Origin: Minisyncoccota bacterium | GTDB lineage: Bacteria; Patescibacteriota; Minisyncoccia; Phycocordibacterales; UBA9973 | Length of the DNA: 55,888 bases | Direction of reading: 5' to 3' | NCBI GenBank assembly: GCA_017991895.1 | Contig: JAGOPR010000003.1 | Span: 1-55,888, forward strand | Shown here: in pieces, positions 1 through 55,888 of the stretch | How the letters are laid out: every line of letters starts with the position of its first letter | Numbering within the stretch: position 1 is the first letter of the stretch | Program-made: the position numbers and the translations under genes | Notes under the pieces: generated by a model | The model's database searches: none | Told to the model about the DNA's origin: nothing | What the model saw: the letters and a program-made list of their open reading frames with translations, nothing else

Positions 1-2
1 TT

Positions 3-602
3 CTCCGTCAGGATCCAGACATAATAATGGTAGGAGAAATTCGAGATAGTGAAACAGCAAGTCTTGGAGTTAATGCTTCGCTTACTGGGCACCTTGTTCT
101 ATCTACAATACATACAAATTCGGCGGCGGGGGCTATCCCTCGTATGATTGATATGGGAGTTGAACCTTTTCTTCTAGTTTCCACTGTTAAGACGGTTATT
201 TCTCAGCGTCTAGTGCGAAAATTAACACCGGCTAAAACAAAGTACAATCTTACCGACGCCGAAATTAAAGCGATAGCAAAAGTAATTGATTTGGATCGCG
301 TCATGAAATTTTTGAAAGCCGAAAAAATTGTAGATGAAAAGGCGACGTGGGAAACTATTCCATTTTATAAGGCGAAGAAATCCGAGGATTCAGAAGACGG
401 ATACAAGGGGCGCTTAGGGATACACGAGGTGCTCTATGTGTCACCAGCAATCAAGGAACTTATTTTAAAAGGTGCATCACAAGACGAGTTGGAGAAACAA
501 GCGAAAGATGAAGGTATGATGACGCTGATTGAGGACGGGATGTTTCTTGCTGTTCAGGGTATGACTACGACTGAAGAGGTGCTACGCGTCGTGTCAGAGT
601 AA
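3..602 (+). CDS. pilB: Type IV pilus/T2SS assembly ATPase (PilB/GspE family), C-terminal part; 5' end is outside the window
   Basis: The frame is open from nt 3 ([15 protein letters not shown]). GspE-type motifs [12 protein letters not shown] and ISQRLVRKL are present. pilC follows. Confidence 0.9.
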
Positions 603-727
603 ATTCCAGCACGACGCGTAAGAGCAAAGATAAAAAAGAAAAATTAAAAGAAACATGCAAAACAAAACACACAAAAGAATTTGAATTTATCTTTACTCTT
701 TTCTCTTTTAATTTTTATCTAATTAAT

Positions 728-1945
728 ATGCAATTTAAATATAAAGCACGGGATGCACAAGGAGGAGTTATTGAAGGAGTGATAGAATCTCCGGACCGTC
801 TTTCAGCTGCGAAGGACTTGAGGGCGCAACAGCTTTTACCGGTTTCTATAAATTCTGAATCTGACCAGAAAAAAAATCTCGGTTCGATACAGATTTTTCC
901 GCAGAAGATCAAACTTCGAGAAAAAATAGTTTTTACTCACAACCTGTCAGGAATGCTTTCAGCAGGACTGTCTTTGTATCGCTCGATTGAGGTCATGCAA
1001 AAGCAGAATAAAAATCCTGCACTCGGCAAGGTTCTCGAAGGATTGCTCGCAATCGTAAATTCAGGAGGTACGTTTTCAGATGCTCTCGCTAAGTATCCGA
1101 AAGTTTTTTCAACACTCTTTGTCTCAATGGTTCGTGCGGGTGAAGAATCTGGGAACCTTGCCACTGCACTTAAGGAAGTAGGGACAAGTCTTGAAAAGGC
1201 GTACAATCTCAACCGGAAAATAAAAGGAGCGATGATGTATCCGGCTATTATCGTTATCGCGATTCTTATTATTGGAATTTTGATGCTTGTATTCGTCGTA
1301 CCAACGCTTACAAAAGTATTTAAGGATTTTGGTACGGAGCTTCCCGCTTCAACAAAATTTATAATTGCGGTATCAGACGCGGCAGCGAACCACCCAATAT
1401 TACTATTGCTAGGGATAGCAATAGTAACCACGGGGCTCATGTTTCTTTTTAAGGCGAAGAGTATGCAACATACAAAAGATACACTCGTGCTCAAACTTCC
1501 AGTGATAGGTGAAATTGTAAAGGAGGTAAACGCAGCTCGTACAGCACGCACACTTTCTTCGCTTTTGGCATCAGGGGTAGAGATGACTCGGGCACTTAGT
1601 ATTACACAAGAGGTTCTGCAAAATGGATATTATAAAGATGTTCTTGCTAGAGCTAGCGTCGCAGTCCAGAAAGGCGAAGCCCTCTCAAGTATTTTTAAAG
1701 CAGAGACAAAGCTTTACCCAATAATGTTAGGTGAGATGATGGCGGTTGGGGAAGAGACAGGATCTCTGACTTCAATGCTTAATGATGTTGCGATATTTTA
1801 TGAAGAGGAAGTGGACGAGAAAACGAAAGACCTCTCAACTATAATCGAGCCAGTTCTCATGGTGTTTATTGGGGGAGCTGTAGGATTTTTTGCAGTTTCT
1901 ATGATTCAACCGATGTATGGTTTGGTTAGCGGATTTGGTGGTTAA
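728..1945 (+). CDS. pilC: Type IV pilus/T2SS platform protein (PilC/GspF family)
   Basis: 405 aa with two GspF-like repeats (MLSAGLSLYRSIE, LLASGVEMTRALS) and three TM segments. It is adjacent to pilB. Confidence 0.9.
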   Translation: MQFKYKARDAQGGVIEGVIESPDRLSAAKDLRAQQLLPVSINSESDQKKNLGSIQIFPQKIKLREKIVFTHNLSGMLSAGLSLYRSIEVMQKQNKNPALGKVLEGLLAIVNSGGTFSDALAKYPKVFSTLFVSMVRAGEESGNLATALKEVGTSLEKAYNLNRKIKGAMMYPAIIVIAILIIGILMLVFVVPTLTKVFKDFGTELPASTKFIIAVSDAAANHPILLLLGIAIVTTGLMFLFKAKSMQHTKDTLVLKLPVIGEIVKEVNAARTARTLSSLLASGVEMTRALSITQEVLQNGYYKDVLARASVAVQKGEALSSIFKAETKLYPIMLGEMMAVGEETGSLTSMLNDVAIFYEEEVDEKTKDLSTIIEPVLMVFIGGAVGFFAVSMIQPMYGLVSGFGG

Positions 1946-1946
1946 T

Positions 1947-2420
1947 ATGATAAAAAATATGAATAAAACACGAGGTTTTACACTTCCAGAAATTCTAGTT
2001 GGAATTGCAATAATGGCTGTAATTGCAACACTTATCGCGGTGAATGTTTCTAGTTTTATACAAGGGCAAGCCTTAAATAATGCAGTAGACGAAGTAACGG
2101 TATTGCTAAATGATGCGCGTACGCGTACTCTTTCGGCCTCTGGGAGTAACTATTACGGAGTTCGTCTCGAAAGTACAAAGGCAACGCTTTTTCTCGGTCC
2201 AACTTATTCAAGTGGAACGTCAACTAATAAAGTTTACACGCCACACTCAAGTATTGTTTTATCATCGATCACTTTGAATGGAGGTGGAGCAGATGTTTTT
2301 TTTGACCCAGTAAATGGTGATACGAGCAACTATGGTACACTTATCGTGAAGAGGTCCTCCACAACTAGCGGTCAAAAAACTATAACGATAACAAAGACAG
2401 GCCTTGTTAGTAGTAATTAA
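1947..2420 (+). CDS. Prepilin-type (class III signal) pilin/pseudopilin
   Basis: The in-frame ATG at 1947 gives MIKNMNKTRG|FTLPEILVGIAIMAVIA, with G-1, E+5 and a hydrophobic helix. The track start at 1917 overlaps pilC. Confidence 0.8.
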   Translation: MIKNMNKTRGFTLPEILVGIAIMAVIATLIAVNVSSFIQGQALNNAVDEVTVLLNDARTRTLSASGSNYYGVRLESTKATLFLGPTYSSGTSTNKVYTPHSSIVLSSITLNGGGADVFFDPVNGDTSNYGTLIVKRSSTTSGQKTITITKTGLVSSN

Positions 2421-2425
2421 ATTTA

Positions 2426-2917
2426 ATGTACCGAAGAAAAAAAACACAAACTGGTTTTAGTTTGGTAGAAGTACTTGTGGCAGCAAGTATTTTGTCTGCA
2501 TCACTTCTTTCCGTGATTGCGATTGCTGGAAAATCGATCGTTATTTCTCATCGTTCTGTAAGTACATACGTAGCATCTACACTTCTGGAAGAAGGCGGGG
2601 AGGCTGTTCGGACAATACGCGATGCGAATTGGACAAATATTTCTGCTTTAACTGCCGGGACGACGTATTATCCAAAATTTGATACAGGTACAAATACATG
2701 GTCACTTACCACGACCTCGTCTGACGGCATTGTTGGGGTGTATACGAGATCAGTCGTGACATCGGCAGTAACACGCGACGGATCAAGCAACATTGCCTCG
2801 TCGGGCACAGCAGATGCTGGTACAAAACTTGTCACAGTTACGGTTTCATGGAAAGAAGGCGAGGGTTCGACCCTTTCTAAAACGCTTTCATTTTATATTT
2901 CAAACATATTTAGCTAA
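2426..2917 (+). CDS. Prepilin-type minor pilin
   Basis: N-terminus KKTQTG|FSLVEVLVAASIL (G-1, E+5). Same operon. Confidence 0.8.
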   Translation: MYRRKKTQTGFSLVEVLVAASILSASLLSVIAIAGKSIVISHRSVSTYVASTLLEEGGEAVRTIRDANWTNISALTAGTTYYPKFDTGTNTWSLTTTSSDGIVGVYTRSVVTSAVTRDGSSNIASSGTADAGTKLVTVTVSWKEGEGSTLSKTLSFYISNIFS

Positions 2918-2919
2918 CT

Positions 2920-3489
2920 ATGAATTTTATAAATTCAAATTTTTTCAATAAGAACCTGCAAGCTGAAACCTGCAAGCTGAAACCTGTTCAAGGCGGGTAT
3001 TCGTTTGTTGAAACGATAGTTTATCTTGCACTTTTTGTGACTGTTTCGGTCGTATTGATAGGCAGTCTGTTTAGTATGATGAAGATTTATACTGAAACGA
3101 GAGTGGACAATGATCTACTCGATTCGGCCCATGTATCTATGGAAAGAATGACGCGCGAAATCCGTGGAGCGACGAGCATCGATACTAGTGCAAGTACGCT
3201 AGGTACAAGCCCTGGGGTTTTAAAATTAAATTCAACGACGTCCGGTGGCTCGGCAAAGACCGTTCAGTTCTCGTTGTCATCCGGAGTATTGAAACTTACA
3301 GATAGTACAGACGGTACTGCTAGAGATGTTACTGGGAGTAAAACCTCAGTTACTTCATTAATTTTCAGAAATATTACTACAACAAATGGTAATGCTGTTC
3401 GCATCGAGATCACAATTCAATCAACGCGCTCAGGTTCAGCGAAAACTATAACTTTGTATAATACGGTTGCGCTTCGAGGGTCATATTAA
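2920..3489 (+). CDS. Prepilin-type minor pilin with a long leader
   Basis: VQGG|YSFVETIVYLALFV. The leader contains a 14-nt tandem repeat at 2953-2986. Confidence 0.7.
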   Translation: MNFINSNFFNKNLQAETCKLKPVQGGYSFVETIVYLALFVTVSVVLIGSLFSMMKIYTETRVDNDLLDSAHVSMERMTREIRGATSIDTSASTLGTSPGVLKLNSTTSGGSAKTVQFSLSSGVLKLTDSTDGTARDVTGSKTSVTSLIFRNITTTNGNAVRIEITIQSTRSGSAKTITLYNTVALRGSY

Positions 3490-3496
3490 AAACACC

Positions 3497-5296
3497 ATGG
3501 AACTAACATCAAACATCAAACACCAAACATCAAAGCAAGAACGCGGGGCAGCGATGATAATTGCTCTATTATTTTTTGTCGTATCTTCAGTATTCGTAAC
3601 TAATGGTTTGACAGGACCTACTGCCCGTGAATATCGTACGGCGAATGAGTCCCTAACTTCAAAGCAGGGATATTTTCTTTCAGAATCTGGCGTCGAGGAT
3701 GCATTTTATCGTTTAAAAAACAGTATGACTCTTCCTTCCAGCACGACTATTACACTAAACGGAGGAAGTGCCACAACGATAGTTACTGATCTTGGCGGTG
3801 GGGCTAAACAGATATCAAGCGACGGCGTTGCTGGTGAGAGTAACAGGTCAGTTGATTTGCGTGTTGCTACAGGTGCTGGAATTTCATTTAATTACGGTGT
3901 TCAAGTTGGAGAAGGCGGGCTTGATTTACAAGGCTCTGGTACCGTGATAGGTAATGTGTATGCTAACGGGCCGATTACAGGAGATAGCTCGGGAATTATT
4001 ACTGGTACAGCAACTTCTGCAAACTCACCTGCACTTACGGCAGATCAATCAAATGGATCTGGTACACCGGCAAACAATATTATGTTTGGAAACGCATCAA
4101 GTACGCAAGACATTGCGCAAAGTTTTGAACTTGCGACATCAAGTCCAATCAATAAAATACAACTTTATATAAAGAAAGTAGGTTCTCCGTCTAATGCAAC
4201 TGTAAAAATCATGAATGATGTTTCTGGCTCGCCTGGGACTGTCCAATACGCTTCTGGAACACTAACTGCTTCGACTGTAACAACATCGTATGGATGGATT
4301 GATATTGCTTTAACATCAAGTCCAGTGCTTTCAACAGCAACTCCATATTGGATTGTCGTTGATGCTTCAAATTCAACTACAAAATATTATGTTGTCGGTG
4401 CTTCAACGGGGGGCTATGCAAGTGGTATTGCAAAAATTGGTCAATCACCAAGTACTTGGGGGGCAACGACTCCTTCGACTGCGGACTTATTCTTTAAGAT
4501 TTACCTCGGTGGCTTTACTGGTCTTATTCGTGGAAATTCTGGTAGCGTTTGGAACCCGCTTCATATTGGAACGGTTTCGGGAAATGCTTATGCGAATACG
4601 ATAAATTATACAAATGTAACTGGAACAGCCTATTGTACTAGTGGTGGAAATACAACATCAAGCGGTACAGTGACACCATGTACCCCTGCAACTGACCCAA
4701 CGTTTCAACCGTTTCCTATTTCAGATGCAAATATTGCAAGTTGGAAAAGTGACGCAAGTGCAGGTGGAATTATAACAGGAGCATATTCAGTAGGTTGGGC
4801 AGGGGCAACTCTTGGTCCAAAGGAAATAACAGGAAATCTTACAGTTTCGGGTGGAGGAATCCTAACAGTTTCCGGACCGCTCTATGTAAAAGGCAATTTA
4901 ACGTTGAGTGGCGGGGCTGACATTGTTCTTGCTTCAAGTTATGGGACCAATGATGGTGTGATTGTTGTCGACGGGACAATCAGTATTTCTGGAGGAGGGC
5001 ATGCAACAGGTTCAGGTACGACAGGGAGTTACATTATGATTTTAACAACTAATACGAGCCTAAATACCACAACACCAGCAGCTTTGATTTCAGGCGGGGC
5101 AGGTGCTGTTATTGTTTATGCTCCGAATGGACTTGCTAAAATTACAGGGGGAGCTTCACTTAAAGAAATAACGGCATATCAAGTTAAAATTGATGGTGGT
5201 TCAACACTTACCTACGAAACTGGCTTGGCAAATTTGAACTTTTCGAGTGGTCCATCGGGTTCTTACACTGTAAGTGAATGGAAAGAAGGGCAATAA
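3497..5296 (+). CDS. PilX-like minor pilin N-terminus fused to a large Gly/Thr-rich beta-helix-like body (putative pilus-tip/adhesin protein)
   Basis: The ATG at 3497 (MELTSN...) lies after the previous stop. KQERGAAMIIALLFFVV resembles the PilX N-terminus and lacks E+5. Repeats such as GNVYANGPITGD and ITGNLTVSGGGILTVSGPLYVKGNLTLSGG are present. Confidence 0.65.
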   Translation: MELTSNIKHQTSKQERGAAMIIALLFFVVSSVFVTNGLTGPTAREYRTANESLTSKQGYFLSESGVEDAFYRLKNSMTLPSSTTITLNGGSATTIVTDLGGGAKQISSDGVAGESNRSVDLRVATGAGISFNYGVQVGEGGLDLQGSGTVIGNVYANGPITGDSSGIITGTATSANSPALTADQSNGSGTPANNIMFGNASSTQDIAQSFELATSSPINKIQLYIKKVGSPSNATVKIMNDVSGSPGTVQYASGTLTASTVTTSYGWIDIALTSSPVLSTATPYWIVVDASNSTTKYYVVGASTGGYASGIAKIGQSPSTWGATTPSTADLFFKIYLGGFTGLIRGNSGSVWNPLHIGTVSGNAYANTINYTNVTGTAYCTSGGNTTSSGTVTPCTPATDPTFQPFPISDANIASWKSDASAGGIITGAYSVGWAGATLGPKEITGNLTVSGGGILTVSGPLYVKGNLTLSGGADIVLASSYGTNDGVIVVDGTISISGGGHATGSGTTGSYIMILTTNTSLNTTTPAALISGGAGAVIVYAPNGLAKITGGASLKEITAYQVKIDGGSTLTYETGLANLNFSSGPSGSYTVSEWKEGQ

Positions 5297-5373
5297 GGGA
5301 AAACACCAAAAATCAAATATCAAACATTAAAATATGGCCACTTCAAATTTGAAGTTTGGCGTTTTCTTCATCA

Positions 5374-5382
5374 TGCTATAAT
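5374..5382 (+). promoter_or_regulatory. Extended -10 box (TGCTATAAT) 6 nt upstream of the tpiA ATG; candidate leaderless promoter
   Basis: TGCTATAAT at 5374-5382 and ATG at 5389. Confidence 0.4.
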
Positions 5383-5388
5383 TGGGAA

Positions 5389-6159
5389 ATGCAAAAGAAG
5401 AAAATAATAATCGGCAATTGGAAAATGAATCCAGCTTCAGTTAAAGAAGCAAAGAGCCTTTTTCTCCAGATTAAAAAGGAAGCAATCAAATATAAGAACG
5501 TAACGGCCGTAATATCGGCTCCTTTTGTATATTTGCCAGACCTTGGGAAACTTTCCTCAGCAGGACTTGCTCTAGCCTCACAAAATATGAGTGCGGAAAA
5601 AGAAGGAGCCTTTACGGGGGAGGTTTCAGCGAGAATGCTTATTGGTTGTAAAGTTAAATACAGTATTCTTGGACATTCAGAACGAAGAGCTCTAGGCGAG
5701 ACAAATGAGTTTATAAATAAGAAGATAAAGCTCGCACTTCAAGAGGGTATCACTCCGATATTGTGTATTGGGGAAGTTGAACGTGATCAAGGCATGTGGC
5801 ATTTAGGTATAATCAAAACTCAAATCGAGGAATGTTTTGCTGGTGTTTCAAAAGCCTCGATAAATAAAATAATTGTTGCCTACGAACCAGTCTGGGCACT
5901 TTCAACTACAAAAAACAGACGTGATGCTACTCCGGAAGATTCTTCTGAGATGATAATTTATATAAAAAAAGTTTTGTCTGATATGTTTGATGCGAAGTCG
6001 GTTGATGGAGTTAAGGTTCTTTATGGGGGTTCTGTAAATGATACGAACGCTAATGAATTTCTTACGCAAGGTAAAGCCGACGGGCTTCTTCCAGGTAAGG
6101 CGAGCCTAACACCGAAAATTTTTACAAATATTTTGAAAATTGCTAATGAAATCCGTTAA
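5389..6159 (+). CDS. tpiA: Triosephosphate isomerase
   Basis: KKIIIGNWKMN, ILGHSERR and AYEPVWA motifs. I prefer the ATG at 5389 over the TTG at 5356. Confidence 0.9.
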   Translation: MQKKKIIIGNWKMNPASVKEAKSLFLQIKKEAIKYKNVTAVISAPFVYLPDLGKLSSAGLALASQNMSAEKEGAFTGEVSARMLIGCKVKYSILGHSERRALGETNEFINKKIKLALQEGITPILCIGEVERDQGMWHLGIIKTQIEECFAGVSKASINKIIVAYEPVWALSTTKNRRDATPEDSSEMIIYIKKVLSDMFDAKSVDGVKVLYGGSVNDTNANEFLTQGKADGLLPGKASLTPKIFTNILKIANEIR

Positions 6160-7264
6160 ATCAATAAAAAATATAAAAGGTAAGTATGTACTTGTACGTA
6201 CTGATTTTAATGTACCAACCAAGGGTTTTAAGGTTCTTGATAAGACACGTATTATAGTTGCTCTCCCAACAATTAACTTGCTTAGAAAAAAAGGGGCTAG
6301 AATTATACTAATAAGTCATATTGGCCGTAAACCTGAGGAGTCACTTAAGCCTGTATATAAAATACTCAATAAGTATTTACCTGTTAAGTTTATGCCAAGT
6401 ATTTTGGGCGAGGGCGTAGAGAAGGTCGTGTCACATATGAAAAATGGCGAGGTTTTACTTTTGGAAAATTTGAGAAGTAACAGTGCTGAGAAGGAAGGGG
6501 ATTTGGCTTTTGCGAAAGAGATAGCATCACTCGCAGACGCGTATGTAAATGAGGCTTTTCCAGTTTCACATCGCACGGACGCATCTATCGTGGGTATTCC
6601 AAAATATTTACCAAGTTACGCAGGTCTTCAACTTGAACGAGAAGTTAAACAACTCTCAAAAGTGCTTAAGCCGAAGAGACCTTTTCTTTTTATACTTGGC
6701 GGAGCAAAAATTGAAACTAAGCTACCGATAATGAAACAGTATTTAAAGACGGCAGATAATGTATTTATTGGGGGGGTTCTTGCCAACAATTTTTTTAAGG
6801 CACAAGGGAAAAATATAGGCGCTTCAAAATATGATGCAGGTGCTTCTTCTATAAAATCATTTCTTAACAACAAGAAACTTATTATTCCAAAAACTATAGT
6901 TGTCGCGGAGTCAGGTAAGAAGTCAAGAAATATTTCAACCGACGAAGTTGGTGACAAGGAAATGATTCTTGATATCGGGCTCCCTAGTATTGAGGCACTT
7001 TCACCTGTTATAGCAAAAGCTAAACTTATTCTTTGGAACGGTCCAATGGGGTACTACGAAGGAGGATACACAAAGGCGACAGAGCTTCTTTTAAACTTAC
7101 TCGCAAAATCAAAGGCAGAAACTATTATTGGCGGAGGAGACACGTCTGTTCTTGTTGAGAAAAAAAAGATGGCACACAAGTTTACTTTTGTTTCAACTGG
7201 TGGCGGAGCAACGCTGGATTTTCTAGCAAAAGGAACGCTACCGGGAATTAAAGCTCTAAAATAA
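6146..7264 (+). CDS. pgk: Phosphoglycerate kinase
   Basis: VLVRTDFNVP, LLENLRSN, and GGGDT/STGGGA motifs. It overlaps the tpiA end. The ATG at 6146 is in frame with the TTG at 6140. Confidence 0.9.
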   Translation: MKSVKSIKNIKGKYVLVRTDFNVPTKGFKVLDKTRIIVALPTINLLRKKGARIILISHIGRKPEESLKPVYKILNKYLPVKFMPSILGEGVEKVVSHMKNGEVLLLENLRSNSAEKEGDLAFAKEIASLADAYVNEAFPVSHRTDASIVGIPKYLPSYAGLQLEREVKQLSKVLKPKRPFLFILGGAKIETKLPIMKQYLKTADNVFIGGVLANNFFKAQGKNIGASKYDAGASSIKSFLNNKKLIIPKTIVVAESGKKSRNISTDEVGDKEMILDIGLPSIEALSPVIAKAKLILWNGPMGYYEGGYTKATELLLNLLAKSKAETIIGGGDTSVLVEKKKMAHKFTFVSTGGGATLDFLAKGTLPGIKALK

Positions 7265-7269
7265 AACTA

Positions 7270-7294
7270 AAAAATGCCCTATAGGGCATTTTTT
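7270..7294. terminator. Bidirectional intrinsic terminator (pgk / HIT gene)
   Basis: AAAAATGCCC-TATA-GGGCATTTTT. It overlaps the last codons of the HIT gene. Confidence 0.7.
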
Positions 7295-7686
7295 AGTTTG
7301 AGGGCTATTTTTTGCATTTCGCCTTCATTATATGGAGTGCCGTGCCAAAGCTTTTGTCCGTCACCTTCATGGCGGGGGATTACATGCATGTGTGCGTGAA
7401 AGATAACCTGTCCAGCGGTTGCCCCATTATTCATTGCTAAATTGAAATCACTAACACCTAGTCCTTTTTCAATACCATGTGCTACCTTTTTGACTGTTTT
7501 CATTACTTCCAGCATAACTTCTTCGGGGGCTTCGAGTGTATTTACATAATGAGATTTAGGAATAACAAGAGTATGCCCCGGGTTTACAGGTTTAATATCA
7601 AGAAACGCCAAAGTTGTTTCGTTCTCGTATATTTTTTCGCAAGGTATTTCACCTGTGATTATTTTACAAAATAGACAATCGTTCAT
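7279..7686 (-). CDS. HIT-family (histidine triad) hydrolase
   Basis: MNDCLFCKII start at 7686 and the HAHMHVIP triad. The longer track start at 7722 would overlap recJ. Confidence 0.85.
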   Translation of the reverse strand: MNDCLFCKIITGEIPCEKIYENETTLAFLDIKPVNPGHTLVIPKSHYVNTLEAPEEVMLEVMKTVKKVAHGIEKGLGVSDFNLAMNNGATAGQVIFHAHMHVIPRHEGDGQKLWHGTPYNEGEMQKIALKLKNAL

Positions 7687-7707
7687 ACCTATAGAGTATA
7701 TGCTAAA

Positions 7708-9369
7708 ATGCTTCCTATGCAATCTGACCTGCTCGACATACTACTCTCAAATCGAGGGGTAAAATCTCCTGAAGAAAAAGCGCGATTTATAAAGCCAGAA
7801 TATGAGCGTGATATGCACGACCCTTTCTTAATGAATGATATGGGGAAGGCGGTACTTAGAGTTTTTAACGCGATAAATGATAATGAAAAAATAGTCGTTT
7901 ATGCAGATTATGACTGCGACGGAATTCCGGGGGCGGTTATTCTCCACGATCTTCTTAAGAAAACAGGCTATGAGAATTTTATCGTTTACATTCCCGATCG
8001 ACATGAAGAAGGTTACGGTCTCAATCGCGACGCTATCGAAAGTTTTATAAAAGACGATGTAAAACTCATTGTTACTATTGATCTAGGAACAACTGACCAT
8101 GAAGACATTGCTTATGCAGAAAAAAAAGGGATAAACGTAATTGTAACTGATCATCACTTACCGCACGCAACACTTCCACAGGCTTACGCCCTCGTTAATC
8201 CCAAAATTGGAGATACTTATCCAGAAAAAATGCTCTGTGGAGCTGGTGTAATGTTTAAATTTGTTCAGGCCTTTCTCAAGAAATACGGTGAGCATTTCGG
8301 TGTTGCGGTTGGGTGGGAAAAGTGGCTTCTTGATATGGCTGGAATTGCCACGCTTTCCGACATGGTGCCACTTACTGGCGAGAATAGAGTGATTGCACGT
8401 TTTGGAATGCAAGTCCTTCGAAAATCTCCGCGTCCGGGACTTCAACAACTTTTACGAAAATTAAAGATTGACCAGCGCTATCTTGTGGAAGAAGACATTA
8501 CATTTATGATTGCTCCACGACTTAATGCAGCAAGCCGTATGGACTCTCCAATGCGGGCGTTTGAACTTCTTTCAGAAAAAGACACACTCAAAGCTGGAAT
8601 GCTTGCAGAACATCTGACAAAAATAAATGACGAGAGAAAAAGTCTTGTCGCCCAAATAATGAAAGAAGTAAAACATAAGTTGAGTGAACGAGACCTCGGT
8701 CCGGTTATTGTTGTCGGTAATCCGTCATGGCGTGTAGGCGTACTTGGCCTTGTGGCGGGCAAAATTTGTGATGAATATGATCGGCCAGTCTTTGTTTGGG
8801 GCAGGCCGTCTGGAGATATAACAATCGTGAAAGGGTCGTGTCGGTCAAACGGTTCAGTCAATGTAGTAACACTAATGGAGCATGCCAAGGAGCATTTTCT
8901 TGATTTTGGTGGGCACGAGCTCGCAGGAGGATTTTCTGCGTCAAATGATAGTGTGCATTTTCTGGAAGAAAAACTTACCACTTCTTTTGTTGAGGTTGGG
9001 CAAGAAAATGTTGTAAATAAAACAGATATTATTGATGCCGTCCTCTCACTTTCAGACGTAAACGAAGCGACACATAGTACTGTTTCGACGCTTGCCCCAT
9101 TTGGCCTTGGTAATGCAAAGCCGACATTCTCATTTCTCGATGTGGTAGTAAAAAAGGCAAAGCAATTCGGCAAAGAAAAAAATCATCTCGAGTTAATACT
9201 TTCTGATCATACTAATATTGAGAAGACTGCTATCGCTTTTTTCTCTGATGATAAAACTTTTAGTAAACAAATAGAGGAGGGTGACTCGGTTCATTTGAAA
9301 GGGACACTTGAGAAGTCATACTTTGCAGGTCGGACAACATTACGTTTACGTATTTCAGATATAGAGTAA
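7708..9369 (+). CDS. recJ: Single-stranded-DNA-specific exonuclease RecJ (DHH family)
   Basis: YADYDCDGIPG and VTDHHLP (DHH) motifs, with a DHHA1-like C-terminal part. The start could be 7717, because TGCTAAAAT lies at 7701-7709. Confidence 0.85.
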   Translation: MLPMQSDLLDILLSNRGVKSPEEKARFIKPEYERDMHDPFLMNDMGKAVLRVFNAINDNEKIVVYADYDCDGIPGAVILHDLLKKTGYENFIVYIPDRHEEGYGLNRDAIESFIKDDVKLIVTIDLGTTDHEDIAYAEKKGINVIVTDHHLPHATLPQAYALVNPKIGDTYPEKMLCGAGVMFKFVQAFLKKYGEHFGVAVGWEKWLLDMAGIATLSDMVPLTGENRVIARFGMQVLRKSPRPGLQQLLRKLKIDQRYLVEEDITFMIAPRLNAASRMDSPMRAFELLSEKDTLKAGMLAEHLTKINDERKSLVAQIMKEVKHKLSERDLGPVIVVGNPSWRVGVLGLVAGKICDEYDRPVFVWGRPSGDITIVKGSCRSNGSVNVVTLMEHAKEHFLDFGGHELAGGFSASNDSVHFLEEKLTTSFVEVGQENVVNKTDIIDAVLSLSDVNEATHSTVSTLAPFGLGNAKPTFSFLDVVVKKAKQFGKEKNHLELILSDHTNIEKTAIAFFSDDKTFSKQIEEGDSVHLKGTLEKSYFAGRTTLRLRISDIE

Positions 9370-9381
9370 GCTTTTGATACA

Positions 9382-10161
9382 ATGATAAACATGCCACAGA
9401 AAATAGTCGTATTTACAGATGGGTCGTCTCGAGGTAATCCTGGTCCTGGTGGATGGGGAGCCATCATTGTTTATCCGGTAAATAATGACGCAAACACCAA
9501 GGTTTTTGAACTCGGTGGGCGAGAAGAGAATACAACCAACAATCGCATGGAGATGATGGCTGCGCGGGAGGCTCTTTCATTTATTGAATCTCGTAAGCTT
9601 GAAGGGGGAATTGAAATTCATACAGACTCAGCGTATCTACTTCAAGGCATTACTGGTTGGATGTATGGTTGGGAAAAAAATGGTTGGAAAACAAAAGACG
9701 GCGGAGATGTACTAAATCAAGATATTTGGCGTGAACTCGGAGCACTTGTTTTTCGTTTAAAACAAAAACATGAAATTGAATGGATAAAAGTAAGTGGACA
9801 TAGTGGTCTACGAGGTAATGAACGAGTAGACGAAATATGTACAAACGCCGCAGATAAAACCCAACAGATTCTTTTTGTTGGCTCTCTTACGGATTATGAG
9901 CAGCTTATTGGCGGAACTGTTTTTGATGTGGATCCTGATACAGAAAAGCTAAAGGTAAAGACTCGAAAGTCGAGCTCAAAACTCGCGTATTCGTATGTTT
10001 CGATGATCGGAGGGCTTGTTGAAATACACAAGACTTGGCCAGAGTGTGAAAAACGAGTAAAAGGAAAACGTGGGGCGAAATATCAAAAGGTATTTTCGAG
10101 AGAGGAGGAGTCCTCACTAACTGAAGAATGGACAACAAGCATGCTCAAGCAAAATCATTAG
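9382..10161 (+). CDS. rnhA: Ribonuclease HI with a C-terminal RNase H1/viroplasmin-type hybrid-binding-like domain
   Basis: DGSSRGNPGPGGWG, NNRMEMMA, HTDSAY and GHSGLRGNERVDE motifs. The C-terminus reads YSYVSMIGGLVEIHKTWPECEKRVKGKRGAKYQKVFSREE. Confidence 0.85.
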   Translation: MINMPQKIVVFTDGSSRGNPGPGGWGAIIVYPVNNDANTKVFELGGREENTTNNRMEMMAAREALSFIESRKLEGGIEIHTDSAYLLQGITGWMYGWEKNGWKTKDGGDVLNQDIWRELGALVFRLKQKHEIEWIKVSGHSGLRGNERVDEICTNAADKTQQILFVGSLTDYEQLIGGTVFDVDPDTEKLKVKTRKSSSKLAYSYVSMIGGLVEIHKTWPECEKRVKGKRGAKYQKVFSREEESSLTEEWTTSMLKQNH

Positions 10162-11642
10162 ATTATATTTTGTTCACAGGTGTTCTCGGCATTTGTGCTG
10201 GAATTATTTTTGCATCTTTTGTAGGGATAACCCCGCCAATCCTTTTAGGAATTGGCGGGGTCGCTATTTTGATTTTTGCATTTTGTTTTTTCCTAATACC
10301 TAACACCAACCAGAAAAAAACACTTTTGGTTCCAATTTTCCTCTTTGCTTCGCTTGTCGGTATTGTTCGGATGGAGTTTTCGAAACCGGCTACGTCAGGG
10401 CTATTAGATCAAGTTGGAGAAAAAATAATACTTCGCGGAGTTATCGATGCCCCAGAGACACGAACAAGTGGGATTCAATTTTCCCTTGATATAGGTGAAG
10501 AGAAAGTTCTTGTTAGTACAAAAAAGTATACCTCACTTTTGTATGGAGATGAGGTTGAAGTCACAGGTAAGCTTATGAAGCCTGAGAACTTCATGACTGA
10601 TCAGGGCACAGAATTCGATTACATTTCTTATCTTTACAAGGATGACATTCTCTATCGGATGTCATATGCAAACGTAACTGTACTCTCGCATGGTCATGGT
10701 AATCGTATTGTTGCGACCCTGCTCCCTGTTCGGGATTGGTTCCTTCAAGGTTTTAATAGAGTTTTACCAGTTCGTCACGCTGATCTTCTTGGTGGAATTG
10801 TGCTCGGGGTAAAGCAAAATATTTCTCAGGAATTTCGTAATGATTTAGTAACAACTGGTACGATTCATATCATTGCTCTTTCTGGGTACAACGTCACAAT
10901 CATTGCAAACGCACTGAGGGGCTTCTTTGTAGATATTCTTGGACTTTCGATTCGCCTTGCTGGAATGGCTGGTGCTTTTTGTATTGTAATTTTTGTTGTC
11001 ATGACGGGATTACAATCGTCGGCTGTACGCGCGGGCATCATGGGGCTTATTGGATTGTTTGCACGTACGAAAGGCAGGACATACGATGCGTTTCGCGCAC
11101 TCGTATTTGCTGGAATTTTGATGATTCTCTGGAATCCAAAATATTTAGTGTACGATGTTTCTTTTCAGCTTTCATTTCTAGCCACGCTCGGAATTATTTT
11201 TGTCACGCCTATTCTTGAGCGAAAGTTTTCTCGTATTCCCAAAAAAGTTATTTGGTTTATCCCACTTCGTGAACTAATGTCGGTCACGCTCGGAGCGCAG
11301 ATCGGTGTGTATCCGTTTATTTTGTATAAAATGGGAACACTTTCAATAATTTCTCTTCCGGCAAATATTCTCATTCTCCCTGCCGTGCCATTTGCTATGG
11401 GTTTTGGCACACTAGCTGGAGTTTTGGGATCTGTATCTATCGCTCTCGCACATCCGTTTATTTTGATAACCAATGGATTACTTTCTTACACAATAGAGAT
11501 CGTGAAATTTTTTGCGAAAGTGCCATTTGCATCGGTCGTGTTTAAACAGTTCCCGATTTTTCTTTGTGTACTTCTATATATTGTAATCGGGTATTTTGTT
11601 TGGAGGTCAAGAAAAAGCATTATAAAAAACACCCAAGCATAG
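10128..11642 (+). CDS. comEC: ComEC/Rec2-family DNA uptake channel, short form without a metallo-beta-lactamase domain
   Basis: Multi-TM protein. The N-terminal OB-like region (ILRGVIDAPE...VEVTGKLMKPE) is followed by the competence domain (TGTIHIIALSGYNV). At 504 aa it ends before any HxHxDH region. Confidence 0.8.
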   Translation: MDNKHAQAKSLDYILFTGVLGICAGIIFASFVGITPPILLGIGGVAILIFAFCFFLIPNTNQKKTLLVPIFLFASLVGIVRMEFSKPATSGLLDQVGEKIILRGVIDAPETRTSGIQFSLDIGEEKVLVSTKKYTSLLYGDEVEVTGKLMKPENFMTDQGTEFDYISYLYKDDILYRMSYANVTVLSHGHGNRIVATLLPVRDWFLQGFNRVLPVRHADLLGGIVLGVKQNISQEFRNDLVTTGTIHIIALSGYNVTIIANALRGFFVDILGLSIRLAGMAGAFCIVIFVVMTGLQSSAVRAGIMGLIGLFARTKGRTYDAFRALVFAGILMILWNPKYLVYDVSFQLSFLATLGIIFVTPILERKFSRIPKKVIWFIPLRELMSVTLGAQIGVYPFILYKMGTLSIISLPANILILPAVPFAMGFGTLAGVLGSVSIALAHPFILITNGLLSYTIEIVKFFAKVPFASVVFKQFPIFLCVLLYIVIGYFVWRSRKSIIKNTQA

Positions 11643-11652
11643 GGTGTTTTTT
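11624..11652. terminator. Bidirectional intrinsic terminator (comEC / SOD)
   Basis: AAAAAACACCC-AAGCATA-GGGTGTTTTTT. Confidence 0.7.
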
Positions 11653-11657
11653 AGAGT

Positions 11658-12242
11658 CTACATAAAATTTTCTTCCACTTTTATCCAATTCAGATTTTCA
11701 AAGAAGTCTTCAACGTATTGTTTTTTGCCCGAAGGTTGATAGTCGGCAACATAACTATGTTCCCACATATCAAGTGCAAGAATCGGCTTGAGTCCTTGTA
11801 AGTGCCCCAGATGTTGTTCGTCTACCCATTGCATAAGAAGGTGTCCGCTTGCTTTGTCTTGGTAGAGCATTGCCCAGCCGATTCCACGAGTCATTGCCAC
11901 AGCTTTCATTCGCGCAAGAAACACTTCGAAGGAACCCCATTCTTTTTGAATGGCGAGGGCTAAGGCACTTTCTGCCCCAATACCTCGTGCTCCTCCTTCA
12001 AATGATGCGAAGTAGATTTCATGATTACGCATGCCATCATATTCAAATGCGAAACGGCGTTGGAGCTCGCCGAGTTCATATGCCCACTTTTCTGAATCCT
12101 TGGAAAGTTCAGTGATTTGGTTCTGTATGTAATTCGCAAATTTTACATAGCCTGCGTAGAGCTTCAAGTGTTCTTCGATATTTTTTGCAGATATGCCTTT
12201 GAGTTCAGGGATGTTAAATGTTTTTTGTTCGAAATAAGTCAT
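11658..12242 (-). CDS. Fe/Mn superoxide dismutase
   Basis: HLKLYAGY and LALDMWEHSYVADY motifs. The start at 12242 (MTYFEQK) has TATAAT 6 nt upstream. The track's N-terminal extension reads through an inverted repeat. Confidence 0.9.
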   Translation of the reverse strand: MTYFEQKTFNIPELKGISAKNIEEHLKLYAGYVKFANYIQNQITELSKDSEKWAYELGELQRRFAFEYDGMRNHEIYFASFEGGARGIGAESALALAIQKEWGSFEVFLARMKAVAMTRGIGWAMLYQDKASGHLLMQWVDEQHLGHLQGLKPILALDMWEHSYVADYQPSGKKQYVEDFFENLNWIKVEENFM

Positions 12243-12274
12243 ATCACTATTATACGCCCATACGCCGTATACGC

Positions 12275-12352
12275 TATACCCGCACACCAACTTGCTTGAT
12301 GCGCCTAAGGCGCGGAGCAAAGCTCTTTCAAGCAAGTTGGTGTGCGGGTATA
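12275..12352. repeat. Perfect 25-bp inverted repeat with a 28-nt spacer, between the divergent SOD and PLD genes
   Basis: TATACCCGCACACCAACTTGCTTGA (12275-12299) and its exact reverse complement (12328-12352). The spacer holds the mini-hairpin GCGCC-TAA-GGCGC. Confidence 0.95.
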
Positions 12353-12360
12353 ATTCCTCT

Positions 12361-13422
12361 ATGAAAAAACGTGAGCGAATATTGCTTACTAGCTTTCTGC
12401 TCCTAGCATTTTGGGGATTTTCTGGTGCTTATCTTTCTCTTGGATCACAAGCCAAGGATATTTCGAATGAGCACCCAGTAATTGCAGAACTGGTTAGACC
12501 TCCTTCCGATACACCAGTTTCTTACAATCAAGCATTATCACTTTTGACGATGCCAGATGACACAACGGCCTCGATTATTTCTCTTATACAAAATGCAAAG
12601 AAATCGGTTGACCTCACAATTTACACATTAAGTGACAAGAAAATTCAGTCGGCACTCGTTTCAGCAAAAAATCGCGGTGTGGCTGTACGCGTACTGCTAA
12701 ATGCTGGTTGGGAGGGTGTACCCACAAAGAAAAATCAAACAACATTTGATTCACTTTCTAAACAAGGAGTTTCAGTTAAATGGTCACCTGACTATTTTGC
12801 ACTCATGCATCAAAAAACACTTATAGTTGATGGAACTAAGGCGCTTATTATGACGTTTAATTTGGACAGAGCGTACTATAAAACAGGTAGAGATTTTGGA
12901 ATACTTAATTCTGACCCTACGGATATTTCGGCAATTATTGCGAGTTTCAATTCTGACTGGAACGGTGATAACAAAGTTGCAAGTGACGGTAAGGATTTAG
13001 TTTGGAGTCCAGATTCGAGACTTATTCTCGTTTCGCTTATTGAGAGTGCTAAAAACTCGCTAGATATTTATTCCTTGGAGATGGATGAAGATATTATAGA
13101 AGATGCGTTGTCTGATGCTTCCCGAAGAGGAGTAGAGGTGAAAGTTCTAATGAGTATGCAAACATCATGGCTTACTGCTTTTCGTGCGCTTACTGCTTCG
13201 GGTGTAGAGATTCGTACATTCCCTGAAAAAGCACCGCTTTTTATTCACGCAAAAGTAATAATAGCTGATGAAAGTAGGGCTTTTGTGGGTTCAGAGAACT
13301 TTTCCGCCAATTCTTTGGATAATAATCGCGAACTGGGGATAATTTTTACCAAAGCGGATATCATTTCCTCCATTATGAAAACATTCAAATCCGATTGGGC
13401 TAGTGCGACAGTATTTCGTTAG
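12361..13422 (+). CDS. Phospholipase D / cardiolipin-synthase-like protein with an N-terminal membrane anchor
   Basis: Two HKD motifs, HQKTLIVDG and HAKVIIADE...GSENFS. The start MKKRERILLTSFLLLAFW is at 12361, with TATAAT at 12349-12354. Confidence 0.85.
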   Translation: MKKRERILLTSFLLLAFWGFSGAYLSLGSQAKDISNEHPVIAELVRPPSDTPVSYNQALSLLTMPDDTTASIISLIQNAKKSVDLTIYTLSDKKIQSALVSAKNRGVAVRVLLNAGWEGVPTKKNQTTFDSLSKQGVSVKWSPDYFALMHQKTLIVDGTKALIMTFNLDRAYYKTGRDFGILNSDPTDISAIIASFNSDWNGDNKVASDGKDLVWSPDSRLILVSLIESAKNSLDIYSLEMDEDIIEDALSDASRRGVEVKVLMSMQTSWLTAFRALTASGVEIRTFPEKAPLFIHAKVIIADESRAFVGSENFSANSLDNNRELGIIFTKADIISSIMKTFKSDWASATVFR

Positions 13423-13505
13423 ATCTATCCTTTGTGGCCTCTATCGTAAGAGGTATACTATTAGAGGTATACAAAGGATTACTATTTTAGTAGCTAAATA
13501 TTTAT

Positions 13506-16500
13506 ATGAAAAAAATTGGGTTCATTTTATCACTTGTTGTTTTGTTTTCGTTTGGAGCAAATACTGCAAAGGCAGTTACACTTGCTGATCTTGAAAAAAC
13601 AGTAGTAAATCTTCAAAATCAGGTTTCGTCGTTGCAGTCACAGTTGGCGACGGCACTTTATTCACTAAATAGCTCTACACTTTCATCGGGCACTTCGGCC
13701 ACAAGTTCGGCGAGCTCGAGTACAACCTCATCTGGTACGAGCTCACCGACCTCATCAACATCTACAGTTACAACATCTCCTACAACTACAAGCACAACGG
13801 TACCGACCTCATCAACTTCTGAGGTTTCTACACAAAGAACAGATACAAGTAGCTCGACTTATGTTTCCAGAGATACGACAAGTGCTAGCTCTCAAACTAC
13901 ATCTGTAAATTCTCCAATTGCAAGAACCACGACAGATTCAACTCGAGTAAATTCTTCAACAAGTTTGAATACTGGAAATACTATAGCCACTGCAAAACTT
14001 GGAGACAGAGGGGCAAATGTTCTTGCAATACAAAAAATACTTAAAGACAGGGGATACTTAAAGGCAACACCAAACGGAACATTTGGACCCTCGACTCAAA
14101 AAGCGGTACGTGCATTTCAATCAGCAAATAAAATTTATGCAGGCGGTGGCGTTGGACCTGCGACGCTTCGTGTACTTGCTGACGTATCAACTGACCGCGT
14201 TGATGTGATGACTACCGATGTATCGTCTGCTTCTCTTCTTGTTACTCGAAACATGGCATATCCAGATCAGACAGTATCGACAGGAACAATTCACCATAAA
14301 ATCGGGTCTTACTATGTAAAAAACCAAAGTGCAGTTGAATCAGCGAAAGTAACAGGATTACTTTTTGGATTTACTACCGGTGGGACGGCGTCTGTTAGTC
14401 AGCTCACAAACATAAAAGCATATAATTCTAGTGGAGTTCAGATAGGGGCAACGATTCCAACTATCGGTTCTACTGCTACAGTCTCGATTAGTTCTTCCTT
14501 TACACTCTCACCACTCGCATCAACTGTGGTTGATGTCTACGCTGATATTGGCACAGCTCCAACAGGAAGTGGATGGCGTTCAAACCTACTTGCAAGTGGG
14601 GTAGGGCTCACTTCAGGAGCAATGTATCATTCAGGTTCTTCAGTTTCTGTTCAATCAGTTACGATTGGAACTAGCACTGCATGTACAGGAACATGGGCTA
14701 AAGTTGTATCTCCAAATGGTGGAGAAGTATATACAGTTGGCGCTACGATGCATATAACATGGAATACTTGCGGACATGCAACATCGGCTCCAGTCCAGAT
14801 CGGAATTCGCGATTCGCGATATAGTTTGGCTCTTGCTTCGGGTGAAGAAACAATTATTAGTACGACAAATACTGGCTCGTATAATTGGGCTATCCCTGCG
14901 ACGTTAGGGATGCTTTCAGGAGGTACTGTAGGCGGAACGTCAGTCTATACAATTGTAATTTATGTAAGTGGAGGAGGTCCTACAACTCATTTTGATGAAA
15001 GTGATGCAAGGTTTACGATTAACGGAACATCGACTTCGACAGGACTTGTTGTAACAAAAAATACAGCATACGCGAATCAGACATTTCCTGCAGGTTCAAT
15101 AGACAAAAAAATCGCTTCCTTCTTTGTTCAAAACTTTTCTTCTGAATCAATAATGCTTACTGGGCTTCAGGCAGGGATGGCTTCAACGACAATTCCGACA
15201 ACTGGTTTTTCAAATTTCAAAGCATATGATGGAGTCGGAGGACAGATTGGGGTGACATCATCATCGTTTGGAAGCACAACATTTTTACCAGGAAGCAGTT
15301 TGATTATTCCTGCAGGAGCTGCGTTTACGATTGAGCTTAAGGTAGATATTGGTAGCACTGTTTCCACAGGCAGTTTCATACAGAGGTTAAGAGCAACTGG
15401 AACAGGTGTATCAACCTCCACTACATATAATTCAGGGGTACCAACCGATGGACAAACTATTACGATAGGAACATCTAGTTGTACGATAAATTCATTCACC
15501 GCAAGTCCTACTACAGTGGCATCAGGAGGTAGCTCAACTCTTTCGTGGAATACAACTGGTTGCTGGGCAATCGAAATTACTGCTGGAGTAGTTGGTACGA
15601 CAACCAGTGTGGGATTGAGTGGGTCACAAGTTCGCGGACCAATTACAAGTACAACGACATATACTCTAACAGCAGGAAGTTCAACCGGCGGAACTGCGAC
15701 TGCGACTACAACGGTTACCGTTACGCCTACTACAACTGGTTGGATACAGAGGACATCAGCTGGAAGCGATAATTGGCGTAGTCTTGCTTCCTCTTCAGAT
15801 CGATCAAGGATAGCGGCTATCCCCGCATTAACAGGAGGAGCGAATATATATATCTCTACAGACGGTGGTATTTCATGGACACCCCGTACTGTACCCGGGG
15901 CGCACCAGTTGTGGTCTTTAGCGATGTCGTCTGATGGAATGAGATTGATTGCAGGAGATAATAATGGATACATTTATACCTCTACTGATGGAGGTGTTGT
16001 GTGGGTTACAAGAACTTCTCCCGGGATGCATCAATGGTGGGGGGTTGCCTCGTCTTCTGATGGGATGAAACTTGCTGCTGGAGATGCCTATTATGGTTAC
16101 ATTTATACTTCCATAAACGGAGGAGCTACTTGGACGCAACGAATGTCGACAGGTGGTCATACATGGTCAATGATTAGATCGTCGTATGATGGCAATAGGC
16201 TTGTTGCAATTGATGCATATTCAACTAGTACGACGGGTACTACCGGGGGTTACTTATATACTTCTAACGACGGCGGAGCAACTTGGACTAAACAATTAAG
16301 TTTTGGGCCAGCTAGAAATTGGACATCGATTTCTCTATCTTCAGATGGCATGCGGGTTTTAGCACTTGATCAGACGACGAATGCATATATATCAACAGAT
16401 GGAGGCGTGACCTTCACTTCACATCCTATCCCGATTGGGTCAGGAGTCAGCGGAACGTCTTCCGCTGACGGGATGACATTAGCTGTTGGAAATAATGCTA

Positions 16501-16646
16501 TTAGTATATCTACCGATGGGGGAATAACATGGTCATTAGAATCTATACCCGGAGTACATTCATGGTTATCAATATCTAGTTCTGCCGACGGAACAAAATT
16601 TATTGCAGGTGATGTCGGTCCTGGTTATATGTGGACGAAAAATTAA
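13506..16646 (+). CDS. Large secreted multidomain protein: signal peptide, Ser/Thr-rich linker, peptidoglycan-binding domain, two ~150-aa repeats, Ig-like segments, C-terminal BNR/Asp-box propeller
   Basis: MKKIGFILSLVVLFSFGANTAKA signal. LGDRGANVLAIQKILKDRGYL...GPSTQKAVRAFQ resembles PG_binding_1. There are 6 SxDGGxTW-type boxes (STDGGISWT, SNDGGATWT and others). Confidence 0.75.
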   Translation: MKKIGFILSLVVLFSFGANTAKAVTLADLEKTVVNLQNQVSSLQSQLATALYSLNSSTLSSGTSATSSASSSTTSSGTSSPTSSTSTVTTSPTTTSTTVPTSSTSEVSTQRTDTSSSTYVSRDTTSASSQTTSVNSPIARTTTDSTRVNSSTSLNTGNTIATAKLGDRGANVLAIQKILKDRGYLKATPNGTFGPSTQKAVRAFQSANKIYAGGGVGPATLRVLADVSTDRVDVMTTDVSSASLLVTRNMAYPDQTVSTGTIHHKIGSYYVKNQSAVESAKVTGLLFGFTTGGTASVSQLTNIKAYNSSGVQIGATIPTIGSTATVSISSSFTLSPLASTVVDVYADIGTAPTGSGWRSNLLASGVGLTSGAMYHSGSSVSVQSVTIGTSTACTGTWAKVVSPNGGEVYTVGATMHITWNTCGHATSAPVQIGIRDSRYSLALASGEETIISTTNTGSYNWAIPATLGMLSGGTVGGTSVYTIVIYVSGGGPTTHFDESDARFTINGTSTSTGLVVTKNTAYANQTFPAGSIDKKIASFFVQNFSSESIMLTGLQAGMASTTIPTTGFSNFKAYDGVGGQIGVTSSSFGSTTFLPGSSLIIPAGAAFTIELKVDIGSTVSTGSFIQRLRATGTGVSTSTTYNSGVPTDGQTITIGTSSCTINSFTASPTTVASGGSSTLSWNTTGCWAIEITAGVVGTTTSVGLSGSQVRGPITSTTTYTLTAGSSTGGTATATTTVTVTPTTTGWIQRTSAGSDNWRSLASSSDRSRIAAIPALTGGANIYISTDGGISWTPRTVPGAHQLWSLAMSSDGMRLIAGDNNGYIYTSTDGGVVWVTRTSPGMHQWWGVASSSDGMKLAAGDAYYGYIYTSINGGATWTQRMSTGGHTWSMIRSSYDGNRLVAIDAYSTSTTGTTGGYLYTSNDGGATWTKQLSFGPARNWTSISLSSDGMRVLALDQTTNAYISTDGGVTFTSHPIPIGSGVSGTSSADGMTLAVGNNAISISTDGGITWSLESIPGVHSWLSISSSADGTKFIAGDVGPGYMWTKN

Positions 16647-16660
16647 TTAAATTACTAAAC

Positions 16661-16690
16661 AAAAAAAACCGCCATTGGGCGGTTTTTTTT
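16661..16690. terminator. Bidirectional intrinsic terminator
   Basis: AAAAAAAACCGCC-ATTG-GGCGGTTTTTTTT, between convergent genes. Confidence 0.8.
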
Positions 16691-16706
16691 GTTACAGAGT
16701 TTAAGA

Positions 16707-16958
16707 TTATTTAACTTTTATAATTCCTGCTTTTTTGAGTGCTGCGTATGCACCGAGTTTGTTTATTGTGCGAAGGCCGCGAGCTGAAATATCTAGTACG
16801 AATGTCTTTTTGAGTTCTGGTACCAAAATACGGCGTTTCTGGATGTTTGGGTACTTTCGAACCATTCCTGTTGGGTTGAATTTGGTAGCACGAGTACGGT
16901 TGGAGTATCCTCCAGCCATCTTTGAACCACATTTAGTTATTGCGCATACTTTTGCCAT
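16707..16958 (-). CDS. rpmB: 50S ribosomal protein L28
   Basis: MAKVCAITKCGSKMAGGYSNRTRATKFNP... Confidence 0.9.
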   Translation of the reverse strand: MAKVCAITKCGSKMAGGYSNRTRATKFNPTGMVRKYPNIQKRRILVPELKKTFVLDISARGLRTINKLGAYAALKKAGIIKVK

Positions 16959-17047
16959 ATATTTGTATCTAAGAATTACAGCCGAGAGGCTATAAAGCTA
17001 AGCAGAGCCATGCTATCATATACAAAGGCGAAGCGCAATATTTCTCT

Positions 17048-17674
17048 ATGTCAGGAATCAATAACATTTTTTATGTCATCGTTTTAATAATGTCAGTAGT
17101 CGTGCATGAGGTTGCTCATGGTTTTGCTGCTGATGCGCTAGGGGATAAGACTGCAAGATATGCTCGTAGACTTTCACTAAACCCAATTCGCCATATCGAT
17201 ATTGTTGGTTCCATTATTTTACCGTTACTTCTTATTGTTACGAATGCAGGTTTTGTTATTGGCTGGGCGAAGCCCGTACCGTATAATGAACTTAATCTTC
17301 GAAACAAAAAATATGGAACGCTTTTAGTTGCAGGTGCAGGAATTTTAGCAAACATTTGTCTTGCTGTATTTTTTGGAATCGCGATTCGTTTTTCACATTT
17401 GTTGGGTAGTGCGCAAGAATCATTTGTTGGGATTGCGACTGCAATAGTTTTGGTAAACATGCTTCTCGCTCTTTTTAATCTTATACCTATACCACCACTC
17501 GATGGATCAAAGATTCTTTTCTCATTACTTCGAGGAAGAGCTGTCGCTTTTCAAACAGTGGTAGAATATTTATCTCTCCCTCTTCTGATAGTTTTTATAT
17601 TTTTCCTTTGGCCAATGTTCCAGCCCGCAATCGTTTATATATTTTTCTTGCTAACAGGACTACCTATGTATTAA
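17048..17674 (+). CDS. M50-family (site-2-protease-like) intramembrane metalloprotease, short form
   Basis: HEVAHG zinc motif in TM1, NLIPIPPLDGSK motif, and multiple TM segments. Confidence 0.8.
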   Translation: MSGINNIFYVIVLIMSVVVHEVAHGFAADALGDKTARYARRLSLNPIRHIDIVGSIILPLLLIVTNAGFVIGWAKPVPYNELNLRNKKYGTLLVAGAGILANICLAVFFGIAIRFSHLLGSAQESFVGIATAIVLVNMLLALFNLIPIPPLDGSKILFSLLRGRAVAFQTVVEYLSLPLLIVFIFFLWPMFQPAIVYIFFLLTGLPMY

Positions 17675-17678
17675 AAGT

Positions 17679-19484
17679 ATGAAAATTCGAACATTAATAT
17701 ATAAATTAGCATTTCTCACAGCCTTACTTTTTCCGGGGGCCGTTTTTGCTACTGATGGAACGATAGACGCAACAAGTTATAAATCACTTTTGTGTACAAA
17801 TACAGATTGTAGTACTTACACACTTGTTTACTGGAGAACAACAAACGGAACTGCCGTTACAGTTACCGATACCGGACTTACTGGAGATATTTGGTCTGCA
17901 AATTTTGGATGGATAAAACTTGGGCCACTTACAAATGGAGGAGTCGACAACACAACTGGCGGAGTTCTTTCTGGATATGCTTGGGGTAATACTGCAGGTT
18001 GGGTAAAGTTTAACCCAACAAATGCTACTGGGGTAACAATAAATACAAGTAGCGGAGAATTTTCTGGTTATGCGTGGGTATCAGGAGCCGGCTGGATGAA
18101 ATTTGATTGTTCTGGCGGAGAAGGCTCAGATGGATGTGTAAAAACTAGCTGGCGTCCAACAGATGATGATGACGACGATCATGGCGGCGGTCCACCACCT
18201 CCACCACCTCCACCTCCACCACCACCTCCTCCTCCAGATCCAGATCCAACACCGGATCCTACTCCTGACCCAACTCCTGATCCAATACCTACACCAGATC
18301 CAGATCCTACACCTACACCAACGCCAGATCCGATTCCATATCCCGACCCAATCATAATTGGCGGTGGAGGAGGTGGTAGTGGCGGTGGCGGAGGATCACC
18401 GTGTATTCCATATGATGGAAGCGACCCACTTAAAATAATTATCGGTGGAGCAAAGAAAAGTTATTGTGACACGATAGAGGTTGTTAAAGATACTAAGAAA
18501 AAAGTATTGGATATTATAAATGAAGGCCCTGGGGATATCGCTATCCGTGTCGTTGCAACAGTCGGTGTTATTGCAGGTTCTGCTGTAGCTGTAACCTCTG
18601 CACTATTCCTAAACCCGATTTCATTCTCTGAGTTATTCCTTATTCCAGCCCGACTTTGGTCACTTGTGATGAGTGCGCTTGGACTTAAAAAGCGTCGCCG
18701 ACCATGGGGTACAGTGTATGACTCTGTAACAAAACAGCCACTTGATCCTGCGTACGTTACGCTTAAGAATATTGAAGGAAAAGAAATTACTTCAAGTATT
18801 ACTGACCTAGATGGACGTTTCGGATTCGTTGTACCAGAAGCCGGCACGTACACAATCTTTGTTCATAAAACGAACTACGTTTTCCCTTCACAGAAACTCG
18901 TTGGACGTGACCACGATGAACTTTATCGAGATCTATACTTCGGCGAACACTTTATGGTGGCTGAAGCAGGTGAAGTTGTGATAAAAAATATTCCAATGGA
19001 TCCGGAGAATTTTGATTGGAATGAATTTGCCAAGAAAGAACAAAGTCTCATGCGATTTTATTCAAAACGTGATAAATGGCTACGACGTTTGGCAGATGCA
19101 TTTTTCGGATTTGGATTCTTTGTTTCAGCTGTTGCTGTACTTGCCGCGCCGAAGACTTATAACATTGTTATCTTCCTAATGTACGTGCTCCTGTACTTTA
19201 TAAGAACGCACGGACCACATTCTCGTCCTTACGGAGATGTTTATGAAAAGGAGACAGGTATTCCAGTTTCATTTGCAATTATTCGTATATCAAATGTTGC
19301 GACTGGAGTGGAAGTTATGCATCGCATTGCTGACCAGAAGGGACGATATTATGCACTTCTTCCAAATGGAGAGTATAAAGTTCGAGTAGATCGTAAAATG
19401 CCTGATGGTACATACCAGACTGTAGGATCTGACAGAATGGTAACTGTAACAAAGGGTTATCTTGCGAAATCGTTTTCTGTTTAG
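17679..19484 (+). CDS. Membrane/surface protein: signal peptide, 3 GW-type repeats, Asp6-Pro15-(D/T)P-Gly-rich linker, TM segments, two carboxypeptidase-regulatory-like beta-sandwich domains
   Basis: GDIWSANFGWIKL, GYAWGNTAGWVKF and GYAWVSGAGWMKF repeats. DDDDDDHGGGP(15). ITDLDGRFGFVVPEAGTYTIFVHK and DQKGRYYALLPNGEYKVRV. The gene starts 4 nt after the M50 gene. Confidence 0.7.
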   Translation: MKIRTLIYKLAFLTALLFPGAVFATDGTIDATSYKSLLCTNTDCSTYTLVYWRTTNGTAVTVTDTGLTGDIWSANFGWIKLGPLTNGGVDNTTGGVLSGYAWGNTAGWVKFNPTNATGVTINTSSGEFSGYAWVSGAGWMKFDCSGGEGSDGCVKTSWRPTDDDDDDHGGGPPPPPPPPPPPPPPPDPDPTPDPTPDPTPDPIPTPDPDPTPTPTPDPIPYPDPIIIGGGGGGSGGGGGSPCIPYDGSDPLKIIIGGAKKSYCDTIEVVKDTKKKVLDIINEGPGDIAIRVVATVGVIAGSAVAVTSALFLNPISFSELFLIPARLWSLVMSALGLKKRRRPWGTVYDSVTKQPLDPAYVTLKNIEGKEITSSITDLDGRFGFVVPEAGTYTIFVHKTNYVFPSQKLVGRDHDELYRDLYFGEHFMVAEAGEVVIKNIPMDPENFDWNEFAKKEQSLMRFYSKRDKWLRRLADAFFGFGFFVSAVAVLAAPKTYNIVIFLMYVLLYFIRTHGPHSRPYGDVYEKETGIPVSFAIIRISNVATGVEVMHRIADQKGRYYALLPNGEYKVRVDRKMPDGTYQTVGSDRMVTVTKGYLAKSFSV

Positions 19485-19497
19485 AGATTTTTCTCTA

Positions 19498-19535
19498 CAA
19501 GACCGCGTAAACCTTAAAAGGTTTACGCGGTCTTG
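19498..19535 (+). terminator. Stem-loop terminator after the 601-aa gene
   Basis: CAAGACCGCGTAAACC-TTAAAA-GGTTTACGCGGTCTTG, a 16-bp stem. Confidence 0.6.
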
Positions 19536-19560
19536 CTTTATGCCACATCATTATGTATAG
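19532..19560 (+). promoter_or_regulatory. Candidate promoter of rpsL-rpsG
   Basis: TTGCTT-N17-TATAGT. An alternative TATAAA at 19625-19630 lies 7 nt before the ATG. Confidence 0.4.
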
Positions 19561-19637
19561 TAGTGCCCGTAGTTAGTCCACTAGATATGTTTGAGTTGCT
19601 TCTAGGTTTGGCCTAGCTCTTTAGTATAAAAAAATAA

Positions 19638-20066
19638 ATGCCTACAATAAATCAACTTTCAAAGAAGGGACGAATTAAGGTTAAACAAAAAGCTCGTACA
19701 ACTGCGCTCGCGCGTGGTTTTAATGTGCTTAAGAACCGCCCTGTGGTATATCCAGCCCCATTCAAGCGTGGCGTATGCGTAAAGGTTAGTACAACTACTC
19801 CGAAGAAGCCAAACTCAGCGCTTCGAAAAATCGCTCGTGTTCGCCTCAGTAATGGAATGGAAGTTACAGCATACATCCCCGGTGAAGGACACAATCTTCA
19901 GGAACACTCAGTTGTTATGCTCCGCGGTGGTCGTGTGAAGGACCTTATCGGAGTGCGTTACCATATAGTTCGTGGACGTCTCGATGCAGCTGGTGTTGAA
20001 AAGCGCCGACAGTCACGCTCACTATACGGAAACAAGAAACCTAAAGCGGCAGTAGCTAAGAAATAA
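19638..20066 (+). CDS. rpsL: 30S ribosomal protein S12
   Basis: PTINQL..., [12 protein letters not shown], and [19 protein letters not shown]. Confidence 0.97.
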
Positions 20067-20071
20067 TATAT

Positions 20072-20539
20072 ATGCGAAGACCAGTAAAAAAACGAAATAT
20101 CCCAAGTCCAGACATTATGTTTGGCTCTGAGAAGCTCGAGAAATTCATCAACAACGTGATGCTTGATGGAAAGAAAGAGACAGCTCGTAAATGTGTCTAT
20201 GGCGCTTTTGCAATCATCAAAGAAAAGATGAATAAGGAGCCACTCGAAGTTTTTGATGAAGCTATCCGAAACGTTGGTCCTGCTATTGAGGTTCGCTCAC
20301 GCCGTGTTGGAGGGGCAAACTATCAGGTTCCGCGCGAAGTTCGTCCTGAACGAAAACAATATCTCGCTTACCGATGGATTATCGATGCAGCACGTGCTGG
20401 AAAAGGTAAGCCAATGGCAGAGAAACTTGCGACAGAACTCATGAACGCATTCAACAATGAAGGTTCTGCAATCAAGAAACGAGACGACACTAAGAAAATG
20501 GCAGATTCAAACAAAGCATTTGCCCATCTTGCTTGGTAG
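20072..20539 (+). CDS. rpsG: 30S ribosomal protein S7
   Basis: IEVRSRRVGGANYQVP and the KAFAHLAW C-terminus. Confidence 0.97.
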   Translation: MRRPVKKRNIPSPDIMFGSEKLEKFINNVMLDGKKETARKCVYGAFAIIKEKMNKEPLEVFDEAIRNVGPAIEVRSRRVGGANYQVPREVRPERKQYLAYRWIIDAARAGKGKPMAEKLATELMNAFNNEGSAIKKRDDTKKMADSNKAFAHLAW

Positions 20540-20567
20540 AAAAATAGTCCCGTTCGGGACTATTTTT
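20540..20567 (+). terminator. Intrinsic terminator directly after rpsG
   Basis: AAAAATAGTCCC-GTTC-GGGACTATTTTT. Confidence 0.7.
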
Positions 20568-20640
20568 ATATCATCTGCAAATGGTGCGATACCCCGTACT
20601 CTGGAGCATGCCCATCTTGCTTGGTAAAAATGTAATCAAC

Positions 20641-20676
20641 AAAAGAAAAACTCCCATATGGGAGTTTTTCTTTTTT
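20641..20676. terminator. Second intrinsic terminator-like hairpin
   Basis: AAAAGAAAAACTCCC-ATAT-GGGAGTTTTTCTTTT. It is near-identical in style to the ssrA terminator. Confidence 0.65.
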
Positions 20677-20726
20677 GACTAAGTTTTTTAAGTATTGTAT
20701 TGTAGTAATAATAAAATCCAATTCTT

Positions 20727-20897
20727 ATGAAATTTATTACAATAATTCCAGGAAATGAAGGAGGTTTTGCCGCAATGATTGAAGGCAAGCCGGAAACGAC
20801 CGTAGGAGGTCTAGACAAAAATGAAGCGATTGTGAACCTCTTAGAAAAGTATGGAGAGGATTATTTTAACCTTATGATCCTAGAGAAAAAAGAATGA
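20727..20897 (+). CDS. Small 56-aa ORF below the track cutoff, weakly HicB/UPF0150-like
   Basis: MKFITIIPGNEGGFAAMIEGKPETTVGGLDKNEAIVNLLEKYGEDYFNLMILEKKE, read by hand. It sits between a terminator and the fusA promoter. Confidence 0.35.
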   Translation: MKFITIIPGNEGGFAAMIEGKPETTVGGLDKNEAIVNLLEKYGEDYFNLMILEKKE

Positions 20898-20951
20898 TGC
20901 CACCCAGTGTCGCGTAACAGCTACCTCGGTGGCTTTTACGTTTAGGTTTTC

Positions 20952-20980
20952 TTGCAAAAACACCAAGTATTCTGTATAGT
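20952..20980 (+). promoter_or_regulatory. Candidate fusA promoter
   Basis: TTGCAA-N17-TATAGT, about 92 nt upstream of the fusA ATG. Confidence 0.5.
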
Positions 20981-21072
20981 TTTCGCACAAGTAGGACTCG
21001 GTGTCCTCTTTTTTAATAGATTTAACAGTATTTGTGCTAGCACTTAAAGCCAGCACCTAAAGCCTAATTATC

Positions 21073-23235
21073 ATGGAAAGAGATTATCCACTCAATAAAG
21101 TTCGAAACTTTGGAATTATTGCCCACATTGATGCGGGTAAGACAACCACATCTGAGCGTGTGCTTTTTTATACTGGTGTGTCACACAAGATTGGTGAAGT
21201 ACACGAAGGTGAAGCTGTGATGGACTGGATGGAGCAGGAACGAGAGCGTGGAATCACGATCACCTCTGCTGCGACTACATGTTTTTGGACACCGACATAC
21301 GTTGAGGACAAAAAAGATGCGAACAAAAAGTTTCGTTTCAACCTCATCGACACTCCTGGGCACATCGACTTTACTGTGGAAGTGAAGCGCTCGCTTCGTG
21401 TTCTCGACGGTGCTGTCGTCGTATTCGACGGCGTTGCTGGAGTAGAACCACAATCAGAAACAAACTGGCGCTATGCTGACGAGGCCAATGTTCCTCGTGT
21501 GTGTTTCATAAACAAGCTCGATCGAACTGGCGCAAACTTTGAAAAGTCATTTGCATCTATCCTTGATCGACTTTCTAAAAAAGCAGTTCGACTTCAGCTT
21601 CCAATCGGACTCGAAGACAAATTTGAAGGGGTCATTGATCTCCTTGCAAATAAGGCTGTCCGTTTCGAAGGCGACAAAGGTGAAAAGGTAGTTGTTTCAG
21701 ACAATATTCCTGAAGATATGAAAGCTGACGTTGTAAAATATCGCGCAGAACTTATCGAGGCAATCGTTGCAAATGATGATGCAATGATGACTGCGTATCT
21801 AGATGGAAAGGAACCAACACTCCCTGAACTTAAAGTCGTTCTCCGTAAGGCTGTTATTGCCAACACTATTTTCCCAGTTCTAGCTGGAACAGCACTTAAA
21901 AATAAGGGAGTTCAACTTGTTCTTGATGCTGTTGTTGACTATCTACCTGCTCCAGTTGATATGCCACCAATGCATGCGATCAATCCTGATACAGAAGAGG
22001 ATGTTGTAATCACAGCAAATGATAACGAACCTCTTTCAGCACTCGCGTTTAAAGTCGCGTCCGACCCATTCGTTGGGCAACTTATTTTCTTCCGTGTGTA
22101 TTCTGGAACTCTCACCGCAGGGTCATATGTTTACAATCCACGTACTCGCAACAAAGAACGCGTTGGACGTATTGTTCGTATGCACGCAAATGAACGTGAA
22201 GAAGTGAAGAAAGTATTCGCTGGAGAAATCGCGGCAGCTGTCGGACTCAAAGAAGCAATTACTTCTGACACACTTTGTGAGCCAGAACACCCAATCGCTC
22301 TCGACCGTATCGTTTTCCCAGAACCAGTTATCTCGATGCGTATCGAACCAAAAACAAAGGCCGACCAAGAAAAAATGGGTATGGCGCTCAATCGTCTTGG
22401 ACAAGAAGACCCAACCTTCCGTGTTTCTACTGATCAAGAAACTGGCGAAACAATCATCGCGGGAATGGGAGAACTTCACCTTGAAATTATCGTTGACCGT
22501 TTGAAGCGTGAATTTACCGTTGAAGTAAATGTAGGTAAGCCACAGGTTGCATACCGAGAAACAATTTCTGGTGAATCAGAAGCTGAAGGTAAGTACATCA
22601 AACAGACTGGTGGACGCGGTAACTACGGACACGTTCGCATTAAGATGAAGCGCATGGCTCCAATGACGAAAGAAGAAATCGAGGATCTTCCACGTAACAC
22701 AAAACGCGAAGCACACTTTGAATTTATCAACACAATCAAGGGAGGAGCTATTCCAGTAGAATATATTCCAGCTTGTGAAAAAGGATTTAAAGAGGGTCTT
22801 GATCGTGGAGTTGTTGCAGGATTTAAAATGGTGGATGTTTCAGTTGAACTTTGGGATGGAAGTTACCACGATGTGGACTCAAACGAAATGGCGTTCAAAA
22901 TCGCAGCTTCTATGGCGGTACAAGATGCTGCTAAGCGTGCGAATCCTGTACTCCTTGAGCCTATGATGAGTGTCGAAGTAGTTACCCCTGATAAGTTCAT
23001 GGGAGATGTTACAGGATCACTTTCTGGAAAGCGTGGAATCATTGAAGGCATGGAACAGCGCGGACTCAATCAAGCTGTAAAAGCTGTTGTGCCACTTTCT
23101 GAAATGTTTGGATACATGACAGTGCTTCGCTCAATGACTGAAGGCCGTGCAGGATTTACAATGGAATTCTTGCGATACGATATCGTACCTAAGAACGTTG
23201 CAGATGAAATTGTAAAAACACGCACAGTCGCATAG
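21073..23235 (+). CDS. fusA: Elongation factor G
   Basis: NFGIIAHIDAGKTTT, DTPGHIDF, NKLDR, and all five EF-G domains by length (720 aa). Confidence 0.97.
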   Translation: MERDYPLNKVRNFGIIAHIDAGKTTTSERVLFYTGVSHKIGEVHEGEAVMDWMEQERERGITITSAATTCFWTPTYVEDKKDANKKFRFNLIDTPGHIDFTVEVKRSLRVLDGAVVVFDGVAGVEPQSETNWRYADEANVPRVCFINKLDRTGANFEKSFASILDRLSKKAVRLQLPIGLEDKFEGVIDLLANKAVRFEGDKGEKVVVSDNIPEDMKADVVKYRAELIEAIVANDDAMMTAYLDGKEPTLPELKVVLRKAVIANTIFPVLAGTALKNKGVQLVLDAVVDYLPAPVDMPPMHAINPDTEEDVVITANDNEPLSALAFKVASDPFVGQLIFFRVYSGTLTAGSYVYNPRTRNKERVGRIVRMHANEREEVKKVFAGEIAAAVGLKEAITSDTLCEPEHPIALDRIVFPEPVISMRIEPKTKADQEKMGMALNRLGQEDPTFRVSTDQETGETIIAGMGELHLEIIVDRLKREFTVEVNVGKPQVAYRETISGESEAEGKYIKQTGGRGNYGHVRIKMKRMAPMTKEEIEDLPRNTKREAHFEFINTIKGGAIPVEYIPACEKGFKEGLDRGVVAGFKMVDVSVELWDGSYHDVDSNEMAFKIAASMAVQDAAKRANPVLLEPMMSVEVVTPDKFMGDVTGSLSGKRGIIEGMEQRGLNQAVKAVVPLSEMFGYMTVLRSMTEGRAGFTMEFLRYDIVPKNVADEIVKTRTVA

Positions 23236-23260
23236 GAATTACCAGAATATTAAAATTACT

Positions 23261-23293
23261 AAAAGCCCTGATAGTCTTGCTATCAGGGCTTTT
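23261..23293 (+). terminator. Intrinsic terminator after fusA
   Basis: AAAAGCCCTGATAG-TCTTG-CTATCAGGGCTTTT. Confidence 0.75.
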
Positions 23294-23296
23294 AGT

Positions 23297-23324
23297 TTGA
23301 CACAAGAGAACATTCTGATATGGT
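23297..23324 (+). promoter_or_regulatory. Candidate promoter (TTGACA-N16-TATGGT)
   Basis: It shares the ...TGATATGGTAG -10 region with the promoter at 29133-29160. Confidence 0.5.
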
Positions 23325-23353
23325 AGTGACAAATTTAAAACCCACATATAGTT

Positions 23354-23635
23354 ATGAAAAACTTGGAAACTAAACTAGACAGCCATTTAATGGATGCGCT
23401 CAAAGTTGCGCAGAGGTTCACCACTCATGGTGGACCAGATTGCAGAGTAATATCAAATCCCCACAAGGACGATATTATGATTGTTAACACGAACAGCACT
23501 TTTACCGGTGACGGTAATTGTTACATCGCATGTGAATGCGATGAAGAAGGAGTATTGATTGGTGAGCCCTACACCATCACGAAAGAAGTTTTCAGAAATA
23601 ACTATAAGCCTAAAATGCAGGGAGTGCCTGCATAA
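23354..23635 (+). CDS. Hypothetical Cys-rich 93-aa protein
   Basis: An ORF with its own promoter and terminator. No family recognised. Confidence 0.5.
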   Translation: MKNLETKLDSHLMDALKVAQRFTTHGGPDCRVISNPHKDDIMIVNTNSTFTGDGNCYIACECDEEGVLIGEPYTITKEVFRNNYKPKMQGVPA

Positions 23636-23662
23636 TTATTTAGACTCTATGACTCTATCGTT

Positions 23663-23695
23663 GCCACGCGGACAGTACCGCGTGGCTTCTTTTTA
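23663..23695 (+). terminator. Intrinsic terminator
   Basis: GCCACGCGG-ACAGTA-CCGCGTGGC followed by TTCTTTTT. Confidence 0.65.
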
Positions 23696-23738
23696 TTATA
23701 AAAAAATAAAACGCCCGCCAAATAAGTGGCAGAACGTT

Positions 23739-24074
23739 TTATGAATGATGAAAATGGTTTTTGTAATAGCCGATAGCGAGTGTTATTGTGTGGGGCACAT
23801 GTCCTGGAGGCTGGCTAAACAAATACAGAAAGCGAGTTGTTACAATAAACGGCACAATTAAAATGTAAACAAAAAGATTTGCTAAGTTCATTATTATTAG
23901 TCCAGTAATAATAAAGAATAAAATAATTGTTAGTTTACCCATAACTGCACCGGCTTTTAATGCACTGAAATAATGCTCAGGTTCGAGACGAATGGGTTTT
24001 TCATAAGGAACCCCTTGTCTCCCAATGATAGGAACCGGAGCCCACATGACGTATTCTTTACCTTTTGGTCTCAT
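23739..24074 (-). CDS. Hypothetical small membrane protein (2 predicted TM helices)
   Basis: LTIILFFIITGLIIMNLANLFVYILIVPFIV hydrophobic core. Confidence 0.5.
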   Translation of the reverse strand: MRPKGKEYVMWAPVPIIGRQGVPYEKPIRLEPEHYFSALKAGAVMGKLTIILFFIITGLIIMNLANLFVYILIVPFIVTTRFLYLFSQPPGHVPHTITLAIGYYKNHFHHS

Positions 24075-24258
24075 AAAAAATAATTTGTCCTAAATTAAAC
24101 ATTATCTAGCCTGTAAGTCAAACTTCCGCTTGACAGGGATATTTTTAAATGCAGAATGAAGAAAATTCATTTGTGCTAGCCATTGTGATAAATAAATATA
24201 CTTGTGCTTATAAATATGAGCCTAAATATGTTTATTTATCACAGCAAAATCCACAGTT

Positions 24259-24519
24259 ATGGCAACAGCAAAAAATGCGGGGCCCAAACCCAAAAAGGGT
24301 GTACGCAGTAAGAAGTCCGTGGTGCATAAGCCTTGGAAAGAAGGCGGCACCACAATGCTACTAAATCAGGAGCTTGTTCTTACAGGGCAACTTCGCGACT
24401 TTGGTAAAAAATTAACACAGGCTATTTTAAGGGGGGATTCCAAGATGAGCTTTAAAAAGCTCAATCGTATGTCGAATAAGCAGTTATTTGCATATATACA
24501 GAACCTTCCCAGAATTTAA
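24259..24519 (+). CDS. Hypothetical 86-aa protein with a Lys-rich N-terminus
   Basis: MATAKNAGPKPKKGVRSKKSVVHKPWK... A promoter region flanked by a 13-bp inverted repeat lies upstream and a terminator downstream. Confidence 0.45.
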   Translation: MATAKNAGPKPKKGVRSKKSVVHKPWKEGGTTMLLNQELVLTGQLRDFGKKLTQAILRGDSKMSFKKLNRMSNKQLFAYIQNLPRI

Positions 24520-24540
24520 AATGGCCAATTAACGAAGTTT

Positions 24541-24570
24541 TAAAGCGCGGATACCCGCGCTTTAATTTTT
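24541..24570 (+). terminator. Intrinsic terminator
   Basis: AAAGCGCGG-ATAC-CCGCGCTTT followed by AATTTTT. Confidence 0.65.
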
Positions 24571-24650
24571 GCTTATTTGACCCTGTAGTGAATTTTGGTG
24601 AGGCGCCTGCCGGCGCGTACTAAGTACATCATCAAGATCTACTACGGGGT

Positions 24651-24678
24651 TTGACACAGTCTCAAAATCTGATAGTAT
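24651..24678 (+). promoter_or_regulatory. Candidate tuf-S10 operon restart promoter
   Basis: TTGACA-N16-TAGTAT with AATCTGaTAGTAT, the same -10 context as at 34210 and 40256. It is followed by a leader of about 195 nt. Confidence 0.55.
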
Positions 24679-24874
24679 CTTACCCGATAGCTCTCCCCAG
24701 GGCTTTTTTCGTGCCCGAGGGAGACTTTCACTAGAGCTAGTGGCCGTGGCAGAGGACTGGTTTTGTGTCTTCCGCCAGTGCCGCAAACTCAATATTATTA
24801 GTTTTTAATTTAAGCATTTAGTTTCGGGTTAAAGCTATAAGCTAAAACCTATAAGCTATAAGCTAGATAAACAT

Positions 24875-26074
24875 ATGGCAGAGGAATTTAATCGTTCAAA
24901 GCCGCACGTTAACGTTGGTACTATCGGACACGTTGACCACGGCAAAACTACGCTCACAGCAGCGATCCTTACAGTTCTTAACCGTGAGGGAAATGGGTAT
25001 AGTTCAAAGATGAAGGGTGTTGATCAGATTGACAATGCTCCAGAAGAAAAGGCTCGTGGAATCACGATCGCTCTTTCTCACAACGAGTACGAGACTCCAA
25101 ATCGTCACTACGCTCACATTGATGCTCCAGGTCACGCTGACTACATCAAAAACATGATTACTGGTGCTGCTCAAATGGACGGCGCTATTATCGTTGTTGC
25201 AGCTACTGACGGTGTTATGCCACAGACTCGTGAGCACATCCTCCTTGCAAAACAGGTTGGAGTGCCAAAGATTATCGTGTTCCTCAACAAGTGCGACATG
25301 GTTGATGACAAGGATCTTATCGACATGGTTGAAGAAGAAGTTCGTGAACTCCTTACAAAACAAGGTTTTGACGGTGCAGGATGCCCTGTTATCCGTGGTT
25401 CAGGACTCAAAGCTCTTGAATCAGCAGACAACTCTGACGAATGGGCAAAGAAAGTTATCGAGCTCGTAAACGCACTCGATACTTACATCCCTATGCCAGA
25501 GCGTGATCTTGCTAAGCCATTCCTTATGCCAGTTGAAGACATCTTCTCTATCGAAGGACGCGGAACTGTTGTTACAGGCCGTATCGAACGTGGAGTTGTT
25601 AAGGTTGGCGAAGATATCGAAATCGTTGGTATCAAGGACACTGCAAAGACAACAGTTACAGGTATCGAAATGTTTAACAAAAACCTCAAGGAAGGTATGG
25701 CTGGAGACAACGCTGGTATCCTTCTTCGTGGTACAAAGAAAGAAGACATTACACGTGGACAGGTTCTTGCGAAAGTTGGAACAGTTACTCCTCACTCTTC
25801 ATTCGAATGTCAGGTTTACATCTTGAAGAAAGAAGAAGGTGGACGCCACACTCCATTCTTTAAAGGTTACAAGCCACAGTTTTACATTCGTACAACTGAC
25901 GTTACAGGTGATGTAACACTTCCAGAAGGAAAGGAAATGGTTATGCCTGGAGATACAGTAGATCTTAAAGTAAGTCTCGTTACTCCGGTCGCCCTCGAGG
26001 CACAACAGCGTTTTGCTATCCGTGAAGGAGGTAAGACCGTTGGTGCAGGAGTTGTCACTAAGATAATCGCTTAA
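24875..26074 (+). CDS. tuf: Elongation factor Tu
   Basis: [29 protein letters not shown], 399 aa. Confidence 0.98.
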
Positions 26075-26077
26075 CCC

Positions 26078-26155
26078 AGTAAGTAATTAGTAGATAGTAG
26101 TTAGTAGAAGATGCAAATGCACTAGCTACTAACTACTTACTACTATCTACTAACT
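26078..26155. repeat. Inverted pair of 7-nt tandem arrays (TAGTAG-type / CTACTAA-type) in the tuf-rpsJ spacer
   Basis: The left arm is AGTAAGTAATTAGTAGATAGTAGTTAGTAG. The right arm is CTACTAA CTACTTA CTACTAT CTACTAA. Confidence 0.85.
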
Positions 26156-26162
26156 TCCCCAT

Positions 26163-26543
26163 ATGGCCGAAACAAAAATAACAACAAAAAAGCCACGAGT
26201 AGCTAAGACAAAAACAGCTTCTGCTGAAAAGTCTGGTGAAGTGCGTCTTCGAATCCGCGTACGAGCATACGAGAACAAAATTCTTGATAACTCTGTAAAG
26301 CAGATTATGGATACAGCGCTCCGTCATGATGCCACAATCCTTGGTCCAACACCGCTTCCAACTGAAATCAAAAAATACACGGTCAACCGTTCTCCGTTTA
26401 TCTATAAGAATACCCGTGAACAATTTGAAATTCGAGTACACAAGCGCGTGATTGATATCCTAAATCCAGGCGCGAAAACAATTGAAGCTCTCACAAATCT
26501 TTCTCTCCCTTCTGGTGTAGAAATTGACGTTAAGATGCTCTAA
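26163..26543 (+). CDS. rpsJ: 30S ribosomal protein S10, with a ~25-aa basic N-terminal extension
   Basis: [25 protein letters not shown]...GPTPLPT. Confidence 0.95.
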
Positions 26544-26596
26544 AGAAAGATTACTATTCATGAACGAACGCATATGCGTTCGGTCCACTGAAATTT

Positions 26597-27211
26597 ATGA
26601 AATTTATACTAGGTACAAAACAGAACATGACAGAGTACTTTTCCGAAGACGGAAAAGTACATCCTGCAACGATCGTTACTGCAGGCCCTATCGTTGTCAC
26701 TCAGGTGAAGACGAAAGAAACTGACGGCTATACAGCTCTTCAGGTAGGCTACGGAACACGAAAGGCTAAGAACATTACAAAATCAGTAAAGGGACACATG
26801 GGCGAAGGCTCATATGCAGAACTTTGCGAGTTTGTAGTATCTGCTGAACAAGCAGGAGGAATGAAAAAAGGCGACGCTATCACTGCAGGCACATTTGCTG
26901 TCGGTGACGAGGTTGCGGTTTCAGGAATCTCAAAAGCAAAAGGTTTCCAAGGTGTTATCAAACGTCACAACTTCAAAGGAGGTCCACGTTCCCACGGTCA
27001 GAAACACTCTGAACGTGCACCGGGATCAATCGGTGGAGGTCTTCGTAATCGTGTTCCAAAAGGAATGCGCATGGGAGGACGTACTGGCGGTGATCGCATA
27101 ACTGTAAGCAATCTTAAAATCCTCGCTGTCGACGCGGATACAAACACACTTCTCATCTCCGGAGCTGTCCCAGGACGCCGAGGAACGATGCTTGAAATCG
27201 TACAAAAGTAA
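26597..27211 (+). CDS. rplC: 50S ribosomal protein L3
   Basis: ILGTKQNMTEYF...GISKAKGFQGVIKRHNFKGGPRSHG. Confidence 0.95.
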   Translation: MKFILGTKQNMTEYFSEDGKVHPATIVTAGPIVVTQVKTKETDGYTALQVGYGTRKAKNITKSVKGHMGEGSYAELCEFVVSAEQAGGMKKGDAITAGTFAVGDEVAVSGISKAKGFQGVIKRHNFKGGPRSHGQKHSERAPGSIGGGLRNRVPKGMRMGGRTGGDRITVSNLKILAVDADTNTLLISGAVPGRRGTMLEIVQK

Positions 27212-27214
27212 TAT

Positions 27215-27889
27215 ATGGAAAATACAATATATACAAAAAAAGGTGCGAAGGGTGGTTCTATCAAGTTACCTGAAAAGGTTTTCGGAGTTTCTTGGAATGG
27301 AGACCTTGTTCACCAAGTTCTTCATGCCATTACTGCGAACACTCGTGCTGGAACTGCGGACACAAAAGGACGTAGTGAAGTGCGTGGAGGAGGTAAGAAG
27401 CCTTGGAAACAGAAAGGTACTGGACGCGCTCGTCATGGATCATCTCGCTCTCCGATCTGGAAAGGTGGAGGTGTTACTCACGGACCTCTTGCAGAAAAGA
27501 ATTACAAGCAGAAAGTAAACAAGAAGATGGCTGGTAAAGCTCTCGCGACTGCTCTTTCAGCAAAACTCCGAGATGGAGAAATTCTTTTTGTTGAAGCTCT
27601 AGGATTCAAAGCTCCAAAGACAAGCGAAGCAGCAGAAATGGTACAGGCATTTGCAGGTATCAAAGGTTTTGAGAAGCTTGCAAAGGCACGAAAGCCAAAA
27701 GCAATGCTTGTTATTCCTTCTGTTGATAAAGCATTGTCTCAGAGTTTCCGCAACGTGCCACAGATTTCAATCTCACTTGCGAAAGATTTGAACACTTTTG
27801 ACGTTCTAAATCATCAGTATGTTATTTTTGCTGGCCCCGAGGCTTCTGTCGACGCACTCGTTAAACGCTGTGTCGTATCAAAGAAGTAA
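27215..27889 (+). CDS. rplD: 50S ribosomal protein L4
   Basis: KGRSEVRGGGKKPWKQKGTGRARHGS. Confidence 0.95.
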   Translation: MENTIYTKKGAKGGSIKLPEKVFGVSWNGDLVHQVLHAITANTRAGTADTKGRSEVRGGGKKPWKQKGTGRARHGSSRSPIWKGGGVTHGPLAEKNYKQKVNKKMAGKALATALSAKLRDGEILFVEALGFKAPKTSEAAEMVQAFAGIKGFEKLAKARKPKAMLVIPSVDKALSQSFRNVPQISISLAKDLNTFDVLNHQYVIFAGPEASVDALVKRCVVSKK

Positions 27890-27892
27890 TCT

Positions 27893-28183
27893 ATGAACAA
27901 AGCCCCAGGAGTAATTCTCAAAAATCCAAGAATCACTGAAAAAGCTTCTATTGTTGCAGAAAAAAATGCTTATACATTTGATGTTATGGCAAGCGCAACA
28001 AAGAAAGAAATCGAACAGGCAGTAAAGACTTTGTATAAGGTCACTCCAGTTCGCATCCGTACACTTTCTATCCCAAACAAGTCTACAAATCCTCGCGGAC
28101 GTAAAGGTAAGCCAGGTATGAGTGGAGGAGGAAAGAAAGCATACGTTTATTTGAAAAAGGGCGATAAGATCGAAGTCCTGTAG
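27893..28183 (+). CDS. rplW: 50S ribosomal protein L23
   Basis: ILKNPRITEKASI...YTFDVMASATKKEIEQAVKTLY. Confidence 0.93.
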   Translation: MNKAPGVILKNPRITEKASIVAEKNAYTFDVMASATKKEIEQAVKTLYKVTPVRIRTLSIPNKSTNPRGRKGKPGMSGGGKKAYVYLKKGDKIEVL

Positions 28184-28220
28184 TAAGTTAAAAACTTAAA
28201 TCTACGAAATCTATACCTAT

Positions 28221-29063
28221 ATGAAAACCTACAAACCTACATCAAAATCCCGTCGTCACATGACTAATGTTATGTACCGTGGAGTGCTTACCCACACTGA
28301 ACCGCACAAAGCGCTTACGAGTGGTCTCAAGCGCGACATGGGTCGCAATAACCTCGGACGCATTACTGTGCGCCACAAGGGGGGAGGAAACAAGAAGCTC
28401 TATCGTGAGGTTGACTTCATGTTTGAAAAGAAAAATATTCCAGCAAAAGTAGTATCAGTTGAATACGATCCTTTCCGAACATCATTCATCTCACTAGTTG
28501 CATACAAGGATGGAGAGAAGCGATATATGCTTACTCCAAAATCAGTACGCCCAGGTGCTACATTTACAGTATCTACTGATGCTCCACTTGTTACTCCAAA
28601 CCGACTTCCACTTACAAAGATTCCAGTTGGTACTTTTGTTTACAATATTGAACTCAAGCCAGAAGGAGGCGCGAAGCTTGTCCGCTCAGCGGGTAACTTT
28701 GCACAGGTTGTGGCGAATGACGGAGGATATACACTTATAAAACTCCCATCATCTGAAGTTCGAAAAGTTTCTGAAAAATGCTGGGCAACAATTGGTGAAG
28801 TCTCAAACGACGAACATCACCTTGTAAACGTTGGAAAGGCAGGACGTTCTCGTCACAAAGGTATTCGCCCAACAGTTCGTGGTACTGCCATGAACCCTGT
28901 TGACCACCCATACGGTGGAGGTGAAGGCCGACAAGGACGTGGAACACGACGACCGAAGACAATGTGGGGTAAGGTTACCGGAGGTCGTAAGACTCGAGGT
29001 CCGAAGAAATATTCAAACCACCTTATAATTTCTCGCCGAGTAGTCAGTAAGAAAAACAAGTAA
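28221..29063 (+). CDS. rplB: 50S ribosomal protein L2
   Basis: RHKGGGNKKLYR, GNFAQVVA, and MNPVDHPYGGGEGR. Confidence 0.97.
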   Translation: MKTYKPTSKSRRHMTNVMYRGVLTHTEPHKALTSGLKRDMGRNNLGRITVRHKGGGNKKLYREVDFMFEKKNIPAKVVSVEYDPFRTSFISLVAYKDGEKRYMLTPKSVRPGATFTVSTDAPLVTPNRLPLTKIPVGTFVYNIELKPEGGAKLVRSAGNFAQVVANDGGYTLIKLPSSEVRKVSEKCWATIGEVSNDEHHLVNVGKAGRSRHKGIRPTVRGTAMNPVDHPYGGGEGRQGRGTRRPKTMWGKVTGGRKTRGPKKYSNHLIISRRVVSKKNK

Positions 29064-29093
29064 CACCTGAACACTTAAACAAGAAACACATAC

Positions 29094-29125
29094 AAAAAGC
29101 CCCGCGCTAATGCGCGGGGCTTTTT
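29094..29125 (+). terminator. Intrinsic terminator after rplB
   Basis: AAAAAGCCCCGCGC-TAAT-GCGCGGGGCTTTTT. The stem is identical to the terminator after rplE. Confidence 0.85.
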
Positions 29126-29132
29126 GTATGGC

Positions 29133-29160
29133 TTGACATACTTTTGTCGTTTGATATGGT
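29133..29160 (+). promoter_or_regulatory. Candidate promoter (TTGACA-N16-TATGGT)
   Basis: The -10 ends 6 nt before the ATG at 29167. Confidence 0.5.
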
Positions 29161-29166
29161 AGGAGT

Positions 29167-29241
29167 ATGTTCGCACAGAAAAACATTGTAGTCGCTCTAA
29201 TTATCATCCTTAAAAAAGGAGGGGCTACTTTTGTTGCATAA
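29167..29241 (+). CDS. Possible leaderless 24-aa hydrophobic peptide
   Basis: MFAQKNIVVALIIILKKGGATFVA, read by hand. It is bracketed by a promoter and the terminator at 29263-29299. Confidence 0.2.
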   Translation: MFAQKNIVVALIIILKKGGATFVA

Positions 29242-29262
29242 CCACGTATAAAAATAAACAGC

Positions 29263-29299
29263 AAAAAGAAAACCCTCCCCGCGGAGGGTTTTCTTTTTG
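29263..29299 (+). terminator. Intrinsic terminator
   Basis: AAAAAGAAAACCCTCC-CCGC-GGAGGGTTTTCTTTTT. Confidence 0.7.
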
Positions 29300-29509
29300 T
29301 AAAAAATTCTAAAAAACTCGTTTTCGAGCCAGTGCGTCTGGGGAGTCTAGAAACCCCAGACGCGGTGGTCCGAAAAAGAGACCACTGTAGCAAAAACGCT
29401 ATATCGACTAGGCACAGGTGCCAAATCGACGCGGAGCAATGGTAAGCTCGTCTCAAAAAATTCCAAGAGTTCATTAACAAATTCATAACACATCAAAAAA
29501 CTAGACGAG

Positions 29510-29845
29510 ATGTTTAAGAAATTATTTTACGAAAATAACAAATGGACAGCACTTGATTGTCCTCCAAAAGATAGTAAGCGGGATGGTTACGTAACTGTAT
29601 GGAAATTTAAGAATGACTGTATGAGTGCACCAAATCTTTGGCTAAGCCGCATGTGTCAGAAAATACGAGATAAGTACGGGCATGATATTGATAAACACGA
29701 GCTAATGGCTATGACTTTAGATCTTATGAAATTAGAATGTGTTTATGCCGACATCAATTTTTATTTTGAGGATGATGGATTTGTAATCGGCATAGGCGAA
29801 ATAGCAGAGGAAAAATTATTTCACGTGAGCGCAACTCACATCTAA
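29510..29845 (+). CDS. Hypothetical 111-aa protein
   Basis: ORF only. No family recognised. Confidence 0.5.
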   Translation: MFKKLFYENNKWTALDCPPKDSKRDGYVTVWKFKNDCMSAPNLWLSRMCQKIRDKYGHDIDKHELMAMTLDLMKLECVYADINFYFEDDGFVIGIGEIAEEKLFHVSATHI

Positions 29846-29861
29846 AATCAACGTTCAGATT

Positions 29862-30326
29862 ATGAGAAATGCCACTGATAAGGAGCTCGTTTTGAAGTAC
29901 CTAAGTATGAACGAGCAAGAGTTGCTTACGGAGTATATTTTGCGCCATGATGGGTCAACATTTGCTGTTTGTCGGACAGAAAATTGGGAATTCCGTACAC
30001 ACGATGAATTTTTAGATCTTAGACAAAAAATCACAAAGGATAACTTGGTCTGCCCATTTGAGGACCCGATAGATTATACAGGACTGTCGCTTTATGGTTT
30101 TAATGGATTGATACACCGAGCTAGTTATTCTTCTGACAATTTATTTTCGATCAATTTTCTTTTCGCGTACAGTAAACACCATAAGTTATTCCAGCAACTT
30201 GCGTTTGACTATGACAAATTACTCGTGGGCGATCTAACCCTAGTTTTTGTTGAGCCCAGAAGTATATATTGGAAAGAAACTAAAATAACTGGCGATGTGC
30301 ACTATACTAAAAGTTTTAAATATTAG
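29862..30326 (+). CDS. Hypothetical 154-aa protein
   Basis: ORF only, 16 nt after the previous gene. No family recognised. Confidence 0.5.
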   Translation: MRNATDKELVLKYLSMNEQELLTEYILRHDGSTFAVCRTENWEFRTHDEFLDLRQKITKDNLVCPFEDPIDYTGLSLYGFNGLIHRASYSSDNLFSINFLFAYSKHHKLFQQLAFDYDKLLVGDLTLVFVEPRSIYWKETKITGDVHYTKSFKY

Positions 30327-30336
30327 AATAAAGCTA

Positions 30337-30370
30337 AACAGTCTGAACAAAATGTTCAGCTGTTTTCTTT
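30337..30370 (+). terminator. Intrinsic terminator
   Basis: AACAGtCTGAACA-AAA-TGTTCAGCTGTT followed by TTCTTTTTATTT. Confidence 0.6.
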
Positions 30371-30398
30371 TTATTTCCTCGTGATACACTTTGCTTAT

Positions 30399-30788
30399 AT
30401 GAAACCCGAAGAAACAAAAAAATTTAGCTTGCACAAAAGAGTTAAGAGCACCAATCATGGCCTGCGGGGAATAGGCGTAATGTTTCGCCACGGTCACAAT
30501 GCGTGGCTGTTTATTTTCTTCGCCCTCGTTCCTTTGTATCTCGGTTTTAAGCTCTGTATTTCTACAACAGAGTGGCTAGTGCTCATACTTACTTTCATTG
30601 TTGTTATGGCACTTGAGGCAGTAAATACGGCCATGGAAATTCATATGGACCTCACGAGCCCTGACGAGCACCCGCATGCTCGCGATACGAAAGACGTTGC
30701 CGCTGGAGCAGTACTTATAGCAGTATTTTTTGGAGGTATTATCGGTATGATAATTTTTATACCTAAGGTTTTAAGTCTTTTCTCCTAA
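30399..30788 (+). CDS. dgkA: Diacylglycerol/undecaprenol kinase (prokaryotic DgkA family)
   Basis: LEAVNTAMEIHMDL...HPHARDTKDVAAGAVLIAVF and 3 TM helices. The ATG at 30399 is preferred over the GTG at 30381. Confidence 0.8.
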   Translation: MKPEETKKFSLHKRVKSTNHGLRGIGVMFRHGHNAWLFIFFALVPLYLGFKLCISTTEWLVLILTFIVVMALEAVNTAMEIHMDLTSPDEHPHARDTKDVAAGAVLIAVFFGGIIGMIIFIPKVLSLFS

Positions 30789-30812
30789 TAAGTAAGTTGG
30801 TTTATCCCCCAA

Positions 30813-30840
30813 TTGGCTAAAAATATTGGCATGCTATGAT
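30813..30840 (+). promoter_or_regulatory. Candidate promoter (TTGGCT-N16-TATGAT, extended TGC) 8 nt before the ATG
   Basis: Seen directly upstream of 30849. Confidence 0.45.
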
Positions 30841-30848
30841 AGCTGTCC

Positions 30849-31688
30849 ATGACCCCGCTAGCAATCATTACATTCCGCGAATTCTTTGAAGCGTGGCTTA
30901 TAGTTGGCCTATTTATAGGTATCGCAAAGAGTTTAAATCTCGGTCGCGGGCGGGATATGCTTAAAGCTGTTTTGCTAGGAATGGTTATCGCCATAATTAT
31001 TCCATCGGTTGTTTTCCTTGCGGGAGATAGCTTGCAGAGAATCTGGACTGAAGAAAAAGTGGAGTTGACCGAGGGAGTATTGATGATTGTGGCGTCTCTA
31101 ATGATAGGCATTGTTAGCCTATATTTGCATAAATTTTTCTCAGTAAAACGGCAAGCAGTAATCAAACAAGCAACTGAAAAATTGCAGACAAATGTATTCG
31201 ACAGAGCACTTTTTACTATTATTGTTATTTCAATTGTAAGAGAAGGACTTGAGATTGGACTTTTTGCACTATCTATTTCTCTTGTAACTCCAGTTAAGAC
31301 GCTTTTTTTAGGGCTTGGAGTAGGTTTCGCCGTAGCCTCGGTTGTTGGGATTTTTGCGATGCTGGCATACAAGCGACTACCGATTAAAAAAATATATGCA
31401 GTCACGGAGATAGGGATACTTTTTGTCGGGGCGGCACTTTTCAAAAATGGTATTTCAGAAATACTTGAAGTAATCTGGCACATTGATACATCAAAAATTT
31501 TACCGCTACCACTTTCATTTATGCCAAGTCATGAAAGCCTCCTCGGACATTTTTTGAATACAATTTTTGGTATCGAGAGAGAATTTAGTTTAGCAAAGTT
31601 ATTGCTTATTACTTTGTACTTTGGCGCTGTATATTATTTTGTTTTCCATAGAGCAAAACAAAAACAGATTGCTTCTGCTACTGCTTAG
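30849..31688 (+). CDS. FTR1/EfeU-family iron permease
   Basis: Two REXXE motifs in TM helices (FREFFEAW and IVREGLEIGLF). Multi-TM. Confidence 0.8.
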   Translation: MTPLAIITFREFFEAWLIVGLFIGIAKSLNLGRGRDMLKAVLLGMVIAIIIPSVVFLAGDSLQRIWTEEKVELTEGVLMIVASLMIGIVSLYLHKFFSVKRQAVIKQATEKLQTNVFDRALFTIIVISIVREGLEIGLFALSISLVTPVKTLFLGLGVGFAVASVVGIFAMLAYKRLPIKKIYAVTEIGILFVGAALFKNGISEILEVIWHIDTSKILPLPLSFMPSHESLLGHFLNTIFGIEREFSLAKLLLITLYFGAVYYFVFHRAKQKQIASATA

Positions 31689-34113
31689 CCTTTTTCACAT
31701 ATTTTTTGAACTCGTTTCCTTTTTCTTCAAAATTTTTCCACACAGAGTAACTAGGTGAGGCAGTTGAGAGGAGGCAGATGCTTCCTCTTGGAGTGTTTTT
31801 GTAGGCGAATGCGACAGCCTGTTTCATACTTCTTGTTTCTAGAATATTGAGACCTTTTTTATTTTTCAGCATACGACTTCCACTCGTAGGGAAAAGCACG
31901 ATATTTTTTATTTTATATTTTCGGACAGTTTTTTCTAGATCAGTAAAATCATATCCACGGTCTTCTCCACCGAGAAAGAGCGTGCCGATATTTTTTAATG
32001 TCTTTATAGCAGCGATTGCAGACTGCGGAGTCGTTGAAATCGCATCATCATAAAAAGTGATGCCATTATGTGTTCCAATCAGTTCAAGTCGGTGTGGAAG
32101 AGGTCTAAAATTTTTGATTGCCTTCGCGATTGCACTATCTTTTATTCCGAGTGCGCGGGCGACGGCAACTGACGCACGAATATTCATCTTGTTGTGTTCG
32201 CCTAAGAGCGGAATTTCTTTAGTTGGAATCTTTGCAGTAAACGGCGGAAGGATTTTTATGTCACCAGCTTTTTGATATTTAAAAATATTCATCTTTGCCT
32301 CGTAGTAAGCAGGGAGACTGGTGTGGTAGTTCATATGCTCCGGAAAGAGGTTGATAAGTAAGGATATATTTGGAGAATACTCGATGTCGTCGAGCATGTA
32401 ACTCGAGAGTTCAATTACGAATACCTCTTTTTTATCAATTTTTCTGAGTAGGGCTTCAAGCATTGGATTACCAATGTTACCGAGGAGGCGAACTTTTTTT
32501 CCACCAGCTTTTAGCATTTCATACACGAGTGTCGTTGTTGTACTTTTGCCTTTGGTCCCAGTGATTCCTACGGTAAGGTTTTTGTTTTGAGAGAAAAAGA
32601 CATTTGTCGCCGTCGTATATGCTCCAGTAACTTTTTCTTTGGGAATTCCGGGGGTTTTAATTATTAGGTCAAAATTCTTTTGCTTTGCGAGATAGTTCTT
32701 ATCGCGGTCTTCATCAAGGATGCCAATTTTGAGTTTTGGGTAGAACTTTTTCAGATATTTTTCGGTAACCTTACCTTCTCTTCGGTAGCCGAGTATTCCT
32801 ACGGTTTCAATTCCGAGGAACTTAAATGGTGTTGGCAGAGTAGGGGCATGAGTAGTTTGCATAACTGTTTCTATTAGAGTTTCAGGATTTTTTATTTTTT
32901 TGAGATATTTCTTTGTAACAATATCGCTCTTGTACGAATTTGCGGAAAGATAAAGTGAGGCACGGGATTCTTCAAATGTTCCTACGCATTCAAACGGTTT
33001 CATCGAGCCGAAGCCGAGAATGTCGCCAAAGAGCGGAATAAGACTTTCATCCGCCAGCAGATTTTTACCGAATATTTTAACGAGTTCAGTTTTTGGAATA
33101 AATGGAGAGAGTATTAAAAAGACGAACGCACATTTTGGACATTCTCCACACCAAAGAGTGTCGGGTCGATCTTTGAAAACTTTGAAATTTCGATTACAAC
33201 TCGAGAATGTCTCAAAGTATTTTGGATATCTTGAAAAAAGTTTGGCAACACGGATTTCGTAGAATTGACGAAGAAGTGAAAAGTATTGTATGTCAGTTGT
33301 AATATTTCCACGTGTGTATTCTTGGAGCATCGCTTCAAACTCAGCTGACTTGCTCCACTGGTGGTTTATAGTTTCTCCTTTATATTCAGCATTTCCAAAG
33401 TTACTTGAGTGCTCGTTGCCAACAACCACATACTTATATCCGTAGAGAGCCGATGAAAGGAGACCTGTAAAAGCGAAGATAGCAGAAATTGGAATGTGTC
33501 CATTGTACGCGCCAGCGTGTTCCTCGAATATCTGTGGGTCGAGAATACGCCTTATTTTAAGGCTTGGATTTCCAATGATATCTATAACTTGCTCTGCTAT
33601 CGGGTCTCCCTTCTGTGTCTCCAAGAGGTAAGACGCTACATCGAAGTCCCTGAGGAGCTCTGTTGCGACGATAGAATCTTTTCCTCCGCCGATGCCGAGA
33701 AGTATTTTTTCAGATGTGCTGACAGATACGGGTGAAGCTTTAACTTTTTTTGAAAAGGGAAACCTCGCAACTTTTTTAGGATCGAGATTATTTCGGTACA
33801 AAAATTCGCCAAGTCCTTTTCTATATACGGTATTCCAAAACTCCGCTTGTTTTTCTGAGAGGGGGAATGCAGTAGCAATTTTCGGAGGGCAATAAAGTTT
33901 GTAATAACTGATACCGAGAATGAGCGAAAGCGGATCGAGGAATTTTTCTAAGACTTCTGGCGAGATCTTACGCGGAGTTTTTGGCAATAAAATTGTTTCA
34001 CTAAAGGAGAGTGGCGCGCGATCAGAAAATTCGATTGAGTAATCGAAGGTGATTTTAAGGCAATCCGGTTCGTAGGTGTAGCCTTTGAAATTGAAGGCGG
34101 TGGCTTTGGACAT
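31678..34113 (-). CDS. murD: Fusion protein: N-terminal ~440-aa PP-loop-type domain (possible MurL-like epimerase) plus C-terminal UDP-N-acetylmuramoylalanine-glutamate ligase (MurD family)
   Basis: The C-terminal half has GITGTKGKSTTTTL, LSSYML, GEHNKMN and HRLE (Mur ligase motifs). The N-terminal half has LLGIGGGKDS (SGGxDS-like) and WCGECPKC. Confidence 0.8.
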   Translation of the reverse strand: MSKATAFNFKGYTYEPDCLKITFDYSIEFSDRAPLSFSETILLPKTPRKISPEVLEKFLDPLSLILGISYYKLYCPPKIATAFPLSEKQAEFWNTVYRKGLGEFLYRNNLDPKKVARFPFSKKVKASPVSVSTSEKILLGIGGGKDSIVATELLRDFDVASYLLETQKGDPIAEQVIDIIGNPSLKIRRILDPQIFEEHAGAYNGHIPISAIFAFTGLLSSALYGYKYVVVGNEHSSNFGNAEYKGETINHQWSKSAEFEAMLQEYTRGNITTDIQYFSLLRQFYEIRVAKLFSRYPKYFETFSSCNRNFKVFKDRPDTLWCGECPKCAFVFLILSPFIPKTELVKIFGKNLLADESLIPLFGDILGFGSMKPFECVGTFEESRASLYLSANSYKSDIVTKKYLKKIKNPETLIETVMQTTHAPTLPTPFKFLGIETVGILGYRREGKVTEKYLKKFYPKLKIGILDEDRDKNYLAKQKNFDLIIKTPGIPKEKVTGAYTTATNVFFSQNKNLTVGITGTKGKSTTTTLVYEMLKAGGKKVRLLGNIGNPMLEALLRKIDKKEVFVIELSSYMLDDIEYSPNISLLINLFPEHMNYHTSLPAYYEAKMNIFKYQKAGDIKILPPFTAKIPTKEIPLLGEHNKMNIRASVAVARALGIKDSAIAKAIKNFRPLPHRLELIGTHNGITFYDDAISTTPQSAIAAIKTLKNIGTLFLGGEDRGYDFTDLEKTVRKYKIKNIVLFPTSGSRMLKNKKGLNILETRSMKQAVAFAYKNTPRGSICLLSTASPSYSVWKNFEEKGNEFKKYVKKAKQ

Positions 34114-34209
34114 TACCTCTATACCTTACCCAAAAACCCCAAAATAGCCAAGAAAATAAGAATCTGGACTCCGGATCGAGTTCGGGACGACCTGCTCATG
34201 CGGGTCGAT

Positions 34210-34237
34210 TTGACTTATAAAAACAATCTGCTAGTAT
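34210..34237 (+). promoter_or_regulatory. Restart promoter for rpsS-...-rplE
   Basis: GGGTCGATTTGACT-N16-TAGTAT. About 45 nt is homologous to the promoter at 40243-40290. Confidence 0.6.
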
Positions 34238-34337
34238 GTCCCTTGCGTGGCTCTCTCAAGGGCTGTTTTTAATTCTAAAAATTAAACACGTAACAGTGGT
34301 TGCCAATTTAATGGCAGTTCCACCTCTAACGGATAAA

Positions 34338-34679
34338 ATGACACGATCACTCAAAAAAGGACCATACGTAGACGAACGCGTAATGAAGAAAGTCGTCGGA
34401 AAAAACCCAATGAATACAGGGGTTATTAAGACGTGGTCACGTGCTTGCCAAATCCCACCAGAATTCGTTGGGTTCGTTTTTGGCGTTCATAATGGCAATA
34501 AACACATCGAAGTCCTAGTTACTGAAGATATGGTAGGTCACCGTCTCGGAGAATTTTCACCTACACGAACATTCCGTAAGCACGGAGGTAAGATGCAGAA
34601 AGAAATCGAAGCTAAGGCTAAAGAGTCTGAAATCGCTGCTGCACAGGCTGCAAAATCAGCTCCAGCAGATAAGAAATAA
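34338..34679 (+). CDS. rpsS: 30S ribosomal protein S19, with a C-terminal Ala/Lys-rich extension
   Basis: [13 protein letters not shown]...[13 protein letters not shown]. The start at 34338 is set by homology; the track extension is the leader. Confidence 0.95.
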
Positions 34680-34690
34680 TTTTAAATACT

Positions 34691-35113
34691 ATGAAAGCTT
34701 CCCTCAAAAATTACAGACAAGCCCCTCGTAAAGTACGCCTAGTTGCGCACCTTTTGAAGGGTAAGAAGGTTGCTCAAGCTGAAATGGAGCTTAAACACCT
34801 TGCAAAGCGAGCATCTCTTCCTTTAGAGAAGCTTCTTGCTTCAGCTGTAGCAAATGCAAAAGTTGCTGGAGCGGATGTTGAAAACCTAATTGTCAAAAAT
34901 GTTCAAGTAAATCAGGGCCTTGTTATGAAGCGTATGATGCCTCGCGCCTTTGGTCGTGGAGCCCCAATCATGAAGAAAACATGCCATGTATTTATCGAGC
35001 TTGCTGAAGTTGGTGTTAAAAAGGAAGTAGTTGCAAAGAAAGAAAAAGTCGAAAAAACTGAGAAAAAGGAAAAGAAAGCTACTAAGCCTAAAGCAGTAAA
35101 AGCTAACAAATAA
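34691..35113 (+). CDS. rplV: 50S ribosomal protein L22, with a Lys-rich C-terminal tail
   Basis: YRQAPRKVRLVAHLLKGKKV...MPRAFGRGAPIMKKTCHV. Confidence 0.95.
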   Translation: MKASLKNYRQAPRKVRLVAHLLKGKKVAQAEMELKHLAKRASLPLEKLLASAVANAKVAGADVENLIVKNVQVNQGLVMKRMMPRAFGRGAPIMKKTCHVFIELAEVGVKKEVVAKKEKVEKTEKKEKKATKPKAVKANK

Positions 35114-35116
35114 TAT

Positions 35117-35791
35117 ATGAGTAAAGTTGTCCATCCATACGCACATCGCCTAGTAATCCTCCGAGACTGGAAATCTCGCTGGTTTGCTGCACCTAAGAAA
35201 TACAAGGAATATCTTCGTGGAGATGTACTTGTTCGCGACTACCTTGAAAAGCGTATGCGTGGTCTATATGTTTCATCTATTGAAATTGAGCGCTCACCAA
35301 AGTCTACTCGCGTTATCATCCGCACTTCACGCCCAGGTATGGTTATTGGACGCTCAGGTGAAGGATCAGTAAAACTCAAGAATGATATCGTGGCTTTCAT
35401 GAAGCGCAAAAACGTTACAGTATCAGAAGAACTTAAGCTCGACATCGTAGAAATCCAGAATCCTGATGCTGATGCACACATCGTTGCTTACTCTGTTGCT
35501 GAAGCTCTCGAAAAGCGTCTTCCATTCCGCCGTGTCATGAAGCAAGCTGTTGAGAAAGTTATCGCTACTCGTGGAGTAGAAGGAGTAAAGATTCTTCTTT
35601 CAGGACGTCTAGGTGGCGCTGAAATCGCTCGTATTGAAGAACAAAAGCGTGGCTCAATCCCTCTTCAGACTTTCCGAGCAGACGTTGATTACACACGTGA
35701 AAAAGCACACATGACTTACGGTGATATCGGAATCAAAGTGTGGATTTACCGTGGAGAAATATTTGAAACTAAGACCGCACCTACAAAATAA
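35117..35791 (+). CDS. rpsC: 30S ribosomal protein S3
   Basis: VHPYAHRL...GMVIGRSGEG...LSGRLGGAEIAR. Confidence 0.96.
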   Translation: MSKVVHPYAHRLVILRDWKSRWFAAPKKYKEYLRGDVLVRDYLEKRMRGLYVSSIEIERSPKSTRVIIRTSRPGMVIGRSGEGSVKLKNDIVAFMKRKNVTVSEELKLDIVEIQNPDADAHIVAYSVAEALEKRLPFRRVMKQAVEKVIATRGVEGVKILLSGRLGGAEIARIEEQKRGSIPLQTFRADVDYTREKAHMTYGDIGIKVWIYRGEIFETKTAPTK

Positions 35792-35820
35792 CTAATAGTT
35801 ACTAACTACTTACTAATCCC

Positions 35821-36237
35821 ATGTTATTCCCGAAAAAAATTAAATATCGAAAATGGCAAACTGGACGAAAGAACATGCTAAATTCCACACCTGATACTCG
35901 TGGAACAACTCTTTCATACGGATCATTTGGTCTCAAAGCAGAGACTGCTGGACGCATTCGTAGCAACCAGCTTGAGTCTGCACGTAAGGCTATGGCTCGC
36001 CAAATGACAAAGACTGCAAAGTTTTGGATTCGTATTTTCCCAGACCGACCATACACGGCTAAGCCACCAGAAGTGGGAATGGGTAAGGGTAAAGGTGATC
36101 CACAGGGATTTTGTTTTGAAATTCGCCCAGGACGCCTAATTTTCGAAATCGACGGACTCGACGAAAAGGTTGCCCGTGAAGCTCTTCGAAAAGCTGGTAC
36201 AAAATTGCCAGTTAAAACACGAGTTGTTGCGAGATAA
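35821..36237 (+). CDS. rplP: 50S ribosomal protein L16
   Basis: MLFPKKIKYRKWQTGR... Confidence 0.96.
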   Translation: MLFPKKIKYRKWQTGRKNMLNSTPDTRGTTLSYGSFGLKAETAGRIRSNQLESARKAMARQMTKTAKFWIRIFPDRPYTAKPPEVGMGKGKGDPQGFCFEIRPGRLIFEIDGLDEKVAREALRKAGTKLPVKTRVVAR

Positions 36238-36251
36238 CTGTAATCAATTAT

Positions 36252-36434
36252 ATGAAAAAGAAAGAAACAACAAACGTTACAGATATTGATGCAAAGCTCC
36301 TCGAGCTCCACGAAAAAGTTCGTGTGAACCGCTTTGCTCTTGCTGGAAGTCGTGCAAAAAATGTTAAAGCTACAAAGACACATCGTCGCGAGATCGCTCG
36401 TCTTATGACACAGAAGAATGCAACAAAGAAGTAA
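36252..36434 (+). CDS. rpmC: 50S ribosomal protein L29
   Basis: 60 aa at the conserved position between L16 and S17, with an L29-like helix-rich sequence. Confidence 0.88.
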   Translation: MKKKETTNVTDIDAKLLELHEKVRVNRFALAGSRAKNVKATKTHRREIARLMTQKNATKK

Positions 36435-36437
36435 TAT

Positions 36438-36719
36438 ATGGCAACTAAAACAACTACAAAGAAAACTAAAGAAGTCGCAACTCCTGTAAAGAACACTGTT
36501 CTTGCCGGCGTTGTTATGAAAACTGCGATGCAGAAGACGATTGTAGTCAAAGTTACTCGCTTTGAGAAGCACCCAAAATACAAAAAATACCAAACCTTTT
36601 CAAAGAAGTACAAGGTGCATGATGGGAATGCTGTTGCAAAAGTAGGAGACATGGTGGAAATCATGGAAACTCGCCCGATCTCAAAGGACAAGCATTTTAC
36701 TTTGGTCGTGAAGAAATAA
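36438..36719 (+). CDS. rpsQ: 30S ribosomal protein S17
   Basis: LAGVVMKTAMQKTIVVKVTRFEKHPKYKKY. Confidence 0.94.
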   Translation: MATKTTTKKTKEVATPVKNTVLAGVVMKTAMQKTIVVKVTRFEKHPKYKKYQTFSKKYKVHDGNAVAKVGDMVEIMETRPISKDKHFTLVVKK

Positions 36720-36737
36720 TTTTCGAATAAAAAATAT

Positions 36738-37115
36738 ATGATTCAACCACAAACAATAGTAAAAATAGCTGATAACGCCGGAGGTAAAATCGGACGCGTC
36801 TTCAAGGTTCTTGGTTCATCAAAGCGCCGATACGCTGAAATCGGAGACGTTGTGGTTATCTCAGTCCAGATTGCAGAACCTCGCAAGGGTGTTAAGAAGA
36901 AAGGTGTTCACCACGCAGTTGTTGTTCGCCAGCGTGAAGCTCTTCGAAGAAAAGACGGTTCTTACATATCTTTTGACGACAATGCTGTTGTACTTATAGG
37001 TAGTGGTAAACAACGCTTTGAACCTATCGCAGGACGTATCTTCGGACCGATTCCTCGTGAGCTCGGTGAACGTGGTTATCAGAAAATCATATCGTTAGCA
37101 CCAGAAGTGCTCTAA
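36738..37115 (+). CDS. rplN: 50S ribosomal protein L14
   Basis: MIQPQTIVKIADNAGGK... Confidence 0.96.
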   Translation: MIQPQTIVKIADNAGGKIGRVFKVLGSSKRRYAEIGDVVVISVQIAEPRKGVKKKGVHHAVVVRQREALRRKDGSYISFDDNAVVLIGSGKQRFEPIAGRIFGPIPRELGERGYQKIISLAPEVL

Positions 37116-37117
37116 TC

Positions 37118-37206
37118 AGAAAGTAGAAAATAGTAAGTAGAAAATAGGAGCCCAAATACAAACGCATTCACTACTAACTACTTTCTACTAACTACTAACT
37201 AATCAC
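37118..37206. repeat. Inverted pair of 7-8-nt tandem arrays in the rplN-rplX spacer
   Basis: Left arm AGAAAGTAGAAAATAGTAAGTAGAAAATAGG. Right arm CACTACTAACTACTTTCTACTAACTACTAACTAATCAC, ending at the rplX ATG. Confidence 0.85.
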
Positions 37207-37512
37207 ATGAACATCAAAAAAGGAGACATCGTAATAGTTCGCGTTGGAAAGGATAAGGGAAAGAAAGGGAAAGTCCTTGCTGTTTCTCCTAAGCTTGATT
37301 CTGTACTCGTTGAGGGTATGAATATGAAGAAGCGTCATATGAAGCCACGTGGACGTGACCAGAAAGGACAGACTATCGAAATTGCTCATCCTATAACACG
37401 TTCAAACGTTTCATTGGTTGATCCTAAAAAGGGGACTGCGACACGCTTGGGCTCAAAGACGGTAGCAGGAAAGAAGGTTCGAATCGCAAGAAAGAGCGGA
37501 CAAGAGATTTAA
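37207..37512 (+). CDS. rplX: 50S ribosomal protein L24
   Basis: IKKGDIVIVRVGKDKGKKGKV (KOW motif). Confidence 0.94.
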   Translation: MNIKKGDIVIVRVGKDKGKKGKVLAVSPKLDSVLVEGMNMKKRHMKPRGRDQKGQTIEIAHPITRSNVSLVDPKKGTATRLGSKTVAGKKVRIARKSGQEI

Positions 37513-37571
37513 GTTTTAATAAATAATACGGTATTAGGTGAATTTTAATTCGACCTAAATCCAAAAAATAT

Positions 37572-38144
37572 ATGGCACATCTCACGATTAAAGAAAAATC
37601 AGCAAAAGCATATGAAGTCTTGAAGCCAAAATTTGGCTACAAGAACATAATGGCCTCACCACGACTTATGAAGGTTGTTATCTCCTCAGGTACGGGAGGT
37701 GCAATGAAGCGTGATGCAAAGCGCAACGATCTTGTCGCTGACCGACTCGCTAAAATTACTGGACAGAAGCCATCTCTCAAGGGAGCTAAGCAATCTATCG
37801 CATCATTCAAGATTCGTCAGGGTGATCCTGTTGGAATCACGACTACTCTTCGTGGTCCTCGTATGTACGGATTTTTAGAAAAGTTTTTTAATATATCTGT
37901 CCCACGTATCAAAGACTTCCGTGGTTTTAATTCAAGTAGTGTTGACTCTATCGGAAACATTACACTTGGTCTTAAAGAGCACGTTATCTTCCCAGAAACA
38001 GCCGATGAAGATATCAAAGATGTTTTTGGTCTTGCTGTAACTATTGTTTCATCTGCAAAAACAAAGGAAGAAGGAATTGCCTTTTTTGAATATCTCGGAG
38101 TTCCATTCAAAAAAGAAGAGGAAACAGCTAAGAAAAAACGCTAA
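37572..38144 (+). CDS. rplE: 50S ribosomal protein L5
   Basis: PRLMKVVISSGTG...RGPRMYGFLEKF...DFRGF. Confidence 0.96.
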   Translation: MAHLTIKEKSAKAYEVLKPKFGYKNIMASPRLMKVVISSGTGGAMKRDAKRNDLVADRLAKITGQKPSLKGAKQSIASFKIRQGDPVGITTTLRGPRMYGFLEKFFNISVPRIKDFRGFNSSSVDSIGNITLGLKEHVIFPETADEDIKDVFGLAVTIVSSAKTKEEGIAFFEYLGVPFKKEEETAKKKR

Positions 38145-38156
38145 ACTTCAGATTTC

Positions 38157-38187
38157 AAAAAGCCCCGCGCCATGGCGCGGGGCTTTT
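38157..38187 (+). terminator. Intrinsic terminator after rplE
   Basis: AAAAAGCCCCGCGC-CATG-GCGCGGGGCTTTT, the same stem as at 29094-29125. Confidence 0.85.
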
Positions 38188-38218
38188 GTTTTATTTTATG
38201 CTATTCTCATCAATACAT

Positions 38219-38812
38219 ATGAAGAGAAACATAATCACAATATGCGGAGTACTTGGGAGTGGTAAATCTACTACCGCAAAACGCGTTGCTAGTACACTCG
38301 GTTACGCGCATTACTCCGGCGGAGATTTCATGCGTGCAATGGCTACAGAGCGCGGGATAACGCTTGCCGAACTCAACATTCTTGCAGAGACTGATCCCGC
38401 TATCGATAAGGAAATTGACCGTAAGCAGAAGGAATTTATGGATGCTAATGAAAATTTTGTCATCGATTCACGACTTGGCTGGTTTTGGGCACCCGACTCG
38501 TTTAAAGTATTTTTAAATCTTCCTGTTTCGGTATCGGCACAGCGTGTATTTGCCGACATGCAGGCGAAGAAATCTGAACGTGCAAATGAAGTCCAAAAAT
38601 CTCCTGAAACATTTGAAGAGGTAGAGGCGCGTCTTGCCGAACGGTTTGCTAGCGAGGGTGAAAGATATAAAAAATATTATGATATAGACAATTATCAAGA
38701 TTCAAAACATTTTGATTTGGTTATCGATACAAGCATCAACGACATCCCTGCTGTAGAACGGCTCGTAATTGAAGGCTACAAAAAGTGGCAGGCCGAAAAA
38801 ACTGAAAAGTAA
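38219..38812 (+). CDS. cmk: Cytidylate kinase, archaeal-type (Cmk family 2-like)
   Basis: ITICGVLGSGKSTTAKRVA...SGGDFMRAMATERGITLAE...DPAIDKEIDRKQ. The start at 38219 (MKRNII) is preferred. Confidence 0.75.
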   Translation: MKRNIITICGVLGSGKSTTAKRVASTLGYAHYSGGDFMRAMATERGITLAELNILAETDPAIDKEIDRKQKEFMDANENFVIDSRLGWFWAPDSFKVFLNLPVSVSAQRVFADMQAKKSERANEVQKSPETFEEVEARLAERFASEGERYKKYYDIDNYQDSKHFDLVIDTSINDIPAVERLVIEGYKKWQAEKTEK

Positions 38813-38814
38813 AA

Positions 38815-38852
38815 TCTTAACAATTTTAGACGGCCGTCTAAAATTGTTAAGA
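38815..38852. repeat. Perfect 38-nt palindrome between cmk and truB
   Basis: TCTTAACAATTTTAGACGG|CCGTCTAAAATTGTTAAGA. No T-tract follows. Confidence 0.9.
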
Positions 38853-38868
38853 TGACCGGAACATAGAG

Positions 38869-39561
38869 ATGAAAGAAAAATATCTAATTCAAAAAAAGTG
38901 GGGCGAGACTCCACTAGAAGCTTTGGAGCGGTTACGCGTCGATGAAAAAATCGGTGCGGATGTTCCGATGACGTATGCGGGTCGACTTGATCCAGCAGCG
39001 GAGGGTTTACTTATCATTCTCACGGGAGAAGAGTGTAAAAAGAAGGATGAATACAGTGCGCTTTCAAAAACATACGTAGCTGAAATTATTTTGGGTGTTT
39101 CGACAGATAGCTACGATCTGCTTGGAATACCAAAGGTAGAATTAAGAATTAAGAATTTAGAATCAAGTATGGAAGAAATAAAAAAATACTTGGATATCAA
39201 TATCGGAAAACAAATGCAGGAATATCCGCACTACTCATCAAAAAATATTGATACCGGAGTACTTCCTCTTCCGCATGAAGTTGAACTTTTTGAGTACAAA
39301 AATCTTGAGATAGGGGAGCGAACCCAAGATGAAGTTTCAGAGAGAGTAAAAAATCTTACAGAATTAGTAACAGGCGATTTTAGACAAGCGAAAATTTCCG
39401 AAGCATGGAAGACCATTTCCATCCCTGAAAAACTACAAACTATAAAAGTTGAATTGAAAGTTTCGAGTGGATTTTATATCCGACAGCTTGCCGAAGATCT
39501 TGGGAAAGCTCTTTGTTGTGGCGCATGTCTCTATTCTCTTGTTCGTACTGAAATAGAATAG
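38869..39561 (+). CDS. truB: tRNA pseudouridine synthase, short TruB-like
   Basis: KKWGETPLEALERLR...YAGRLDPAAEGLLIILTGEECKK catalytic Asp motif. Confidence 0.75.
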   Translation: MKEKYLIQKKWGETPLEALERLRVDEKIGADVPMTYAGRLDPAAEGLLIILTGEECKKKDEYSALSKTYVAEIILGVSTDSYDLLGIPKVELRIKNLESSMEEIKKYLDINIGKQMQEYPHYSSKNIDTGVLPLPHEVELFEYKNLEIGERTQDEVSERVKNLTELVTGDFRQAKISEAWKTISIPEKLQTIKVELKVSSGFYIRQLAEDLGKALCCGACLYSLVRTEIE

Positions 39562-39566
39562 AAAAT

Positions 39567-39586
39567 GCCCCAGACAAAGCTGGGGC
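39567..39586 (-). terminator. Hairpin terminator for the minus-strand gene, shared with the truB 3' region
   Basis: GCCCCA-N8-TGGGGC. On the minus strand it is followed by ATTTTCTATT. Confidence 0.5.
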
Positions 39587-39615
39587 AGGGAATTAGTTTC
39601 CACTTTTTCTTTACA

Positions 39616-40071
39616 TTACTCCTCTTTACTTTCCTTTTCCCACTCGAGATAGCGTATCGTTACAATTTCAGTTGGGTACATCGGAACGTACGCAGATACT
39701 TTATCGTAGCAATTTCTTGAGTAGCCCAACATTGTAATAGTTAGGGTTGACTGTGATGCGCCGGTAATAAAAAGCACTGCATCGCAACCATTAGATATGG
39801 CATCATTTTCAAGTGCTCTGAACTCATCTTCTGCAGTGTCAAAATCAGGAACTTTCATCCAGTTTTCAGGCATCTGTTTCAGATAAATTCTTTCAAAAGT
39901 GGAAAACGGTTGAACTAGTTCTTCCGCTATCGGGTCATTCACGCAATAAACAATCATCATTTTCTTATAATATGTAGTGTCCATCAAAATTCTTTTGATT
40001 GTTTTGGCATTTTTTGCGAGGTCTTCTTTTCTACCACGCGAAAGGACAAATAATAGATTAAACTTTCTCAT
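39616..40071 (-). CDS. Hypothetical 151-aa protein
   Basis: The start MRKFNLLFVL at 40071 is preferred. The longer track ORF reads through an 18-bp inverted repeat at 40098-40145, which is probably 5' UTR. Confidence 0.5.
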   Translation of the reverse strand: MRKFNLLFVLSRGRKEDLAKNAKTIKRILMDTTYYKKMMIVYCVNDPIAEELVQPFSTFERIYLKQMPENWMKVPDFDTAEDEFRALENDAISNGCDAVLFITGASQSTLTITMLGYSRNCYDKVSAYVPMYPTEIVTIRYLEWEKESKEE

Positions 40072-40175
40072 GTTTTTATGCCGCCTGTGAATCATTTTAT
40101 GGCGAATTTTGGCCCTGTAATATAGGAGGGGCAAAATTCGCCATAGAATAAGGCTTTTTCAACGAAAATCACTAT

Positions 40176-40204
40176 ATAATAGCATAAAATAGCTTAAAAG
40201 TCAA
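40176..40204 (-). promoter_or_regulatory. Candidate promoter for 39616-40071
   Basis: Minus strand TTGACT-N17-TATTAT with an extended TGC. Confidence 0.5.
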
Positions 40205-40255
40205 TAATCTAGACGCCATATCAACTATGGAGAGATATTCTGACGGGTGTCGATT

Positions 40256-40283
40256 TGACATTAGTTTTCAATCTGCTAGTATA
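40256..40283 (+). promoter_or_regulatory. Restart promoter for rpsZ-...-secY
   Basis: GGGTGTCGATTTGACA-N16-TAGTAT, homologous to 34198-34240. Confidence 0.6.
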
Positions 40284-40397
40284 GCTCCCGAGGCAGTTTA
40301 GCAGTCACTGGTCCACTTTTCTCCTTTAATTTCCTACTCTGTAGGGGGATAAAGAAAAAAAGTGAGATACCGGACAGCGAGCCTCTAATTTTTACTT

Positions 40398-40583
40398 ATG
40401 GCAAAGACATCAACCAAACATCGAGCAACACGTACCCCAAAGTTTAGTACACGGGCTAAAAACCGTTGTTTTAAATGTGGTCGCGGACGTGGCTTTATGC
40501 GAGATTTTGGCCTATGTCGTATCTGTTTCCGCGAACTAGCCAACGAGGGAATGATCCCAGGTGTTCGTAAATCATCTTGGTAA
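40398..40583 (+). CDS. rpsN: 30S ribosomal protein S14, zinc-binding type Z
   Basis: 61 aa with [23 protein letters not shown] (CxxC...CxxC). Confidence 0.95.
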
Positions 40584-40594
40584 TATAAAATTCT

Positions 40595-40981
40595 ATGGAC
40601 CCAGTATCAAACATGCTCATCTCAATAAAGAACGGTAACCGAGCTCTCAAGGAGAGTGTTATTGTTCCGCAGTCTCAGCTTTGTCTAGCAATTGCAACAA
40701 AACTTTCTAAAGAAGGCTTTGTTGGTGCAGTTGACCAAAAGACACGTAAAGGCCGTCCAGTTATGGAAATTGCCCTTATTTCTAAGGACAGAATGCCAAA
40801 GGTCAACGAAATCGTTCGTATTTCAAAGCCATCACGACGAATGTACTATGGTGTACAGGATATAAAGACAATCAAGAATGGCCGTGGAGCAATGGTATTT
40901 TCAACACCAAAGGGAATTTTGACAGACAAAGAGGCCCGCAAGGAAAACGTCGGCGGAGAAGCTCTATTTTCAATTTGGTAG
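40595..40981 (+). CDS. rpsH: 30S ribosomal protein S8
   Basis: DPVSNMLISIKNGN...GGEALFSIW. Confidence 0.95.
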   Translation: MDPVSNMLISIKNGNRALKESVIVPQSQLCLAIATKLSKEGFVGAVDQKTRKGRPVMEIALISKDRMPKVNEIVRISKPSRRMYYGVQDIKTIKNGRGAMVFSTPKGILTDKEARKENVGGEALFSIW

Positions 40982-41007
40982 GGCACACTATCTTAAGATA
41001 AATTTTT

Positions 41008-41541
41008 ATGTCACGAATCGCTAAACAACCAATCGAAATCCCATCAGGAACAACAATTACATTTGTTGACGGTCTTTTGACTGTAAAAGGAGCAAAGGGA
41101 ACACTCACACGCGCTTTCCGAAACGAAGTAGATTTCAAAATTGAAGGAAACACAATCACTCTTTCTCCTGCAAAAGATGAAATATTCGCTCGTGCACTTT
41201 GGGGAACATACGCTTCACATGTAAAAAATATGATTACCGGTGTGAACACTCCATATGTTAAGAAACTTATTCTTGAAGGAGTTGGATTTAAGAGCGAAGT
41301 GAAGGGTAAAGACCTTGTTCTTGCTCTTGGATTTTCACATGGTGTTACAGTAGCAATCCCTGAGGGTCTTACCGTTACAGCTGAGAAAAACAACATCACT
41401 TTTACAGGTATCGATAAGGAATCAGTTGGACAATTTGCGTCAAAGATCCGCGCTATGAAAAAGCCTGAGCCATATAAAGGTAAAGGATTCCGTTATGACG
41501 ATGAGGTTATCCGACGTAAGCAAGGAAAGAAGGCAGCGTAA
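41008..41541 (+). CDS. rplF: 50S ribosomal protein L6
   Basis: SRIAKQPIEIPSG...GVGFKSEVKG...PEPYKGKGFRY. Confidence 0.95.
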   Translation: MSRIAKQPIEIPSGTTITFVDGLLTVKGAKGTLTRAFRNEVDFKIEGNTITLSPAKDEIFARALWGTYASHVKNMITGVNTPYVKKLILEGVGFKSEVKGKDLVLALGFSHGVTVAIPEGLTVTAEKNNITFTGIDKESVGQFASKIRAMKKPEPYKGKGFRYDDEVIRRKQGKKAA

Positions 41542-41582
41542 AATAGAGTAATGACCAAAGAGAAAAGTTCAAAGAAAAACCT

Positions 41583-41930
41583 ATGAAATCAAAAAATATT
41601 AAAACTGAAAAGCGACTTCGATTGAAGAAAAAGATTCGCATGCGAATCGCGGGTGACGCTATGCGCCCTCGTCTTTCAGTCTTCCGCTCGAACAAGTTTA
41701 TCTACGCTCAAGCTATCGATGATACAAAGAGTGTTACGATTGCATCAGTTTCAGATGGTACACAGAAAGGAACAAAGGTTGCCGGAGCAGAATATGTTGG
41801 TACAGCAATCGCGAAACTTTTGAAAGAGAAAGGTATAACAACGATCGTTTTTGATCGCGGCGGTTTTAAATACGCAGGTCGAGTAAAAATTCTTGCAGAC
41901 GCGGCACGTGCTGGCGGACTTAAATTCTAA
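41583..41930 (+). CDS. rplR: 50S ribosomal protein L18
   Basis: RPRLSVFRSNKFIYAQAIDD...VFDRGGFKYAGRVKILADAARAGGLKF. Confidence 0.95.
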   Translation: MKSKNIKTEKRLRLKKKIRMRIAGDAMRPRLSVFRSNKFIYAQAIDDTKSVTIASVSDGTQKGTKVAGAEYVGTAIAKLLKEKGITTIVFDRGGFKYAGRVKILADAARAGGLKF

Positions 41931-41934
41931 ATAT

Positions 41935-42627
41935 ATGGCTGAAAACACAAAAACAACTAAACCAGGAAATTCAGGTGCCGGACCAGCTCGCGGATCATTC
42001 CGTGGCGCAGGCGGAGCAAGCCGTGGTGGACAAGGTGGAGCACGAGGTGGTGCTGGCGGGGGAGCAGGTGGATCTCGCGGTCCTCGACGTCCTTTCACAG
42101 AACGTGCAAAACCAGAATACGATCAGAAGATTCTTGCAATCCGTCGTGTTACTCGTGTGGTTTCAGGTGGACGCCGTATGACTTTCTCTGTAGCTCTTGC
42201 AATAGGCGACCGAAAGGGTATGGTAGGTCTTGGAACAGGAAAGGCTATTGATACTTCAATGGCGATTGCTAAGGCACAGAAATCTGCAAAAAAGAACATG
42301 CTCAAGCTTCGACTCACAAAAACACAGTCTCTCCCTCATGATATTGGAGCTAAATTCTCAAGTGCACAGCTTATGATGATGCCAAACCGCGGACGTGGAA
42401 TGATCGCTGGATCAGCTGTTCGTGACATGCTCCTTCTTGCTGGTGTAAAGGATGTAACAAGTAAGATTAGTTCTGGAAGTAAAAACAAACTCAACATTGC
42501 TCGTGCAACAATGAAAGCATTTGGCCAGATTGGAACTCGAGTATTGCGACACAAGGTAGCAGATGATAAGGCTATTCTCCCACCTGTACCAAAGGTTGAG
42601 GATGTAGTCCCTGTTGTAGAAAAGTAA
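41935..42627 (+). CDS. rpsE: 30S ribosomal protein S5 with a ~55-aa Gly/Arg-rich (RGG-like) N-terminal extension
   Basis: The start at 41935 (MAENTK) follows the rplR stop. GPARGSFRGAGGASRGGQGGARGGAGGGAGGSRGPRRP precedes the canonical VTRVVSGGRRMTFSV...GLGTGKA. Confidence 0.93.
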   Translation: MAENTKTTKPGNSGAGPARGSFRGAGGASRGGQGGARGGAGGGAGGSRGPRRPFTERAKPEYDQKILAIRRVTRVVSGGRRMTFSVALAIGDRKGMVGLGTGKAIDTSMAIAKAQKSAKKNMLKLRLTKTQSLPHDIGAKFSSAQLMMMPNRGRGMIAGSAVRDMLLLAGVKDVTSKISSGSKNKLNIARATMKAFGQIGTRVLRHKVADDKAILPPVPKVEDVVPVVEK

Positions 42628-42631
42628 TACT

Positions 42632-43066
42632 ATGCAAACACACAACGTACAACGAAATACAAAACTTAAGAAACATGTTCAGCTTGGACGTGGAGGACGA
42701 CACGGTAAAACTTCAGGACGTGGAGGCAAGGGTCTTACAGCACGCGCTGGTTTTAAGCGCCGACCAGCTCTTCGTGACGCTATTAAGAAAATTCCAAAAC
42801 TTCGTGGATATAAATTCCACTCTATCGAGACTGCATACTACCCAGTAAATCTTGAAGCTCTAGAAAAGTCTTTCAAAGCAGGAGATACTGTTACTCTAAA
42901 GACTCTTATCGAAAATAAGGTATTTCGTCTTAAGGGTGCAAAAAATCCACGCATAAAGATTCTCGCTCGTGGGATACTCTCGAAGAAACTTACTGTTAAA
43001 GGATGTGCTGTTTCAGAAACTGCGAAAACTGCGATTGAAAAGGCAGGAGGAACAGTAGAAAAGTAA
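42632..43066 (+). CDS. rplO: 50S ribosomal protein L15
   Basis: GRGGRHGKTSGRGGKG. It starts 4 nt after rpsE, leaving no room for L30. Confidence 0.95.
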   Translation: MQTHNVQRNTKLKKHVQLGRGGRHGKTSGRGGKGLTARAGFKRRPALRDAIKKIPKLRGYKFHSIETAYYPVNLEALEKSFKAGDTVTLKTLIENKVFRLKGAKNPRIKILARGILSKKLTVKGCAVSETAKTAIEKAGGTVEK

Positions 43067-43147
43067 ATACTAAATAGAAAATAGTAAATAAAAATACAGA
43101 TTCTATTTAAAATTATTTACGATTTACTAATAACTATTTACTAAGAA

Positions 43148-44419
43148 ATGCAAAATTTTTTCTCAAAACTAAAAATAATCTGGACCGATAAAAATCTCCG
43201 CAATCGCATTCTTATAATGATTGCGCTTCTTATCGTATTTCGACTTCTAGCAGCTATTCCAGTGCCGGGTATTGATACTGCACGTCTTGCGGCTTTCCTA
43301 AACAACAATCAATTTTTTGGAATCCTAAACATATTCTCTGGAGGTGGACTTTCAAACCTTTCAATCATAATGCTTGGAGTAAGCCCATACATTACTGCTT
43401 CTATCATCATGCAGCTCCTTACGATCATGGTTCCGCGCTTGAAAGCACTCAACCAAGAAGAAGGACAAGCAGGAAAGAAAAAGTTTTCTCAATACTCACG
43501 ACTCATTACTGTTCCTCTAGCGTTGTTACAAGGTTTTAGTTTGCTCATGCTTCTTCAAAAGCAGGGTATCCTAGGTGTTGTTTCTCCAGTTGAATTTGTA
43601 ACTGCTCTCGCCGTTGTTTTGGCTGGTTCGATGTTTGTAATGTGGATCGGTGAAGTTATGACTGAGTACGGAATCAGTAATGGTGTTTCTATGATTATCT
43701 TTGCAGGTATCATTGCAGCTCTACCATCTAGTCTTAGTCAGCTTGCATTTACTTTTGACGTATCACAGATTCCACAACTTATACTCTTCGGAGTTCTTGG
43801 TTTGGCTCTTATCGCCGGCGTTGTGCTTGTAACTGAAGCAGAGAGACCAATACCCGTTACATACGCTCGTCAGACACGTGGAGGTACACAAACAGGCGGA
43901 GTTTCTACTTATGTTCCACTTCGCGTAAACCAAGCAGGAGTTATTCCAATCATCTTTGCGCTCTCTATAATGCTTGTACCACAGCTTTTGGGAAGCATGT
44001 TTGCACTTTCTGCAAATAGCACAATGCTCTCTGTTGGTCGCGCACTCACAAACTTCTCACAGACTACATGGCTGTACGGTATCGTTTACTTCGTTTTGGT
44101 CTTTATTTTTACTTACTTCTATACAGCAGTTACATTTGATCCACACCAAATGTCTGAAAATCTTCAGAAGGGTGGAGCATTTATCCCTGGGATTCGTCCG
44201 GGTCTTTCTACCGAACAATATATTTCTAAGGTTGTTTCTCGCATCACGCTTGTAGGAGCTCTTTTCCTAGGTATTATTGCAGTCTTGCCACTTATAGTTA
44301 AGGCTATTACGGGTATTACCGCTATCGCACTTGGTGGTACAGCAATGCTCATCGTAGTCTCAGTAGTTCTTGACCTCATAAAGAAGGTAGATGCTCAGAT
44401 TTCGATGCACGAATATTAG
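43148..44419 (+). CDS. secY: Preprotein translocase subunit SecY
   Basis: 423 aa with 10 TM. GISPYITASIIMQLL- and GGTAMLIVV-type motifs. Confidence 0.96.
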   Translation: MQNFFSKLKIIWTDKNLRNRILIMIALLIVFRLLAAIPVPGIDTARLAAFLNNNQFFGILNIFSGGGLSNLSIIMLGVSPYITASIIMQLLTIMVPRLKALNQEEGQAGKKKFSQYSRLITVPLALLQGFSLLMLLQKQGILGVVSPVEFVTALAVVLAGSMFVMWIGEVMTEYGISNGVSMIIFAGIIAALPSSLSQLAFTFDVSQIPQLILFGVLGLALIAGVVLVTEAERPIPVTYARQTRGGTQTGGVSTYVPLRVNQAGVIPIIFALSIMLVPQLLGSMFALSANSTMLSVGRALTNFSQTTWLYGIVYFVLVFIFTYFYTAVTFDPHQMSENLQKGGAFIPGIRPGLSTEQYISKVVSRITLVGALFLGIIAVLPLIVKAITGITAIALGGTAMLIVVSVVLDLIKKVDAQISMHEY

Positions 44420-44452
44420 GAGAGCAAAAAGCAAAGATAAAAATTAAAAGAA

Positions 44453-44643
44453 AACACAAAAGAACAGTCGCCGCTAATCACTAAGTCTGCTCAGCTGAAT
44501 ACAGCCTACGCGGACTAAGTGTTAGCGGCCCCGCCTCATGGTCGGCGAGCCGACATCACTGCGGCTTCACTGTGTAATAAAAAACCTCCATAAAATGGAG
44601 GTTTTTTATTCTCAGCGACTACCGGCGACTGTTCTTTTGTGTT
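44453..44643. repeat. 191-nt element bounded by perfect 21-bp inverted repeats, with three internal hairpins including a terminator
   Basis: AACACAAAAGAACAGTCGCCG (44453-44473) and CGGCGACTGTTCTTTTGTGTT (44623-44643). The GC-rich interior contrasts with AT-rich flanks. Confidence 0.8.
44579..44607. terminator. Intrinsic terminator inside the secY-adk element
   Basis: AAAAAACCTCCAT-AAA-ATGGAGGTTTTTT. Confidence 0.75.
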
Positions 44644-44655
44644 AGGATACGACGT

Positions 44656-45246
44656 ATGGAAGCTAAAACATATGTATTTTTTGGAATTGTAGGGGCCGGC
44701 AAAGGCACACAGGTTGAGCTTTTGAAGAAGCTCCTTGTTGACCGAGATCCTAGTAGAAAGATCGTTTACGCATATCCGGGGAGCGAATATCGCGCTCTTA
44801 CAGCAGGATCAAGCTATACAGGTGCCCTAGTAAAAGAAAAACTTGAGAGAGGAGAACTTCAACCAGATTTTCTAACTATTACGGTTTTTAACGATATTCT
44901 TGTCCGTGAGCTTACGAGTGATTGTCATTTTATAGCAGATGGATATCCGCGCACTCTCGTGCAAGAGGAGGCTTTCATTTCTGCTATGGAGTTCTATAAA
45001 CGCGGAGCGGTGGAAATTGTGTACATTGAAGTTACGAAGGACGAAGTAATTGAGCGCATGAAGCTTCGTGGACGTTCTGATGATACAGACGAAGGCATTG
45101 CCCGCCGATTCCAAGAATATGAAAATCATGTTATCCCTGCTATGAAACGACTCGAGGAACGTAAAGGATGTGTTCTTCACACTATTAATGGGGCGCAATC
45201 AATTGAGGCGGTACACGCTGATATTGTAAAAGCACTGGGATTCTAA
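44656..45246 (+). CDS. adk: Adenylate kinase
   Basis: FFGIVGAGKGTQ P-loop, DGYPRT, and RGRSDD lid. TAGGAT lies 7 nt before the ATG. Confidence 0.9.
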   Translation: MEAKTYVFFGIVGAGKGTQVELLKKLLVDRDPSRKIVYAYPGSEYRALTAGSSYTGALVKEKLERGELQPDFLTITVFNDILVRELTSDCHFIADGYPRTLVQEEAFISAMEFYKRGAVEIVYIEVTKDEVIERMKLRGRSDDTDEGIARRFQEYENHVIPAMKRLEERKGCVLHTINGAQSIEAVHADIVKALGF

Positions 45247-45250
45247 TTAT

Positions 45251-46066
45251 ATGAATTGGACTGTTATTTCATTAGGTGGCTCACTCGTTTATCCAGATGG
45301 ATGTGACACAGAATACGTAAATGCATTTACAAAACTTATAAAGAGCAAACTTGGAAGTGGTAATTTTGCAATAGTAACCGGTGGGGGCAAACTTGCTCGT
45401 GAGTACCAAGATGCACTTCGAGTTAAAAAGGAATCTGAACTTTCAAATGACGAGAGTGATATTGTCGGGATAGATGCGACACGGGAAAATGCTAGATGTG
45501 TACGAAATGCTTTTGGAGAAATAGCAGAACCCGAAATTTTTCTCGACCCGAGGACCCCGAGTCTTTCTGGTAAGCAGGTTCTTATTGGGGGTGGATGGAA
45601 ACCTGGTCACTCAAGCGACGGCGCATCAGTGGAACTTGCGAGAACACTTGGAGCAAAGAAAATAATAAATCTTTCAAACACAGACTATGTATATACCGCC
45701 GATCCAAGAACAAATCCTGAGGCAACTCCGATCGAACACATGAATTGGAAGGAGCTCTGTGCATTACTTCCAACTGATTGGACCCCCGGAATGCATGCTC
45801 CTTTTGATCCTATCGCTGCAAAAATGGCAGAAGAACTTGGACTTGAAGTAATTGCACTTAACGGCAAGAGTCTCGAAAATCTTTCAAACTATATCGACGG
45901 AAAAGAATTTATCGGAACAGTAATAAGTGATACTCCTACTTGGGTTAAACGCTGGGAGAGTGAAGGTTTTGGAGATTTTTCACCGGATGAAATCATTGAT
46001 CCTGAAAGTGATGAGGGTAAAAAGATACTCGAAGAATCAAGACGACGAAAGGAGGAGAACCAATAA
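45251..46066 (+). CDS. pyrH: UMP kinase, archaeal-type (amino-acid-kinase fold), with an acidic C-terminal extension
   Basis: VISLGGSLVYPDG..., AIVTGGGKLAREY, and IGGGWKPGHSSDGASVELA. Confidence 0.75.
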   Translation: MNWTVISLGGSLVYPDGCDTEYVNAFTKLIKSKLGSGNFAIVTGGGKLAREYQDALRVKKESELSNDESDIVGIDATRENARCVRNAFGEIAEPEIFLDPRTPSLSGKQVLIGGGWKPGHSSDGASVELARTLGAKKIINLSNTDYVYTADPRTNPEATPIEHMNWKELCALLPTDWTPGMHAPFDPIAAKMAEELGLEVIALNGKSLENLSNYIDGKEFIGTVISDTPTWVKRWESEGFGDFSPDEIIDPESDEGKKILEESRRRKEENQ

Positions 46067-46080
46067 ATATAAGTATCATA

Positions 46081-46668
46081 ATGAAAAGTATTTTTAACGT
46101 TTTAGGAGGAGAAGAAGTGCACCTTGGGCTCGGTGATTTGCCTATGCTTGTGCACGGACGCGAGCACTCAGGAGCATCACTTTTTCCTATTACTGTTGCT
46201 GCTCAATTACACAAAAAGGGTAGCAAGTTACTATTTTTTACAGCGTATCCGATGGCAAAGGATGAGTTTTTTGCACAACTCGGTGATTTAGTTAATACTG
46301 TCTTTTATCTTGAATCACGAGAGGATATTCCAAAAGCAGGAGAGTTTCAAACTATCGTAGTAAAAAGCGGGGATGAAAAACTTTTTCTTGCTGTGCTAGA
46401 AGAATTACCAAATCTTACCGAATACATTCCATTTCTGAAAAACGTTGAAGTAATTACGGAACCTGATATTGTAGGGTATGCGACGATACATCCATCCATA
46501 ATCGCAGGCGACATAACAAAAAGTACATTCATGGATGATTTATTATCTACGGAGTATGTCACAAAGGTCATGTTTACTCCAGTCGAAGGAGATTCCTTCG
46601 CTGGTATCGAAAAATATCAAGCAAAAATGAGTGGTAAAAATGGAGAATTAATTGTTTCTGTAAAATAA
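46081..46668 (+). CDS. Hypothetical 195-aa protein; possible RecA/KaiC-like fold with a degenerate Walker A
   Basis: LGLGDLPMLVHGREHSGASLFPITVAAQL resembles the KaiC-like N-terminal pattern, but GREHSGAS replaces GxxGxGK[ST]. Confidence 0.45.
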   Translation: MKSIFNVLGGEEVHLGLGDLPMLVHGREHSGASLFPITVAAQLHKKGSKLLFFTAYPMAKDEFFAQLGDLVNTVFYLESREDIPKAGEFQTIVVKSGDEKLFLAVLEELPNLTEYIPFLKNVEVITEPDIVGYATIHPSIIAGDITKSTFMDDLLSTEYVTKVMFTPVEGDSFAGIEKYQAKMSGKNGELIVSVK

Positions 46669-46670
46669 AT

Positions 46671-47447
46671 ATGGCAATTATCATTAAAACACCAGACGAA
46701 ATAGAGAAACTTCGAGAAGGAGGCAAGCGTTTGGCTACTGTGCTTGCTGAGACTGCGAAACAGGTTCGGGCAGGAATTTCTGCGCTTGAGCTTGATACTT
46801 TTGCGCAAAAAATGATTGCAGATTATGGTGACGAAGCTGCTTTTCTTGGATATAAACCTGCGGGGCACTATAAAGCGTATCCTGCTTCACTTATTGTCTC
46901 AGTAAATTCTGAAGTTGTTCACGGAATTCCTACAGCAGACAAGATCTTAAAAGAAGGGGACATTGTTTCGCTTGATCTTGGAATAAAACACGCGGGACTT
47001 TTTACAGACCATGCCATAACTGTGGCTGTCGGCACGCTTTCGAAAGATAAACAAAAGTTGCTTGATGTTACACGAAACGCATTGTACGAAGGGATAGAAG
47101 CAATTAAACCAAACGCACGTGTGGGTGATATCGGCTATGCAGTTTCGTCTTATGCAAAAAGTCAGGGTAAATATGGGATTGTAGAAGCCCTTGCAGGTCA
47201 CGGAGTTGGAAGAGCTATTCATGAAGATCCGTTTATACCAAACTTTGGGAAAAAAGGGACTGGAGAAAAGCTCGTTGCTGGGATGGTGATAGCAATCGAG
47301 CCGATGCTTACTCTTGGCACAAAGCATGTTATCGACACCGACGATGGATATACGATAAAAACTGAGGATGGATCAGCGGCAGCGCACTTTGAGCATACTG
47401 TTTTAGTTACAGAAACAGGATATGAGATTTTGACCCTTGTTCCATAG
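46671..47447 (+). CDS. map: Methionine aminopeptidase, type I
   Basis: VVHGIP, VSLDLG...FTDHA, GHGVG, IEPM, and FEHTVLVT metal-ligand pattern. Confidence 0.95.
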   Translation: MAIIIKTPDEIEKLREGGKRLATVLAETAKQVRAGISALELDTFAQKMIADYGDEAAFLGYKPAGHYKAYPASLIVSVNSEVVHGIPTADKILKEGDIVSLDLGIKHAGLFTDHAITVAVGTLSKDKQKLLDVTRNALYEGIEAIKPNARVGDIGYAVSSYAKSQGKYGIVEALAGHGVGRAIHEDPFIPNFGKKGTGEKLVAGMVIAIEPMLTLGTKHVIDTDDGYTIKTEDGSAAAHFEHTVLVTETGYEILTLVP

Positions 47448-47483
47448 TACCCTTTCTGTTAGTATCTTTGCATTAGTATTTAA

Positions 47484-47522
47484 TTAAGCTTTAAAGCTGT
47501 AAAGCTACAAAGCTATAAAGCT
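47484..47522 (+). repeat. Five phased 7-8-mers ending in AAGCT, 4 nt upstream of the ndk ATG
   Basis: TTAAGCT TTAAAGCT GTAAAGCT ACAAAGCT ATAAAGCT. Confidence 0.9.
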
Positions 47523-47526
47523 TTCC

Positions 47527-47997
47527 ATGGCAACACACGAACGTTCACTCATTATCATCAAGCCTGACGCAATTCAGCGCAATCTTTTCGGTGAAATTGT
47601 AGGCCGTCTTGAGAAGAAGGGTCTAAAAATAATCGGAACAAAGATGATGAATCTTCACGATACTCTTATCGAGGAACATTATGCACATATTAAGGACAAA
47701 CCTTTCTTTCCGGGGATTCGCGACTTTATGAAGGCTACTCCTGTTGTTGTGATGGCAGTAGAGGGAATAAATGCCGTGTCTGCGGTACGACTTCTTGTGG
47801 GTCCTACAAAGGCGTGGGAGGCAAACGCAGGTACTATTCGTGGCGATTTCTCACTTTCTACTCAGTCAAATCTCGTTCATGCTTCTGATACGGTAGAAGC
47901 TGGTATCGCGGAGATCACTCGCTTCTTTAAGCCAGAGGAAATCTTCTCATATGACCTTGCCGATGTTGATTTTGTTTACGCGGAACACAAAAAGTAG
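47527..47997 (+). CDS. ndk: Nucleoside diphosphate kinase
   Basis: ERSLIIIKPDA...NLVHASD active-site His region. Confidence 0.93.
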   Translation: MATHERSLIIIKPDAIQRNLFGEIVGRLEKKGLKIIGTKMMNLHDTLIEEHYAHIKDKPFFPGIRDFMKATPVVVMAVEGINAVSAVRLLVGPTKAWEANAGTIRGDFSLSTQSNLVHASDTVEAGIAEITRFFKPEEIFSYDLADVDFVYAEHKK

Positions 47998-48024
47998 TAA
48001 ATACTAAATAGGAAATGGTAAATA

Positions 48025-48062
48025 GCCACAAAAAAATCTCCTTTGGGAGATTTTTTTGTGGC
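48025..48062. terminator. Bidirectional intrinsic terminator
   Basis: GCCACAAAAAAATCTCC-TTTG-GGAGATTTTTTTGTGGC. Confidence 0.8.
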
Positions 48063-48096
48063 TGATGGTGTATGAGTATTTATTTGTCAATCTTGC

Positions 48097-48342
48097 TCAA
48101 ATTTTTTTGCGTGGTTTTTTGTAATTCACAGTTGCGTGTTTAGATACGAGGCGTATACTTCGTGTAGGATTATTTGCAATGTTACCTAGAACACTTTGTG
48201 TACGGGAATCTCCGTTGGAATCTGCTTTGGCACTTTCTACAAGATACCCACTTGGCCTCTGGCTAGGGTAACACGAAGCAAATAGTCCTAAAGAGTGTCC
48301 CTCATGCGAAAGCTTGAGGGAATTTCTTTTTTTATTTTGCAT
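48097..48342 (-). CDS. Hypothetical 81-aa basic protein
   Basis: An ORF preceded by AGGAGGG-AAA-ATG, the only canonical SD seen in the window. No family recognised. Confidence 0.45.
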   Translation of the reverse strand: MQNKKRNSLKLSHEGHSLGLFASCYPSQRPSGYLVESAKADSNGDSRTQSVLGNIANNPTRSIRLVSKHATVNYKKPRKKI

Positions 48343-48367
48343 TTTCCCTCCTGAAAGCTGGAAACTA

Positions 48368-48395
48368 TTAGCTGTAACCTATTTAGTGGTACACT
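48368..48395 (+). promoter_or_regulatory. Candidate leaderless promoter (TTAGCT-N16-TACACT, extended TGG), 6 nt before the ATG
   Basis: Seen upstream of 48402. Confidence 0.45.
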
Positions 48396-48401
48396 AAAAT
48401 C

Positions 48402-48794
48402 ATGCTTCGTAAAAAATTACTAAAAAAACTGGCTTTTTCCTTTATTCTCCTCTTTGTACTTAATGAGCCGGCGGTTTTTTTACACTGGTACAATCTTATT
48501 TGGTGGTTTGATATGCCGATGCACTTCTTGGGCGGACTTTCTGTGTTTTATTTGAGTGCAGTTTTGTGGTTACCCGCCTTAAAATATGTATCACATACAC
48601 GTTATTTATACGAAAGTGTCATCACAGCTTTGTTGATAGGTGTACTTTGGGAGGCGTTGGAACTTTTCCTATTCACTCATTTTGGTACGCCATCATTCTT
48701 CCTCGTTGACTCAATTTCTGACGTCCTCTTTGATCTCGCAGGGGCATTATTTGGAGCATTTACAATTATTCCATTGTTTAAGTCGCAGGGATAA
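48402..48794 (+). CDS. Small integral membrane protein (4 TM), family not recognised
   Basis: Hydrophobic segments, plus MPMHFLGGLSVFYL and LWEALELFLF motifs. Confidence 0.6.
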   Translation: MLRKKLLKKLAFSFILLFVLNEPAVFLHWYNLIWWFDMPMHFLGGLSVFYLSAVLWLPALKYVSHTRYLYESVITALLIGVLWEALELFLFTHFGTPSFFLVDSISDVLFDLAGALFGAFTIIPLFKSQG

Positions 48795-48820
48795 AGTAAT
48801 ACGTGTTATCATAAATATAT

Positions 48821-50209
48821 ATGTCAAAGACTCAATATCGCCTTACGTTCTGTTCGGGTGCTACAACTGTAACCGGAGCAGATTTTTTACTTGAAGGACC
48901 ACTCGACAGCGCAGGTAATCCCGCAGTTCGAATTCTTATAGATTGCGGTCTTGTTCAGGGAGAAAAAATGGCACAAGAAGAAAACTGGGAGCCTTTTGCA
49001 TACGATCCTGCGAAAATTGATTTTCTTTTTGTAACTCACGCGCACATTGACCACCTCGGTCGTATTCCAAAACTCGTACATGATGGGTTTACAGGCAAAA
49101 TTTTTGCTACACCACCTACATGTGCACTTGCGCATCCAATGCTTGAGGACACAGGTAGGATTCTTTCACACAATACTGACGACCATCTAGATGAAATTTA
49201 CACTCCTGATATTGTGACGCGTTCTTCGACCGGATGGATTGGCATAGAGTATGAAAAGCCTGTTGAGTTTACTCCGGGGGTGACTGTTACAATGCATGAC
49301 TCGGGGCACATTCTTGGATCGGCATATATTGAGTTTAAGATTGGTGATAAGAAAATTGTATTTACCGGCGACCTCGGCAACTCTCCCTCTCCAATACTGC
49401 CAGATACTACACCGCTTAAAGACGCAGACTATATTCTCATTGAAAGCGTGTACGGTGACCGTACGCACGAATCACGTGATGAACGTCGTGACTTACTTAA
49501 GGATATATTGCTTGAGAACTATCATAAAAAAGGGGTACTCATAATACCTACCTTCTCGCTCGAACGAACACAGGAAGTAATCTTCGAAATTAATGAGCTT
49601 ATGGAAAATAAGAAAATTCCAAAAATGCCGGTATATATAGATTCTCCGCTTGCTATTTCGATTACAAAAATCTATCGCCAATACATGAATTATCTGAATA
49701 AGAATATTCAAGAGCATATTGCGCGTAATGATGATCCGTTTATGTTCCCCGGACTTGTTGAAACTCCAGAGGCCAGCGACTCAAAGGCTATTTTGCATAA
49801 ACCAGATCCGAAAGTAATTATTGCTGGCTCAGGAATGTCAGCCGGCGGACGTGTGATTCATCATGAGCACAACTACCTTTCAAATCCAAACAATACCCTG
49901 CTCCTTATTGGTTATCAGGCCGTAGGGACGCTCGGAAGACGACTAGAAGAAGGGGCAAAGCATATAACGCTCGACAGAATGAGTATTTTGGTACGAGCTT
50001 CTGTGAAGAAGATTAGTGGCTATTCAGGTCATAAAGATACCGACGGTCTTGTTGAATTTGTTTCGGGTGCTACTCCAAAACTTAAGAAAGTGTATACAGT
50101 AATGGGGGAGCCGAAATCTACGATGTTTCTTGCACAGCGTTTGAAAAACGAACTTGGGGTAAATGCTGAAGCGCCTATGGCAGGGCAGTCTGTTGTATTA
50201 GATTTCTAA
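48821..50209 (+). CDS. Metallo-beta-lactamase / beta-CASP family hydrolase (RNA-processing nuclease-like)
   Basis: FVTHAHIDHLGRIP (HxHxDH), DSGHILGSA, ESVYGDR, and C-terminal ...GYSGHKD. Confidence 0.8.
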   Translation: MSKTQYRLTFCSGATTVTGADFLLEGPLDSAGNPAVRILIDCGLVQGEKMAQEENWEPFAYDPAKIDFLFVTHAHIDHLGRIPKLVHDGFTGKIFATPPTCALAHPMLEDTGRILSHNTDDHLDEIYTPDIVTRSSTGWIGIEYEKPVEFTPGVTVTMHDSGHILGSAYIEFKIGDKKIVFTGDLGNSPSPILPDTTPLKDADYILIESVYGDRTHESRDERRDLLKDILLENYHKKGVLIIPTFSLERTQEVIFEINELMENKKIPKMPVYIDSPLAISITKIYRQYMNYLNKNIQEHIARNDDPFMFPGLVETPEASDSKAILHKPDPKVIIAGSGMSAGGRVIHHEHNYLSNPNNTLLLIGYQAVGTLGRRLEEGAKHITLDRMSILVRASVKKISGYSGHKDTDGLVEFVSGATPKLKKVYTVMGEPKSTMFLAQRLKNELGVNAEAPMAGQSVVLDF

Positions 50210-50210
50210 T

Positions 50211-50333
50211 TAAAAGCGTACTATTCGGCGCACTGCTTGAGTTTCCCTCAATAATTTATTCAACGTATAGGTATACGTCTCATAAATTCTTTCAGTCCAA
50301 CTCATCGCATTGCATCCGACTATTACACTTTTA
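50211..50333. repeat. ~123-nt imperfect palindrome (long stem-loop) between the beta-CASP gene and the shared terminator
   Basis: The arm at 50211-50243 pairs with 50299-50333 with a few mismatches or bulges. The central hairpin is ACGTATA-GG-TATACGT (50263-50278). Confidence 0.7.
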
Positions 50334-50337
50334 AAAT

Positions 50338-50366
50338 AAAAAACACCCGCTAAGCGGGTGTTTTTT
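50338..50366. terminator. Bidirectional intrinsic terminator (beta-CASP gene / rplT)
   Basis: AAAAAACACCCGC-TAA-GCGGGTGTTTTTT. Confidence 0.8.
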
Positions 50367-50377
50367 ATTGAGTTTAA

Positions 50378-50722
50378 TTAAGCCAAAGTTTTCAATACAC
50401 GAGTCATTGTTTCCGGCTTGTGTTCTGCAAGGTAGGCGAGAACCTTACGGTCGAGAGCATAATTTTTCTTTTTCATTGCGCCCATAGTCTTACTGAAAGA
50501 TGTTCCACTTGCGATTGCAGCTGAGGCAATCTTTGTCTGCCAAAGTCCGCGATTTTCTCGCTTCTTAAGCTTGCGGTGTTTGAATGCGTATGCTCCAGCA
50601 TGCTTGAGTGCGTCCTTTGCTGCGGCCTCCTTTGTACTTCGTCCGAAGCGGAATCCTTTTGCAGCCTTAAGTACATTTCGGCGACGCTTATTTTTTATTA
50701 CTCCTCTTTTTACTCTACTCAT
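50378..50722 (-). CDS. rplT: 50S ribosomal protein L20
   Basis: MSRVKRGVIKNKRRRNVLKAAKGFRFGRS... Confidence 0.96.
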   Translation of the reverse strand: MSRVKRGVIKNKRRRNVLKAAKGFRFGRSTKEAAAKDALKHAGAYAFKHRKLKKRENRGLWQTKIASAAIASGTSFSKTMGAMKKKNYALDRKVLAYLAEHKPETMTRVLKTLA

Positions 50723-50747
50723 ATATTTTTAGTTATGTTATTTATTA

Positions 50748-50933
50748 CTAGCTGAACGGCAGAAACTGGCTTCTCTGCTTGGTTGTCATTTTGAAATTCT
50801 GGCTGACCTTACCAGAGAGTTGCTTACTTCGTGGCTGTTTCGCATTGAAGTGGTTGAACCCAGGTGTACGCGCTTTAATTTTACCGTTCTTAGAAACTTT
50901 TAGGCGCTTTGAGTATGATTTATTTGTTTTCAT
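50748..50933 (-). CDS. rpmI: 50S ribosomal protein L35
   Basis: MKTNKSYSKRLKVSKNGKIKARTPGFNH. Confidence 0.93.
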   Translation of the reverse strand: MKTNKSYSKRLKVSKNGKIKARTPGFNHFNAKQPRSKQLSGKVSQNFKMTTKQRSQFLPFS

Positions 50934-50937
50934 AAAA

Positions 50938-51462
50938 TTATATTTTCTTTACTGTGTCGCGCTCGATTACGAGAGCGAGTCCTTTAGGGCCCTTTTTAGG
51001 TTCTTCAGCAATCTTGAAAGGCTCAGTTATAAAATGAAGCACTCGGTCGAGGCGTTCCTTGAGGAATTTCTCATCCTGATACTTCGTACGTCCTGAAAGA
51101 TACAATTCAACTTTTATCCGGTGTCCCTCGGCGAGCCATTTCGAAGCCTGTTTCGCCTTGAGTTCCAAATCGTGTTCGCCAGTGGCAACTTTGATTTGGA
51201 TAGCTTTTGTTTCAGTACGCTTTGCACCCGCTTTCATCTTTTTCTCCTTTTTTGATTCGAGATAAAGATATTTACCGTACTCCATTATCTTTGCGATAGG
51301 GGGAACGGCATTTGGTCCAGTTTCAATAAGGTCTAAGCCTTTTGACTGGGCCATTGCGAGGGCGTCTTTAAGCGAAAGAATGCCAATATTTTGGCCTTCT
51401 TCATCTAAAACACGAAGCTCTGTAGCACGGATATATGAATTGGTTCTTACTCTTACTTTCAA
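50938..51462 (-). CDS. infC: Translation initiation factor IF-3
   Basis: IRATELRVLDEEGQNIG...PPIAKIMEYGKY... The start codon at 51462 is TTG. An in-frame TAA 18 nt upstream limits alternatives. Confidence 0.9.
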   Translation of the reverse strand: MKVRVRTNSYIRATELRVLDEEGQNIGILSLKDALAMAQSKGLDLIETGPNAVPPIAKIMEYGKYLYLESKKEKKMKAGAKRTETKAIQIKVATGEHDLELKAKQASKWLAEGHRIKVELYLSGRTKYQDEKFLKERLDRVLHFITEPFKIAEEPKKGPKGLALVIERDTVKKI

Positions 51463-51507
51463 GGGTTTTCGACTGGGCGCTTAAGGCGCGGAAGTCGTAT
51501 GGGGCTT

Positions 51508-51536
51508 ATACTATCGTATTTTTGACAATGAGTCAA
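51508..51536 (-). promoter_or_regulatory. Candidate infC-rpmI-rplT promoter
   Basis: Minus strand TTGACT-N17-TAGTAT, about 40 nt upstream of the TTG start. Confidence 0.5.
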
Positions 51537-51777
51537 ACTGGGCCTCGGCGAAACATACGCGGGTAATTTTAAAGGCAACCCATAAATTCATGCTTGAATT
51601 TTGGGCACGCTCGGCCCAGTCGGCCTGCGCGAGGCCTTTAAAATTATCCGCCTACGTTTCTAGCCTCGTTGGAACCGCTGATGCAAGAAAGCACATTTTC
51701 CTTACATTTTTTGATTTTTTACTGCTTCCGGATACTTTCTTAAGGCTAGCCCTGAGATACAAGAGTATAAAATATAA

Positions 51778-51808
51778 ATGCCCTAATGGATTATCCAAAA
51801 GGGGCATT
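51778..51808 (-). terminator. Possible terminator of 51873-52475
   Basis: ATGCCC...GGGCAT stem with an inner TGGA-TTA-TCCA. On the minus strand it is followed by TTATATTTT. Confidence 0.4.
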
Positions 51809-51872
51809 GTTGTTGTAATCTTCTTGAAAAACAAATAATCTACTAGCTAACTGACAGAATTGATAGAAAATA

Positions 51873-52475
51873 TTATCTTTCGTACATAAAATCGATAATA
51901 TGATCATCAAGCCCAGTCTCTTCGTCTGGATTGTGGTCTAGCTTAAGGCATAGCACATGATATACAGGCACACCTTGAATTGTAGAGCCTCTCCTTTGGT
52001 ATGGTCGATCAACCATAGAATCAGGAATGTCTGTACAAATTAAATACGAAATTTTCTCAAACAAGTTTGATTTTTCGTAAAAATGACGTAGCCCGCTTGC
52101 GAGCCAATCCATAGCAGTAAACTTCTTTTTTATTCTCTTAGGTTTTCTAAGTTCTATTAATCTGTTTTCAATAAGAAGGAATATTCTTTTCCCGCTATTT
52201 TTTGTAACAGTGTCATAGACCCTCGAAGTTCTAGGAATAACAAAGTTTTCAGAAAAAACATAGCTGGCTTTGTATGGGTGTATTTCCCTATACAACTGTT
52301 CAGAAAATCTGTTCGTTCGAATAGAAAGAGGTAGCGATGACCTTAGTTCCCCATTTTCTTTTTCGATCCCACTATTTTTTTTCTCGTGATAGTTTCTGAG
52401 GATTCTATCGATCCTCGATTCGATGTCGAATTCGGCGCGATTTCTCGGCGCAGTAGCATACTTATTGTTTTCCAT
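51873..52475 (-). CDS. Hypothetical 200-aa protein
   Basis: ORF. The start MENNKYAT at 52475 is preferred, because the longer form reads through a 14-bp inverted repeat. No family recognised. Confidence 0.5.
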   Translation of the reverse strand: MENNKYATAPRNRAEFDIESRIDRILRNYHEKKNSGIEKENGELRSSLPLSIRTNRFSEQLYREIHPYKASYVFSENFVIPRTSRVYDTVTKNSGKRIFLLIENRLIELRKPKRIKKKFTAMDWLASGLRHFYEKSNLFEKISYLICTDIPDSMVDRPYQRRGSTIQGVPVYHVLCLKLDHNPDEETGLDDHIIDFMYER

Positions 52476-52563
52476 ATATAACCCGGATTTTGTTTGAACC
52501 GGCGCCATAAGAACGGCTCGCGCGCTCATGGCGCCAGTTCAAAAACAGGGAACATGTAAACGA

Positions 52564-52607
52564 ACAGATAGGCTTATATTATAGCATAATATAAGCCTAT
52601 CTGTCAA
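52564..52607 (-). promoter_or_regulatory. Consensus promoter (TTGACA-N18-TATAAT, extended TGC) embedded in a perfect 19-bp-arm palindrome
   Basis: ACAGATAGGCTTATATTAT-AGC-ATAATATAAGCCTATCTGT (52564-52604). -35 at 52602-52607 and -10 at 52578-52583 on the minus strand. Confidence 0.6.
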
Positions 52608-52624
52608 GTCATTTTAATGCCTAT

Positions 52625-53959
52625 TTATAAGGCTAGTTTGGCTATTTCTATGAGTTCTTGAGTGTGCTCTAAAGTTTTAGATTCTGCGATTATACGCAAT
52701 ACTGGCTCAGTATTTGATGGGCGGATATGAACCCACGAGCGGTCGGGGAAGTCGAGACGGAGTCCGTCTAAAGTATTTGCTTCGGCCCCTTGGAATGAGG
52801 TTTTGATTTTTGTATATATTTCTTCAATGTTTCCGCTGAACGCGACTTTTTCTTTTTTCATTATGTATTGAGGTAGGGTGGCAATTATTTCAGATAGGGG
52901 TTTGTTTTCGTTCGCCATGAGTTCGAGAATTAGCGCAATACCTACATAACTATCGCGAGCCATGTTTGCAGTAGGCCAAATCACTCCACCACCGCCTTCA
53001 CCACCTATTACCACAGTACTTTCGGATTTCATTTTTTCTACAACATTGGCTTCACCTACTTTCGAGCGAAATGTTTTCCCTCCAAATTCTGTTGCAATAT
53101 CAGAAGACATGTTTGATGTGGAAAGATTGATTACAATATCGCCTGCATTTTTCCTCATGACGGCTTTCACGCAGAGCGCGAGCATTGTTTCTTCAGATGG
53201 GATATTCCCATTCTCGTCGCAGATAACAAGACGGTCACCGTCAGGATCTTGAGCGAATCCAACGTGGGCTTTTACATCACGTACGAGTGTTTGTAGAGAG
53301 GTGAGATTTTTTGGCAGTGGCTCAGGCTCGTGAGCAAAAATTCCTGTCGGGTCACCATTTATTAGCGCGTAGCTTACCCCGAGTTTTTCAAAAAGTTCAG
53401 GAGTGGTCGTACAACCAACGCTGTTTATTGGGTCGAGAATCGCTTTAAAATGCTTTGCTCGAATTTTTTCGACATCAATGTTTTTTAGAACTGACTCGAG
53501 ATATTTTTCAAATAAATGTGAGCCATCCTTACGATGAGATGGGCGAGTGGTTTTTGTTTTTTCAGATTTTCGTAGCGACTCTATCTCCGCGACTTCAGAT
53601 TCGGTTGTAAATGCTCCACTTTCTGTAACAAACTTTAGACCGTTGTATTCAATAGGGTTGTGCGAAGCGGTGATGATGACCGCCCCATCTGCTTTCTCAT
53701 TTCGAATAAGAAATGGGACGACTGGAGTTGCCATCATGCCGAGGTCAATGACATCGAGTCCATTTTCTAAGATTTCATCGACAGCAACCTCAAGGAGTGC
53801 TCGCCCAGATTCGCGCCCATCTCGCGCGACATAGACTACTTCTCCACCACGACTTTTAATTAACATGGCAAAAGCCCCGATATATTCACGGGCAATTTCC
53901 TCTGTTAAGGTTGTGCCCCATATACCTCGATATCCTGATACTGTAAGCTTAGGTTTCAT
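52625..53959 (-). CDS. Phosphoglucosamine/phosphohexose mutase (alpha-D-phosphohexomutase family, GlmM-like)
   Basis: ITASHNPIEYNGLKF active-site Ser loop, GFAQDPDGDRL metal loop, and GGEGGGG sugar loop. Confidence 0.85.
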   Translation of the reverse strand: MKPKLTVSGYRGIWGTTLTEEIAREYIGAFAMLIKSRGGEVVYVARDGRESGRALLEVAVDEILENGLDVIDLGMMATPVVPFLIRNEKADGAVIITASHNPIEYNGLKFVTESGAFTTESEVAEIESLRKSEKTKTTRPSHRKDGSHLFEKYLESVLKNIDVEKIRAKHFKAILDPINSVGCTTTPELFEKLGVSYALINGDPTGIFAHEPEPLPKNLTSLQTLVRDVKAHVGFAQDPDGDRLVICDENGNIPSEETMLALCVKAVMRKNAGDIVINLSTSNMSSDIATEFGGKTFRSKVGEANVVEKMKSESTVVIGGEGGGGVIWPTANMARDSYVGIALILELMANENKPLSEIIATLPQYIMKKEKVAFSGNIEEIYTKIKTSFQGAEANTLDGLRLDFPDRSWVHIRPSNTEPVLRIIAESKTLEHTQELIEIAKLAL

Positions 53960-54004
53960 ATTTATGTATTTCTAATATACTATGTTCTAAGATACTAAAC
54001 TACT

Positions 54005-54448
54005 ATGAGTAATTATCTGGACAATCCAAAAGCACGTTTTGATTATGAAATCCTCGAGCGTTTTGACGCGGGGATTGAGCTTTTGGGTTACGAGGTGAAG
54101 TCTGTTCGAGCAGGACACGGCTCTCTTACTGGCGCTCACGTTATCGTCCGAGGCGGGGAAGTCTTTATTGTCGGCTTACGAATAGATCCATATCAGGTGG
54201 GAAATACTCCTCCAGACTACCAAGCAGATCAAACTAGGAAACTTCTTCTTACAAAGAAAGAAATTTACCAGCTTGAGGAATCTGATTCGAAGAAAGGTTT
54301 GACGTTGATACCACTTTCGTTGTACAATAAAGGAGGCAAGATTAAGGTCAATTTTGCAATAGCTCGCGGTAAAAAGAAATTTGATAAACGTGAGACTATA
54401 AAAAAGCGAGACACAGACCGAGATATTCGCCGAGAATTGAAACGTTAG
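54005..54448 (+). CDS. smpB: SsrA-binding protein SmpB
   Basis: DNPKARFDYEILERFDAGIELLGYEVKS...and a basic C-terminal tail. Confidence 0.95.
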   Translation: MSNYLDNPKARFDYEILERFDAGIELLGYEVKSVRAGHGSLTGAHVIVRGGEVFIVGLRIDPYQVGNTPPDYQADQTRKLLLTKKEIYQLEESDSKKGLTLIPLSLYNKGGKIKVNFAIARGKKKFDKRETIKKRDTDRDIRRELKR

Positions 54449-54465
54449 TTTCATTAAGAATTGAA

Positions 54466-54505
54466 TTTAAGCTAAAAAGCTTTACAGCTTTGACGCTTGA
54501 AAGCT
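54466..54505 (+). repeat. Five phased 8-mers ending in (A/C)GCT, ending 6 nt before the tmRNA 5' end
   Basis: TTTAAGCT AAAAAGCT TTACAGCT TTGACGCT TGAAAGCT. Confidence 0.9.
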
Positions 54506-54511
54506 TCCTAC

Positions 54512-54910
54512 GGGGATGAAATGAATAGACAAGAGGTTTCATTTCACGCACGCATGCCGAGTATGGAAACAATCTCGTAAAACTTTTTCCAATTCCCAAA
54601 TGCAATCGCATCTGGAAAATCAATTACTTCTCCGTATTTTGCGCAGAAGGACTTTGATTTCGCGTTCGCCTAAACAGGCCCGCGCGATGTCTTAACTGCC
54701 GATTCCTAATACGTAGTTAGGGCATAATAAACTTAGGATAGGGGACAGAGTTGCTTCACTTTGAACCCAAAACCCACGAAGCTCGGAGTAAATGTGTTTT
54801 GTTGATTTCAAAGCATTTATTCTTAAATCCGCAAGGAATCAAAATTAACTAAGCATGTAGAAGTTCATGGAATCACTTTTTGCACGGCGGTTCGCTACCG
54901 CCCATCTCCA
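54512..54910 (+). ncRNA. ssrA: tmRNA (SsrA)
   Basis: The 5' GGGGATG pairs with the 3' CATCTCC, including a G3:U pair. T-arm GGCGG-TTCGCTA-CCGCC and conserved CTAAGCATGTAG are present. The tag frame runs from GCA at 54602 to TAA at 54671-54673 (...AQKDFDFAFA). The gene lies next to smpB. CCA is not encoded. Confidence 0.9.
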
Positions 54911-54950
54911 CACAAAAGAAAAACACCCAATCGGGTGTTTTTCTTTTGTG
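54911..54950. terminator. Bidirectional terminator after ssrA
   Basis: CACAAAAGAAAAACACCC-AATC-GGGTGTTTTTCTTTTGTG. The helix continues into the tmRNA acceptor strand. Confidence 0.8.
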
Positions 54951-54996
54951 TGGAGATGGAGCGAGACACTTGAGTGTCTCGCGGGCGGTAGCGAAC
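54951..54996. repeat. Inverted copy of the last ~23 nt of ssrA, split by a 23-nt hairpin
   Basis: TGGAGATGG (54951-54959) and GGGCGGTAGCGAAC (54983-54996) are reverse complements of CCATCTCCA and GTTCGCTACCGCCC. The insert is AGCGAGACACTTGAGTGTCTCGC. Confidence 0.9.
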
Positions 54997-55129
54997 GGGC
55001 GCAGGCTTAATTTTTCAGCAGAAAAATTGCCGAGCCGGGGTCGCGACCGAGCCTTCTGACGAGAAGGCGAGAGTTGTGACTCACACCGCGAATCCCAGAT
55101 TCTACCCCTATAAATAAGGCTAGAATCAC

Positions 55130-55159
55130 TTGACAAATAGGCATGTAATATGCTATAAT
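55130..55159 (+). promoter_or_regulatory. Consensus promoter (TTGACA-N18-TATAAT, extended TGC) for 55273-55551
   Basis: It lies within a module of about 78 nt that is homologous to the minus-strand module at 52555-52633. Confidence 0.6.
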
Positions 55160-55272
55160 ACTAGAATAGTTGTTCCTTTACACAGCGTGTTATTGATCGA
55201 GGATTATTCCCACTTGTGGCTTTATGGCCATTGATGGGAATAATCCAAATCAATTAACTAAAATAGGCAAGT

Positions 55273-55551
55273 ATGAAAAATGTAACGCACACCATTCTTC
55301 TTCTCAATTCACTTGGGCAGAGAATTGAATCAGATAAAGCAATGAGTTTTGTTAAACTGGGCCACCTCGTGGCTAGTAAAGCAAATCGTGAACTTAAAGT
55401 TGACCATACTATTTCTGGCAACGATTTGCTAACGGTAACATTTTCTAATGTAAAAAATGCATACGTTGAAGCAACCGCTAACGTTGAATCAATGATGCAG
55501 GTTCTTATGATCCCAAAGAAAAACTTGGATATTAAGATGCTCCCAAATTAG
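55273..55551 (+). CDS. Hypothetical 92-aa protein
   Basis: An ORF with a strong promoter, a 12-bp-stem 5' UTR hairpin (55201-55246) and a terminator. No family recognised. Confidence 0.5.
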   Translation: MKNVTHTILLLNSLGQRIESDKAMSFVKLGHLVASKANRELKVDHTISGNDLLTVTFSNVKNAYVEATANVESMMQVLMIPKKNLDIKMLPN

Positions 55552-55590
55552 AAAGCAGAAAACTACTGTTTAAAAGTTATATTTAATTTT

Positions 55591-55621
55591 AACCCGCACA
55601 CATCGTGCGGGTTAATTTTTT
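55591..55621 (+). terminator. Intrinsic terminator
   Basis: AACCCGCAC-ACATC-GTGCGGGTT followed by AATTTTTT. Confidence 0.75.
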
Positions 55622-55640
55622 AGGACTTTCAAAATTACAA

Positions 55641-55662
55641 GTGCGCGGGTATACCCGCGCAC
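55641..55662. repeat. Perfect 22-nt palindrome
   Basis: GTGCGCGGGTA|TACCCGCGCAC. Its core is related to the hairpin at 24542-24563. Confidence 0.9.
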
Positions 55663-55762
55663 CAAATTTAATGAGGCACCTTCGGTGCGGGACGAAGTTC
55701 TTTCATTAAAATTGGTGTTCGGGTATAATGCGCGAGCAATTAGTTTTTTAATTTTTAAAAAT

Positions 55763-55888
55763 ATGCCCCCACTTAACAACAAAAACCAGAAGAATAACGA
55801 CAAGGCGCCACAAGGAGTTCCTCCTGTAAAAGCTCCTCAGTTTGCTCGCCATATCGCTATGGCCGTGCTTATTTTCATGCTCATTTCG
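55763..55888 (+). CDS. 5' part of a membrane protein gene that runs off the window; identity unknown (FtsH-like N-terminus is only a guess)
   Basis: MPPLNNKNQKNNDKAPQGVPPVKAPQFARHIAMAVLIFMLIS is open to the window end. TATAAT lies at 55724-55729. Confidence 0.4.
   Translation, partial: MPPLNNKNQKNNDKAPQGVPPVKAPQFARHIAMAVLIFMLIS

Follow-up and report, generated by a model that had tools for sequence, protein, structure and literature searches.

Heptanucleotide repeats have been known since 1990, in the form of the STRR, and they are the commonest long SSR in bacteria; the STRR heptamers of heterocystous cyanobacteria were reportedly described by Mazel et al. in that year. REP and BIME elements, which are associated with RAYT transposases, are short imperfect palindromes dispersed in transcribed operon spacers. 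For long SSRs with units of 5-11 nt, the account of Mrazek, Guo and Shah (2007), as given in PMC4679880 and PMC4692102, describes repeats that are longer than chance, dominated by heptanucleotides and non-coding, and proposes an origin by slippage.

Two described systems come closest to the arrays considered here. TAACTGA repeats occur in marine Beggiatoaceae and in some Cyanobacteria and Bacteroidetes, as 2-6 tandem copies in forward orientation a few nucleotides from start codons, often in ribosomal-protein operons (fusA, rplC and others); the system has a single dominant word at ~169 sites with one inverted pair only, and translational control has been proposed for it (MacGregor 2015, PMC4679880). 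The heptameric SSRs GGGAATC and GGGGAYT are intergenic in Xanthomonas and Nostoc and form 70-75 convergent inverted pairs capable of stem-loops, with a coding strand that is G-rich 0-50 bp after stops (overlap with the stop included) and C-rich 0-50 bp before starts (Rehm et al. 2015, PMC4692102).

The window analysed here comprises 55,888 nucleotides, positions 1 to 55,888 of the forward strand of contig JAGOPR010000003.1 from a tiny uncultured Minisyncoccota bacterium (Paceibacteria, CPR; assembly GCA_017991895.1), and its arrays are an instance of this published heptamer-repeat kind, here in CPR. The first-pass annotation had known of no described function; the kind is published (PMC4679880, PMC4692102), and the function of the class is indeed still unexplained. 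Like the TAACTGA repeats, the window arrays are direct, forward and end 3-10 nt before an ATG (tuf, ndk, rpsJ, rplP, rplX and secY, and likewise the fusA repeat), and genes seldom have a canonical ribosome-binding site: 4 of 68 carry GGAG, GAGG or AGGA at -20 to -4, compared with 13 of 68 when a control window is taken, which bears out the earlier remark that this genome appears not to use Shine-Dalgarno (SD) pairing. Unlike that system, the window has several AT-rich word families (AAGCTAT, ACTAACT, AGTAAAT, AACATCA, TTTATCT and others) and no single genome-wide word, and the lineage is a different one; no TAACTGA array is present in the window. Half of the CPR arrays stand in inverted pairs, and arrays are also found after stops. 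In this frequent pairing and in the polarity of the two strands they resemble the Xanthomonas and Nostoc SSRs, but the latter are G-rich, form G-quadruplexes and belong to SD-using hosts, whereas the units in the window are AT-rich and without G runs, have no G-quadruplex potential and belong to a genome without SD.

The other classes match in part. With the long SSRs, the window shares an excess at lag 7 over shuffles, the dominance of heptamers and the non-coding location; that class is defined statistically, and its definition is silent on dispersed imperfect copies, hairpin pairing and adjacency to start codons. As in STRR, there are several heptamer families per genome, dispersed and intergenic, but STRR are restricted to cyanobacteria, have GC-richer words, and start or stop adjacency lies outside their definition. 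REP and BIME elements are also short and dispersed in transcribed spacers, and the 5' arms seen here are similarly GTAG-rich; a REP is, however, one genome-wide consensus hairpin that is not tandem-periodic, whereas here the arms are heptad arrays. The presence of several unrelated word families in one window argues against a single consensus of the REP type.

Arrays in the leaders of tuf, ndk and fusA

The leader features are as follows.

24651..24678, + strand: tuf promoter, -35 TTGACA at 24651-24656 and extended -10 TGATAGTAT at 24670-24678
24830..24871, + strand: AAGCTAT-type heptad array of ~5 units in the putative tuf 5' UTR, ending 3-9 nt before the ATG at 24875
47484..47526, + strand: AAAGCTNT octad array of ~5 units in the putative ndk 5' UTR, ending 4 nt before the ATG at 47527
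21039..21064, + strand: 13-nt direct repeat (AGCACYTAAAGCC) in the putative fusA 5' UTR, Tandem Repeats Finder (TRF) period 13, 2 copies, 8 nt before the ATG

The array sequences quoted in the first-pass annotation for tuf, ndk, fusA and other genes were all found where it had placed them. TRF reports the tuf array at 24832-24865 (period 7, 4.9 copies; lag-7 score 15) and the ndk array at 47486-47522 (period 8, 4.6 copies). The fusA element had been taken for an AAGCT heptad type; it is in fact a 13-mer in two copies with an AAAGCC core.

The conserved promoter TTGACA-N16-TAGTAT stands ~150 nt upstream of the tuf array, and both the -35 and the -10 boxes are invariant in a four-way alignment with L083, L084 and L082, which would place the array in a transcribed leader. 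Similarly, the ndk array lies downstream of a conserved extended -10, TGTTAGTAT, at 47457-47465, and the fusA repeat lies downstream of an extended -10, TGTATAGT (20973-20980), and a leader hairpin; promoter and hairpin are both conserved in L082, from which the repeat itself is absent. With conserved extended -10 promoters upstream in all three cases, we infer from sequence comparison that these arrays are transcribed within 5' UTRs and are not promoters; the predicted transcription starts lie near 24685 and 47472.

This bears directly on the idea of a DNA-level element, whether a promoter with -10/-35-like boxes and leaderless transcripts or an operator array for transcription factors of translation genes. 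There is a TATAAA 7 nt before the ndk ATG, adk offers an example of a leaderless promoter (TGTGTTAGGAT-N7-ATG), and tuf, ndk and ssrA, each with an AAGCT array in front, are all genes of translation or growth rate. The promoter and leaderless versions are nonetheless rejected on the conserved extended -10 sequences upstream of the tuf, ndk and fusA arrays, which are kept in relatives without arrays. Many arrays, moreover, lie inside ribosomal-protein operons or in 3' UTRs, a period of 7-8 is unlike the DNA helical repeat, and the words differ between close relatives; we consider any such DNA-level role very unlikely.

Unstructured leaders had also been named as a possibility, but the AAGCT arrays are self-complementary, and the prediction for positions -20 to -4 is of largely paired bases (unpaired probability 0.27-0.32). 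An Rfam E-value search of 24520-24880, covering the tuf array and leader, gave chance-level matches only, and tmRNA was the only Rfam match at gathering score. In the metatranscriptomes checked, the RNA runs contained at best a share of 0.07 (7%) or less of the tuf words, and metagenome contigs scanned for a 16-mer conserved in tuf leaders gave 120 chance matches, none with tuf downstream.

Heptad periodicity

The statistics draw on the window itself, on 34 loci from CPR and 17 from Acidobacteria, and on metagenome contigs. The first-pass annotation had suggested tandem-repeat finding and autocorrelation as checks, and had named a shuffled-composition control as what might overturn the periodicity. 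TRF detects most of the arrays that it listed, and the autocorrelation of the window's intergenic DNA peaks at lags 7, 8, 14 and 21. In these 6.5 kb, five lag-7 segments score 10 or more, as compared to 0.04 expected from dinucleotide-preserving shuffles, a count that was reached in 0 of 200 shuffles; period-7 self-matches are ~100-fold above shuffles, while lags 2-6, 9, 11 and 12 give no segment at the same cut. When intergenic DNA from the comparison loci is examined, the lag-7 peak returns, with 26 arrays in CPR, where no other lag exceeds 7, and 33 arrays in Acidobacteria. For window, CPR and Acidobacteria, array density is 0.27-0.61 per kb in intergenic DNA vs 0.02-0.03 per kb in coding DNA, with lag 7 dominant, and the view that the arrays are non-coding and not CRISPR is supported.

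Chance periodicity might be suspected in spacers that are of low complexity with 37% G+C, and some of the cases first listed are weak: the 'NNNAAAG x4' array before rplR is missed by TRF and has a lag-7 score below 8, and the pilC 'hairpin' is discussed below. The shuffle control has already refuted this explanation, however, adjacent lags show no excess, and arrays are recovered in independent assemblies (L081 and the runs X1-X4); a chance origin is thus extremely improbable.

Arrays elsewhere in the window

Further arrays are found in intercistronic spacers, in 3' UTRs and in the smpB-tmRNA spacer. Those at 3505-3534, 26078-26155, 35791-35817, 37118-37201, 43062-43142, 47995-48025 and 54466-54506 come in addition to the ones that the first-pass annotation had named.

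621..653, + strand: purine-rich, A-rich dispersed element directly after stop codons, family D5
686..727, + strand: TTTATCT-type G-free array up to the pilC ATG (728), TRF 686-709, period 7
3505..3534, + strand: AACATCA x4 G-free array, TRF score 53, ~19 nt before the ATG at 3554
5307..5332, + strand: array of ATCAAA-type heptads between the pilin-cluster stop (5296) and tpiA, TRF period 7, 3.7 copies
12251-12279: period-8 array (TRF)
26078..26155, + strand: tuf-rpsJ intercistronic hairpin, with a TAGTAGA-type 5' arm, a loop and a CTACTAA-type 3' arm
35791..35817, + strand: solo ACTAACT-type array filling the rpsC-rplP spacer (TRF), ending 3 nt before the ATG
37118..37201, + strand: rplN-rplX hairpin element, purine-rich 5' arm 37118-37147 and C-rich 3' arm 37170-37201
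43062..43142, + strand: rplO-secY spacer arrays, the 5' one of AGTAAAT type and in overlap with the rplO stop, the 3' one of ATTTACT type
47995..48025, + strand: AGTAAAT-type array that overlaps the stop of ndk and lies in its 3' UTR, ahead of a terminator hairpin, TRF period 7, family D8
54466..54506, + strand: AAGCT-core array filling the smpB-to-tmRNA spacer, with the smpB stop at 54448 and the mature tmRNA 5' end at 54512

The tuf-rpsJ hairpin (predicted MFE -32.7 kcal/mol, z -7 to -8.5) extends from 4 nt past the tuf stop to 7 nt short of the rpsJ ATG; its arms are the inverted repeats I8/I21, 83-95% complementary, and its loop and 3' arm are 84% identical to 37156-37200 (D10). The rplN-rplX element (I22; MFE z -3.1 to -3.6) ends 5 nt before its ATG. 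In the rplO-secY spacer the arms (I10) are 83% complementary, and the 3' array ends 5 nt before the secY ATG; the fold is weak, at most slightly better than shuffles (z -1.4), and we do not retain it as a stem. The 5' arm of this spacer is 93% identical to 47996-48024 (D8), and the region 47995-48100, terminator included, folds with z -6.5. The rpsC-rplP array is predicted to be unstructured and is 83% identical to 37175-37209, the segment CTAATCMCATG included (D18). At pilC, an apparent partner at 628-651 suggested a hairpin (628-720), which was discarded as folding no better than shuffles (z -0.4). The D5 element has further copies at 44421-44453 (85%) and at 41545-41577 (79%), the latter being the 'rplR array'. 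TRF places the smpB-tmRNA array at 54476-54506 (period 8), and Rfam places the tmRNA at 54512-54913 (97.5 bits). The ATG at 3554 is probably the true start of the pilin-like gene.

Inverted pairing and strand polarity

Of the 26 CPR arrays, 13 have a reverse-complement partner that matches at 12 or more of 14 positions within 130 nt, as do 19 of the 33 in Acidobacteria, whereas reverse-only and complement-only controls give 4-6 in CPR and 0 in Acidobacteria. About half of the arrays belong to an inverted pair whose hairpin connects the preceding gene's stop codon with the start codon of the following gene. The two arms differ in composition: of the start-proximal CPR arrays, 17 have more C than G, 2 have more G than C and 2 are ties (totals G 33, C 81), while stop-proximal arrays have a purine fraction of 0.67 and 88 G vs 32 C; in ordinary -45 to -1 regions, G and C are about equal. 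The G-poor strand thus abuts the start and the purine-rich strand follows the stop, which is the polarity rule of the Xanthomonas and Nostoc SSRs. The first-pass annotation had located the arrays upstream of starts, and many do end 3-10 nt before ATGs, but there are also arrays on the stop-codon side and in 3' UTRs; since some start at or just after stops and lie before a terminator, the earlier description captures only half of the pattern.

Three further candidate signals were set aside. G-U wobble was considered as a sign of selection at the RNA level, with the antisense strand folding better in 12 of 12 CPR spacers, but shuffles behave likewise: the bias stems from the A/C-rich composition of the sense strand and provides no evidence about structure. 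A universal start-proximal motif (UAACU or AAGCU) was dismissed after the enrichment of GCTAA disappeared once upstream stops were excluded and composition was controlled. Stops in all three frames of the stop-proximal arms were judged a by-product of a purine-plus-U unit at period 7; by a rough estimate, a stop is present in ~60% of random A/G/U heptads.

The polarity invites a translational reading, in which the arrays are a dedicated SD-free module, i.e. enhancers or coupling devices selected in place of the Shine-Dalgarno sequence. A G-poor array might offer the 30S subunit a single-stranded track on which to land or stand by, bound by OB-fold proteins such as S1 or Csp with a footprint of ~7 nt, and a stop-to-start hairpin might pass terminating ribosomes to the next start. 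Such a module would suit a genome without SD motifs and the strong G-poor polarity beside start codons, as well as hairpins that open no more than 4 nt past the stop and close 5-7 nt short of the start. The copies include the final bases before the ATG (CTAATCMC-ATG), with at least four other copies abutting ATGs, and relatives with differing sequences again have, ahead of the tuf ATG, a hairpin and then a short A-rich stretch; the same idea has been proposed for the TAACTGA repeats (PMC4679880). Against this, close relatives express these essential genes with neither array nor hairpin, as at the tuf-rpsJ spacers of L005, L013 and L014 (17-25 nt) and at ndk in L207-L210, other arrays stand ahead of terminators in 3' UTRs, the AAGCT arrays are by prediction paired and not single-stranded, and with composition controlled, the CPR loci show no shared motif that is enriched upstream of starts. 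One array precedes ssrA, an untranslated RNA, and a purely translational role can thus not cover all copies. We regard this module as rather unlikely.

Turnover and dispersal

Arrays turn over between relatives with 96-99% identical proteins. The tuf array is missing in relatives with 99% and 95% identical Tuf, while a relative with 96% identity has another heptad hairpin (CCCT/AGGG) at the same site; at ndk, an AACTTT array takes its place in relatives whose Ndk is 98% identical, and those at 90% have none. The odd middle unit of the tuf array, AAAACCT, matches the non-repetitive ancestral sequence GAAACCTAAAG. The earlier suggestion of spacers generated by slippage fits such birth in place and the fast turnover of orthologous sites. 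Against slippage at these loci, relatives differ by replacement of whole arrays and not by unit number, and the assembled contigs of the wastewater runs X1-X4 showed no copy-number variants of the kind that phase-variable contingency loci have.

Nor are the arrays private to tuf, ndk and fusA: they fall into a small number of dispersed families, of which near-identical copies stand at other loci. Within the window, repeat families reach 84-93% identity, with similar loop sequences as well. Copies of the rplN-rplX 3' arm (32-40 nt, at most 3 differences) occur in at least six other contigs of runs X1/X2, which match in depth within the source metagenome, the word depth on this array is 272 compared to 14-18 in the flanks, and one contig holds a copy of the full hairpin with a loop 12 nt shorter. 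The imperfect AAGCT array of ndk has at least three further near-identical copies, one of them exact, on metagenome contigs of equal depth. At least four of the other metagenome copies run directly into an ATG-initiated ORF. That exact copies of imperfect arrays stand at separate loci calls for a copying mechanism and weighs against the view put forward next.

We favour, as probable though well short of certain, the view that the arrays are spacer modules made by slippage, spread by copying and filtered for orientation by selection, and are not gene-specific regulators. By the same cautious judgement, they would be copies of a few dispersed element families (~30-90 nt) of tandem 7-8-nt units, a CPR counterpart of the long SSRs and STRR. 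Arrays would be born and resized in place via slipped-strand duplication, and copied among spacers through recombination or a mobility mechanism. They would persist only in transcribed non-coding spacers, that is 5' UTRs, stop-to-start gaps within operons, 3' UTRs and the pre-tmRNA leader. Selection would act on orientation, so that the G-poor A/C/U strand stands in the mRNA immediately before the start codon and the complementary purine-rich, stop-codon-rich strand immediately after the upstream stop; where both arms are present, a stem-loop would bridge stop and start. In a genome without Shine-Dalgarno pairing, such modules would be interchangeable, and any effect on expression would be generic, via spacer length or structure, accessibility of the start site, translational coupling or processing. 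The strict polarity and the recurrence at the same sites in separate lineages could equally well reflect functional modules under positive selection.

The arrays might instead be the sites of a dedicated partner able to recognise 7-nt units and to make, move or read them, with the window arrays as solo arrays or orphan cassette arms. Candidates are the PF05635 pentameric four-helix-bundle proteins ('23S rRNA intervening-sequence protein', Avd-like), a RAYT, or some different protein that binds nucleic acids. Within one genome, a small set of words is used at many loci, and the words differ between genomes, which fits co-evolution with a genome-encoded factor. In L128, a chance match of the 16-mer scan, a PF05635 gene (E 1.8e-37) is flanked by TAGGGTG x7 and CCCTACA x5 arrays, and the same layout is found at the Microcystis and Nostoc loci L212-L221, with copy numbers that vary between strains. 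This association is seen here for cyanobacteria only, however: PF05635 has no homologue among the small ORFs of the window, and in six-frame ORFs of at least 70 aa from the window and the remaining comparison loci, those of CPR included, it was found in L128 alone. Several word families per genome would also need several specificities or a tolerant binder. We thus think a partner of this kind distinctly unlikely.

A bolder version, also unlikely in our estimation, would combine these elements into portable 'stop-to-start' cassettes in SD-less CPR, moved by a factor, each providing a transferable initiation arm, a cap for the upstream cistron and a stem that hands over ribosomes or serves as a processing site. 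The G-poor arm, with the last bases before the ATG, would then constitute a translation-initiation region, the stop-saturated purine-rich arm would cap the upstream cistron, and the mover would be a dedicated factor reading 7-nt units, e.g. a pentamer of the PF05635 type. If true, such a factor would also account for the preference of bacterial SSRs for units of seven, a puzzle for 35 years.

This small SD-less CPR genome presents the repeats in a clean form, in the probably transcribed spacers of essential, highly expressed genes and with strict strand polarity at starts and stops. Near-identical relatives offer array-bearing and array-free states at the same site, and thereby a natural 'deletion series' for tests of translation initiation, coupling and mRNA processing.

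The arrays also have practical consequences for sequence data. They break short-read assemblies, with contig ends at 37171-37203 and 43062-43091, and they mislead the calling of start codons, as in the over-extended ORF at 3467.

Heptad arrays in the intergenic DNA

The repeat sequences quoted in the first-pass annotation are all present in the window at the coordinates given there, and the arrays reported there by Tandem Repeats Finder include the following:

686-709, array, period 7
3505-3534, array, period 7
5307-5332, array, period 7
21039-21064, fusA repeat, period 13, 2 copies
24832-24865, tuf array, period 7, 4.9 copies
26121-26155, array, period 7
37170-37201, array, period 7
43062-43090, array, period 7
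47486-47522, ndk array, period 8, 4.6 copies
47995-48025, array, period 7
54476-54506, array, period 8

The fusA element had been described as a further AAGCT heptad; it is instead a duplicated 13-mer with an AAAGCC core, and the proposed rplR example is weak. With genes called by our own simple codon-usage score, 6.5 kb of the window is intergenic, and in this DNA five ungapped segments match themselves at a shift of 7 nt (lag-7) with a score of at least 10, where dinucleotide-preserving shuffles predict 0.04; none of 200 shuffles reached the observed count, and lags 2-6, 9, 11 and 12 gave no such segment. The intergenic DNA is thus genuinely periodic, specifically in units of seven or in some cases eight nucleotides, and the composition control proposed in the first-pass annotation leaves chance with practically no weight. 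Autocorrelation of the intergenic DNA peaks at 7, 8, 14 and 21. The spacers are identical in an independent assembly (L081), which rules out misassembly as the source of the arrays.

The nearest Tuf proteins come from Paceibacteria/Parcubacteria MAGs (top species-representative match 85% identity); closer strains (Tuf 95-99%) occur in metagenomes, and the sequencing runs containing the window are wastewater metagenomes. The suspicion that this genome does not use Shine-Dalgarno (SD) sequences was well founded: SD-like tetramers occur at -20 to -4 in 4 of 68 genes, where a control window gives 13 of 68. Of 527 ATG starts in loci of the candidate phyla radiation (CPR), 63% have T at position -1 and 4% have G, and many window genes start in the context (A/T)ATAT-ATG or AAACAT-ATG; this may be a start-context signal in these SD-less genomes.

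Promoters and leaders

Alignment with relatives places conserved promoters upstream of the arrays: TTGACA-N16-TAGTAT at 24651-24678 for tuf, TGTTAGTAT at 47457-47465 for ndk and TGTATAGT at 20973-20980 for fusA. We therefore infer that these three arrays lie within 5' UTRs, and a role as promoter or operator arrays at the DNA level is rejected as very improbable.

The tuf leader at 24685-24810, immediately 3' of the promoter, is a conserved structured RNA with no Rfam family match, in which four relatives share the blocks CGATAGCTCTCCCCAG, TTTTTTCGTGCC and GGCCGTGGCA..GGACTGGTTTTGTGTC unchanged while the inserts between them vary; many Paceibacteria have a hairpin with a UUCUCGYGC-like loop 5' of tuf. 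In the fusA leader (20973-21016), the extended -10 TGTATAGT is followed by a hairpin and U-run, AGGACTCGGTGTCCTCTTTTTT, that resembles an intrinsic terminator or an attenuator and is kept in the relative L082. adk appears leaderless, with TGTGTTAGGAT 7 nt 5' of its ATG and immediately past a terminator (44633-44658), an arrangement kept in the relatives L207 and L211. Relatives lack the 33-nt terminal inverted repeat (44453-44485 / 44611-44643) carried by the 236-nt secY-adk spacer of the window.

Position and structure

Many of the arrays are arms of inverted repeats. In the tuf-rpsJ spacer (26078-26155), a purine-rich 5' arm of TAGTAGA type begins 4 nt past the tuf stop, and a 3' arm of CTACTAA type finishes 7 nt upstream of the rpsJ ATG, with a predicted MFE of -32.7 kcal/mol (z -7 to -8.5). 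The same two-arm layout is found in the rplN-rplX spacer (37118-37201, z about -3.5) and, weaker, between rplO and secY (43062-43142, z -1.4). The AAGCT arrays are self-complementary since AGCT is a palindrome; they are predicted to fold moderately (z -2.3 to -2.6), with -20 to -4 mostly paired, and the arrays at 3505, 35791, rplR and pilC are predicted to be unstructured. The location immediately upstream of starts holds for the tuf, ndk and fusA leaders, but the DNA from the smpB stop to the mature tmRNA 5' end is likewise taken up by an AAGCT array, and at the ndk stop codon there is an overlapping AGTAAAT array, with the ndk terminator after it. Arrays thus occupy every kind of transcribed spacer, beyond translation-initiation regions.

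Turnover and dispersal

At the tuf site, L083 and L082 (Tuf 99% and 95% identical) share a short non-repetitive hairpin in place of the array, and L084 (96%) has another heptad hairpin with AGGGNNN arms opposite CCCTNNN arms; the pre-start end AAACAT-ATG is present in all four genomes. The odd middle unit of the window array, AAAACCT, matches ancestral GAAACCTAAAG, which suggests that duplications to either side of this unit enlarged the array in situ. At ndk, relatives at 98% identity carry an AACTTT array, those at 90% have no array, and one at 89% has a degenerate AATT heptad run. The L082 tuf-rpsJ spacer forms another hairpin of AAGTCT words, which recur in its rpsJ-rplC spacer, and more distant relatives have tuf-rpsJ spacers of 17-25 nt without a hairpin. 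Words are thus shared by loci of one genome and differ from one genome to the next, and the downstream genes can do without the arrays, as the array-free relatives show.

Within the window, 26111-26155 matches 37156-37200 at 84% identity, loop included, 35789-35823 matches 37175-37209 at 83% up to and including the ATG, and 43062-43090 matches 47996-48024 at 93%. A purine-rich element follows three stop codons (621, 41545, 44421). Copies of the 37170-37204 array (32-40 nt, at most 3 differences) occur in at least six other source-metagenome contigs of depth equal to this genome (11-26x), and summed word depth reaches 272 over the array vs 14-18 in its flanks. At least four of these copies run directly into ATG-initiated reading frames, one is preceded by a TAGTAT -10 box, and one contig holds the full hairpin with a loop 12 nt shorter. 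The imperfect ndk AAGCT array has at least three more metagenome copies, one of which is exact and forms an inverted pair. Slippage acting separately at each locus cannot reproduce an imperfect array exactly, so arrays have been copied between loci.

A different family is represented by an 80-nt palindromic element that begins TATACCCGCRCACCAA and finishes GGGTATAAT; its two copies (76% identical) lie at 12275-12354, in the gap of genes 11658-12335 (-) and 12292-13422 (+), previously labelled the SOD promoter, and at 55650-55729, about 0.7 kb 3' of the tmRNA gene. An AGAATTA x4 heptad array (39138-39167) lies in frame (ELRIKNLE) within a 230-aa ORF (38869-39561, TruB-like from its N-terminus) and stops just 5' of an internal ATG; this may be two genes read as one ORF, or an ORF that can accommodate an inserted array.

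Generality and polarity

Across 34 CPR loci we found 26 intergenic lag-7 arrays, compared to at most 7 at any other lag, and 17 Acidobacteria loci gave 33. For about half (13 of 26 and 19 of 33, respectively), a reverse-complement partner lies no more than 130 nt away; reverse-only and complement-only controls gave 4-6 for CPR and 0 for Acidobacteria. Start-proximal CPR arrays are G-poor on the mRNA-sense strand (C outnumbers G in 17, G outnumbers C in 2, and 2 are tied), stop-proximal ones are purine-rich (fraction 0.67; G 88 vs C 32), and in ordinary upstream regions G and C are about equally frequent. The start-side polarity was not seen in the 17 Acidobacteria loci.

This polarity and the ATG adjacency would suit a dedicated module for SD-free initiation or coupling. 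We nonetheless consider such a module unlikely, as arrays are dispensable in close relatives, copies sit at ssrA and in a 3' UTR, and the AAGCT arrays are predicted to be paired. We believe it rather more probable that the arrays are repeat modules that would be made by slippage and then spread by copying, and that would persist in transcribed spacers alone, and there only when oriented so that start-proximal mRNA is kept free of G; any action would be generic, through spacer length and structure.

In Acidobacteriaceae ribosomal-protein operons (L035, L055, L060, L067, L069, L071), heptad arrays, often as hairpins, are present in nearly all intercistronic spacers; start-proximal arms are typically GAGCTGA/GAACTGA-like, with a core resembling TAACTGA of Beggiatoa, and lead into (A/T)TTT-ATG.

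Known counterparts

Heptanucleotides are the commonest long simple sequence repeats according to Mrazek 2007, as cited in PMC4679880. TAACTGA heptamers lie right before start codons, also within ribosomal-protein operons, of genes without ribosome-binding sites, with S1, Csp and CsrA as proposed binders (PMC4679880). Xanthomonas GGGAATC arrays form 70-75 convergent inverted pairs and share with the CPR arrays the polarity rule around stops and starts (PMC4692102), and Nostoc heptamers close to start codons have reporter effects of undefined mechanism (bioRxiv 10.1101/2022.06.06.494920). Our literature search found no published description of heptamer arrays in CPR. All main features of the arrays are thus already known from other organisms.

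A dedicated partner protein is a quite doubtful explanation: in a cyanobacterial locus (L128), a chance find, TAGGGTG and CCCTACA arrays flank a gene for a PF05635 four-helix-bundle protein, and loci of Microcystis and Nostoc repeat this layout with unit numbers that vary by strain, but no PF05635 gene is present in the window or the CPR loci examined. At these PF05635 genes ('23S rRNA intervening-sequence protein'; L128, L212-L215 from Microcystis, L220-L221 from Nostoc), the upstream arrays are of TAGGGTG and the downstream ones of CCCTACA/CCCCACA; at one and the same locus, the downstream array has about 5, 9 or 12 units, depending on the Microcystis assembly.

Follow-up and report, generated by a model that had tools for sequence, protein, structure and literature searches.

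The window, the whole 55,888-nucleotide stretch of DNA analysed here, comes from a lineage placed in the Patescibacteria, class Paceibacteria-like, and within it rplB and rpsS stand far apart. The end of rplB lies at 29063 (Pfam L2), and rpsS really starts at 34338, with ATG: the S19 domain begins only at residue 37 of a longer ORF (Pfam), and in relatives the gene starts with ATGACA or ATGGCA. The gap therefore covers 29064-34337, and its 5,274 bp agree with the split of about 5.3 kb reported in a preliminary description of this DNA. An independent assembly (L001) has the same junction from tuf through rplB to the 111-aa ORF. Further genes intervene between rplE and rpsZ, whose orthologue in L140 is annotated PF00253, and between fusA and tuf (Table 1). 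Judged from its sequence, the str-S10-spc cluster would be neither one nor two long operons, but a chain of separately promoted units running from tuf to rplB, from rpsS to rplE and from rpsZ to secY. The kinship of the fetched relative loci, designated by L and a number, was gauged by S3 identity and not by a tree.

Table 1. Features at and between the ribosomal-protein gene units of the window
Feature	Position	Strand	Remarks
fusA-tuf cargo region	23354-24519		three ORFs of unknown function
Terminator closing fusA-tuf cargo	24540-24565	+	hairpin and T tract
P_tuf, third promoter of the class	24651-24678	+	TTGACA-16-TGATAGTAT; structured leader to 24874
rplB	28221-29063	+	closes tuf-rpsJ-rplCDWB unit; Pfam L2 N and C domains
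T1, predicted intrinsic terminator after rplB	29089-29130	+	arms AAAAAGCCCCGCGC, loop TAAT; core 29094-29125
Micro-gene, self-contained	29133-29299	+	promoter-like 29133-29160; ORF 29167-29241; terminator 29262-29299
Hairpin RNA element, 64 nt	29317-29380	+	conserved 3' end GGUCCGAAAAA
Two ORFs of no known family	29510-30326	+	111 aa, 29510-29845; 154 aa, 29862-30326
dgkA, prokaryotic diacylglycerol/undecaprenol kinase family	30381-30788	+	PF01219, E 1e-26; likely start ATG at 30399
FTR1/EfeU-family iron permease	30849-31688	+	own promoter-like site 30813-30840
MurL-MurD fusion	31678-34113	-	MurL epimerase joined to MurD
P_rpsS, predicted promoter and leader	34210-34337	+	-35 34210-34215; TGC and TAGTAT 34229-34237 (-10 34232-34237, extended by TG); 5' hairpin and U tract 34247-34271
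rpsS	34338-34679	+	opens rpsS...rplE unit; Pfam S19, start set by relatives
rplE	37572-38144	+	closes rpsS...rplE unit; tblastn orthologues in relatives, gene-map position
T2, predicted intrinsic terminator after rplE	38157-38188	+	T1's arms, loop CATG
Archaeal-type (d)CMP kinase and TruB-like pseudouridine synthase	38186-39561	+	rplE-rpsZ gap residents; kinase 38219 (likely start) to 38812; TruB-like 38869-39561
Unknown ORF of 172 aa, lineage-specific	39616-40134	-	own promoter-like site 40204-40176
P_rpsZ, predicted promoter and leader	40255-40397	+	-35 40255-40260; TGC and TAGTAT 40274-40282 (-10 40277-40282)
rpsZ (S14)	40398-40583	+	opens rpsZ...secY unit; tblastn 66-97% identity to relatives

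The cargo between rplB and rpsS had been listed correctly, with the refinement that in the antisense "MurD fusion" the partner of MurD is a MurL epimerase, the MurL part matching NF041275 (E 1e-107, residues 4-409) and the MurD part TIGR01087 (258.7 bits against a cutoff of 211.95) and MurD entries of the PDB. The micropeptide and the structured RNA region of the same list are both conserved in relatives. The micro-gene, a leaderless-looking ORF of 24 codons (MFAQKNIVVALIIILKKGGATFVA), recurs in L052, L131 and L133; the hairpin RNA element matched no Rfam family, lies in a region (29300-29445) with a fold z of -6.6, and shows compensatory changes in L049 and L052; a similar hairpin can be made out in L133. 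The 111-aa and 154-aa ORFs, which belong to no Pfam or NCBIfam family, gave no tblastn match in any relative fetched, and the region that encodes them is also present on the independent contig L001. Relatives whose S3 is 68-92% identical have dgkA in their rplB-rpsS gap, and the kinase-truB pair, or a guanylate/adenylate-type kinase with truB, was found in L049, L051, L128, L131-L134, L137 and L140. Each cargo gene or gene pair has a promoter-like site of its own, and the rplB-rpsS cargo comprises at least five predicted transcription units.

The homologous promoter modules that the preliminary description had placed before rpsS and rpsZ were rightly recognised, although their positions were off by a few bases. 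The two have TCGATTTGAC-N9-CAATCTGCTAGTAT in common, and about 100 nt around it can be aligned at roughly two-thirds identity, with identical blocks of 14 nt and 10 nt and a score that 0 of 2,000 shuffles reached; the stretch 5' of the -35, taken by itself, gives p = 0.015. Such likeness beyond the consensus core could stem from an old duplication of one promoter region. P_tuf is itself preceded by a small cargo region and a terminator, the third of each; promoter, terminator and cargo region were all absent from the preliminary description. TAGTAT-type promoters occur in the window at tuf, rpsS and rpsZ only, other strong promoters using TGCTATAAT or TGCTATTAT. Across relatives TAGTAT is found in 47 of 81 ribosomal-unit promoters and lies outside the eight commonest -10 hexamers of 25 other motif matches.

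Searches of the relatives with the motif TTGAC-N13-17-T[GA]nTAnn[AT]T located it in 49 of 59 no more than 330 nt before rpsS, the remainder being near-variants (background, 5.5% per 330 nt), and upstream of tuf in 14 of 22. It is present at all 11 rplB-rpsS loci with cargo-free gaps of 72-122 bp, in ten of which the -35 begins 1-12 nt after the rplB stop and there is no terminator. Upstream of rpsZ it was found at 16 of 22 loci overall and at 8/8 with a gap of 201 bp or less (24-201 bp); in L070 the end of rplE and the rpsZ promoter overlap. The rpsS and rpsZ promoters thus exist in cargo-free, terminator-free relatives and therefore are no cassette ends. Rather than the insertion-specific modules first proposed, the look-alikes appear to be the clade's general ribosomal-protein promoter class, found with or without insertions, and the breadth of their distribution suggests that those of tuf, rpsS and rpsZ are orthologous, clade-wide and ancestral.

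Leaders follow all three promoters and matched no Rfam family. Those of tuf and rpsS begin with a 5' hairpin and U tract, which in tuf precedes a structured leader (fold z -4.3) conserved in L051 and L052 (blastn) and also in L131 and L133. The rpsZ leader is structured over 115 nt, with compensatory change at 5 of the 15 pairs of its stem across nine relatives, and together with P_rpsZ aligns to L049 and L051 (blastn orthology).

What lies in the gaps of the relatives is highly variable. Nearly all of their 82 gap ORFs are singletons, the matches to the window's cargo being dgkA, cmk and truB only; Pfam assignments are to ordinary genes and include pyrF, phosphoribosyltransferases, a racemase, a dipeptidase, an ABC exporter and kinases, and the gene-context tables add toxin-antitoxin genes and contain no transposase or integrase. 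Six near-relative S3 proteins (86-91% identity) led to ten loci, every one of which contains dgkA, and the rest differs. L131 and L132, with identical S3 and flanks 96.8-99.8% identical, differ in the segment between dgkA and the next common gene, 1.4 kb in one and 3.7 kb in the other. The islands measure 0.3-5.9 kb; no recombinase was found at them, and neither island of the window is bordered by a target-site duplication or terminal repeats. dgkA at rplB-rpsS, and a nucleotide kinase with truB at rplE-rpsZ, thus appear to be old residents, and the cargo appears to be a mosaic of this old core and lineage-specific additions, and no single unit.

The best explanation, and in our judgement a probable one, is that separately promoted ribosomal units have gained and lost genes in the gaps between them. 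It builds on the sequence anatomy, its conservation, the variability of the cargo and the absence of mobility genes. Each unit would have a sigma-70-type extended -10 promoter of one class, (A)TTTGAC-N14-TG(C/A)TAGTAT, and a leader of its own, with a short hairpin and U tract where the transcript is predicted to begin (tuf, rpsS) or a long covarying stem (rpsZ). DNA added after the final stop codon of one unit and before the promoter of the next would do little harm, and genes would therefore gather and be exchanged there. dgkA, and the nucleotide kinase with truB, would be the early settlers of their respective gaps; later additions or swaps, lineage by lineage and each with its own promoter, would in the window include the micro-gene, the two ORFs, FTR1, MurL-MurD and the 172-aa ORF. 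A strong terminator after the upstream unit would keep very high ribosomal transcription out of the cargo, and the pre-existing promoter would restart it downstream. That transcription really stops and starts at these places, and why selection would favour it, we infer from the predicted signals: wherever relatives hold cargo, the ribosomal unit upstream of it ends in a strong predicted terminator, and the one downstream begins at a strong predicted promoter. The insulation logic of the preliminary description survives to this extent, but its cassette or duplicated-boundary design does not, and the process would be an ordinary evolutionary one in an unusual place, and no new kind of gene cassette.

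The chain of units does not on its own explain the arms shared by T1 and T2. That the terminators after rplB and rplE have the same stem was confirmed, the arms being exact over 14 nt; at up to two mismatches AAAAAGCCCCGCGC occurs six times in the window, and four of these are the arms of T1 and T2, against a chance expectation of 0.28. T1 is a perfect 19-bp hairpin (-37.5 kcal/mol, z -10.4), T2 a weaker fold (-25.7 kcal/mol, z -4.4). T1 appears to be an old, conserved hairpin, its arms recurring unchanged, with the loop AAC, directly 3' of rplB in L137-L139; among the genomes compared, T1-type arms follow rplE in the window genome only. T2 could be an old local copy of T1 or a product of convergence.

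That T2 is a paralogous copy whose loop diverged afterwards is a tenable but tentative reading. The 3-nt loop of L137-L139 indicates that loops can change while arms stay fixed, and a variant differing by one base, its outer flanks again ATAC/GTAT, occupies a third slot, 3' of the micro-gene in L133. T1 and T2 were also the sole stem-sharing pair within one sequence among the first 81 sequences (762 kb, 92 hairpin sites), none was found within 13 near-relative loci scanned later, and the exact 26-base hairpin has one copy per genome in the 46 GTDB representatives carrying it. Yet T1 and T2 have unrelated flanks and loops that match at 1/4 positions, there are just two such hairpins in 56 kb, many phyla have acquired the same hairpin independently, and the clade's terminator stems draw on a small vocabulary of C-runs and GCG (CGCGCCC, GGCGCCC, CCCGCC and similar) that makes coincidence likelier. 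The copy might conceivably have come about by ectopic gene conversion, by a short duplication during rearrangement or as a small repeated palindromic element of this lineage. Palindromic repeats that double as terminators include the paired DNA-uptake sequences of Neisseria, REP and Correia elements, with hundreds to thousands of copies per genome. Like these, T1, T2 and the L133 variant have different flanks at separate sites, T1 and T2 with identical arms and different loops; unlike them, there are two copies in 56 kb, a count that covers the window only.

That T1 and T2 came to be alike by convergence or coincidence, both being strongly selected and drawn from a restricted set of stable GC stems, is likewise a reasonable possibility that stops short of being probable. 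The exact hairpin (13-nt arms, 4-nt loop) is carried by 46 species-representative genomes of many phyla, including Elusimicrobia, Planctomycetota, Proteobacteria and Saccharibacteria, in 0/46 of them in a ribosomal-protein context; the clade's terminators are alike in composition, and the likeness of T1 and T2 ends at the hairpin. This reading has to contend with the finding that the seven loop-proximal bases are common to about 0.2% of random pairs (80 hairpin sites, GC core of at least 7 nt), while T1 and T2 share nine GC bases plus A and T tracts and are the only such pair in the sequence surveyed.

The shared arms and the identical promoter blocks had suggested that the two islands are captured cassettes bounded by copies of a single insulator pair, a terminator at one end and a promoter at the other. 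We now consider this very improbable, and equally so its extension to a common mechanism such as cassette capture or boundary-element duplication. The promoters stand at the same sites in cargo-free relatives, with a third one at tuf; the spacers of P_rpsS and P_rpsZ are identical at 2/9 positions and their leaders unrelated (p = 0.58); the cargo is mosaic and bears no mark of a recombinase, target duplication or terminal repeat. The two outcomes that the preliminary description had itself named as refuting the idea largely apply: the promoter sequence is the clade's general one for ribosomal-protein genes, and relatives hold dgkA, the kinase and truB at these sites behind different terminator stems. 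In relatives with the same residents two terminators of one genome never share a stem. A contig chimeric at both junctions can be dismissed, the first junction being identical in L001, and dgkA, the kinase and truB occupying these gaps in many relatives from other samples.

Chromosomal hot spots are sites, flanked by conserved core genes, at which genes are gained and lost. The loci here resemble them in having conserved flanks and a content, toxin-antitoxin pairs included, that is variable even among close strains, but the flanks are ribosomal-protein genes, the islands are small (0.3-6 kb), and those of the window lack a tRNA gene, integrase or phage remnant. In E. coli-type genomes the S10, spc and alpha operons each have their own promoter and autoregulatory leader, with L4 acting at the S10 leader and S8 in spc. 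The window clade likewise has separately promoted ribosomal units, each behind a structured leader, but its unit boundaries lie elsewhere, its leaders match no Rfam family and have no known binding protein, and one -10 hexamer, TAGTAT, is common to all three window promoters. The distribution of leaders has been reviewed (PMC3616713).

The islands match a published route, invasion-separation of concatenated translation-machinery operons (Brandis 2021, Genome Biol Evol, PMC8046335), at lineage-specific unit boundaries. In that account a later step parts the units, 65% of 115 rearrangements break inter-operon joins and leave the operons themselves intact, and duplication and transposon-directed recombination are invoked. 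Both stages are represented here, by the islands of 0.3-5.9 kb and by relatives in which rplE is followed by adk-map. Unlike in the published cases, no transposons were present in the loci examined, turnover is visible between contigs with identical S3, and the rplB-rpsS and rplE-rpsZ junctions lie within the S10 and spc operons as these exist in E. coli and Bacillus; these junctions coincide with conserved internal promoters in the window clade, and the unit boundaries themselves have therefore shifted. Several relatives have adk-map directly 3' of rplE, and the rpsZ unit has therefore moved away there.

The translation-gene supercluster of the window, which has a G+C content of 41%, lies on the + strand and reads rpsL, rpsG, fusA, three small uncharacterised ORFs, tuf, rpsJ, rplC, rplD, rplW, rplB, 5,274 bp of non-ribosomal genes, rpsS, rplV, rpsC, rplP, rpmC, rpsQ, rplN, rplX, rplE, 2,253 bp of non-ribosomal genes, and then rpsZ, rpsH, rplF, rplR, rpsE, rplO, secY and adk. 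In this gene map the L30 gene is absent between rpsE and rplO, and bacteria of the Candidate Phyla Radiation typically lack it. Homologues of S3 (the rpsC product) with 72-73% identity bear the source names Candidatus Pacebacteria and Nomurabacteria, and the organism is therefore one of the Patescibacteria of Paceibacteria type. The junction from rplB to ORF111 (one of two uncharacterised ORFs in the gap, the other being ORF154) is identical in an independent assembly (L001), so the arrangement there is not a chimera. A minus-strand ORF of 157 aa, a called gene in that assembly, overlaps the 3' end of rplB and both terminators there, and was treated as spurious.

Each of the three ribosomal units, tuf-rplB, rpsS-rplE and rpsZ-secY, is preceded by a predicted promoter of the sigma-70 extended -10 type, with a TTGACA-like -35, a spacer of 16-17 nt, a TGn and a -10 of the form TAnnnT. 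The paired promoter modules of the preliminary description are present ahead of rpsS and rpsZ (TTGACT-16-TAGTAT and TTGACA-16-TAGTAT, each with the TG), and both shared blocks were verified, i.e., a common TCGATTTGAC, nine unrelated bases and a common CAATCTGCTAGTAT. The end it gave for the first island was also correct, the true start of rpsS being at 34338, and what it overlooked was a third promoter of the same type, GGTTTGACACAGTCTCAAAATCTGATAGTAT, before tuf, which is itself preceded by a terminator and a third small cargo region (cargo here being the non-ribosomal genes of a gap). In the 56 kb of the window the TTGAC...TGnTAGTAT type occurs at tuf, rpsS and rpsZ only, the other strong promoters reading TGCTATAAT or TGCTATTAT.

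The origin of these promoters was judged from relatives, namely 80 metagenome loci picked by S3 similarity (63-92% identity) and 13 more that surround six close homologues of S3 (86-91% identity). A promoter was found upstream of rpsS in 49 of the 59 loci with enough sequence, with near-variants in the other ten, against a background of 5.5% per 330 nt. In 11 relatives the rplB|rpsS gap is just 72-122 bp; ten of these short gaps consist of a promoter, whose -35 begins 1-12 nt past the rplB stop, and a short leader, with terminator and cargo absent, and in the remaining one (L055, 122 bp) the promoter comes directly after a terminator. In eight relatives the rplE|rpsZ gap is 24-201 bp, and there the rpsZ promoter always stands directly after, or overlaps, the end of rplE; blastn to the closest relatives aligned the rpsZ promoter with its leader and also the leader of tuf. 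The -10 hexamer TAGTAT is found in 47 of 81 promoters of the three units in relatives and lies outside the eight commonest hexamers of 25 other motif matches. Since the promoters are there in cargo-free relatives, they are native to the units and, to judge by how widely they occur, older than the cargo, and the "modules" are, by sequence comparison, orthologous promoters, one for each of three ribosomal transcription units. The rpsS and rpsZ promoter regions do resemble each other, about two-thirds of the positions being identical in a local alignment of ~100 nt. Taken by itself, the sequence upstream of the -35 gave p = 0.015; for the leaders, which are unrelated, p was 0.58. Most of the identity falls at consensus positions common to tuf and the orthologues, with the spacer at chance level. 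An old duplication of one promoter region could lie behind this likeness, but the data can be explained without one.

Coordinates of the features discussed, in the window and in other loci (L-numbers, mostly relatives)
Feature	Window	Other loci
fusA|tuf gap	23354-24519 (three small ORFs)	L133 1637-2677; L134 248-1542
Terminator ahead of the tuf promoter	24540-24565	
Palindromic insert	24580-24655	L064 1128-1207; L084 ~6588; L069; L140 7890-7990
Predicted tuf promoter	24651-24678	
tuf leader (structured, z -4.3)	24679-24874	conserved in L051, L052, L131, L133
CTA/TAG-rich tract ahead of tuf	24826-24870	
Minus-strand ORF, 157 aa	29013-29486	
T1, predicted terminator after rplB	29089-29130	
Micro-gene	29133-29299	L052 from 6283; L131 from 7157; L133 from 7397
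~64-nt hairpin RNA	29317-29380	L049 ~4975-5035; L052 ~6430-6490; L133 ~7525-7580
Fused MurL-MurD	31678-34113 (-)	
Asp/Glu racemase		L051 7279-8187 (-); L137 5463-6293 (-)
Class IV aminotransferase		L131 7396-8433
Predicted rpsS promoter	34210-34237	
G-poor repeat	35789-35823; 37175-37209	
T2, predicted terminator after rplE	38157-38188	
Promoter-like words, rplE|rpsZ island ends	38183-38205; 40178-40200	
Predicted rpsZ promoter	40255-40282	
rpsZ leader	40283-40397	orthologues in L049, L051, L055, L058, L062, L072, L128, L131
secY|adk gap, predicted terminator and inverted repeat	44455-44645	
Genes between adk and map	45251-46668	
tmRNA gene	54512-54913	

The paired terminators of the preliminary description were likewise borne out, T1 and T2 both being predicted, canonical intrinsic terminators with a GC-rich stem-loop and an immediate U/T tract after the stop codon. 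In T1, TTTTTGTATGG comes after a stem of 19 perfect pairs, and in T2, GTTTTATTTT comes after one of 13 pairs; the arms AAAAAGCCCCGCGC are identical, with the loops TAAT in T1 and CATG in T2. In an Rfam E-value scan of 24000-41000 the hairpins matched Leu and Thr leader models below threshold, in their terminator portions only. The 56 kb contain these two AAAAAGCCCCGCGC hairpins and no exact copy of the arms outside them. Relatives with cargo always have a strong A-tract/GC-stem/T-tract hairpin after rplB and rplE, the stems of which vary from genome to genome and also between the two sites of one genome. An initial scan of 81 sequences (762 kb, 92 hairpin sites) found a stem common to two terminators in the window alone, and shared stems were absent from the 13 near-relative loci scanned afterwards.

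Two explanations for the identical arms carry about equal weight, namely that T2 is an old copy of T1 and that it is a hairpin that converged on the same sequence. Directly after rplB, L137-L139 (87% S3 identity) have AAAAAGCCCCGCGC-AAC-GCGCGGGGCTTTTT, the arms of T1 with another loop, from which it follows that T1 is old and conserved and that loops change faster than arms; the argument that different loops mean unrelated hairpins was dropped on the strength of this orthologous terminator. In L133 a one-base variant of the hairpin, with the same ATAC/GTAT outer flanks, follows the micro-gene (a small predicted gene after rplB). In all of these relatives the terminator after rplE differs from T2, which by this comparison is peculiar to the lineage of the window. 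The exact hairpin (13-nt arms, any 4-nt loop) was found by a GTDB scan in 46 species-representative genomes of many unrelated phyla, with one copy each, and such scattered matches mean that it can arise independently; no genome in that scan had two copies, and none of the 46 matches was near ribosomal genes. A 3-nt-loop version such as that of L137 would have been missed, as the pattern demanded a 4-nt loop.

Palindromic inserts with (T)TTGAC on both sides were also observed just upstream of ribosomal-unit promoters. That of the window reads TTTGAC-CCTGTAGTGAATTTT...AAGATCTACTACGGGG-TTTGAC, which resembles what is left when a small element enters at the -35 hexamer and its target is duplicated; the palindrome of L140 has another sequence. 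That the AAAAAGCCCCGCGC hairpin, copied between sites (two lineages have it after rplB, the window has it after rplE, and L133 has the one-base variant after the micro-gene), and the TTGAC-flanked palindromes are tiny mobile regulatory elements that create and insulate unit boundaries in Patescibacteria strikes us as improbable; if true, copied elements would help explain the ribosomal cluster as a chain of units with gene-accepting gaps.

The capture of a terminator-cargo-promoter cassette, as the preliminary description had it, did not survive, since the boundary terminator and promoter occur also without cargo. Integrase or recombinase domains were found neither in the window cargo or the neighbouring proteins scanned, nor in the relatives' scanned cargo, nor in Pfam tables, and the islands do not have the combination of a nearby recombinase with an attC-like site at each end that marks an integron or other recombinase-driven cassette. 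Apart from the hairpins and promoter-like words, a repeat search of 28900-40500 returned neither direct repeats at the flanks nor terminal inverted repeats, and no target-site duplications flank the window islands. Domain scans of the window yielded no transposase, the islands do not conform to a transposon, IS or MITE, and the relatives' scanned cargo proteins and precomputed Pfam tables were free of transposases and integrases alike. A new gene-capture mechanism is not revealed. The ends of the rplE|rpsZ island bear inward-facing, similar promoter-like words TTTTATGCTATT (23 nt, 83% complementary), of which the left is conserved in L049 and L051; as terminal repeats they were rejected, their similarity being explained by the shared extended -10 consensus.

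The window cargo forms several transcription units, with a promoter-like site each for the micro-ORF, dgkA, FTR1 and a 172-aa ORF, internal terminators, and MurL-MurD on the opposite strand. Gap lengths range from 72 bp to 5.9 kb at rplB|rpsS and from 24 bp to 4.2 kb at rplE|rpsZ. The rplB|rpsS gap contains dgkA in relatives whose S3 identity is 68-92%, among them all ten near-relative loci that cover this gap, and in the closest relatives rplE|rpsZ holds a nucleotide kinase (cytidylate-, guanylate- or adenylate-type) and truB. Apart from dgkA, the kinase and truB, the cargo varies, with nearly all of 82 relatives' gap ORFs being singletons; it includes pyrF, pyrD, phosphoribosyltransferases, a glycosyltransferase, an Asp/Glu racemase, a class IV aminotransferase, peptidases, a MacAB-like exporter, kinases and toxin-antitoxin pairs, and the identifiable products are those of ordinary chromosomal genes. 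That turnover is rapid follows from L131 and L132, which have identical S3 and flanks of 96.8-99.8% identity, yet differ by a swapped segment (1.4 kb vs 3.7 kb) that extends from the dgkA stop to a point just short of the next gene common to both. In eight loci (L069, L078, L080, L083, L086, L089, L092 and L112) rplE is followed by adk-map without rpsZ...secY, and with rplE directly next to adk and map it is evident that the rpsZ-secY unit has left.

The junctions used vary by lineage. The fusA|tuf junction is another variable gap, with a Gp49/HTH (HigB/HigA-like) pair and a 132-aa ORF in L133, and ORFs of 84 and 298 aa in L134. A more distant subgroup (L086, L087, L089, L096, L102 and L112, with 63-66% S3 identity) has an expansion of 1.1-4.3 kb at rpsJ|rplC, and in these loci rplB|rpsS is ~73-89 bp (L086, L089, L102, L112) or ~1-1.2 kb (L087, L096).

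The process at the window islands is most likely the invasion-separation named by Brandis (2021, PMC8046335) for Gammaproteobacteria and Bacilli, a study that found 65% of 115 rearrangements to break inter-operon joins and leave the operons intact. As there, inserted genes (<10 kb) lie between intact ribosomal transcription units, with the flanking units collinear in the window and relatives; a terminator immediately upstream and a promoter immediately downstream bound each island, again in relatives as in the window; and later, full separation of a unit is found in the relatives with rplE followed by adk-map. It differs in that the boundaries, rplB|rpsS and rplE|rpsZ, are inside the classical S10 and spc operons, that one promoter class is common to all units, and that turnover is visible at the strain level. 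Each unit of the ribosomal cluster in this clade has a leader of its own and a conserved predicted promoter of one class, and in the mechanism we propose the cluster is a series of units that are promoted separately. The stretch from the stop codon of one unit to the next promoter would tolerate insertion, so that genes could accumulate there and be exchanged; the heavy transcription of the ribosomal genes would be stopped by the terminators before it reached the cargo and started again by the native promoter.

The ribosomal-protein gene block passes for the most stable part of a bacterial chromosome, and as such is used for phylogeny and for judging metagenome bins from uncultivated Patescibacteria. 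In one large group of Patescibacteria, the block consists of at least three units, each with a predicted promoter of its own. In the gaps between them lie up to ~6 kb of genes, which are not the same even in contigs with identical S3, and this has consequences for annotation, synteny-based binning and operon prediction in Patescibacteria. To our knowledge, very little is known of the transcription signals of this phylum, for which the analysis provides a promoter class, TTGAC-N14-TGnTAGTAT, defined comparatively and from sequence, plus candidate regulatory leaders.

The leader of rpsZ is predicted to form a long stem, with compensatory change in 5 of 15 pairs across nine relatives, in which the conserved words ..UCCGYUUUUCUCCUU.. 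and ..AAGAA-AAAARCGNGAUA.. pair together, and it is a candidate for an autoregulatory site of a ribosomal protein. A short hairpin and U tract open the tuf leader, which starts with GAUAGCUCUCCCCAGG(G)CU and U-rich sequence, and the rpsS leader, where the hairpin is similar; a 5' hairpin and U tract follow 27 of 52 rpsS promoters vs 1 of 25 other promoter matches. At the Rfam gathering threshold the tmRNA alone passed in the whole window, with no match to a ribosomal-protein leader, and in the E-value scan of 24000-41000 the tuf, rpsS and rpsZ leaders had nothing near threshold.

The micro-gene, which is conserved and always located in the rplB|rpsS gap, has its own predicted promoter, 23-24 codons and its own strong terminator, and looks leaderless, with the ATG ~7 nt past the -10. 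The peptides are MFAQKNIVVALIIILKKGGATFVA (window), MFAQNNNMVVVSIIPSIGGTTFVV (L052), MFIKSNNIVVVIISSLGGSTFVA (L131) and MFAQNTIISTLIIIRSARGFAFIV (L133). The hydrophobic, Ile/Val-rich peptide, the class IV aminotransferase downstream in L131, and GGAGGG in the ORF, which could pair with CCCTCC of the terminator, had suggested an Ile/Val-sensing attenuator. This was not supported: when four orthologues were folded under constraints, the terminator (17-18 bp in the window) was present in every condition and never displaced, and the downstream genes are unrelated. The hairpin RNA of ~64 nt that follows has a conserved base, UUUUCG...GGUCCGAAAAA, a stem with compensatory changes and a fold z-score of -6.6 (29300-29445); it matched no Rfam family, and the genes downstream of it are unrelated between genomes. 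ORF111 and ORF154 were considered as fragments of the larger genes that follow it in L049 and L052, but no similarity to these was found.

MurL and MurD are fused in the window, whereas a review (PMC8788868) describes the MurD2/MurL pathway as two separate genes, found in no more than a few proteobacterial and actinobacterial genera; a fused MurL-MurD in Patescibacteria would extend the known range of this pathway. The route to D-glutamate for the cell wall that is encoded in the rplB|rpsS gap differs between relatives, with MurL-MurD in the window, an Asp/Glu racemase in L051 and L137-L139, and in L131 the class IV aminotransferase, which could be of the D-amino-acid or the branched-chain type; this looks like in-place replacement by non-homologous genes.

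A 35-nt G-poor repeat, TAACTAnTnnnTACTAACTACTnACTAATCnCATG (83% identical), stands directly upstream of the start codons of rplP and rplX, and CTA/TAG-rich tracts are found ahead of tuf and within relatives' leaders; these may be translation-initiation regions that lack a Shine-Dalgarno sequence. The tmRNA gene, the sole Rfam family above threshold in the window, was not reported by ARAGORN. The secY|adk gap (236 bp) holds a predicted terminator, AAAAAACCTCCATAAAATGGAGGTTTTTT, and a 21-nt inverted repeat, ACACAAAAGAACAGTCGCCG / CGGCGACTGTTCTTTTGTGT, enclosing ~140 nt, and in L128 and L130 it is occupied by a RelB/YafQ toxin-antitoxin pair. Between adk and map the window has an uncharacterised 195-aa ORF and an amino-acid-kinase-family gene, probably pyrH-like, and a gene of this family is shared by relatives at the same place.

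Follow-up and report, generated by a model that had tools for sequence, protein, structure and literature searches.

The 811-aa open reading frame on the minus strand at positions 31678–34113 of the window (the whole analysed stretch of 55,888 nucleotides from a Minisyncoccota bacterium) combines an N-terminal MurL-like module with a C-terminal MurD-type ligase. The protein is proposed, with a probability of about 0.8, to be a bifunctional enzyme carrying out both MurD2/MurL steps leading to D-Glu at position 2 of the stem peptide. The C-terminal ligase (residues 437–811) would use ATP to join L-Glu to UDP-MurNAc-L-Ala via an acyl-phosphate intermediate, and the MurL module (residues 1–436) would adenylate the newly attached terminal L-Glu at its alpha-carboxylate, with the release of AMP. 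The fusion has essentially no linker and presumably channels the L-Glu intermediate straight from the ligase site to the epimerase site. Both the L-Glu specificity of the ligase half and the epimerase activity of the MurL half are predicted.

The fusion is common across Patescibacteria and is not confined to one genome. The MurD2/MurL chemistry is already known, and what is new is the fusion and its spread in Patescibacteria; the searchable literature, in which subscription journals are thinly represented, contained no report of this route as a fusion or in Patescibacteria.

Integrity and genomic setting of the fusion gene

The ORF was intact and stop-free, with an AGAGG Shine–Dalgarno-like motif immediately upstream of its ATG and the stop codon at 31678–31680. 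The sequence-only reading had described the product as a PP-loop domain fused with MurD, and both modules were recognised by profiles. Every motif on which that description was based was located in the protein, with LLGIGGGKDS at residues 138–147, WCGECPKC at 321–328, GITGTKGKSTTTTL at 516–529, GEHNKMN at 638–644 and HRLE at 674–677. The model of the full-length fusion was a confident single body (pLDDT 91.5, pTM 0.87).

The host assembly is a 34-contig metagenome-assembled draft of 0.75 Mb (93% complete), and murL and murD are separate neighbours in most relatives, which could point to a frameshift or assembly artefact joining two genes, or to a mis-binned contig that places the fusion and the MurI described below in different cells. 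However, the two-module architecture recurred in all 120 best database matches, each of 780–860 aa and from independent assemblies, and a MurL-MurD fusion in a single open frame was found in 11 of the 401 sampled Patescibacteria species genomes. The MurL-MurD junction was aligned across 61 fused sequences without a linker. Homologues 69% and 81% identical to the fusion protein had the same rplB-DAGK surroundings. With more than 100 independent full-length homologues of this architecture, an artefactual join, which the sequence-only reading had named as a possible flaw, was rejected. Mis-binning was rejected as well, since L2 of the fusion contig shared 88% identity with its counterpart in the same-genus genome G433 (about 70% for other genera); the MurI encoded on contig C8 was 64% identical to its G433 counterpart and the contamination estimate was 0.92%. 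Either form of artefact is considered hardly credible.

The fusion gene was located antisense within a 5.17-kb cargo block (29064–34235) between rplB (28221–29063) and rpsS (from 34236), in agreement with its earlier placement inside an insertion in the S10 operon. The block also encompassed two ORFs without a family match, coding for 111 aa (29510–29845) and 154 aa (29862–30326), as well as genes for a DAGK-family kinase (30381–30788, plus strand) and an FTR1/EfeU-like permease (30849–31688, plus strand). The block was missing at the rplB/rpsS junction in three related genomes (G256, G284 and G211), and a related cargo layout was detected in G415 and on the P0004 contig.

Features of the MurL and MurD2-type modules

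The MurL module (32806–34113, minus strand) was matched at residues 4–409 by the NCBIfam MurL model NF041275 with an E-value of 9.8e-108, covering model positions 7–414 of 447. The Pfam domains precomputed for such proteins were MurL_N and MurL_epimerase_C, plus Mur_ligase_M. The MurL homology of residues 1–440, which the sequence-only reading had put forward for a profile or structure search, was thus confirmed nearly over its full length. A local Pfam-A scan gave nothing on the N-terminal half, the copy used being older than the MurL families (PF26298 absent). The NF041275 score of 360.5 bits was below the equivalog cut-off of 700 bits, which is tuned to Xanthomonadales and was reached in none of the 401 genomes of the phylum, so that orthology is not certified by this model.

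The AlphaFold2 model of the module (pLDDT 94.8, pTM 0.93) comprised an N-terminal beta/alpha part, a PP-loop alpha/beta core (residues ~134–300), a Cys cluster and a C-terminal helical part. Its top Foldseek matches were exclusively PP-loop ATP pyrophosphatases or adenylating enzymes, as had been guessed from the motif, and included carbapenam synthetase, QueC-like Cap9/YcfA, MnmA, TtuA, argininosuccinate synthase, NAD synthetase and ThiI. These matches were remote (E-values from 2e-4 to 1e-2, identity of 11–21%); solved structures offered neither a close fold match nor a MurL sequence match, a PDB sequence search with the MurL half having given only noise. The PP-loop adenylating fold fits the conversion of ATP to AMP reported for MurL (PMC8788868), an enzyme whose mechanism has been described as unclear and which was characterised as "lacking known conserved domains".

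The PP-loop-like nucleotide-binding motif G140-I-G-G-G-K-D-S147 (33673–33696, minus strand) is a variant of SGGxDS in which the first Ser of the canonical form is replaced by Gly. In the model, GGGKDS follows the strand at 134–140 and precedes the helix at 145–153. Among 61 MurL homologues, G142, G143, G144, K145 and S147 were invariant, while G140 and D146 showed almost no variation. The Cys cluster C306...C322-x2-C325-x2-C328 (33130–33198, minus strand) also occupies invariant alignment columns. It is a putative metal (Zn) site of the QueC/TtuA kind, judging from the fold relatives and from QueC.

QueC, asparagine synthetase and NAD synthetase perform ATP-dependent amidation of other carboxylates, and the PP-loop module might carry out a carboxylate chemistry other than epimerisation, for example the amidation of Glu to iso-glutamine, the fusion then being a MurD joined to a stem-peptide modifier. 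Such a role would suit the fold relatives, which are carboxylate-adenylating amidotransferases and ligases, the score under the MurL equivalog cut-off and the presence of MurI in the host genome. It is nevertheless regarded as very improbable, given that the MurL model matches nearly end to end (E 1e-107) while no other family competes for the module, and given the lack of a glutaminase partner or ammonia-donor domain within or beside the fusion ORF. Moreover, the exclusion of MurI described below is predicted for a supplier of D-Glu and not for an amidase. The epimerase assignment of the N-terminal half is preferred.

The ligase module (31681–32805, minus strand) was recognised by TIGR01087 (murD) at residues ~440–811 with 258.7 bits, above the cut-off of 212, over model positions 54–213 and 261–440. 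The best solved-structure match of this half was the MurD structure 3lk7 (E 4e-48), and the C-terminal ~370 aa are a MurD-type Mur ligase, as the sequence-only reading had it. The module is compact, with a short N-domain and about 45 central-domain residues fewer than E. coli MurD. It contains the Mur ligase ATP P-loop G516-ITGTKGKS-T525 (32539–32568, minus strand) and keeps the equivalents of E. coli MurD K115, N138, H183 and K198 of the ATP and Mg site.

The specificity residues were mapped using E. coli MurD numbering and the published description of MurD2, in which E197, R358, P433 and F435 correspond to D182, K348, A414 and L416 of E. coli MurD, and the E197D/R358K double mutation turns MurD2 to D-Glu (Feng et al. 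summarised in PMC8788868). On the minus strand of the window, the two stereospecificity residues E592 (32338–32340) and R719 (31957–31959) aligned with MurD2 E197 and R358, respectively, and P787-S-Y789 (31747–31755) aligned with A414-S415-L416 of the E. coli enzyme and with P433/F435 of MurD2. At the position of E. coli MurD K319, whose substitution K319T makes that enzyme accept L-Glu, the ligase half carries Ile. Arg was found at the K348 position in all 11 fused MurDs and in 32 of 37 unfused MurDs of MurL-carrying genomes, whereas Lys was present in 29 of 31 MurDs of MurI-carrying genomes. Arg at this position alone is not diagnostic, since S. mutans MurD carries it, prefers D-Glu and accepts L-Glu slightly (PMC8788868). 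From the full set of residues, the ligase half is most likely of the MurD2 type and predicted to add L-Glu.

Distribution of MurL and the supply of D-Glu

MurL was found in 55 of the 401 sampled Patescibacteria species genomes (~14%), and relatives were encoded in at least 592 species genomes. The expectation that the MurL and MurD genes are usually neighbours held in the phylum, with murL and murD side by side in almost every MurL-carrying genome, whichever came first. They were separate genes in most relatives, and about one fifth of the MurL-carrying genomes had a fused MurL-MurD like the 811-aa protein. MurI over the cut-off was detected in only one of the 55 MurL-carrying genomes in comparison with 125 of the 346 others (Fisher p = 8.4e-9, 401 genomes), the remaining 54 MurL carriers having none. 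The near-exclusion of the two enzymes argues that MurL normally substitutes for MurI rather than aiding it. The best 80 matches of a named-genome scan came only from Patescibacteria-type assemblies, with no Xanthomonas, Micromonospora or Devosia among them.

A quick tree search was performed with 81 MurD sequences, none of them a characterised proteobacterial or actinobacterial MurD2. A MurL-linked clade (SH-aLRT 97) contained 37 of 38 unfused MurDs of MurL-carrying genomes, 11 of 11 fused MurDs and none of the 31 MurDs of MurI-carrying genomes. The ligase half of the fusion protein grouped within this clade, apart from the MurI-linked MurDs, as sister to the fused G211 protein (support 99); together with E592, R719, P787 and Y789, this supports the MurD2 identity that had been guessed at first. 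The fused state required at least two changes on the tree, and a fusion of the reverse order (MurD-MurL; P0355) exists. The R/P signature was largely one clade-wide event rather than many independent ones.

The host is the sole genome among the 55 MurL carriers that also has MurI. Its MurI-type glutamate racemase (180 bits, cut-off 146.65) was apparently intact, with both catalytic Cys motifs (ACNTAS and GCTHY), and its gene, at 16374–17216 of contig C8, adjoins a PBP gene. No Aminotran_4 protein, the D-amino-acid aminotransferase source of D-Glu, was found in the host genome. The sequence-only reading had set a canonical MurI, combined with an N-terminal domain unlike MurL and a standard MurD signature, against its own proposal. 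MurI was indeed present over the cut-off, and this part weighs against the proposal; the N-terminal half resembles MurL and the MurD signature is not the standard one, so the MurL/MurD2 reading still stands. With an apparently intact MurI, the cell probably has free D-Glu at its disposal and would not strictly depend on the epimerase route.

Apart from the fusion protein, no MurD was found in the host genome (93% complete), where the remaining Mur ligases were MurC, MurE and a MurF-like protein. The two genes flanking the murE-murD-murC cluster of G256 are directly adjacent on host contig C10, which indicates that the canonical murD locus is empty and was not lost in a gap. Canonical murD was likewise absent from the host counterpart of the G433 MurI neighbourhood, also contiguous. 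Both contexts make it improbable that an assembly gap conceals a canonical murD, but at 93% completeness a small chance of this is left. In the same-genus G433, MurI occurs together with a K348-type MurD of the canonical kind, and an orphan MurL-like gene lies beside no murD.

These data bear on the possibility that the ligase half takes D-Glu from MurI, either exclusively or as one of both enantiomers, with MurL acting as a one-way proofreader that turns occasional L-Glu misincorporations into D-Glu and not as the chief supplier of D-Glu. The intact MurI of the host, the gene content of G433, in which MurL is hardly the main route, the one-directional L to D action reported for MurL (PMC8788868) and the use of D-Glu by the Arg-bearing S. 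mutans MurD would all be consistent with it. In contrast, E and R are both present in the ligase half, and exchanging these two residues together makes MurD2 use D-Glu. The ligase half also lies deep in the MurL-linked clade, where the other members belong to MurI-free genomes, and co-occurrence of MurL and MurI is very rare in the phylum as a whole. Proofreading as the main role is thus considered improbable, and the two-step route to D-Glu remains the preferred reading.

Most likely, the fusion was gained as cargo between rplB and rpsS and the canonical murD was then lost, MurI being left over or otherwise used. It is considered unlikely that, contrary to the exclusion seen across the phylum, MurL and an intact MurI coexist stably in the genus of the host and G433, and that MurD2/MurL is a major horizontally exchanged pathway of Patescibacteria, carried here as cargo within the ribosomal S10 operon. 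In the case of such coexistence, one of the two enzymes would have a second job. MurL could proofread or repair the stereochemistry of stem peptides in one direction. Alternatively, MurI could work in reverse, converting D-Glu scavenged from host cell walls to L-Glu, or its D-Glu could be used by the neighbouring ATP-grasp ligase to build a side chain or branch.

Significance and comparison with known systems

In the published distribution, MurL/MurD2 is limited to some members of the Gamma- and Alphaproteobacteria and to rare actinobacteria (PMC8788868, PMC5808125). The frequencies reported here make the pathway much wider and, if it is a major route in Patescibacteria, it would be more than a peculiarity of a handful of genera of proteobacteria and actinobacteria. 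The repeated fusions in both orders provide Rosetta-stone evidence for coupling of ligase and epimerase on one another's product, and the exclusion of MurI gives independent genomic support for the function beyond the organisms assayed so far. For CPR biology, this would be a way for ultra-small genomes to obtain D-Glu without a racemase, in which cargo within a ribosomal operon took the place of a core cell-wall gene. The PP-loop fold, GGGKDS, the Cys cluster and the His, Glu and Lys residues are concrete targets for MurL mutagenesis, C376, H206 and E234 being candidate acid/base residues of the epimerase, and a compact single-chain bifunctional enzyme would be attractive for crystallography or cryo-EM and for studies of substrate hand-over.

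The closest known system is the alternative D-Glu route of Xanthomonas oryzae, formed by MurL (XOO_1319) and MurD2 (XOO_1320) (Feng et al. 2017/2019; PMC8788868, PMC5808125). The same two families are involved, encoded by neighbouring genes there and by neighbouring or fused genes in Patescibacteria; the E/R/P/aromatic residues are common to both ligases and, as in Xanthomonas, MurI is missing from nearly all MurL carriers of the phylum. The protein studied here differs in being one linkerless 811-aa polypeptide in a 0.75-Mb CPR genome, in its MurL score under the Xanthomonadales cut-off, in a shortened ligase half (375 as compared with ~440–460 aa), and in the retention of MurI by its host.

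The canonical pair of E. coli, MurI and MurD, shares with the fusion the Mur ligase fold, the P-loop and the equivalents of H183 and K198, whereas the fusion has E, R, P and Y in place of D182, K348, A414 and L416 of MurD, and I in place of K319. D-Glu would be made on the precursor in the proposed fusion route and not as a free amino acid.

The MurL module resembles the PP-loop ATP pyrophosphatases QueC, TtuA, MnmA and ThiI, as well as asparagine synthetase/beta-lactam synthetase, argininosuccinate synthase and NAD synthetase, in its alpha/beta core, its Gly-rich loop followed by D-S and its adenylation logic, and its C...CxxCxxC cluster is similar to the metal site of QueC/TtuA. It is distinguished by large MurL-specific N- and C-terminal parts and by the outcome proposed here, epimerisation and hydrolysis instead of amidation or thiolation.

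Natural fusions of peptidoglycan-precursor enzymes include MurB-MurC of Verrucomicrobium (PMC4803751), and NCBIfam entries NF011171 and NF008896 describe further ones, MurC-Ddl and MurE-MurF. Similarly to the MurL-MurD protein, these combine consecutive cytoplasmic Mur steps in one polypeptide, but none of them pairs a ligase with an epimerase correcting the residue just added.

The fused ORF and its two halves

The 811-aa ORF (31678–34113, minus strand) was uninterrupted and preceded by an AGAGG ribosome-binding motif, and the five motifs quoted in the sequence-only reading were all found in it at their positions. The C-terminal ~375 residues scored 258.7 bits with TIGR01087 (murD; curated cut-off 212) and matched MurD among solved structures (3lk7, E 4e-48), which confirmed the MurD-type Mur ligase recognized by eye. 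The local Pfam scan returned Mur_ligase_M/C only, with no match in this local copy for the first 440 residues. Residues 4–409 matched positions 7–414 of the 447 of NCBIfam NF041275, UDP-N-acetyl-alpha-D-muramoyl-L-alanyl-L-glutamate epimerase (MurL), at E 9.8e-108, and the precomputed database Pfam tags of the fusion and its relatives were PF26299 (MurL_N) and PF26298 (MurL_epimerase_C), so the suspected MurL homology held. The NF041275 score of 360 bits was under the equivalog cut-off of 700 bits; as this cut-off was reached by none of the genomes in an evenly drawn sample of 401 Patescibacteria genomes, the model is tuned to Xanthomonadales.

The AlphaFold2 model of the MurL half, built from 61 homologues, was very confident (pLDDT 94.8, pTM 0.93). 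In the PDB, all its structural neighbours were PP-loop ATP pyrophosphatases, of remote similarity (E 2e-4 to 1e-2): carbapenam synthetase, QueC-like Cap9 and YcfA, MnmA, TtuA, argininosuccinate synthase, NAD synthetase and ThiI. No solved structure of MurL was found, either by sequence or by close fold. Invariant in the homologue alignment were G142-G-G-K-(D)-S147, located directly after the first core strand, H206, E234, N250-H-Q-W-S-K255, S279, R282, C306, C322-x2-C325-x2-C328 and K372-P-F-x-C376. MurL, reported to have "no known conserved domains", consumes one ATP with the formation of AMP, and an alpha-carboxyl adenylate was proposed (PMC8788868). Such biochemistry is consistent with a PP-loop adenylating enzyme, and the earlier PP-loop guess was supported by the model and its neighbours.

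The best 120 full-length database matches, carrying the names Parcubacteria, Uhrbacteria, Moranbacteria or Paceibacterota, were all 780–860 aa long, had the identical architecture and came from many independent assemblies. In an alignment of 61 of them, the two halves joined without a linker: MurL ended at the conserved P427..F430 and was followed directly by the Rossmann GxGxxG of MurD. The proposed single-polypeptide fusion is genuine and common. MurL was found in 55 of the 401 sampled genomes, in 11 of them within an open frame of at least 800 aa, and in the unfused genomes murL adjoined murD in nearly all cases, in variable order. At E ≤ 1e-30, a search of 1.8 billion cluster representatives matched 1,231 clusters; of the top 150, about 25 were fused, one of them (P0355, 878 aa) being reversed, with MurD at 25–445 and MurL at 454–845, which shows that the two were joined independently in both orientations. 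A relative was encoded by at least 592 named species genomes.

Ligase specificity and the supply of D-Glu

Residues E197, R358, P433 and F435 of MurD2 correspond to D182, K348, A414 and L416 of E. coli MurD; the MurD2 double mutant E197D/R358K is a D-Glu ligase, and E. coli MurD K319T accepts L-Glu (Feng et al., reviewed in PMC8788868). In an alignment of 80 Patescibacteria MurDs, all from MurL- or MurI-carrying genomes, E592, I692, R719, P787 and Y789 of the fusion occupied E. coli positions 182, 319, 348, 414 and 416 (numbering omitting Met1). Arg at position 348 was present in 11/11 fused MurDs and 32/37 unfused MurDs of MurL-carrying genomes, Lys in 29/31 MurDs of MurI-carrying genomes, and Pro at position 414 was confined to MurL-linked MurDs, these counts not being independent events because the signature was essentially clade-wide. 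The maximum-likelihood tree (quick search, SH-aLRT support only, with experimentally characterized MurD2 not among the sequences) placed 37/38 unfused MurL-linked and 11/11 fused MurDs in one clade (SH-aLRT 97), every MurI-linked MurD falling outside it. With a support of 99, the MurD half was sister to the fused protein from the same-order genome G211, and the fused state required at least two changes on this tree. The E/R/P/Y residues and the position in the MurL-linked clade agree with the suggested MurD2-type ligase half, and the 811-aa protein is probably, at about four chances in five, a MurL-MurD2 bifunctional enzyme.

MurI exceeded its cut-off in 126 of the 401 genomes, namely in 1/55 with MurL vs 125/346 without it (Fisher p = 8.4e-9). 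Such near-exclusion is the pattern expected if MurL and MurD2 replace MurI and MurD. The one of these 55 with MurI was the genome studied here. This MurI (280 aa, 180 bits vs cut-off 146.65) has both catalytic Cys motifs, so the racemase is not lacking. Its gene adjoins a PBP/FtsI-like gene, with mraZ-rsmH a few kb away; the contig, 43 kb long, is normal in composition. No D-amino-acid aminotransferase was found in the genome.

The MurI gene is also convergent with and abuts the gene of a 413-aa ATP-grasp protein with weak ATP-grasp_4/CPSase-like matches, the two genes spanning 15132–17216 of contig C8, outside the window. Pairs of a racemase and an ATP-grasp ligase are known to attach D-amino acids to peptidoglycan side chains; by analogy, partnership with this protein could be the reason for MurI retention. 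MurL and a MurI over the cut-off were both lacking in 221 of the 401 genomes, about 49 of which had a MurI-like match below the threshold only. Three comparison genomes (G284, G143 and G324) are among the 221, yet have murD over the cut-off.

The rplB|rpsS junction and the history of the fusion

The fusion lies, as noted earlier, inside an S10-operon insertion, a block of 5.17 kb that separates rplB from rpsS (29064–34235) and contains two unknown ORFs, a DAGK-family kinase, an FTR1/EfeU-like permease and the fusion. In G256, G284 and G211, rplB was contiguous with rpsS. G415, a MurI-lacking genome belonging to a different genus of the family, had the same L2-DAGK-fusion(-)-S19 layout with a 69% identical fusion, and an 81% identical homologue (P0004) likewise came after L2 and DAGK on its own contig. 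G433, of the same genus, and G324 had other cargo: PyrF/PyrE-like 499-aa, LamG-like 407-aa and membrane proteins with DAGK (L193, G433:C2, 5252–10140), and a 2.4-kb insert of unknown content (L108, G324:C2, 5870–8298), respectively. With contiguity in some relatives and differing cargo in others, the junction behaves across this order as a site where cargo recurs.

The DAGK_prokar-family kinase (30381–30788), of the diacylglycerol or undecaprenol kinase type, was found with the fusion here, in G415 and on the P0004 contig, and without it at the G433 junction; it may serve the cell-wall cargo as a partner linked to the lipid carrier. The permease gene (30849–31688) is convergent with the fusion, their 3' ends overlapping by 11 nt, and no iron-uptake partner genes of the EfeO/EfeB type were seen near it.

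The other Mur ligases of the genome were MurC, MurE and a MurF-like protein only. Since the two genes flanking the canonical murE-murD-murC cluster of the same-family G256 are directly adjacent here (contig C10), canonical murD is most likely gone and not hidden in a gap. Of the 61 genomes of the family, 5 carried MurL and 15 carried MurI; the only two with both, the present genome and G433, belong to this genus. The G433 MurI was 64% identical to the one studied here, with a canonical D/K/A/F-type MurD 3 kb away. An L2 88% identical to that of G433, vs ~70% for other genera, places the window contig in this genus. In the simplest reading, the genus had an ancestor with MurI and MurD; the present lineage later gained the MurL-MurD2 fusion and lost canonical murD, and MurI is a leftover or was kept for another use.

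G433, which uses MurI and a canonical K348-type MurD, also carries an orphan MurL-like gene (L190, G433:C11, 6355–7665) adjoining no murD; its 436-aa product shares 34% identity with the MurL half studied here, and stereochemical proofreading is a possible role. The murE-murD-murC cluster is dispersed in the genome studied here, and its MurE (C26, 24121–25422) was 32% identical to that of G256 (L107), MurC 49% and ribosomal proteins 60–72%. Replacement may have affected more than a single Mur gene.

Relation to known systems

The anomaly in this genus is that MurL co-occurs with an intact MurI. The searchable literature was not found to describe the single-chain form, its repeated origin or its occurrence across Patescibacteria, nor to assign MurL to the PP-loop enzymes. 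The domains of the fusion are already tagged in annotation resources, and the chemistry is that already established in Xanthomonas.

Follow-up and report, generated by a model that had tools for sequence, protein, structure and literature searches.

The stretch of DNA analysed here, 55,888 nucleotides long and referred to below as the window, carries the tmRNA gene ssrA on its + strand, where the Rfam model RF00023 matches 54512-54913 with 97.5 bits. ARAGORN made no ssrA call at this locus, although Rfam does. The tag reading frame of the tmRNA occupies 54602-54673 and encodes AIASGKSITSPYFAQKDFDFAFA*, which is similar to the tags that ARAGORN found in relatives. Directly upstream of ssrA lies smpB, whose product was confirmed as SmpB by Pfam and has relatives in Paceibacterota- and Nomurabacteria-type genomes. 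On the other side of ssrA, a strong promoter at 55130-55159 serves the next gene.

Between ssrA and this promoter the 3' end of the gene recurs in inverted orientation, as a preliminary description of this DNA had pointed out. For the acceptor part, TGGAGATGG (54951-54959) is the exact reverse complement of CCATCTCCA; for the T-loop and T-stem part, GGGCGGTAGCGAAC (54983-54996) is the exact reverse complement of GTTCGCTACCGCCC. The two inverted halves are split by a hairpin with 10-bp arms (hp1 in Table 1). In a repeat search, 54902-54928 and 54933-54959 came out as a perfect inverted repeat of 27 nt with a 4-nt loop between them, together with a second one of 19 nt (89%) at 54885-54903 / 54983-55001. 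Read from 55108, the minus strand begins GGGGTAGAATCTGGGATTCGCGGTG, and the three hairpins and the palindrome previously named there are present, within ~110 nt of GC-rich sequence. The fold of the + strand from 54880 to 55112 has an energy of -137 kcal/mol, compared with -72 +/- 4 in shuffled sequences (z = -14.9). The interrupted helix of 41 bp that had been proposed for a read-through transcript is indeed part of the predicted minimum-free-energy fold of that strand, in which it would lock up the ssrA 3' end and be followed by three more hairpins. Because of this z score and the recurrence of the whole layout in relatives, the arrangement in the window lies far beyond chance.

Positions 54912-55108 are one copy of a conserved, protein-less, structured family in Patescibacteria. 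Within this copy, 54912-55080 are the element itself and 55081-55108 are a decayed distal repeat of the ssrA 3' end (Table 1). The core is closed by GTGAC at 55076-55080, and hp3 contains G-U pairs at 55039-55081, 55043-55077 and 55045-55075. The inverted arm is still perfect and the distal repeat is largely decayed, surviving only as a degenerate remnant that is interrupted by a mini-hairpin, GAATC-CCA-GATTC (55090-55102). Comparable short inserted hairpins occur in four other loci (L065, L100, L197, L205). On the + strand, G-U pairs nevertheless continue to join the decayed distal arm of the window to the 5' arm. The terminator at the left end of the element now terminates ssrA. It appears to have arrived with the element, because the segment that distinguishes a filled from an empty ssrA locus (L003 versus L004, below) contains such a terminator and the native one sits after the distal repeat.

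Table 1. Features of ssrA and of the adjoining element in the window
Feature	Position	Strand	Evidence and remarks
ssrA (tmRNA), host gene of the element	54512..54910	+	RF00023, 97.5 bits; A73 = 54910; T-loop 54891-54897
Proximal att-like identity block (ssrA T-loop C56 to C74), partner of the inverted arms	54893..54911	+	Perfect pairing with 54949-54959 and 54983-54996
Bidirectional intrinsic terminator, apex of the long hairpin	54913..54948		A-tract; stem ACACCC/GGGTGT at 54923-54938; T-run 54939-54947
5' arm part 1, reverse complement of ssrA acceptor 3' strand and trailer	54949..54959	+	Exact complement
hp1, branch hairpin at the acceptor/T-stem junction of the arm	54961..54982	+	Covariation; loop UUGA in the window
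5' arm part 2, reverse complement of ssrA T-loop and T-stem 3' strand	54983..54996	+	Exact complement
hp2, core hairpin module	54998..55036	+	Conserved CG(G/C)AG...CGAG internal loop (GGA/GA type), AGCA apical loop; mapped pairs, covariation, consensus
hp3, core hairpin	55039..55081	+	Sequence-conserved base GGGUCGCG/UGUGAC
3' arm, degenerate distal copy of the ssrA 3' end	55081..55108	+	ACCGC retained; relatives show a clear direct repeat here

A conserved folded family behind tRNA and tmRNA genes

For comparison, 80 loci around SmpB homologues were fetched, giving 81 with the window. A block of ~170 nt stands behind ssrA in L001, L003, L005, L009, L010 and others, and it is absent from the same place in L002, L004, L006, L007 and L008. 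In three of the filled loci (L003, L009, L010) the block finishes with a direct repeat of the ssrA 3' end. Seven sequences were aligned; their consensus fold has 39 pairs, of which 31 show compensatory changes, and we built a covariance model from this alignment. The model matched the 55.9-kb window only once, at 54951-55100 with 141.5 bits, and placed the element behind ssrA in at least 16 of the 81 related loci. It also gave unexpected matches behind tRNA-Ile(UAU) in L042, L056, L061 and L065, where the arms fit that tRNA and not ssrA. Scanning of metagenomes with a pattern for the core produced 120 further loci, in which the model recognised 156 elements. Across 200 related loci, there were 180 model matches in total.

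The family order is the 3' end of the host gene, an optional terminator, the anti-acceptor arm, hp1, the anti-T arm (...TCGAA), AAAG, hp2, hp3, GTGAC and the direct repeat. The element measures about 150-200 nt, contains no protein gene and has the orientation of its host gene. Among 91 good copies, 95.9% of the cells of the consensus structure were paired, 37 of the 39 pairs showed double changes and 959 cells were compensatory. None of 500 shuffles reached this level, and structures slid by 1-3 columns gave 29-43%. The covariation signal is as strong as in well-established structured RNAs. In hp1, all nine pairs had compensatory changes and 98.3% were paired, with CUGC as the loop in 38 of the 91 copies; the hp3 loop is often GAGCGACGGCGA, and the base of this hairpin, listed in Table 1, is conserved in sequence. 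A kissing interaction of the hp1 loop (CUGC) with the hp2 loop (AGCA) was considered and dropped, as the two showed no association (16 observed, 16 expected).

The element is associated with genes for tRNA as well as with ssrA. Of the 180 copies, 112 follow a co-oriented tRNA or tmRNA gene at a distance of no more than 120 nt, covering 39 isoacceptors plus tmRNA; another 10 occur as the second copy in an array, and 16 sit at the edge of a contig. Of the upstream tRNAs, 117 shared the strand of the element and one lay on the other strand. A direct repeat of at least 8 nt of the host gene 3' end was present in 72 of the 112 copies, compared with 1 of 112 when mismatched tRNAs were used, and an antisense arm match of at least 8 nt to the host gene in 64, compared with 11. 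Part 1 of the 5' arm co-varies with the local gene both in the ssrA relatives and at tRNA genes. Some copies depart from this plan: they abut the tRNA 3' end, have hp1 as a terminator-like hairpin and lack both arms and repeat. There is also a GC-rich subfamily with no tRNA nearby.

Copies also differ in how they relate to transcription of the host gene. A terminator-like hairpin stands ahead of the core in ~45% of copies, compared with a background of 7%, which suggests that the core is often not meant for transcription from the host gene. Over half of the copies follow their tRNA with no intervening terminator ahead of the core. The copy in L148 is among them; it sits between two tRNA genes, tRNA-Arg and tRNA-Val, and must be transcribed; other terminator-free copies lie inside tRNA operons in L141, L100 and L156. 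CCA was encoded by 16% of the element-bearing tRNA genes and 24% of the others, which as raw percentages is a small difference.

Junctions, alleles and surroundings of the element

The T-loop-to-3'-end segment of tRNA and tmRNA genes is the classical integrase crossover site. The direct repeat of the element begins exactly at T-loop C56 in 35 of 62 copies, abuts the core end GTGAC in 34 of 62, and mostly ends at tRNA position 74, 76 or 77 (range 74-77). Insertion has fixed junctions, one after C74 and the other before C56. Filled and empty alleles were found in closely related genomes. Identity between L003 (filled) and L004 (empty) is 90-92% as far as the final base of ssrA, after which L003 carries the element; homology then resumes after the element with a 15-nt overlap equal to the repeat. 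The pair L001 (filled) and L002 (empty) shows the same clean presence and absence. Where the two copies of the 3' end differ, CCA is on the distal copy and absent from the proximal one, in 8 cases to 0, which fits a native distal flank and an element-borne proximal flank.

Other arrangements point to turnover. Different elements stand in tandem behind a single tRNA in L093, L205, L197 and L152, and L138 contains 3.3 perfect tandem units of 134 nt. Ordinary genes, spanning 0.65 kb in L123 and 1.35 kb in L136, are enclosed there by near-identical copies of the element (99%). An apparent T-loop 'intron' with a single 3' end in L123 was discarded, as the distal repeat belongs to a tRNA-Ser 1 kb upstream. 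Vertical inheritance by tRNA type was ruled out: the nearest-neighbour core came from the same type of tRNA in only 5 of 67 cases, and the cores do not cluster by tRNA type. The ssrA copies by themselves apparently reflect vertical inheritance with repeated loss, for which no mobility is needed.

We looked for known RNA families, partner proteins and vectors. With Rfam 15 at E<=10, the only matches in 54400-55888 were hairpin-type ones (miRNA, ctRNA) over the terminator, attributable to chance, while the core had none, and gathering-threshold scans of 18 further loci returned only tRNA, tmRNA and RNase P; no known RNA family was therefore matched to the core in these scans. Clustering of 973 neighbouring ORFs within 2.5 kb of the elements at 120 loci revealed no recurring integrase, transposase, RT, TnpB or Tas. 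The clusters were housekeeping synteny groups, namely L19, LepA, RbfA, ClpB, RluD, FtsH, MiaA, ParB, RelA and SmpB. Two pattern scans of IMG/VR gave 10 loci, of which nine were chance matches and the tenth (L206), at the end of a contig, is a tandem array surrounded by cellular genes; blastn against phage and plasmid collections gave no match. A phage or plasmid origin was set aside, the family being essentially absent from viral, phage and plasmid collections. TIGR-Tas arrays, with 36-nt box C/D units beside Tas genes, are not comparable.

Weighing the explanations

Base pairing indicates which strand folds. G-U pairs, which can form on the + strand only, outnumber A-C pairs, the equivalent for the minus strand, by 49 to 6, and a single G-U pair at the base of hp3 is kept in 85 of the 91 copies. 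The folding strand is the gene-sense (ssrA-sense) strand, because the conserved G-U pairs would be A-C mismatches on the other. The preliminary description had offered a gutted second tmRNA-like gene on the minus strand, or a convergent tRNA-like small RNA of ~160 nt ending at the shared bidirectional terminator. The terminator does have both an A-tract and a T-tract, and in the window the minus strand begins GGGGTAGAATCTGGGATTCG, resembling a tmRNA 5' end. Against these points, neither ARAGORN nor Rfam, even at E<=10, finds a tRNA or tmRNA on that strand, the only RF00023 match being ssrA itself; no promoter-like site lies upstream on the minus strand near 55110-55160; and by sequence the candidate pairs 5 of 7 acceptor positions and has a broken T-stem. 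The 5' motif is specific to the window. It is missing from all relatives compared (L001, L003, L005, L009, L010, L065), in which the position is taken by a simple direct copy of the ssrA 3' end or by some other short hairpin, and it is best read as the complement of the decayed distal arm together with the GAATC-CCA-GATTC hairpin. Because the sense-strand G-U pairs are conserved and the motif is absent from relatives, the minus-strand RNA is rejected, and we regard it as extremely improbable. Scarcely any weight can be given either to the idea that the region is a variable, extended ssrA terminator and nothing more. The long hairpin does have a good intrinsic terminator at its apex (54923-54947), and the arm lengthens the terminator stem, but a conserved core of 110 nt and the repeats lie beyond it, copies stand behind terminator-free tRNAs, and element-free relatives end ssrA with a simple hairpin. 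The suggestion of integration at ssrA fared differently, as the T-loop-to-3'-end repeats, the filled and empty alleles and the tandem arrays all support it. What did not stand is its form as a one-off event, a gutted and functionless relic of a larger genomic island or an inversion, since the window copy belongs to a large tRNA-associated family. Such a relic would account for the direct repeats, which are a classical footprint of integrase insertion, and for the decay of the distal repeat in the window. It is nonetheless improbable: at least 16 of 81 related genomes have the ~170-nt layout behind ssrA, it is also found after 39 tRNA species, the repeats enclose no island genes, and compensatory changes keep every helix, whereas decay would not conserve structure.

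The alternative with most to recommend it, which we consider possible though doubtful, is a structured RNA that is useful to the host or to the element and is co-transcribed with tRNA or tmRNA by read-through or in operons, with a closing helix, made by pairing of the 5' arm to the distal repeat, that mimics the acceptor/T-arm minihelix of the tRNA next to it. RNase P, RNase Z and the CCA-adding enzyme could release an RNA of ~150 nt, and the conserved three-way junction would, on this model, bind a protein or catalyse a reaction; alternatively, the RNA may act on read-through transcripts by sequestering the tRNA 3' end. The very strong covariation with its strand-specific G-U pairs argues for such an RNA, as do the conserved purine-rich internal loops, the terminator-free copies in tRNA operons, the 8:0 bias of CCA to the distal copy, as expected of a functional tRNA-like 3' end, and the G-U pairing that the decayed distal arm of the window keeps with the 5' arm on the + strand. 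However, ~45% of copies and all ssrA copies stand behind an intrinsic terminator with no space for a promoter of their own, and presence and absence between genomes that are ~90% identical show that the element is dispensable. The RNA would also leave unexplained the repeat starts at C56, the mixed tandem arrays and the element-cargo-element layouts. The apical loops CUGC, AGCA and GACG are not usual stable RNA tetraloops, and no Rfam family matched.

We tentatively favour the reading of the family as a miniature, non-autonomous integrative element, mobile or formerly mobile, with a folded attachment site that mimics its target. The fixed T-loop junction, the repeat to the 3' end, the filled and empty alleles, the arrays and the cargo are the footprint of site-specific insertion at tRNA genes, well known from islands that bring their own integrase. 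It is this footprint, together with the formation of a duplex copy of the target on a single strand, that leads us to prefer the integrative reading. On a single strand, the gene 3' end and the inverted arm would pair around the terminator loop, and the resulting hairpin would be a double-stranded copy of the target site, like a folded CTXphi attP or an integron attC. For the window strand, the prediction gave precisely this target-mimic hairpin. The conserved core beside the junction might offer a handle to a recombinase whose gene lies at another place in the genome. The element would then be inserted by exchange at T-loop position 55/56, which would leave the host gene intact and with its own terminator and would push the original 3' end downstream, where it would form the direct repeat. 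We infer the enzyme, the form of the strand (DNA or RNA) and the origin of the tRNA-specific arms. The enzyme that would move the element is purely hypothetical, as no recombinase recurs near the copies and their neighbours are housekeeping genes.

Several observations weigh against the integrative reading. Gene conversion or copying of the target has to be assumed to provide arms for 39 tRNAs. Many copies, namely those abutting a tRNA and the GC-rich tRNA-free subfamily, have neither arms nor repeat. Deep covariation, conserved G-U pairs and tandem G-A internal loops are more typical of a functional RNA than of a site in DNA; more than half of the copies are free of a terminator and the one in L148 must be transcribed. 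No circular or excised form of the element was seen. The integrative element and the structured RNA are compatible, in that an element needing its own RNA for its spread would satisfy both. A further reading, conceivable but not one that we would call likely, is a new kind of structure-dependent mobile module. Its folded single strand would display the acceptor/T-arm of the adjacent tRNA, either as single-stranded DNA that the cell takes up or produces or as an RNA that is cut, CCA-tailed and copied back; host machinery would insert it at C56, and recombining copies would capture cargo, as the element-cargo-element layouts suggest. Such a module would be an integron-like system of gene capture, anchored at tRNA genes, and have no protein of its own.

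Relation to known systems

Islands and prophages of tyrosine integrases at tRNA and tmRNA genes (T-loop sublocation) share with the element the 3' location, the T-loop-to-3'-end direct repeat, the restored host gene, empty and filled alleles, tandem arrays and occasional cargo. In contrast to them, the element is only ~170 nt long, has no integrase or other gene, combines a conserved folded core with the attachment segment in inverted copy, and targets essentially all tRNA species with closely related cores. The CTXphi attP(+) hairpin used by XerCD and the integron attC resemble it in another respect: inverted target-like segments and a spacer fold on one strand to mimic the target, structure is kept while stem sequences vary, and arrays occur with cassette-like cargo between copies. 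Unlike these sites, the element has no associated IntI, its arms are tRNA-specific, and its spacer is a conserved structured core and not a variable loop. By visual inspection only, the element consensus contains no GTTRRRY/RYYYAAC or dif-like box; the conserved junction is GTGAC|C56.

MITEs, IS200/IS605-derived PATEs, REP/BIME and cis-mobilizable elements are likewise short, protein-less, multi-copy, hairpin-rich and intergenic. For the element too, movement in trans is presumed, and its strand-specific folding recalls that of IS200/IS605 ends. The element differs from these in lacking terminal inverted repeats of its own, in that its repeat is a 19-nt target segment with a fixed start and not a short fixed duplication, in having no TnpA or TnpB nearby, and in that copies within one genome have diverged with compensatory changes. 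The tRNA-like noncoding RNAs, represented by the tRNA-like domain of tmRNA and the bacterial Y RNA YrlA (PMC4201824), have in common with the element a closing helix that copies the acceptor/T-arm, a possible NCCA 3' end and a branch hairpin where the D and anticodon arms emerge. The element, unlike those RNAs, has no T-loop, which is replaced by the core, and carries A3-U70 and not G3-U70. It also has no rsr/Ro60 neighbour and no Rfam match, and its arms copy whichever gene adjoins.

What is new in the element is its minute size, the lack of any gene, the strand-specific folded core and the internal inverted copy of the attachment segment. The family is widespread and apparently undescribed; a comparable element was not found in the literature searched, the coverage of which was incomplete so that an earlier description is possible. 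Much of bacterial diversity belongs to the Patescibacteria, which are very small and depend on a host. If our reading is correct, they carry an abundant and overlooked protein-less element, which stands at the 3' flank of ssrA and of a considerable fraction of their tRNA genes. The family would offer a testable system, either for recombination through folded, target-mimicking single strands beyond integrons and filamentous phages, or for a new class of tRNA-like RNA. It explains GC-rich 'orphan' intergenic islands in AT-rich patescibacterial genomes, and its covariance model can be used in annotating metagenome-assembled genomes. The element can also mislead the annotation of tRNA and tmRNA genes, as with the ssrA of the window that ARAGORN missed.

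Encoded 3' ends of ssrA and tRNA genes

The ssrA gene of the window scored 97.5 bits in Rfam and was not called by ARAGORN, as was likewise the case for the ssrA genes of the related loci L001-L009. Its tag frame translates to AIASGKSITSPYFAQKDFDFAFA*, which resembles the tags of relatives, and its 3' end as encoded is ...CUCC-A-CA, not CCA. Most tRNA genes of the comparison loci (L001-L205) do not encode CCA either; N73-C-A-A is a very common 3' end, with CAA in 76 and CCA in 45 of 225 genes.

Variants and duplications of the element

In some elements, including those of the window, L065, L100, L197, and L205, the distal repeat is interrupted by a short additional hairpin that separates its T-loop part from its T-stem or acceptor part (for example GCGTACTCGC, GTGTACCCAC, and GAATCCCAGATTC). 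Eight loci (L092, L095, L111, L112, L131, L169, L177, and L202) form a subfamily with a GC-rich core, in which the 5' arm pairs with itself (GGCCCGG/CCGGGCC) and not with a tRNA, and the loop of core hairpin hp3 is GCTATGC. Many further hairpins sharing this loop surround these elements, most of which lack a neighbouring tRNA; the one in L111 is ~700 nt from an RNase P RNA gene.

Two loci, L123 and L136, contain two near-identical copies of the whole element with its repeat (99% identity over 198 nt and 98.7% over 153 nt, respectively) around ordinary cargo genes, a 183-aa ORF in one and ORFs of 227 and 130 aa in the other. This layout resembles a cassette or a Campbell-type insertion. In L138, a 134-nt unit comprising branch hairpin hp1 and the core is repeated in tandem without any sequence difference (3.3 copies) directly 3' of tRNA-Arg(UCU); the array arose by recent amplification or else is an artefact of assembly.

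Downstream region and reused intergenic modules

The element in the window is followed by a promoter, a leader hairpin, and an ORF without a Pfam match. Strong hairpins cluster 3' of this ORF, and one Rfam match on the minus strand of the cluster, Leu-leader-like and weak (E=0.014), is probably due to chance. The terminator-plus-promoter module 3' of ssrA (AAGAAAAGCCTTAT...TTGACTTTT...) recurs several times within the related locus L003, which suggests that intergenic modules are reused in these small genomes.

Coordinates of features in the window and in related loci
Feature	Location	Remarks
ssrA	window 54512-54913	
ssrA tag frame	window 54602-54673	
Extra distal-repeat hairpin	window 55090-55102	
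Sigma-70-type promoter, perfect	within window 55130-55551	TTGACA, 18 nt, TG-TATAAT; immediately 3' of element
Leader hairpin, perfect	window 55201-55212 / 55235-55246	12 bp; after promoter
92-aa ORF	window 55273-55551	after promoter and leader hairpin
Hairpin cluster	window 55586-55727	
Terminator-like hairpin	window 55589-55615	in cluster
Palindrome	window 55641-55662	in cluster
Inverted repeat	window 55650-55684 / 55693-55727	35 nt, 80%; in cluster
Paired copies with cargo	L123 3072-4111	
Paired copies with cargo	L136 7561-9204	
Tandem units	L138 9480-10060	
Terminator-plus-promoter module repeats	L003 4039-4128, 4627-4708, 5296-5349	compared with L004 3855-3948
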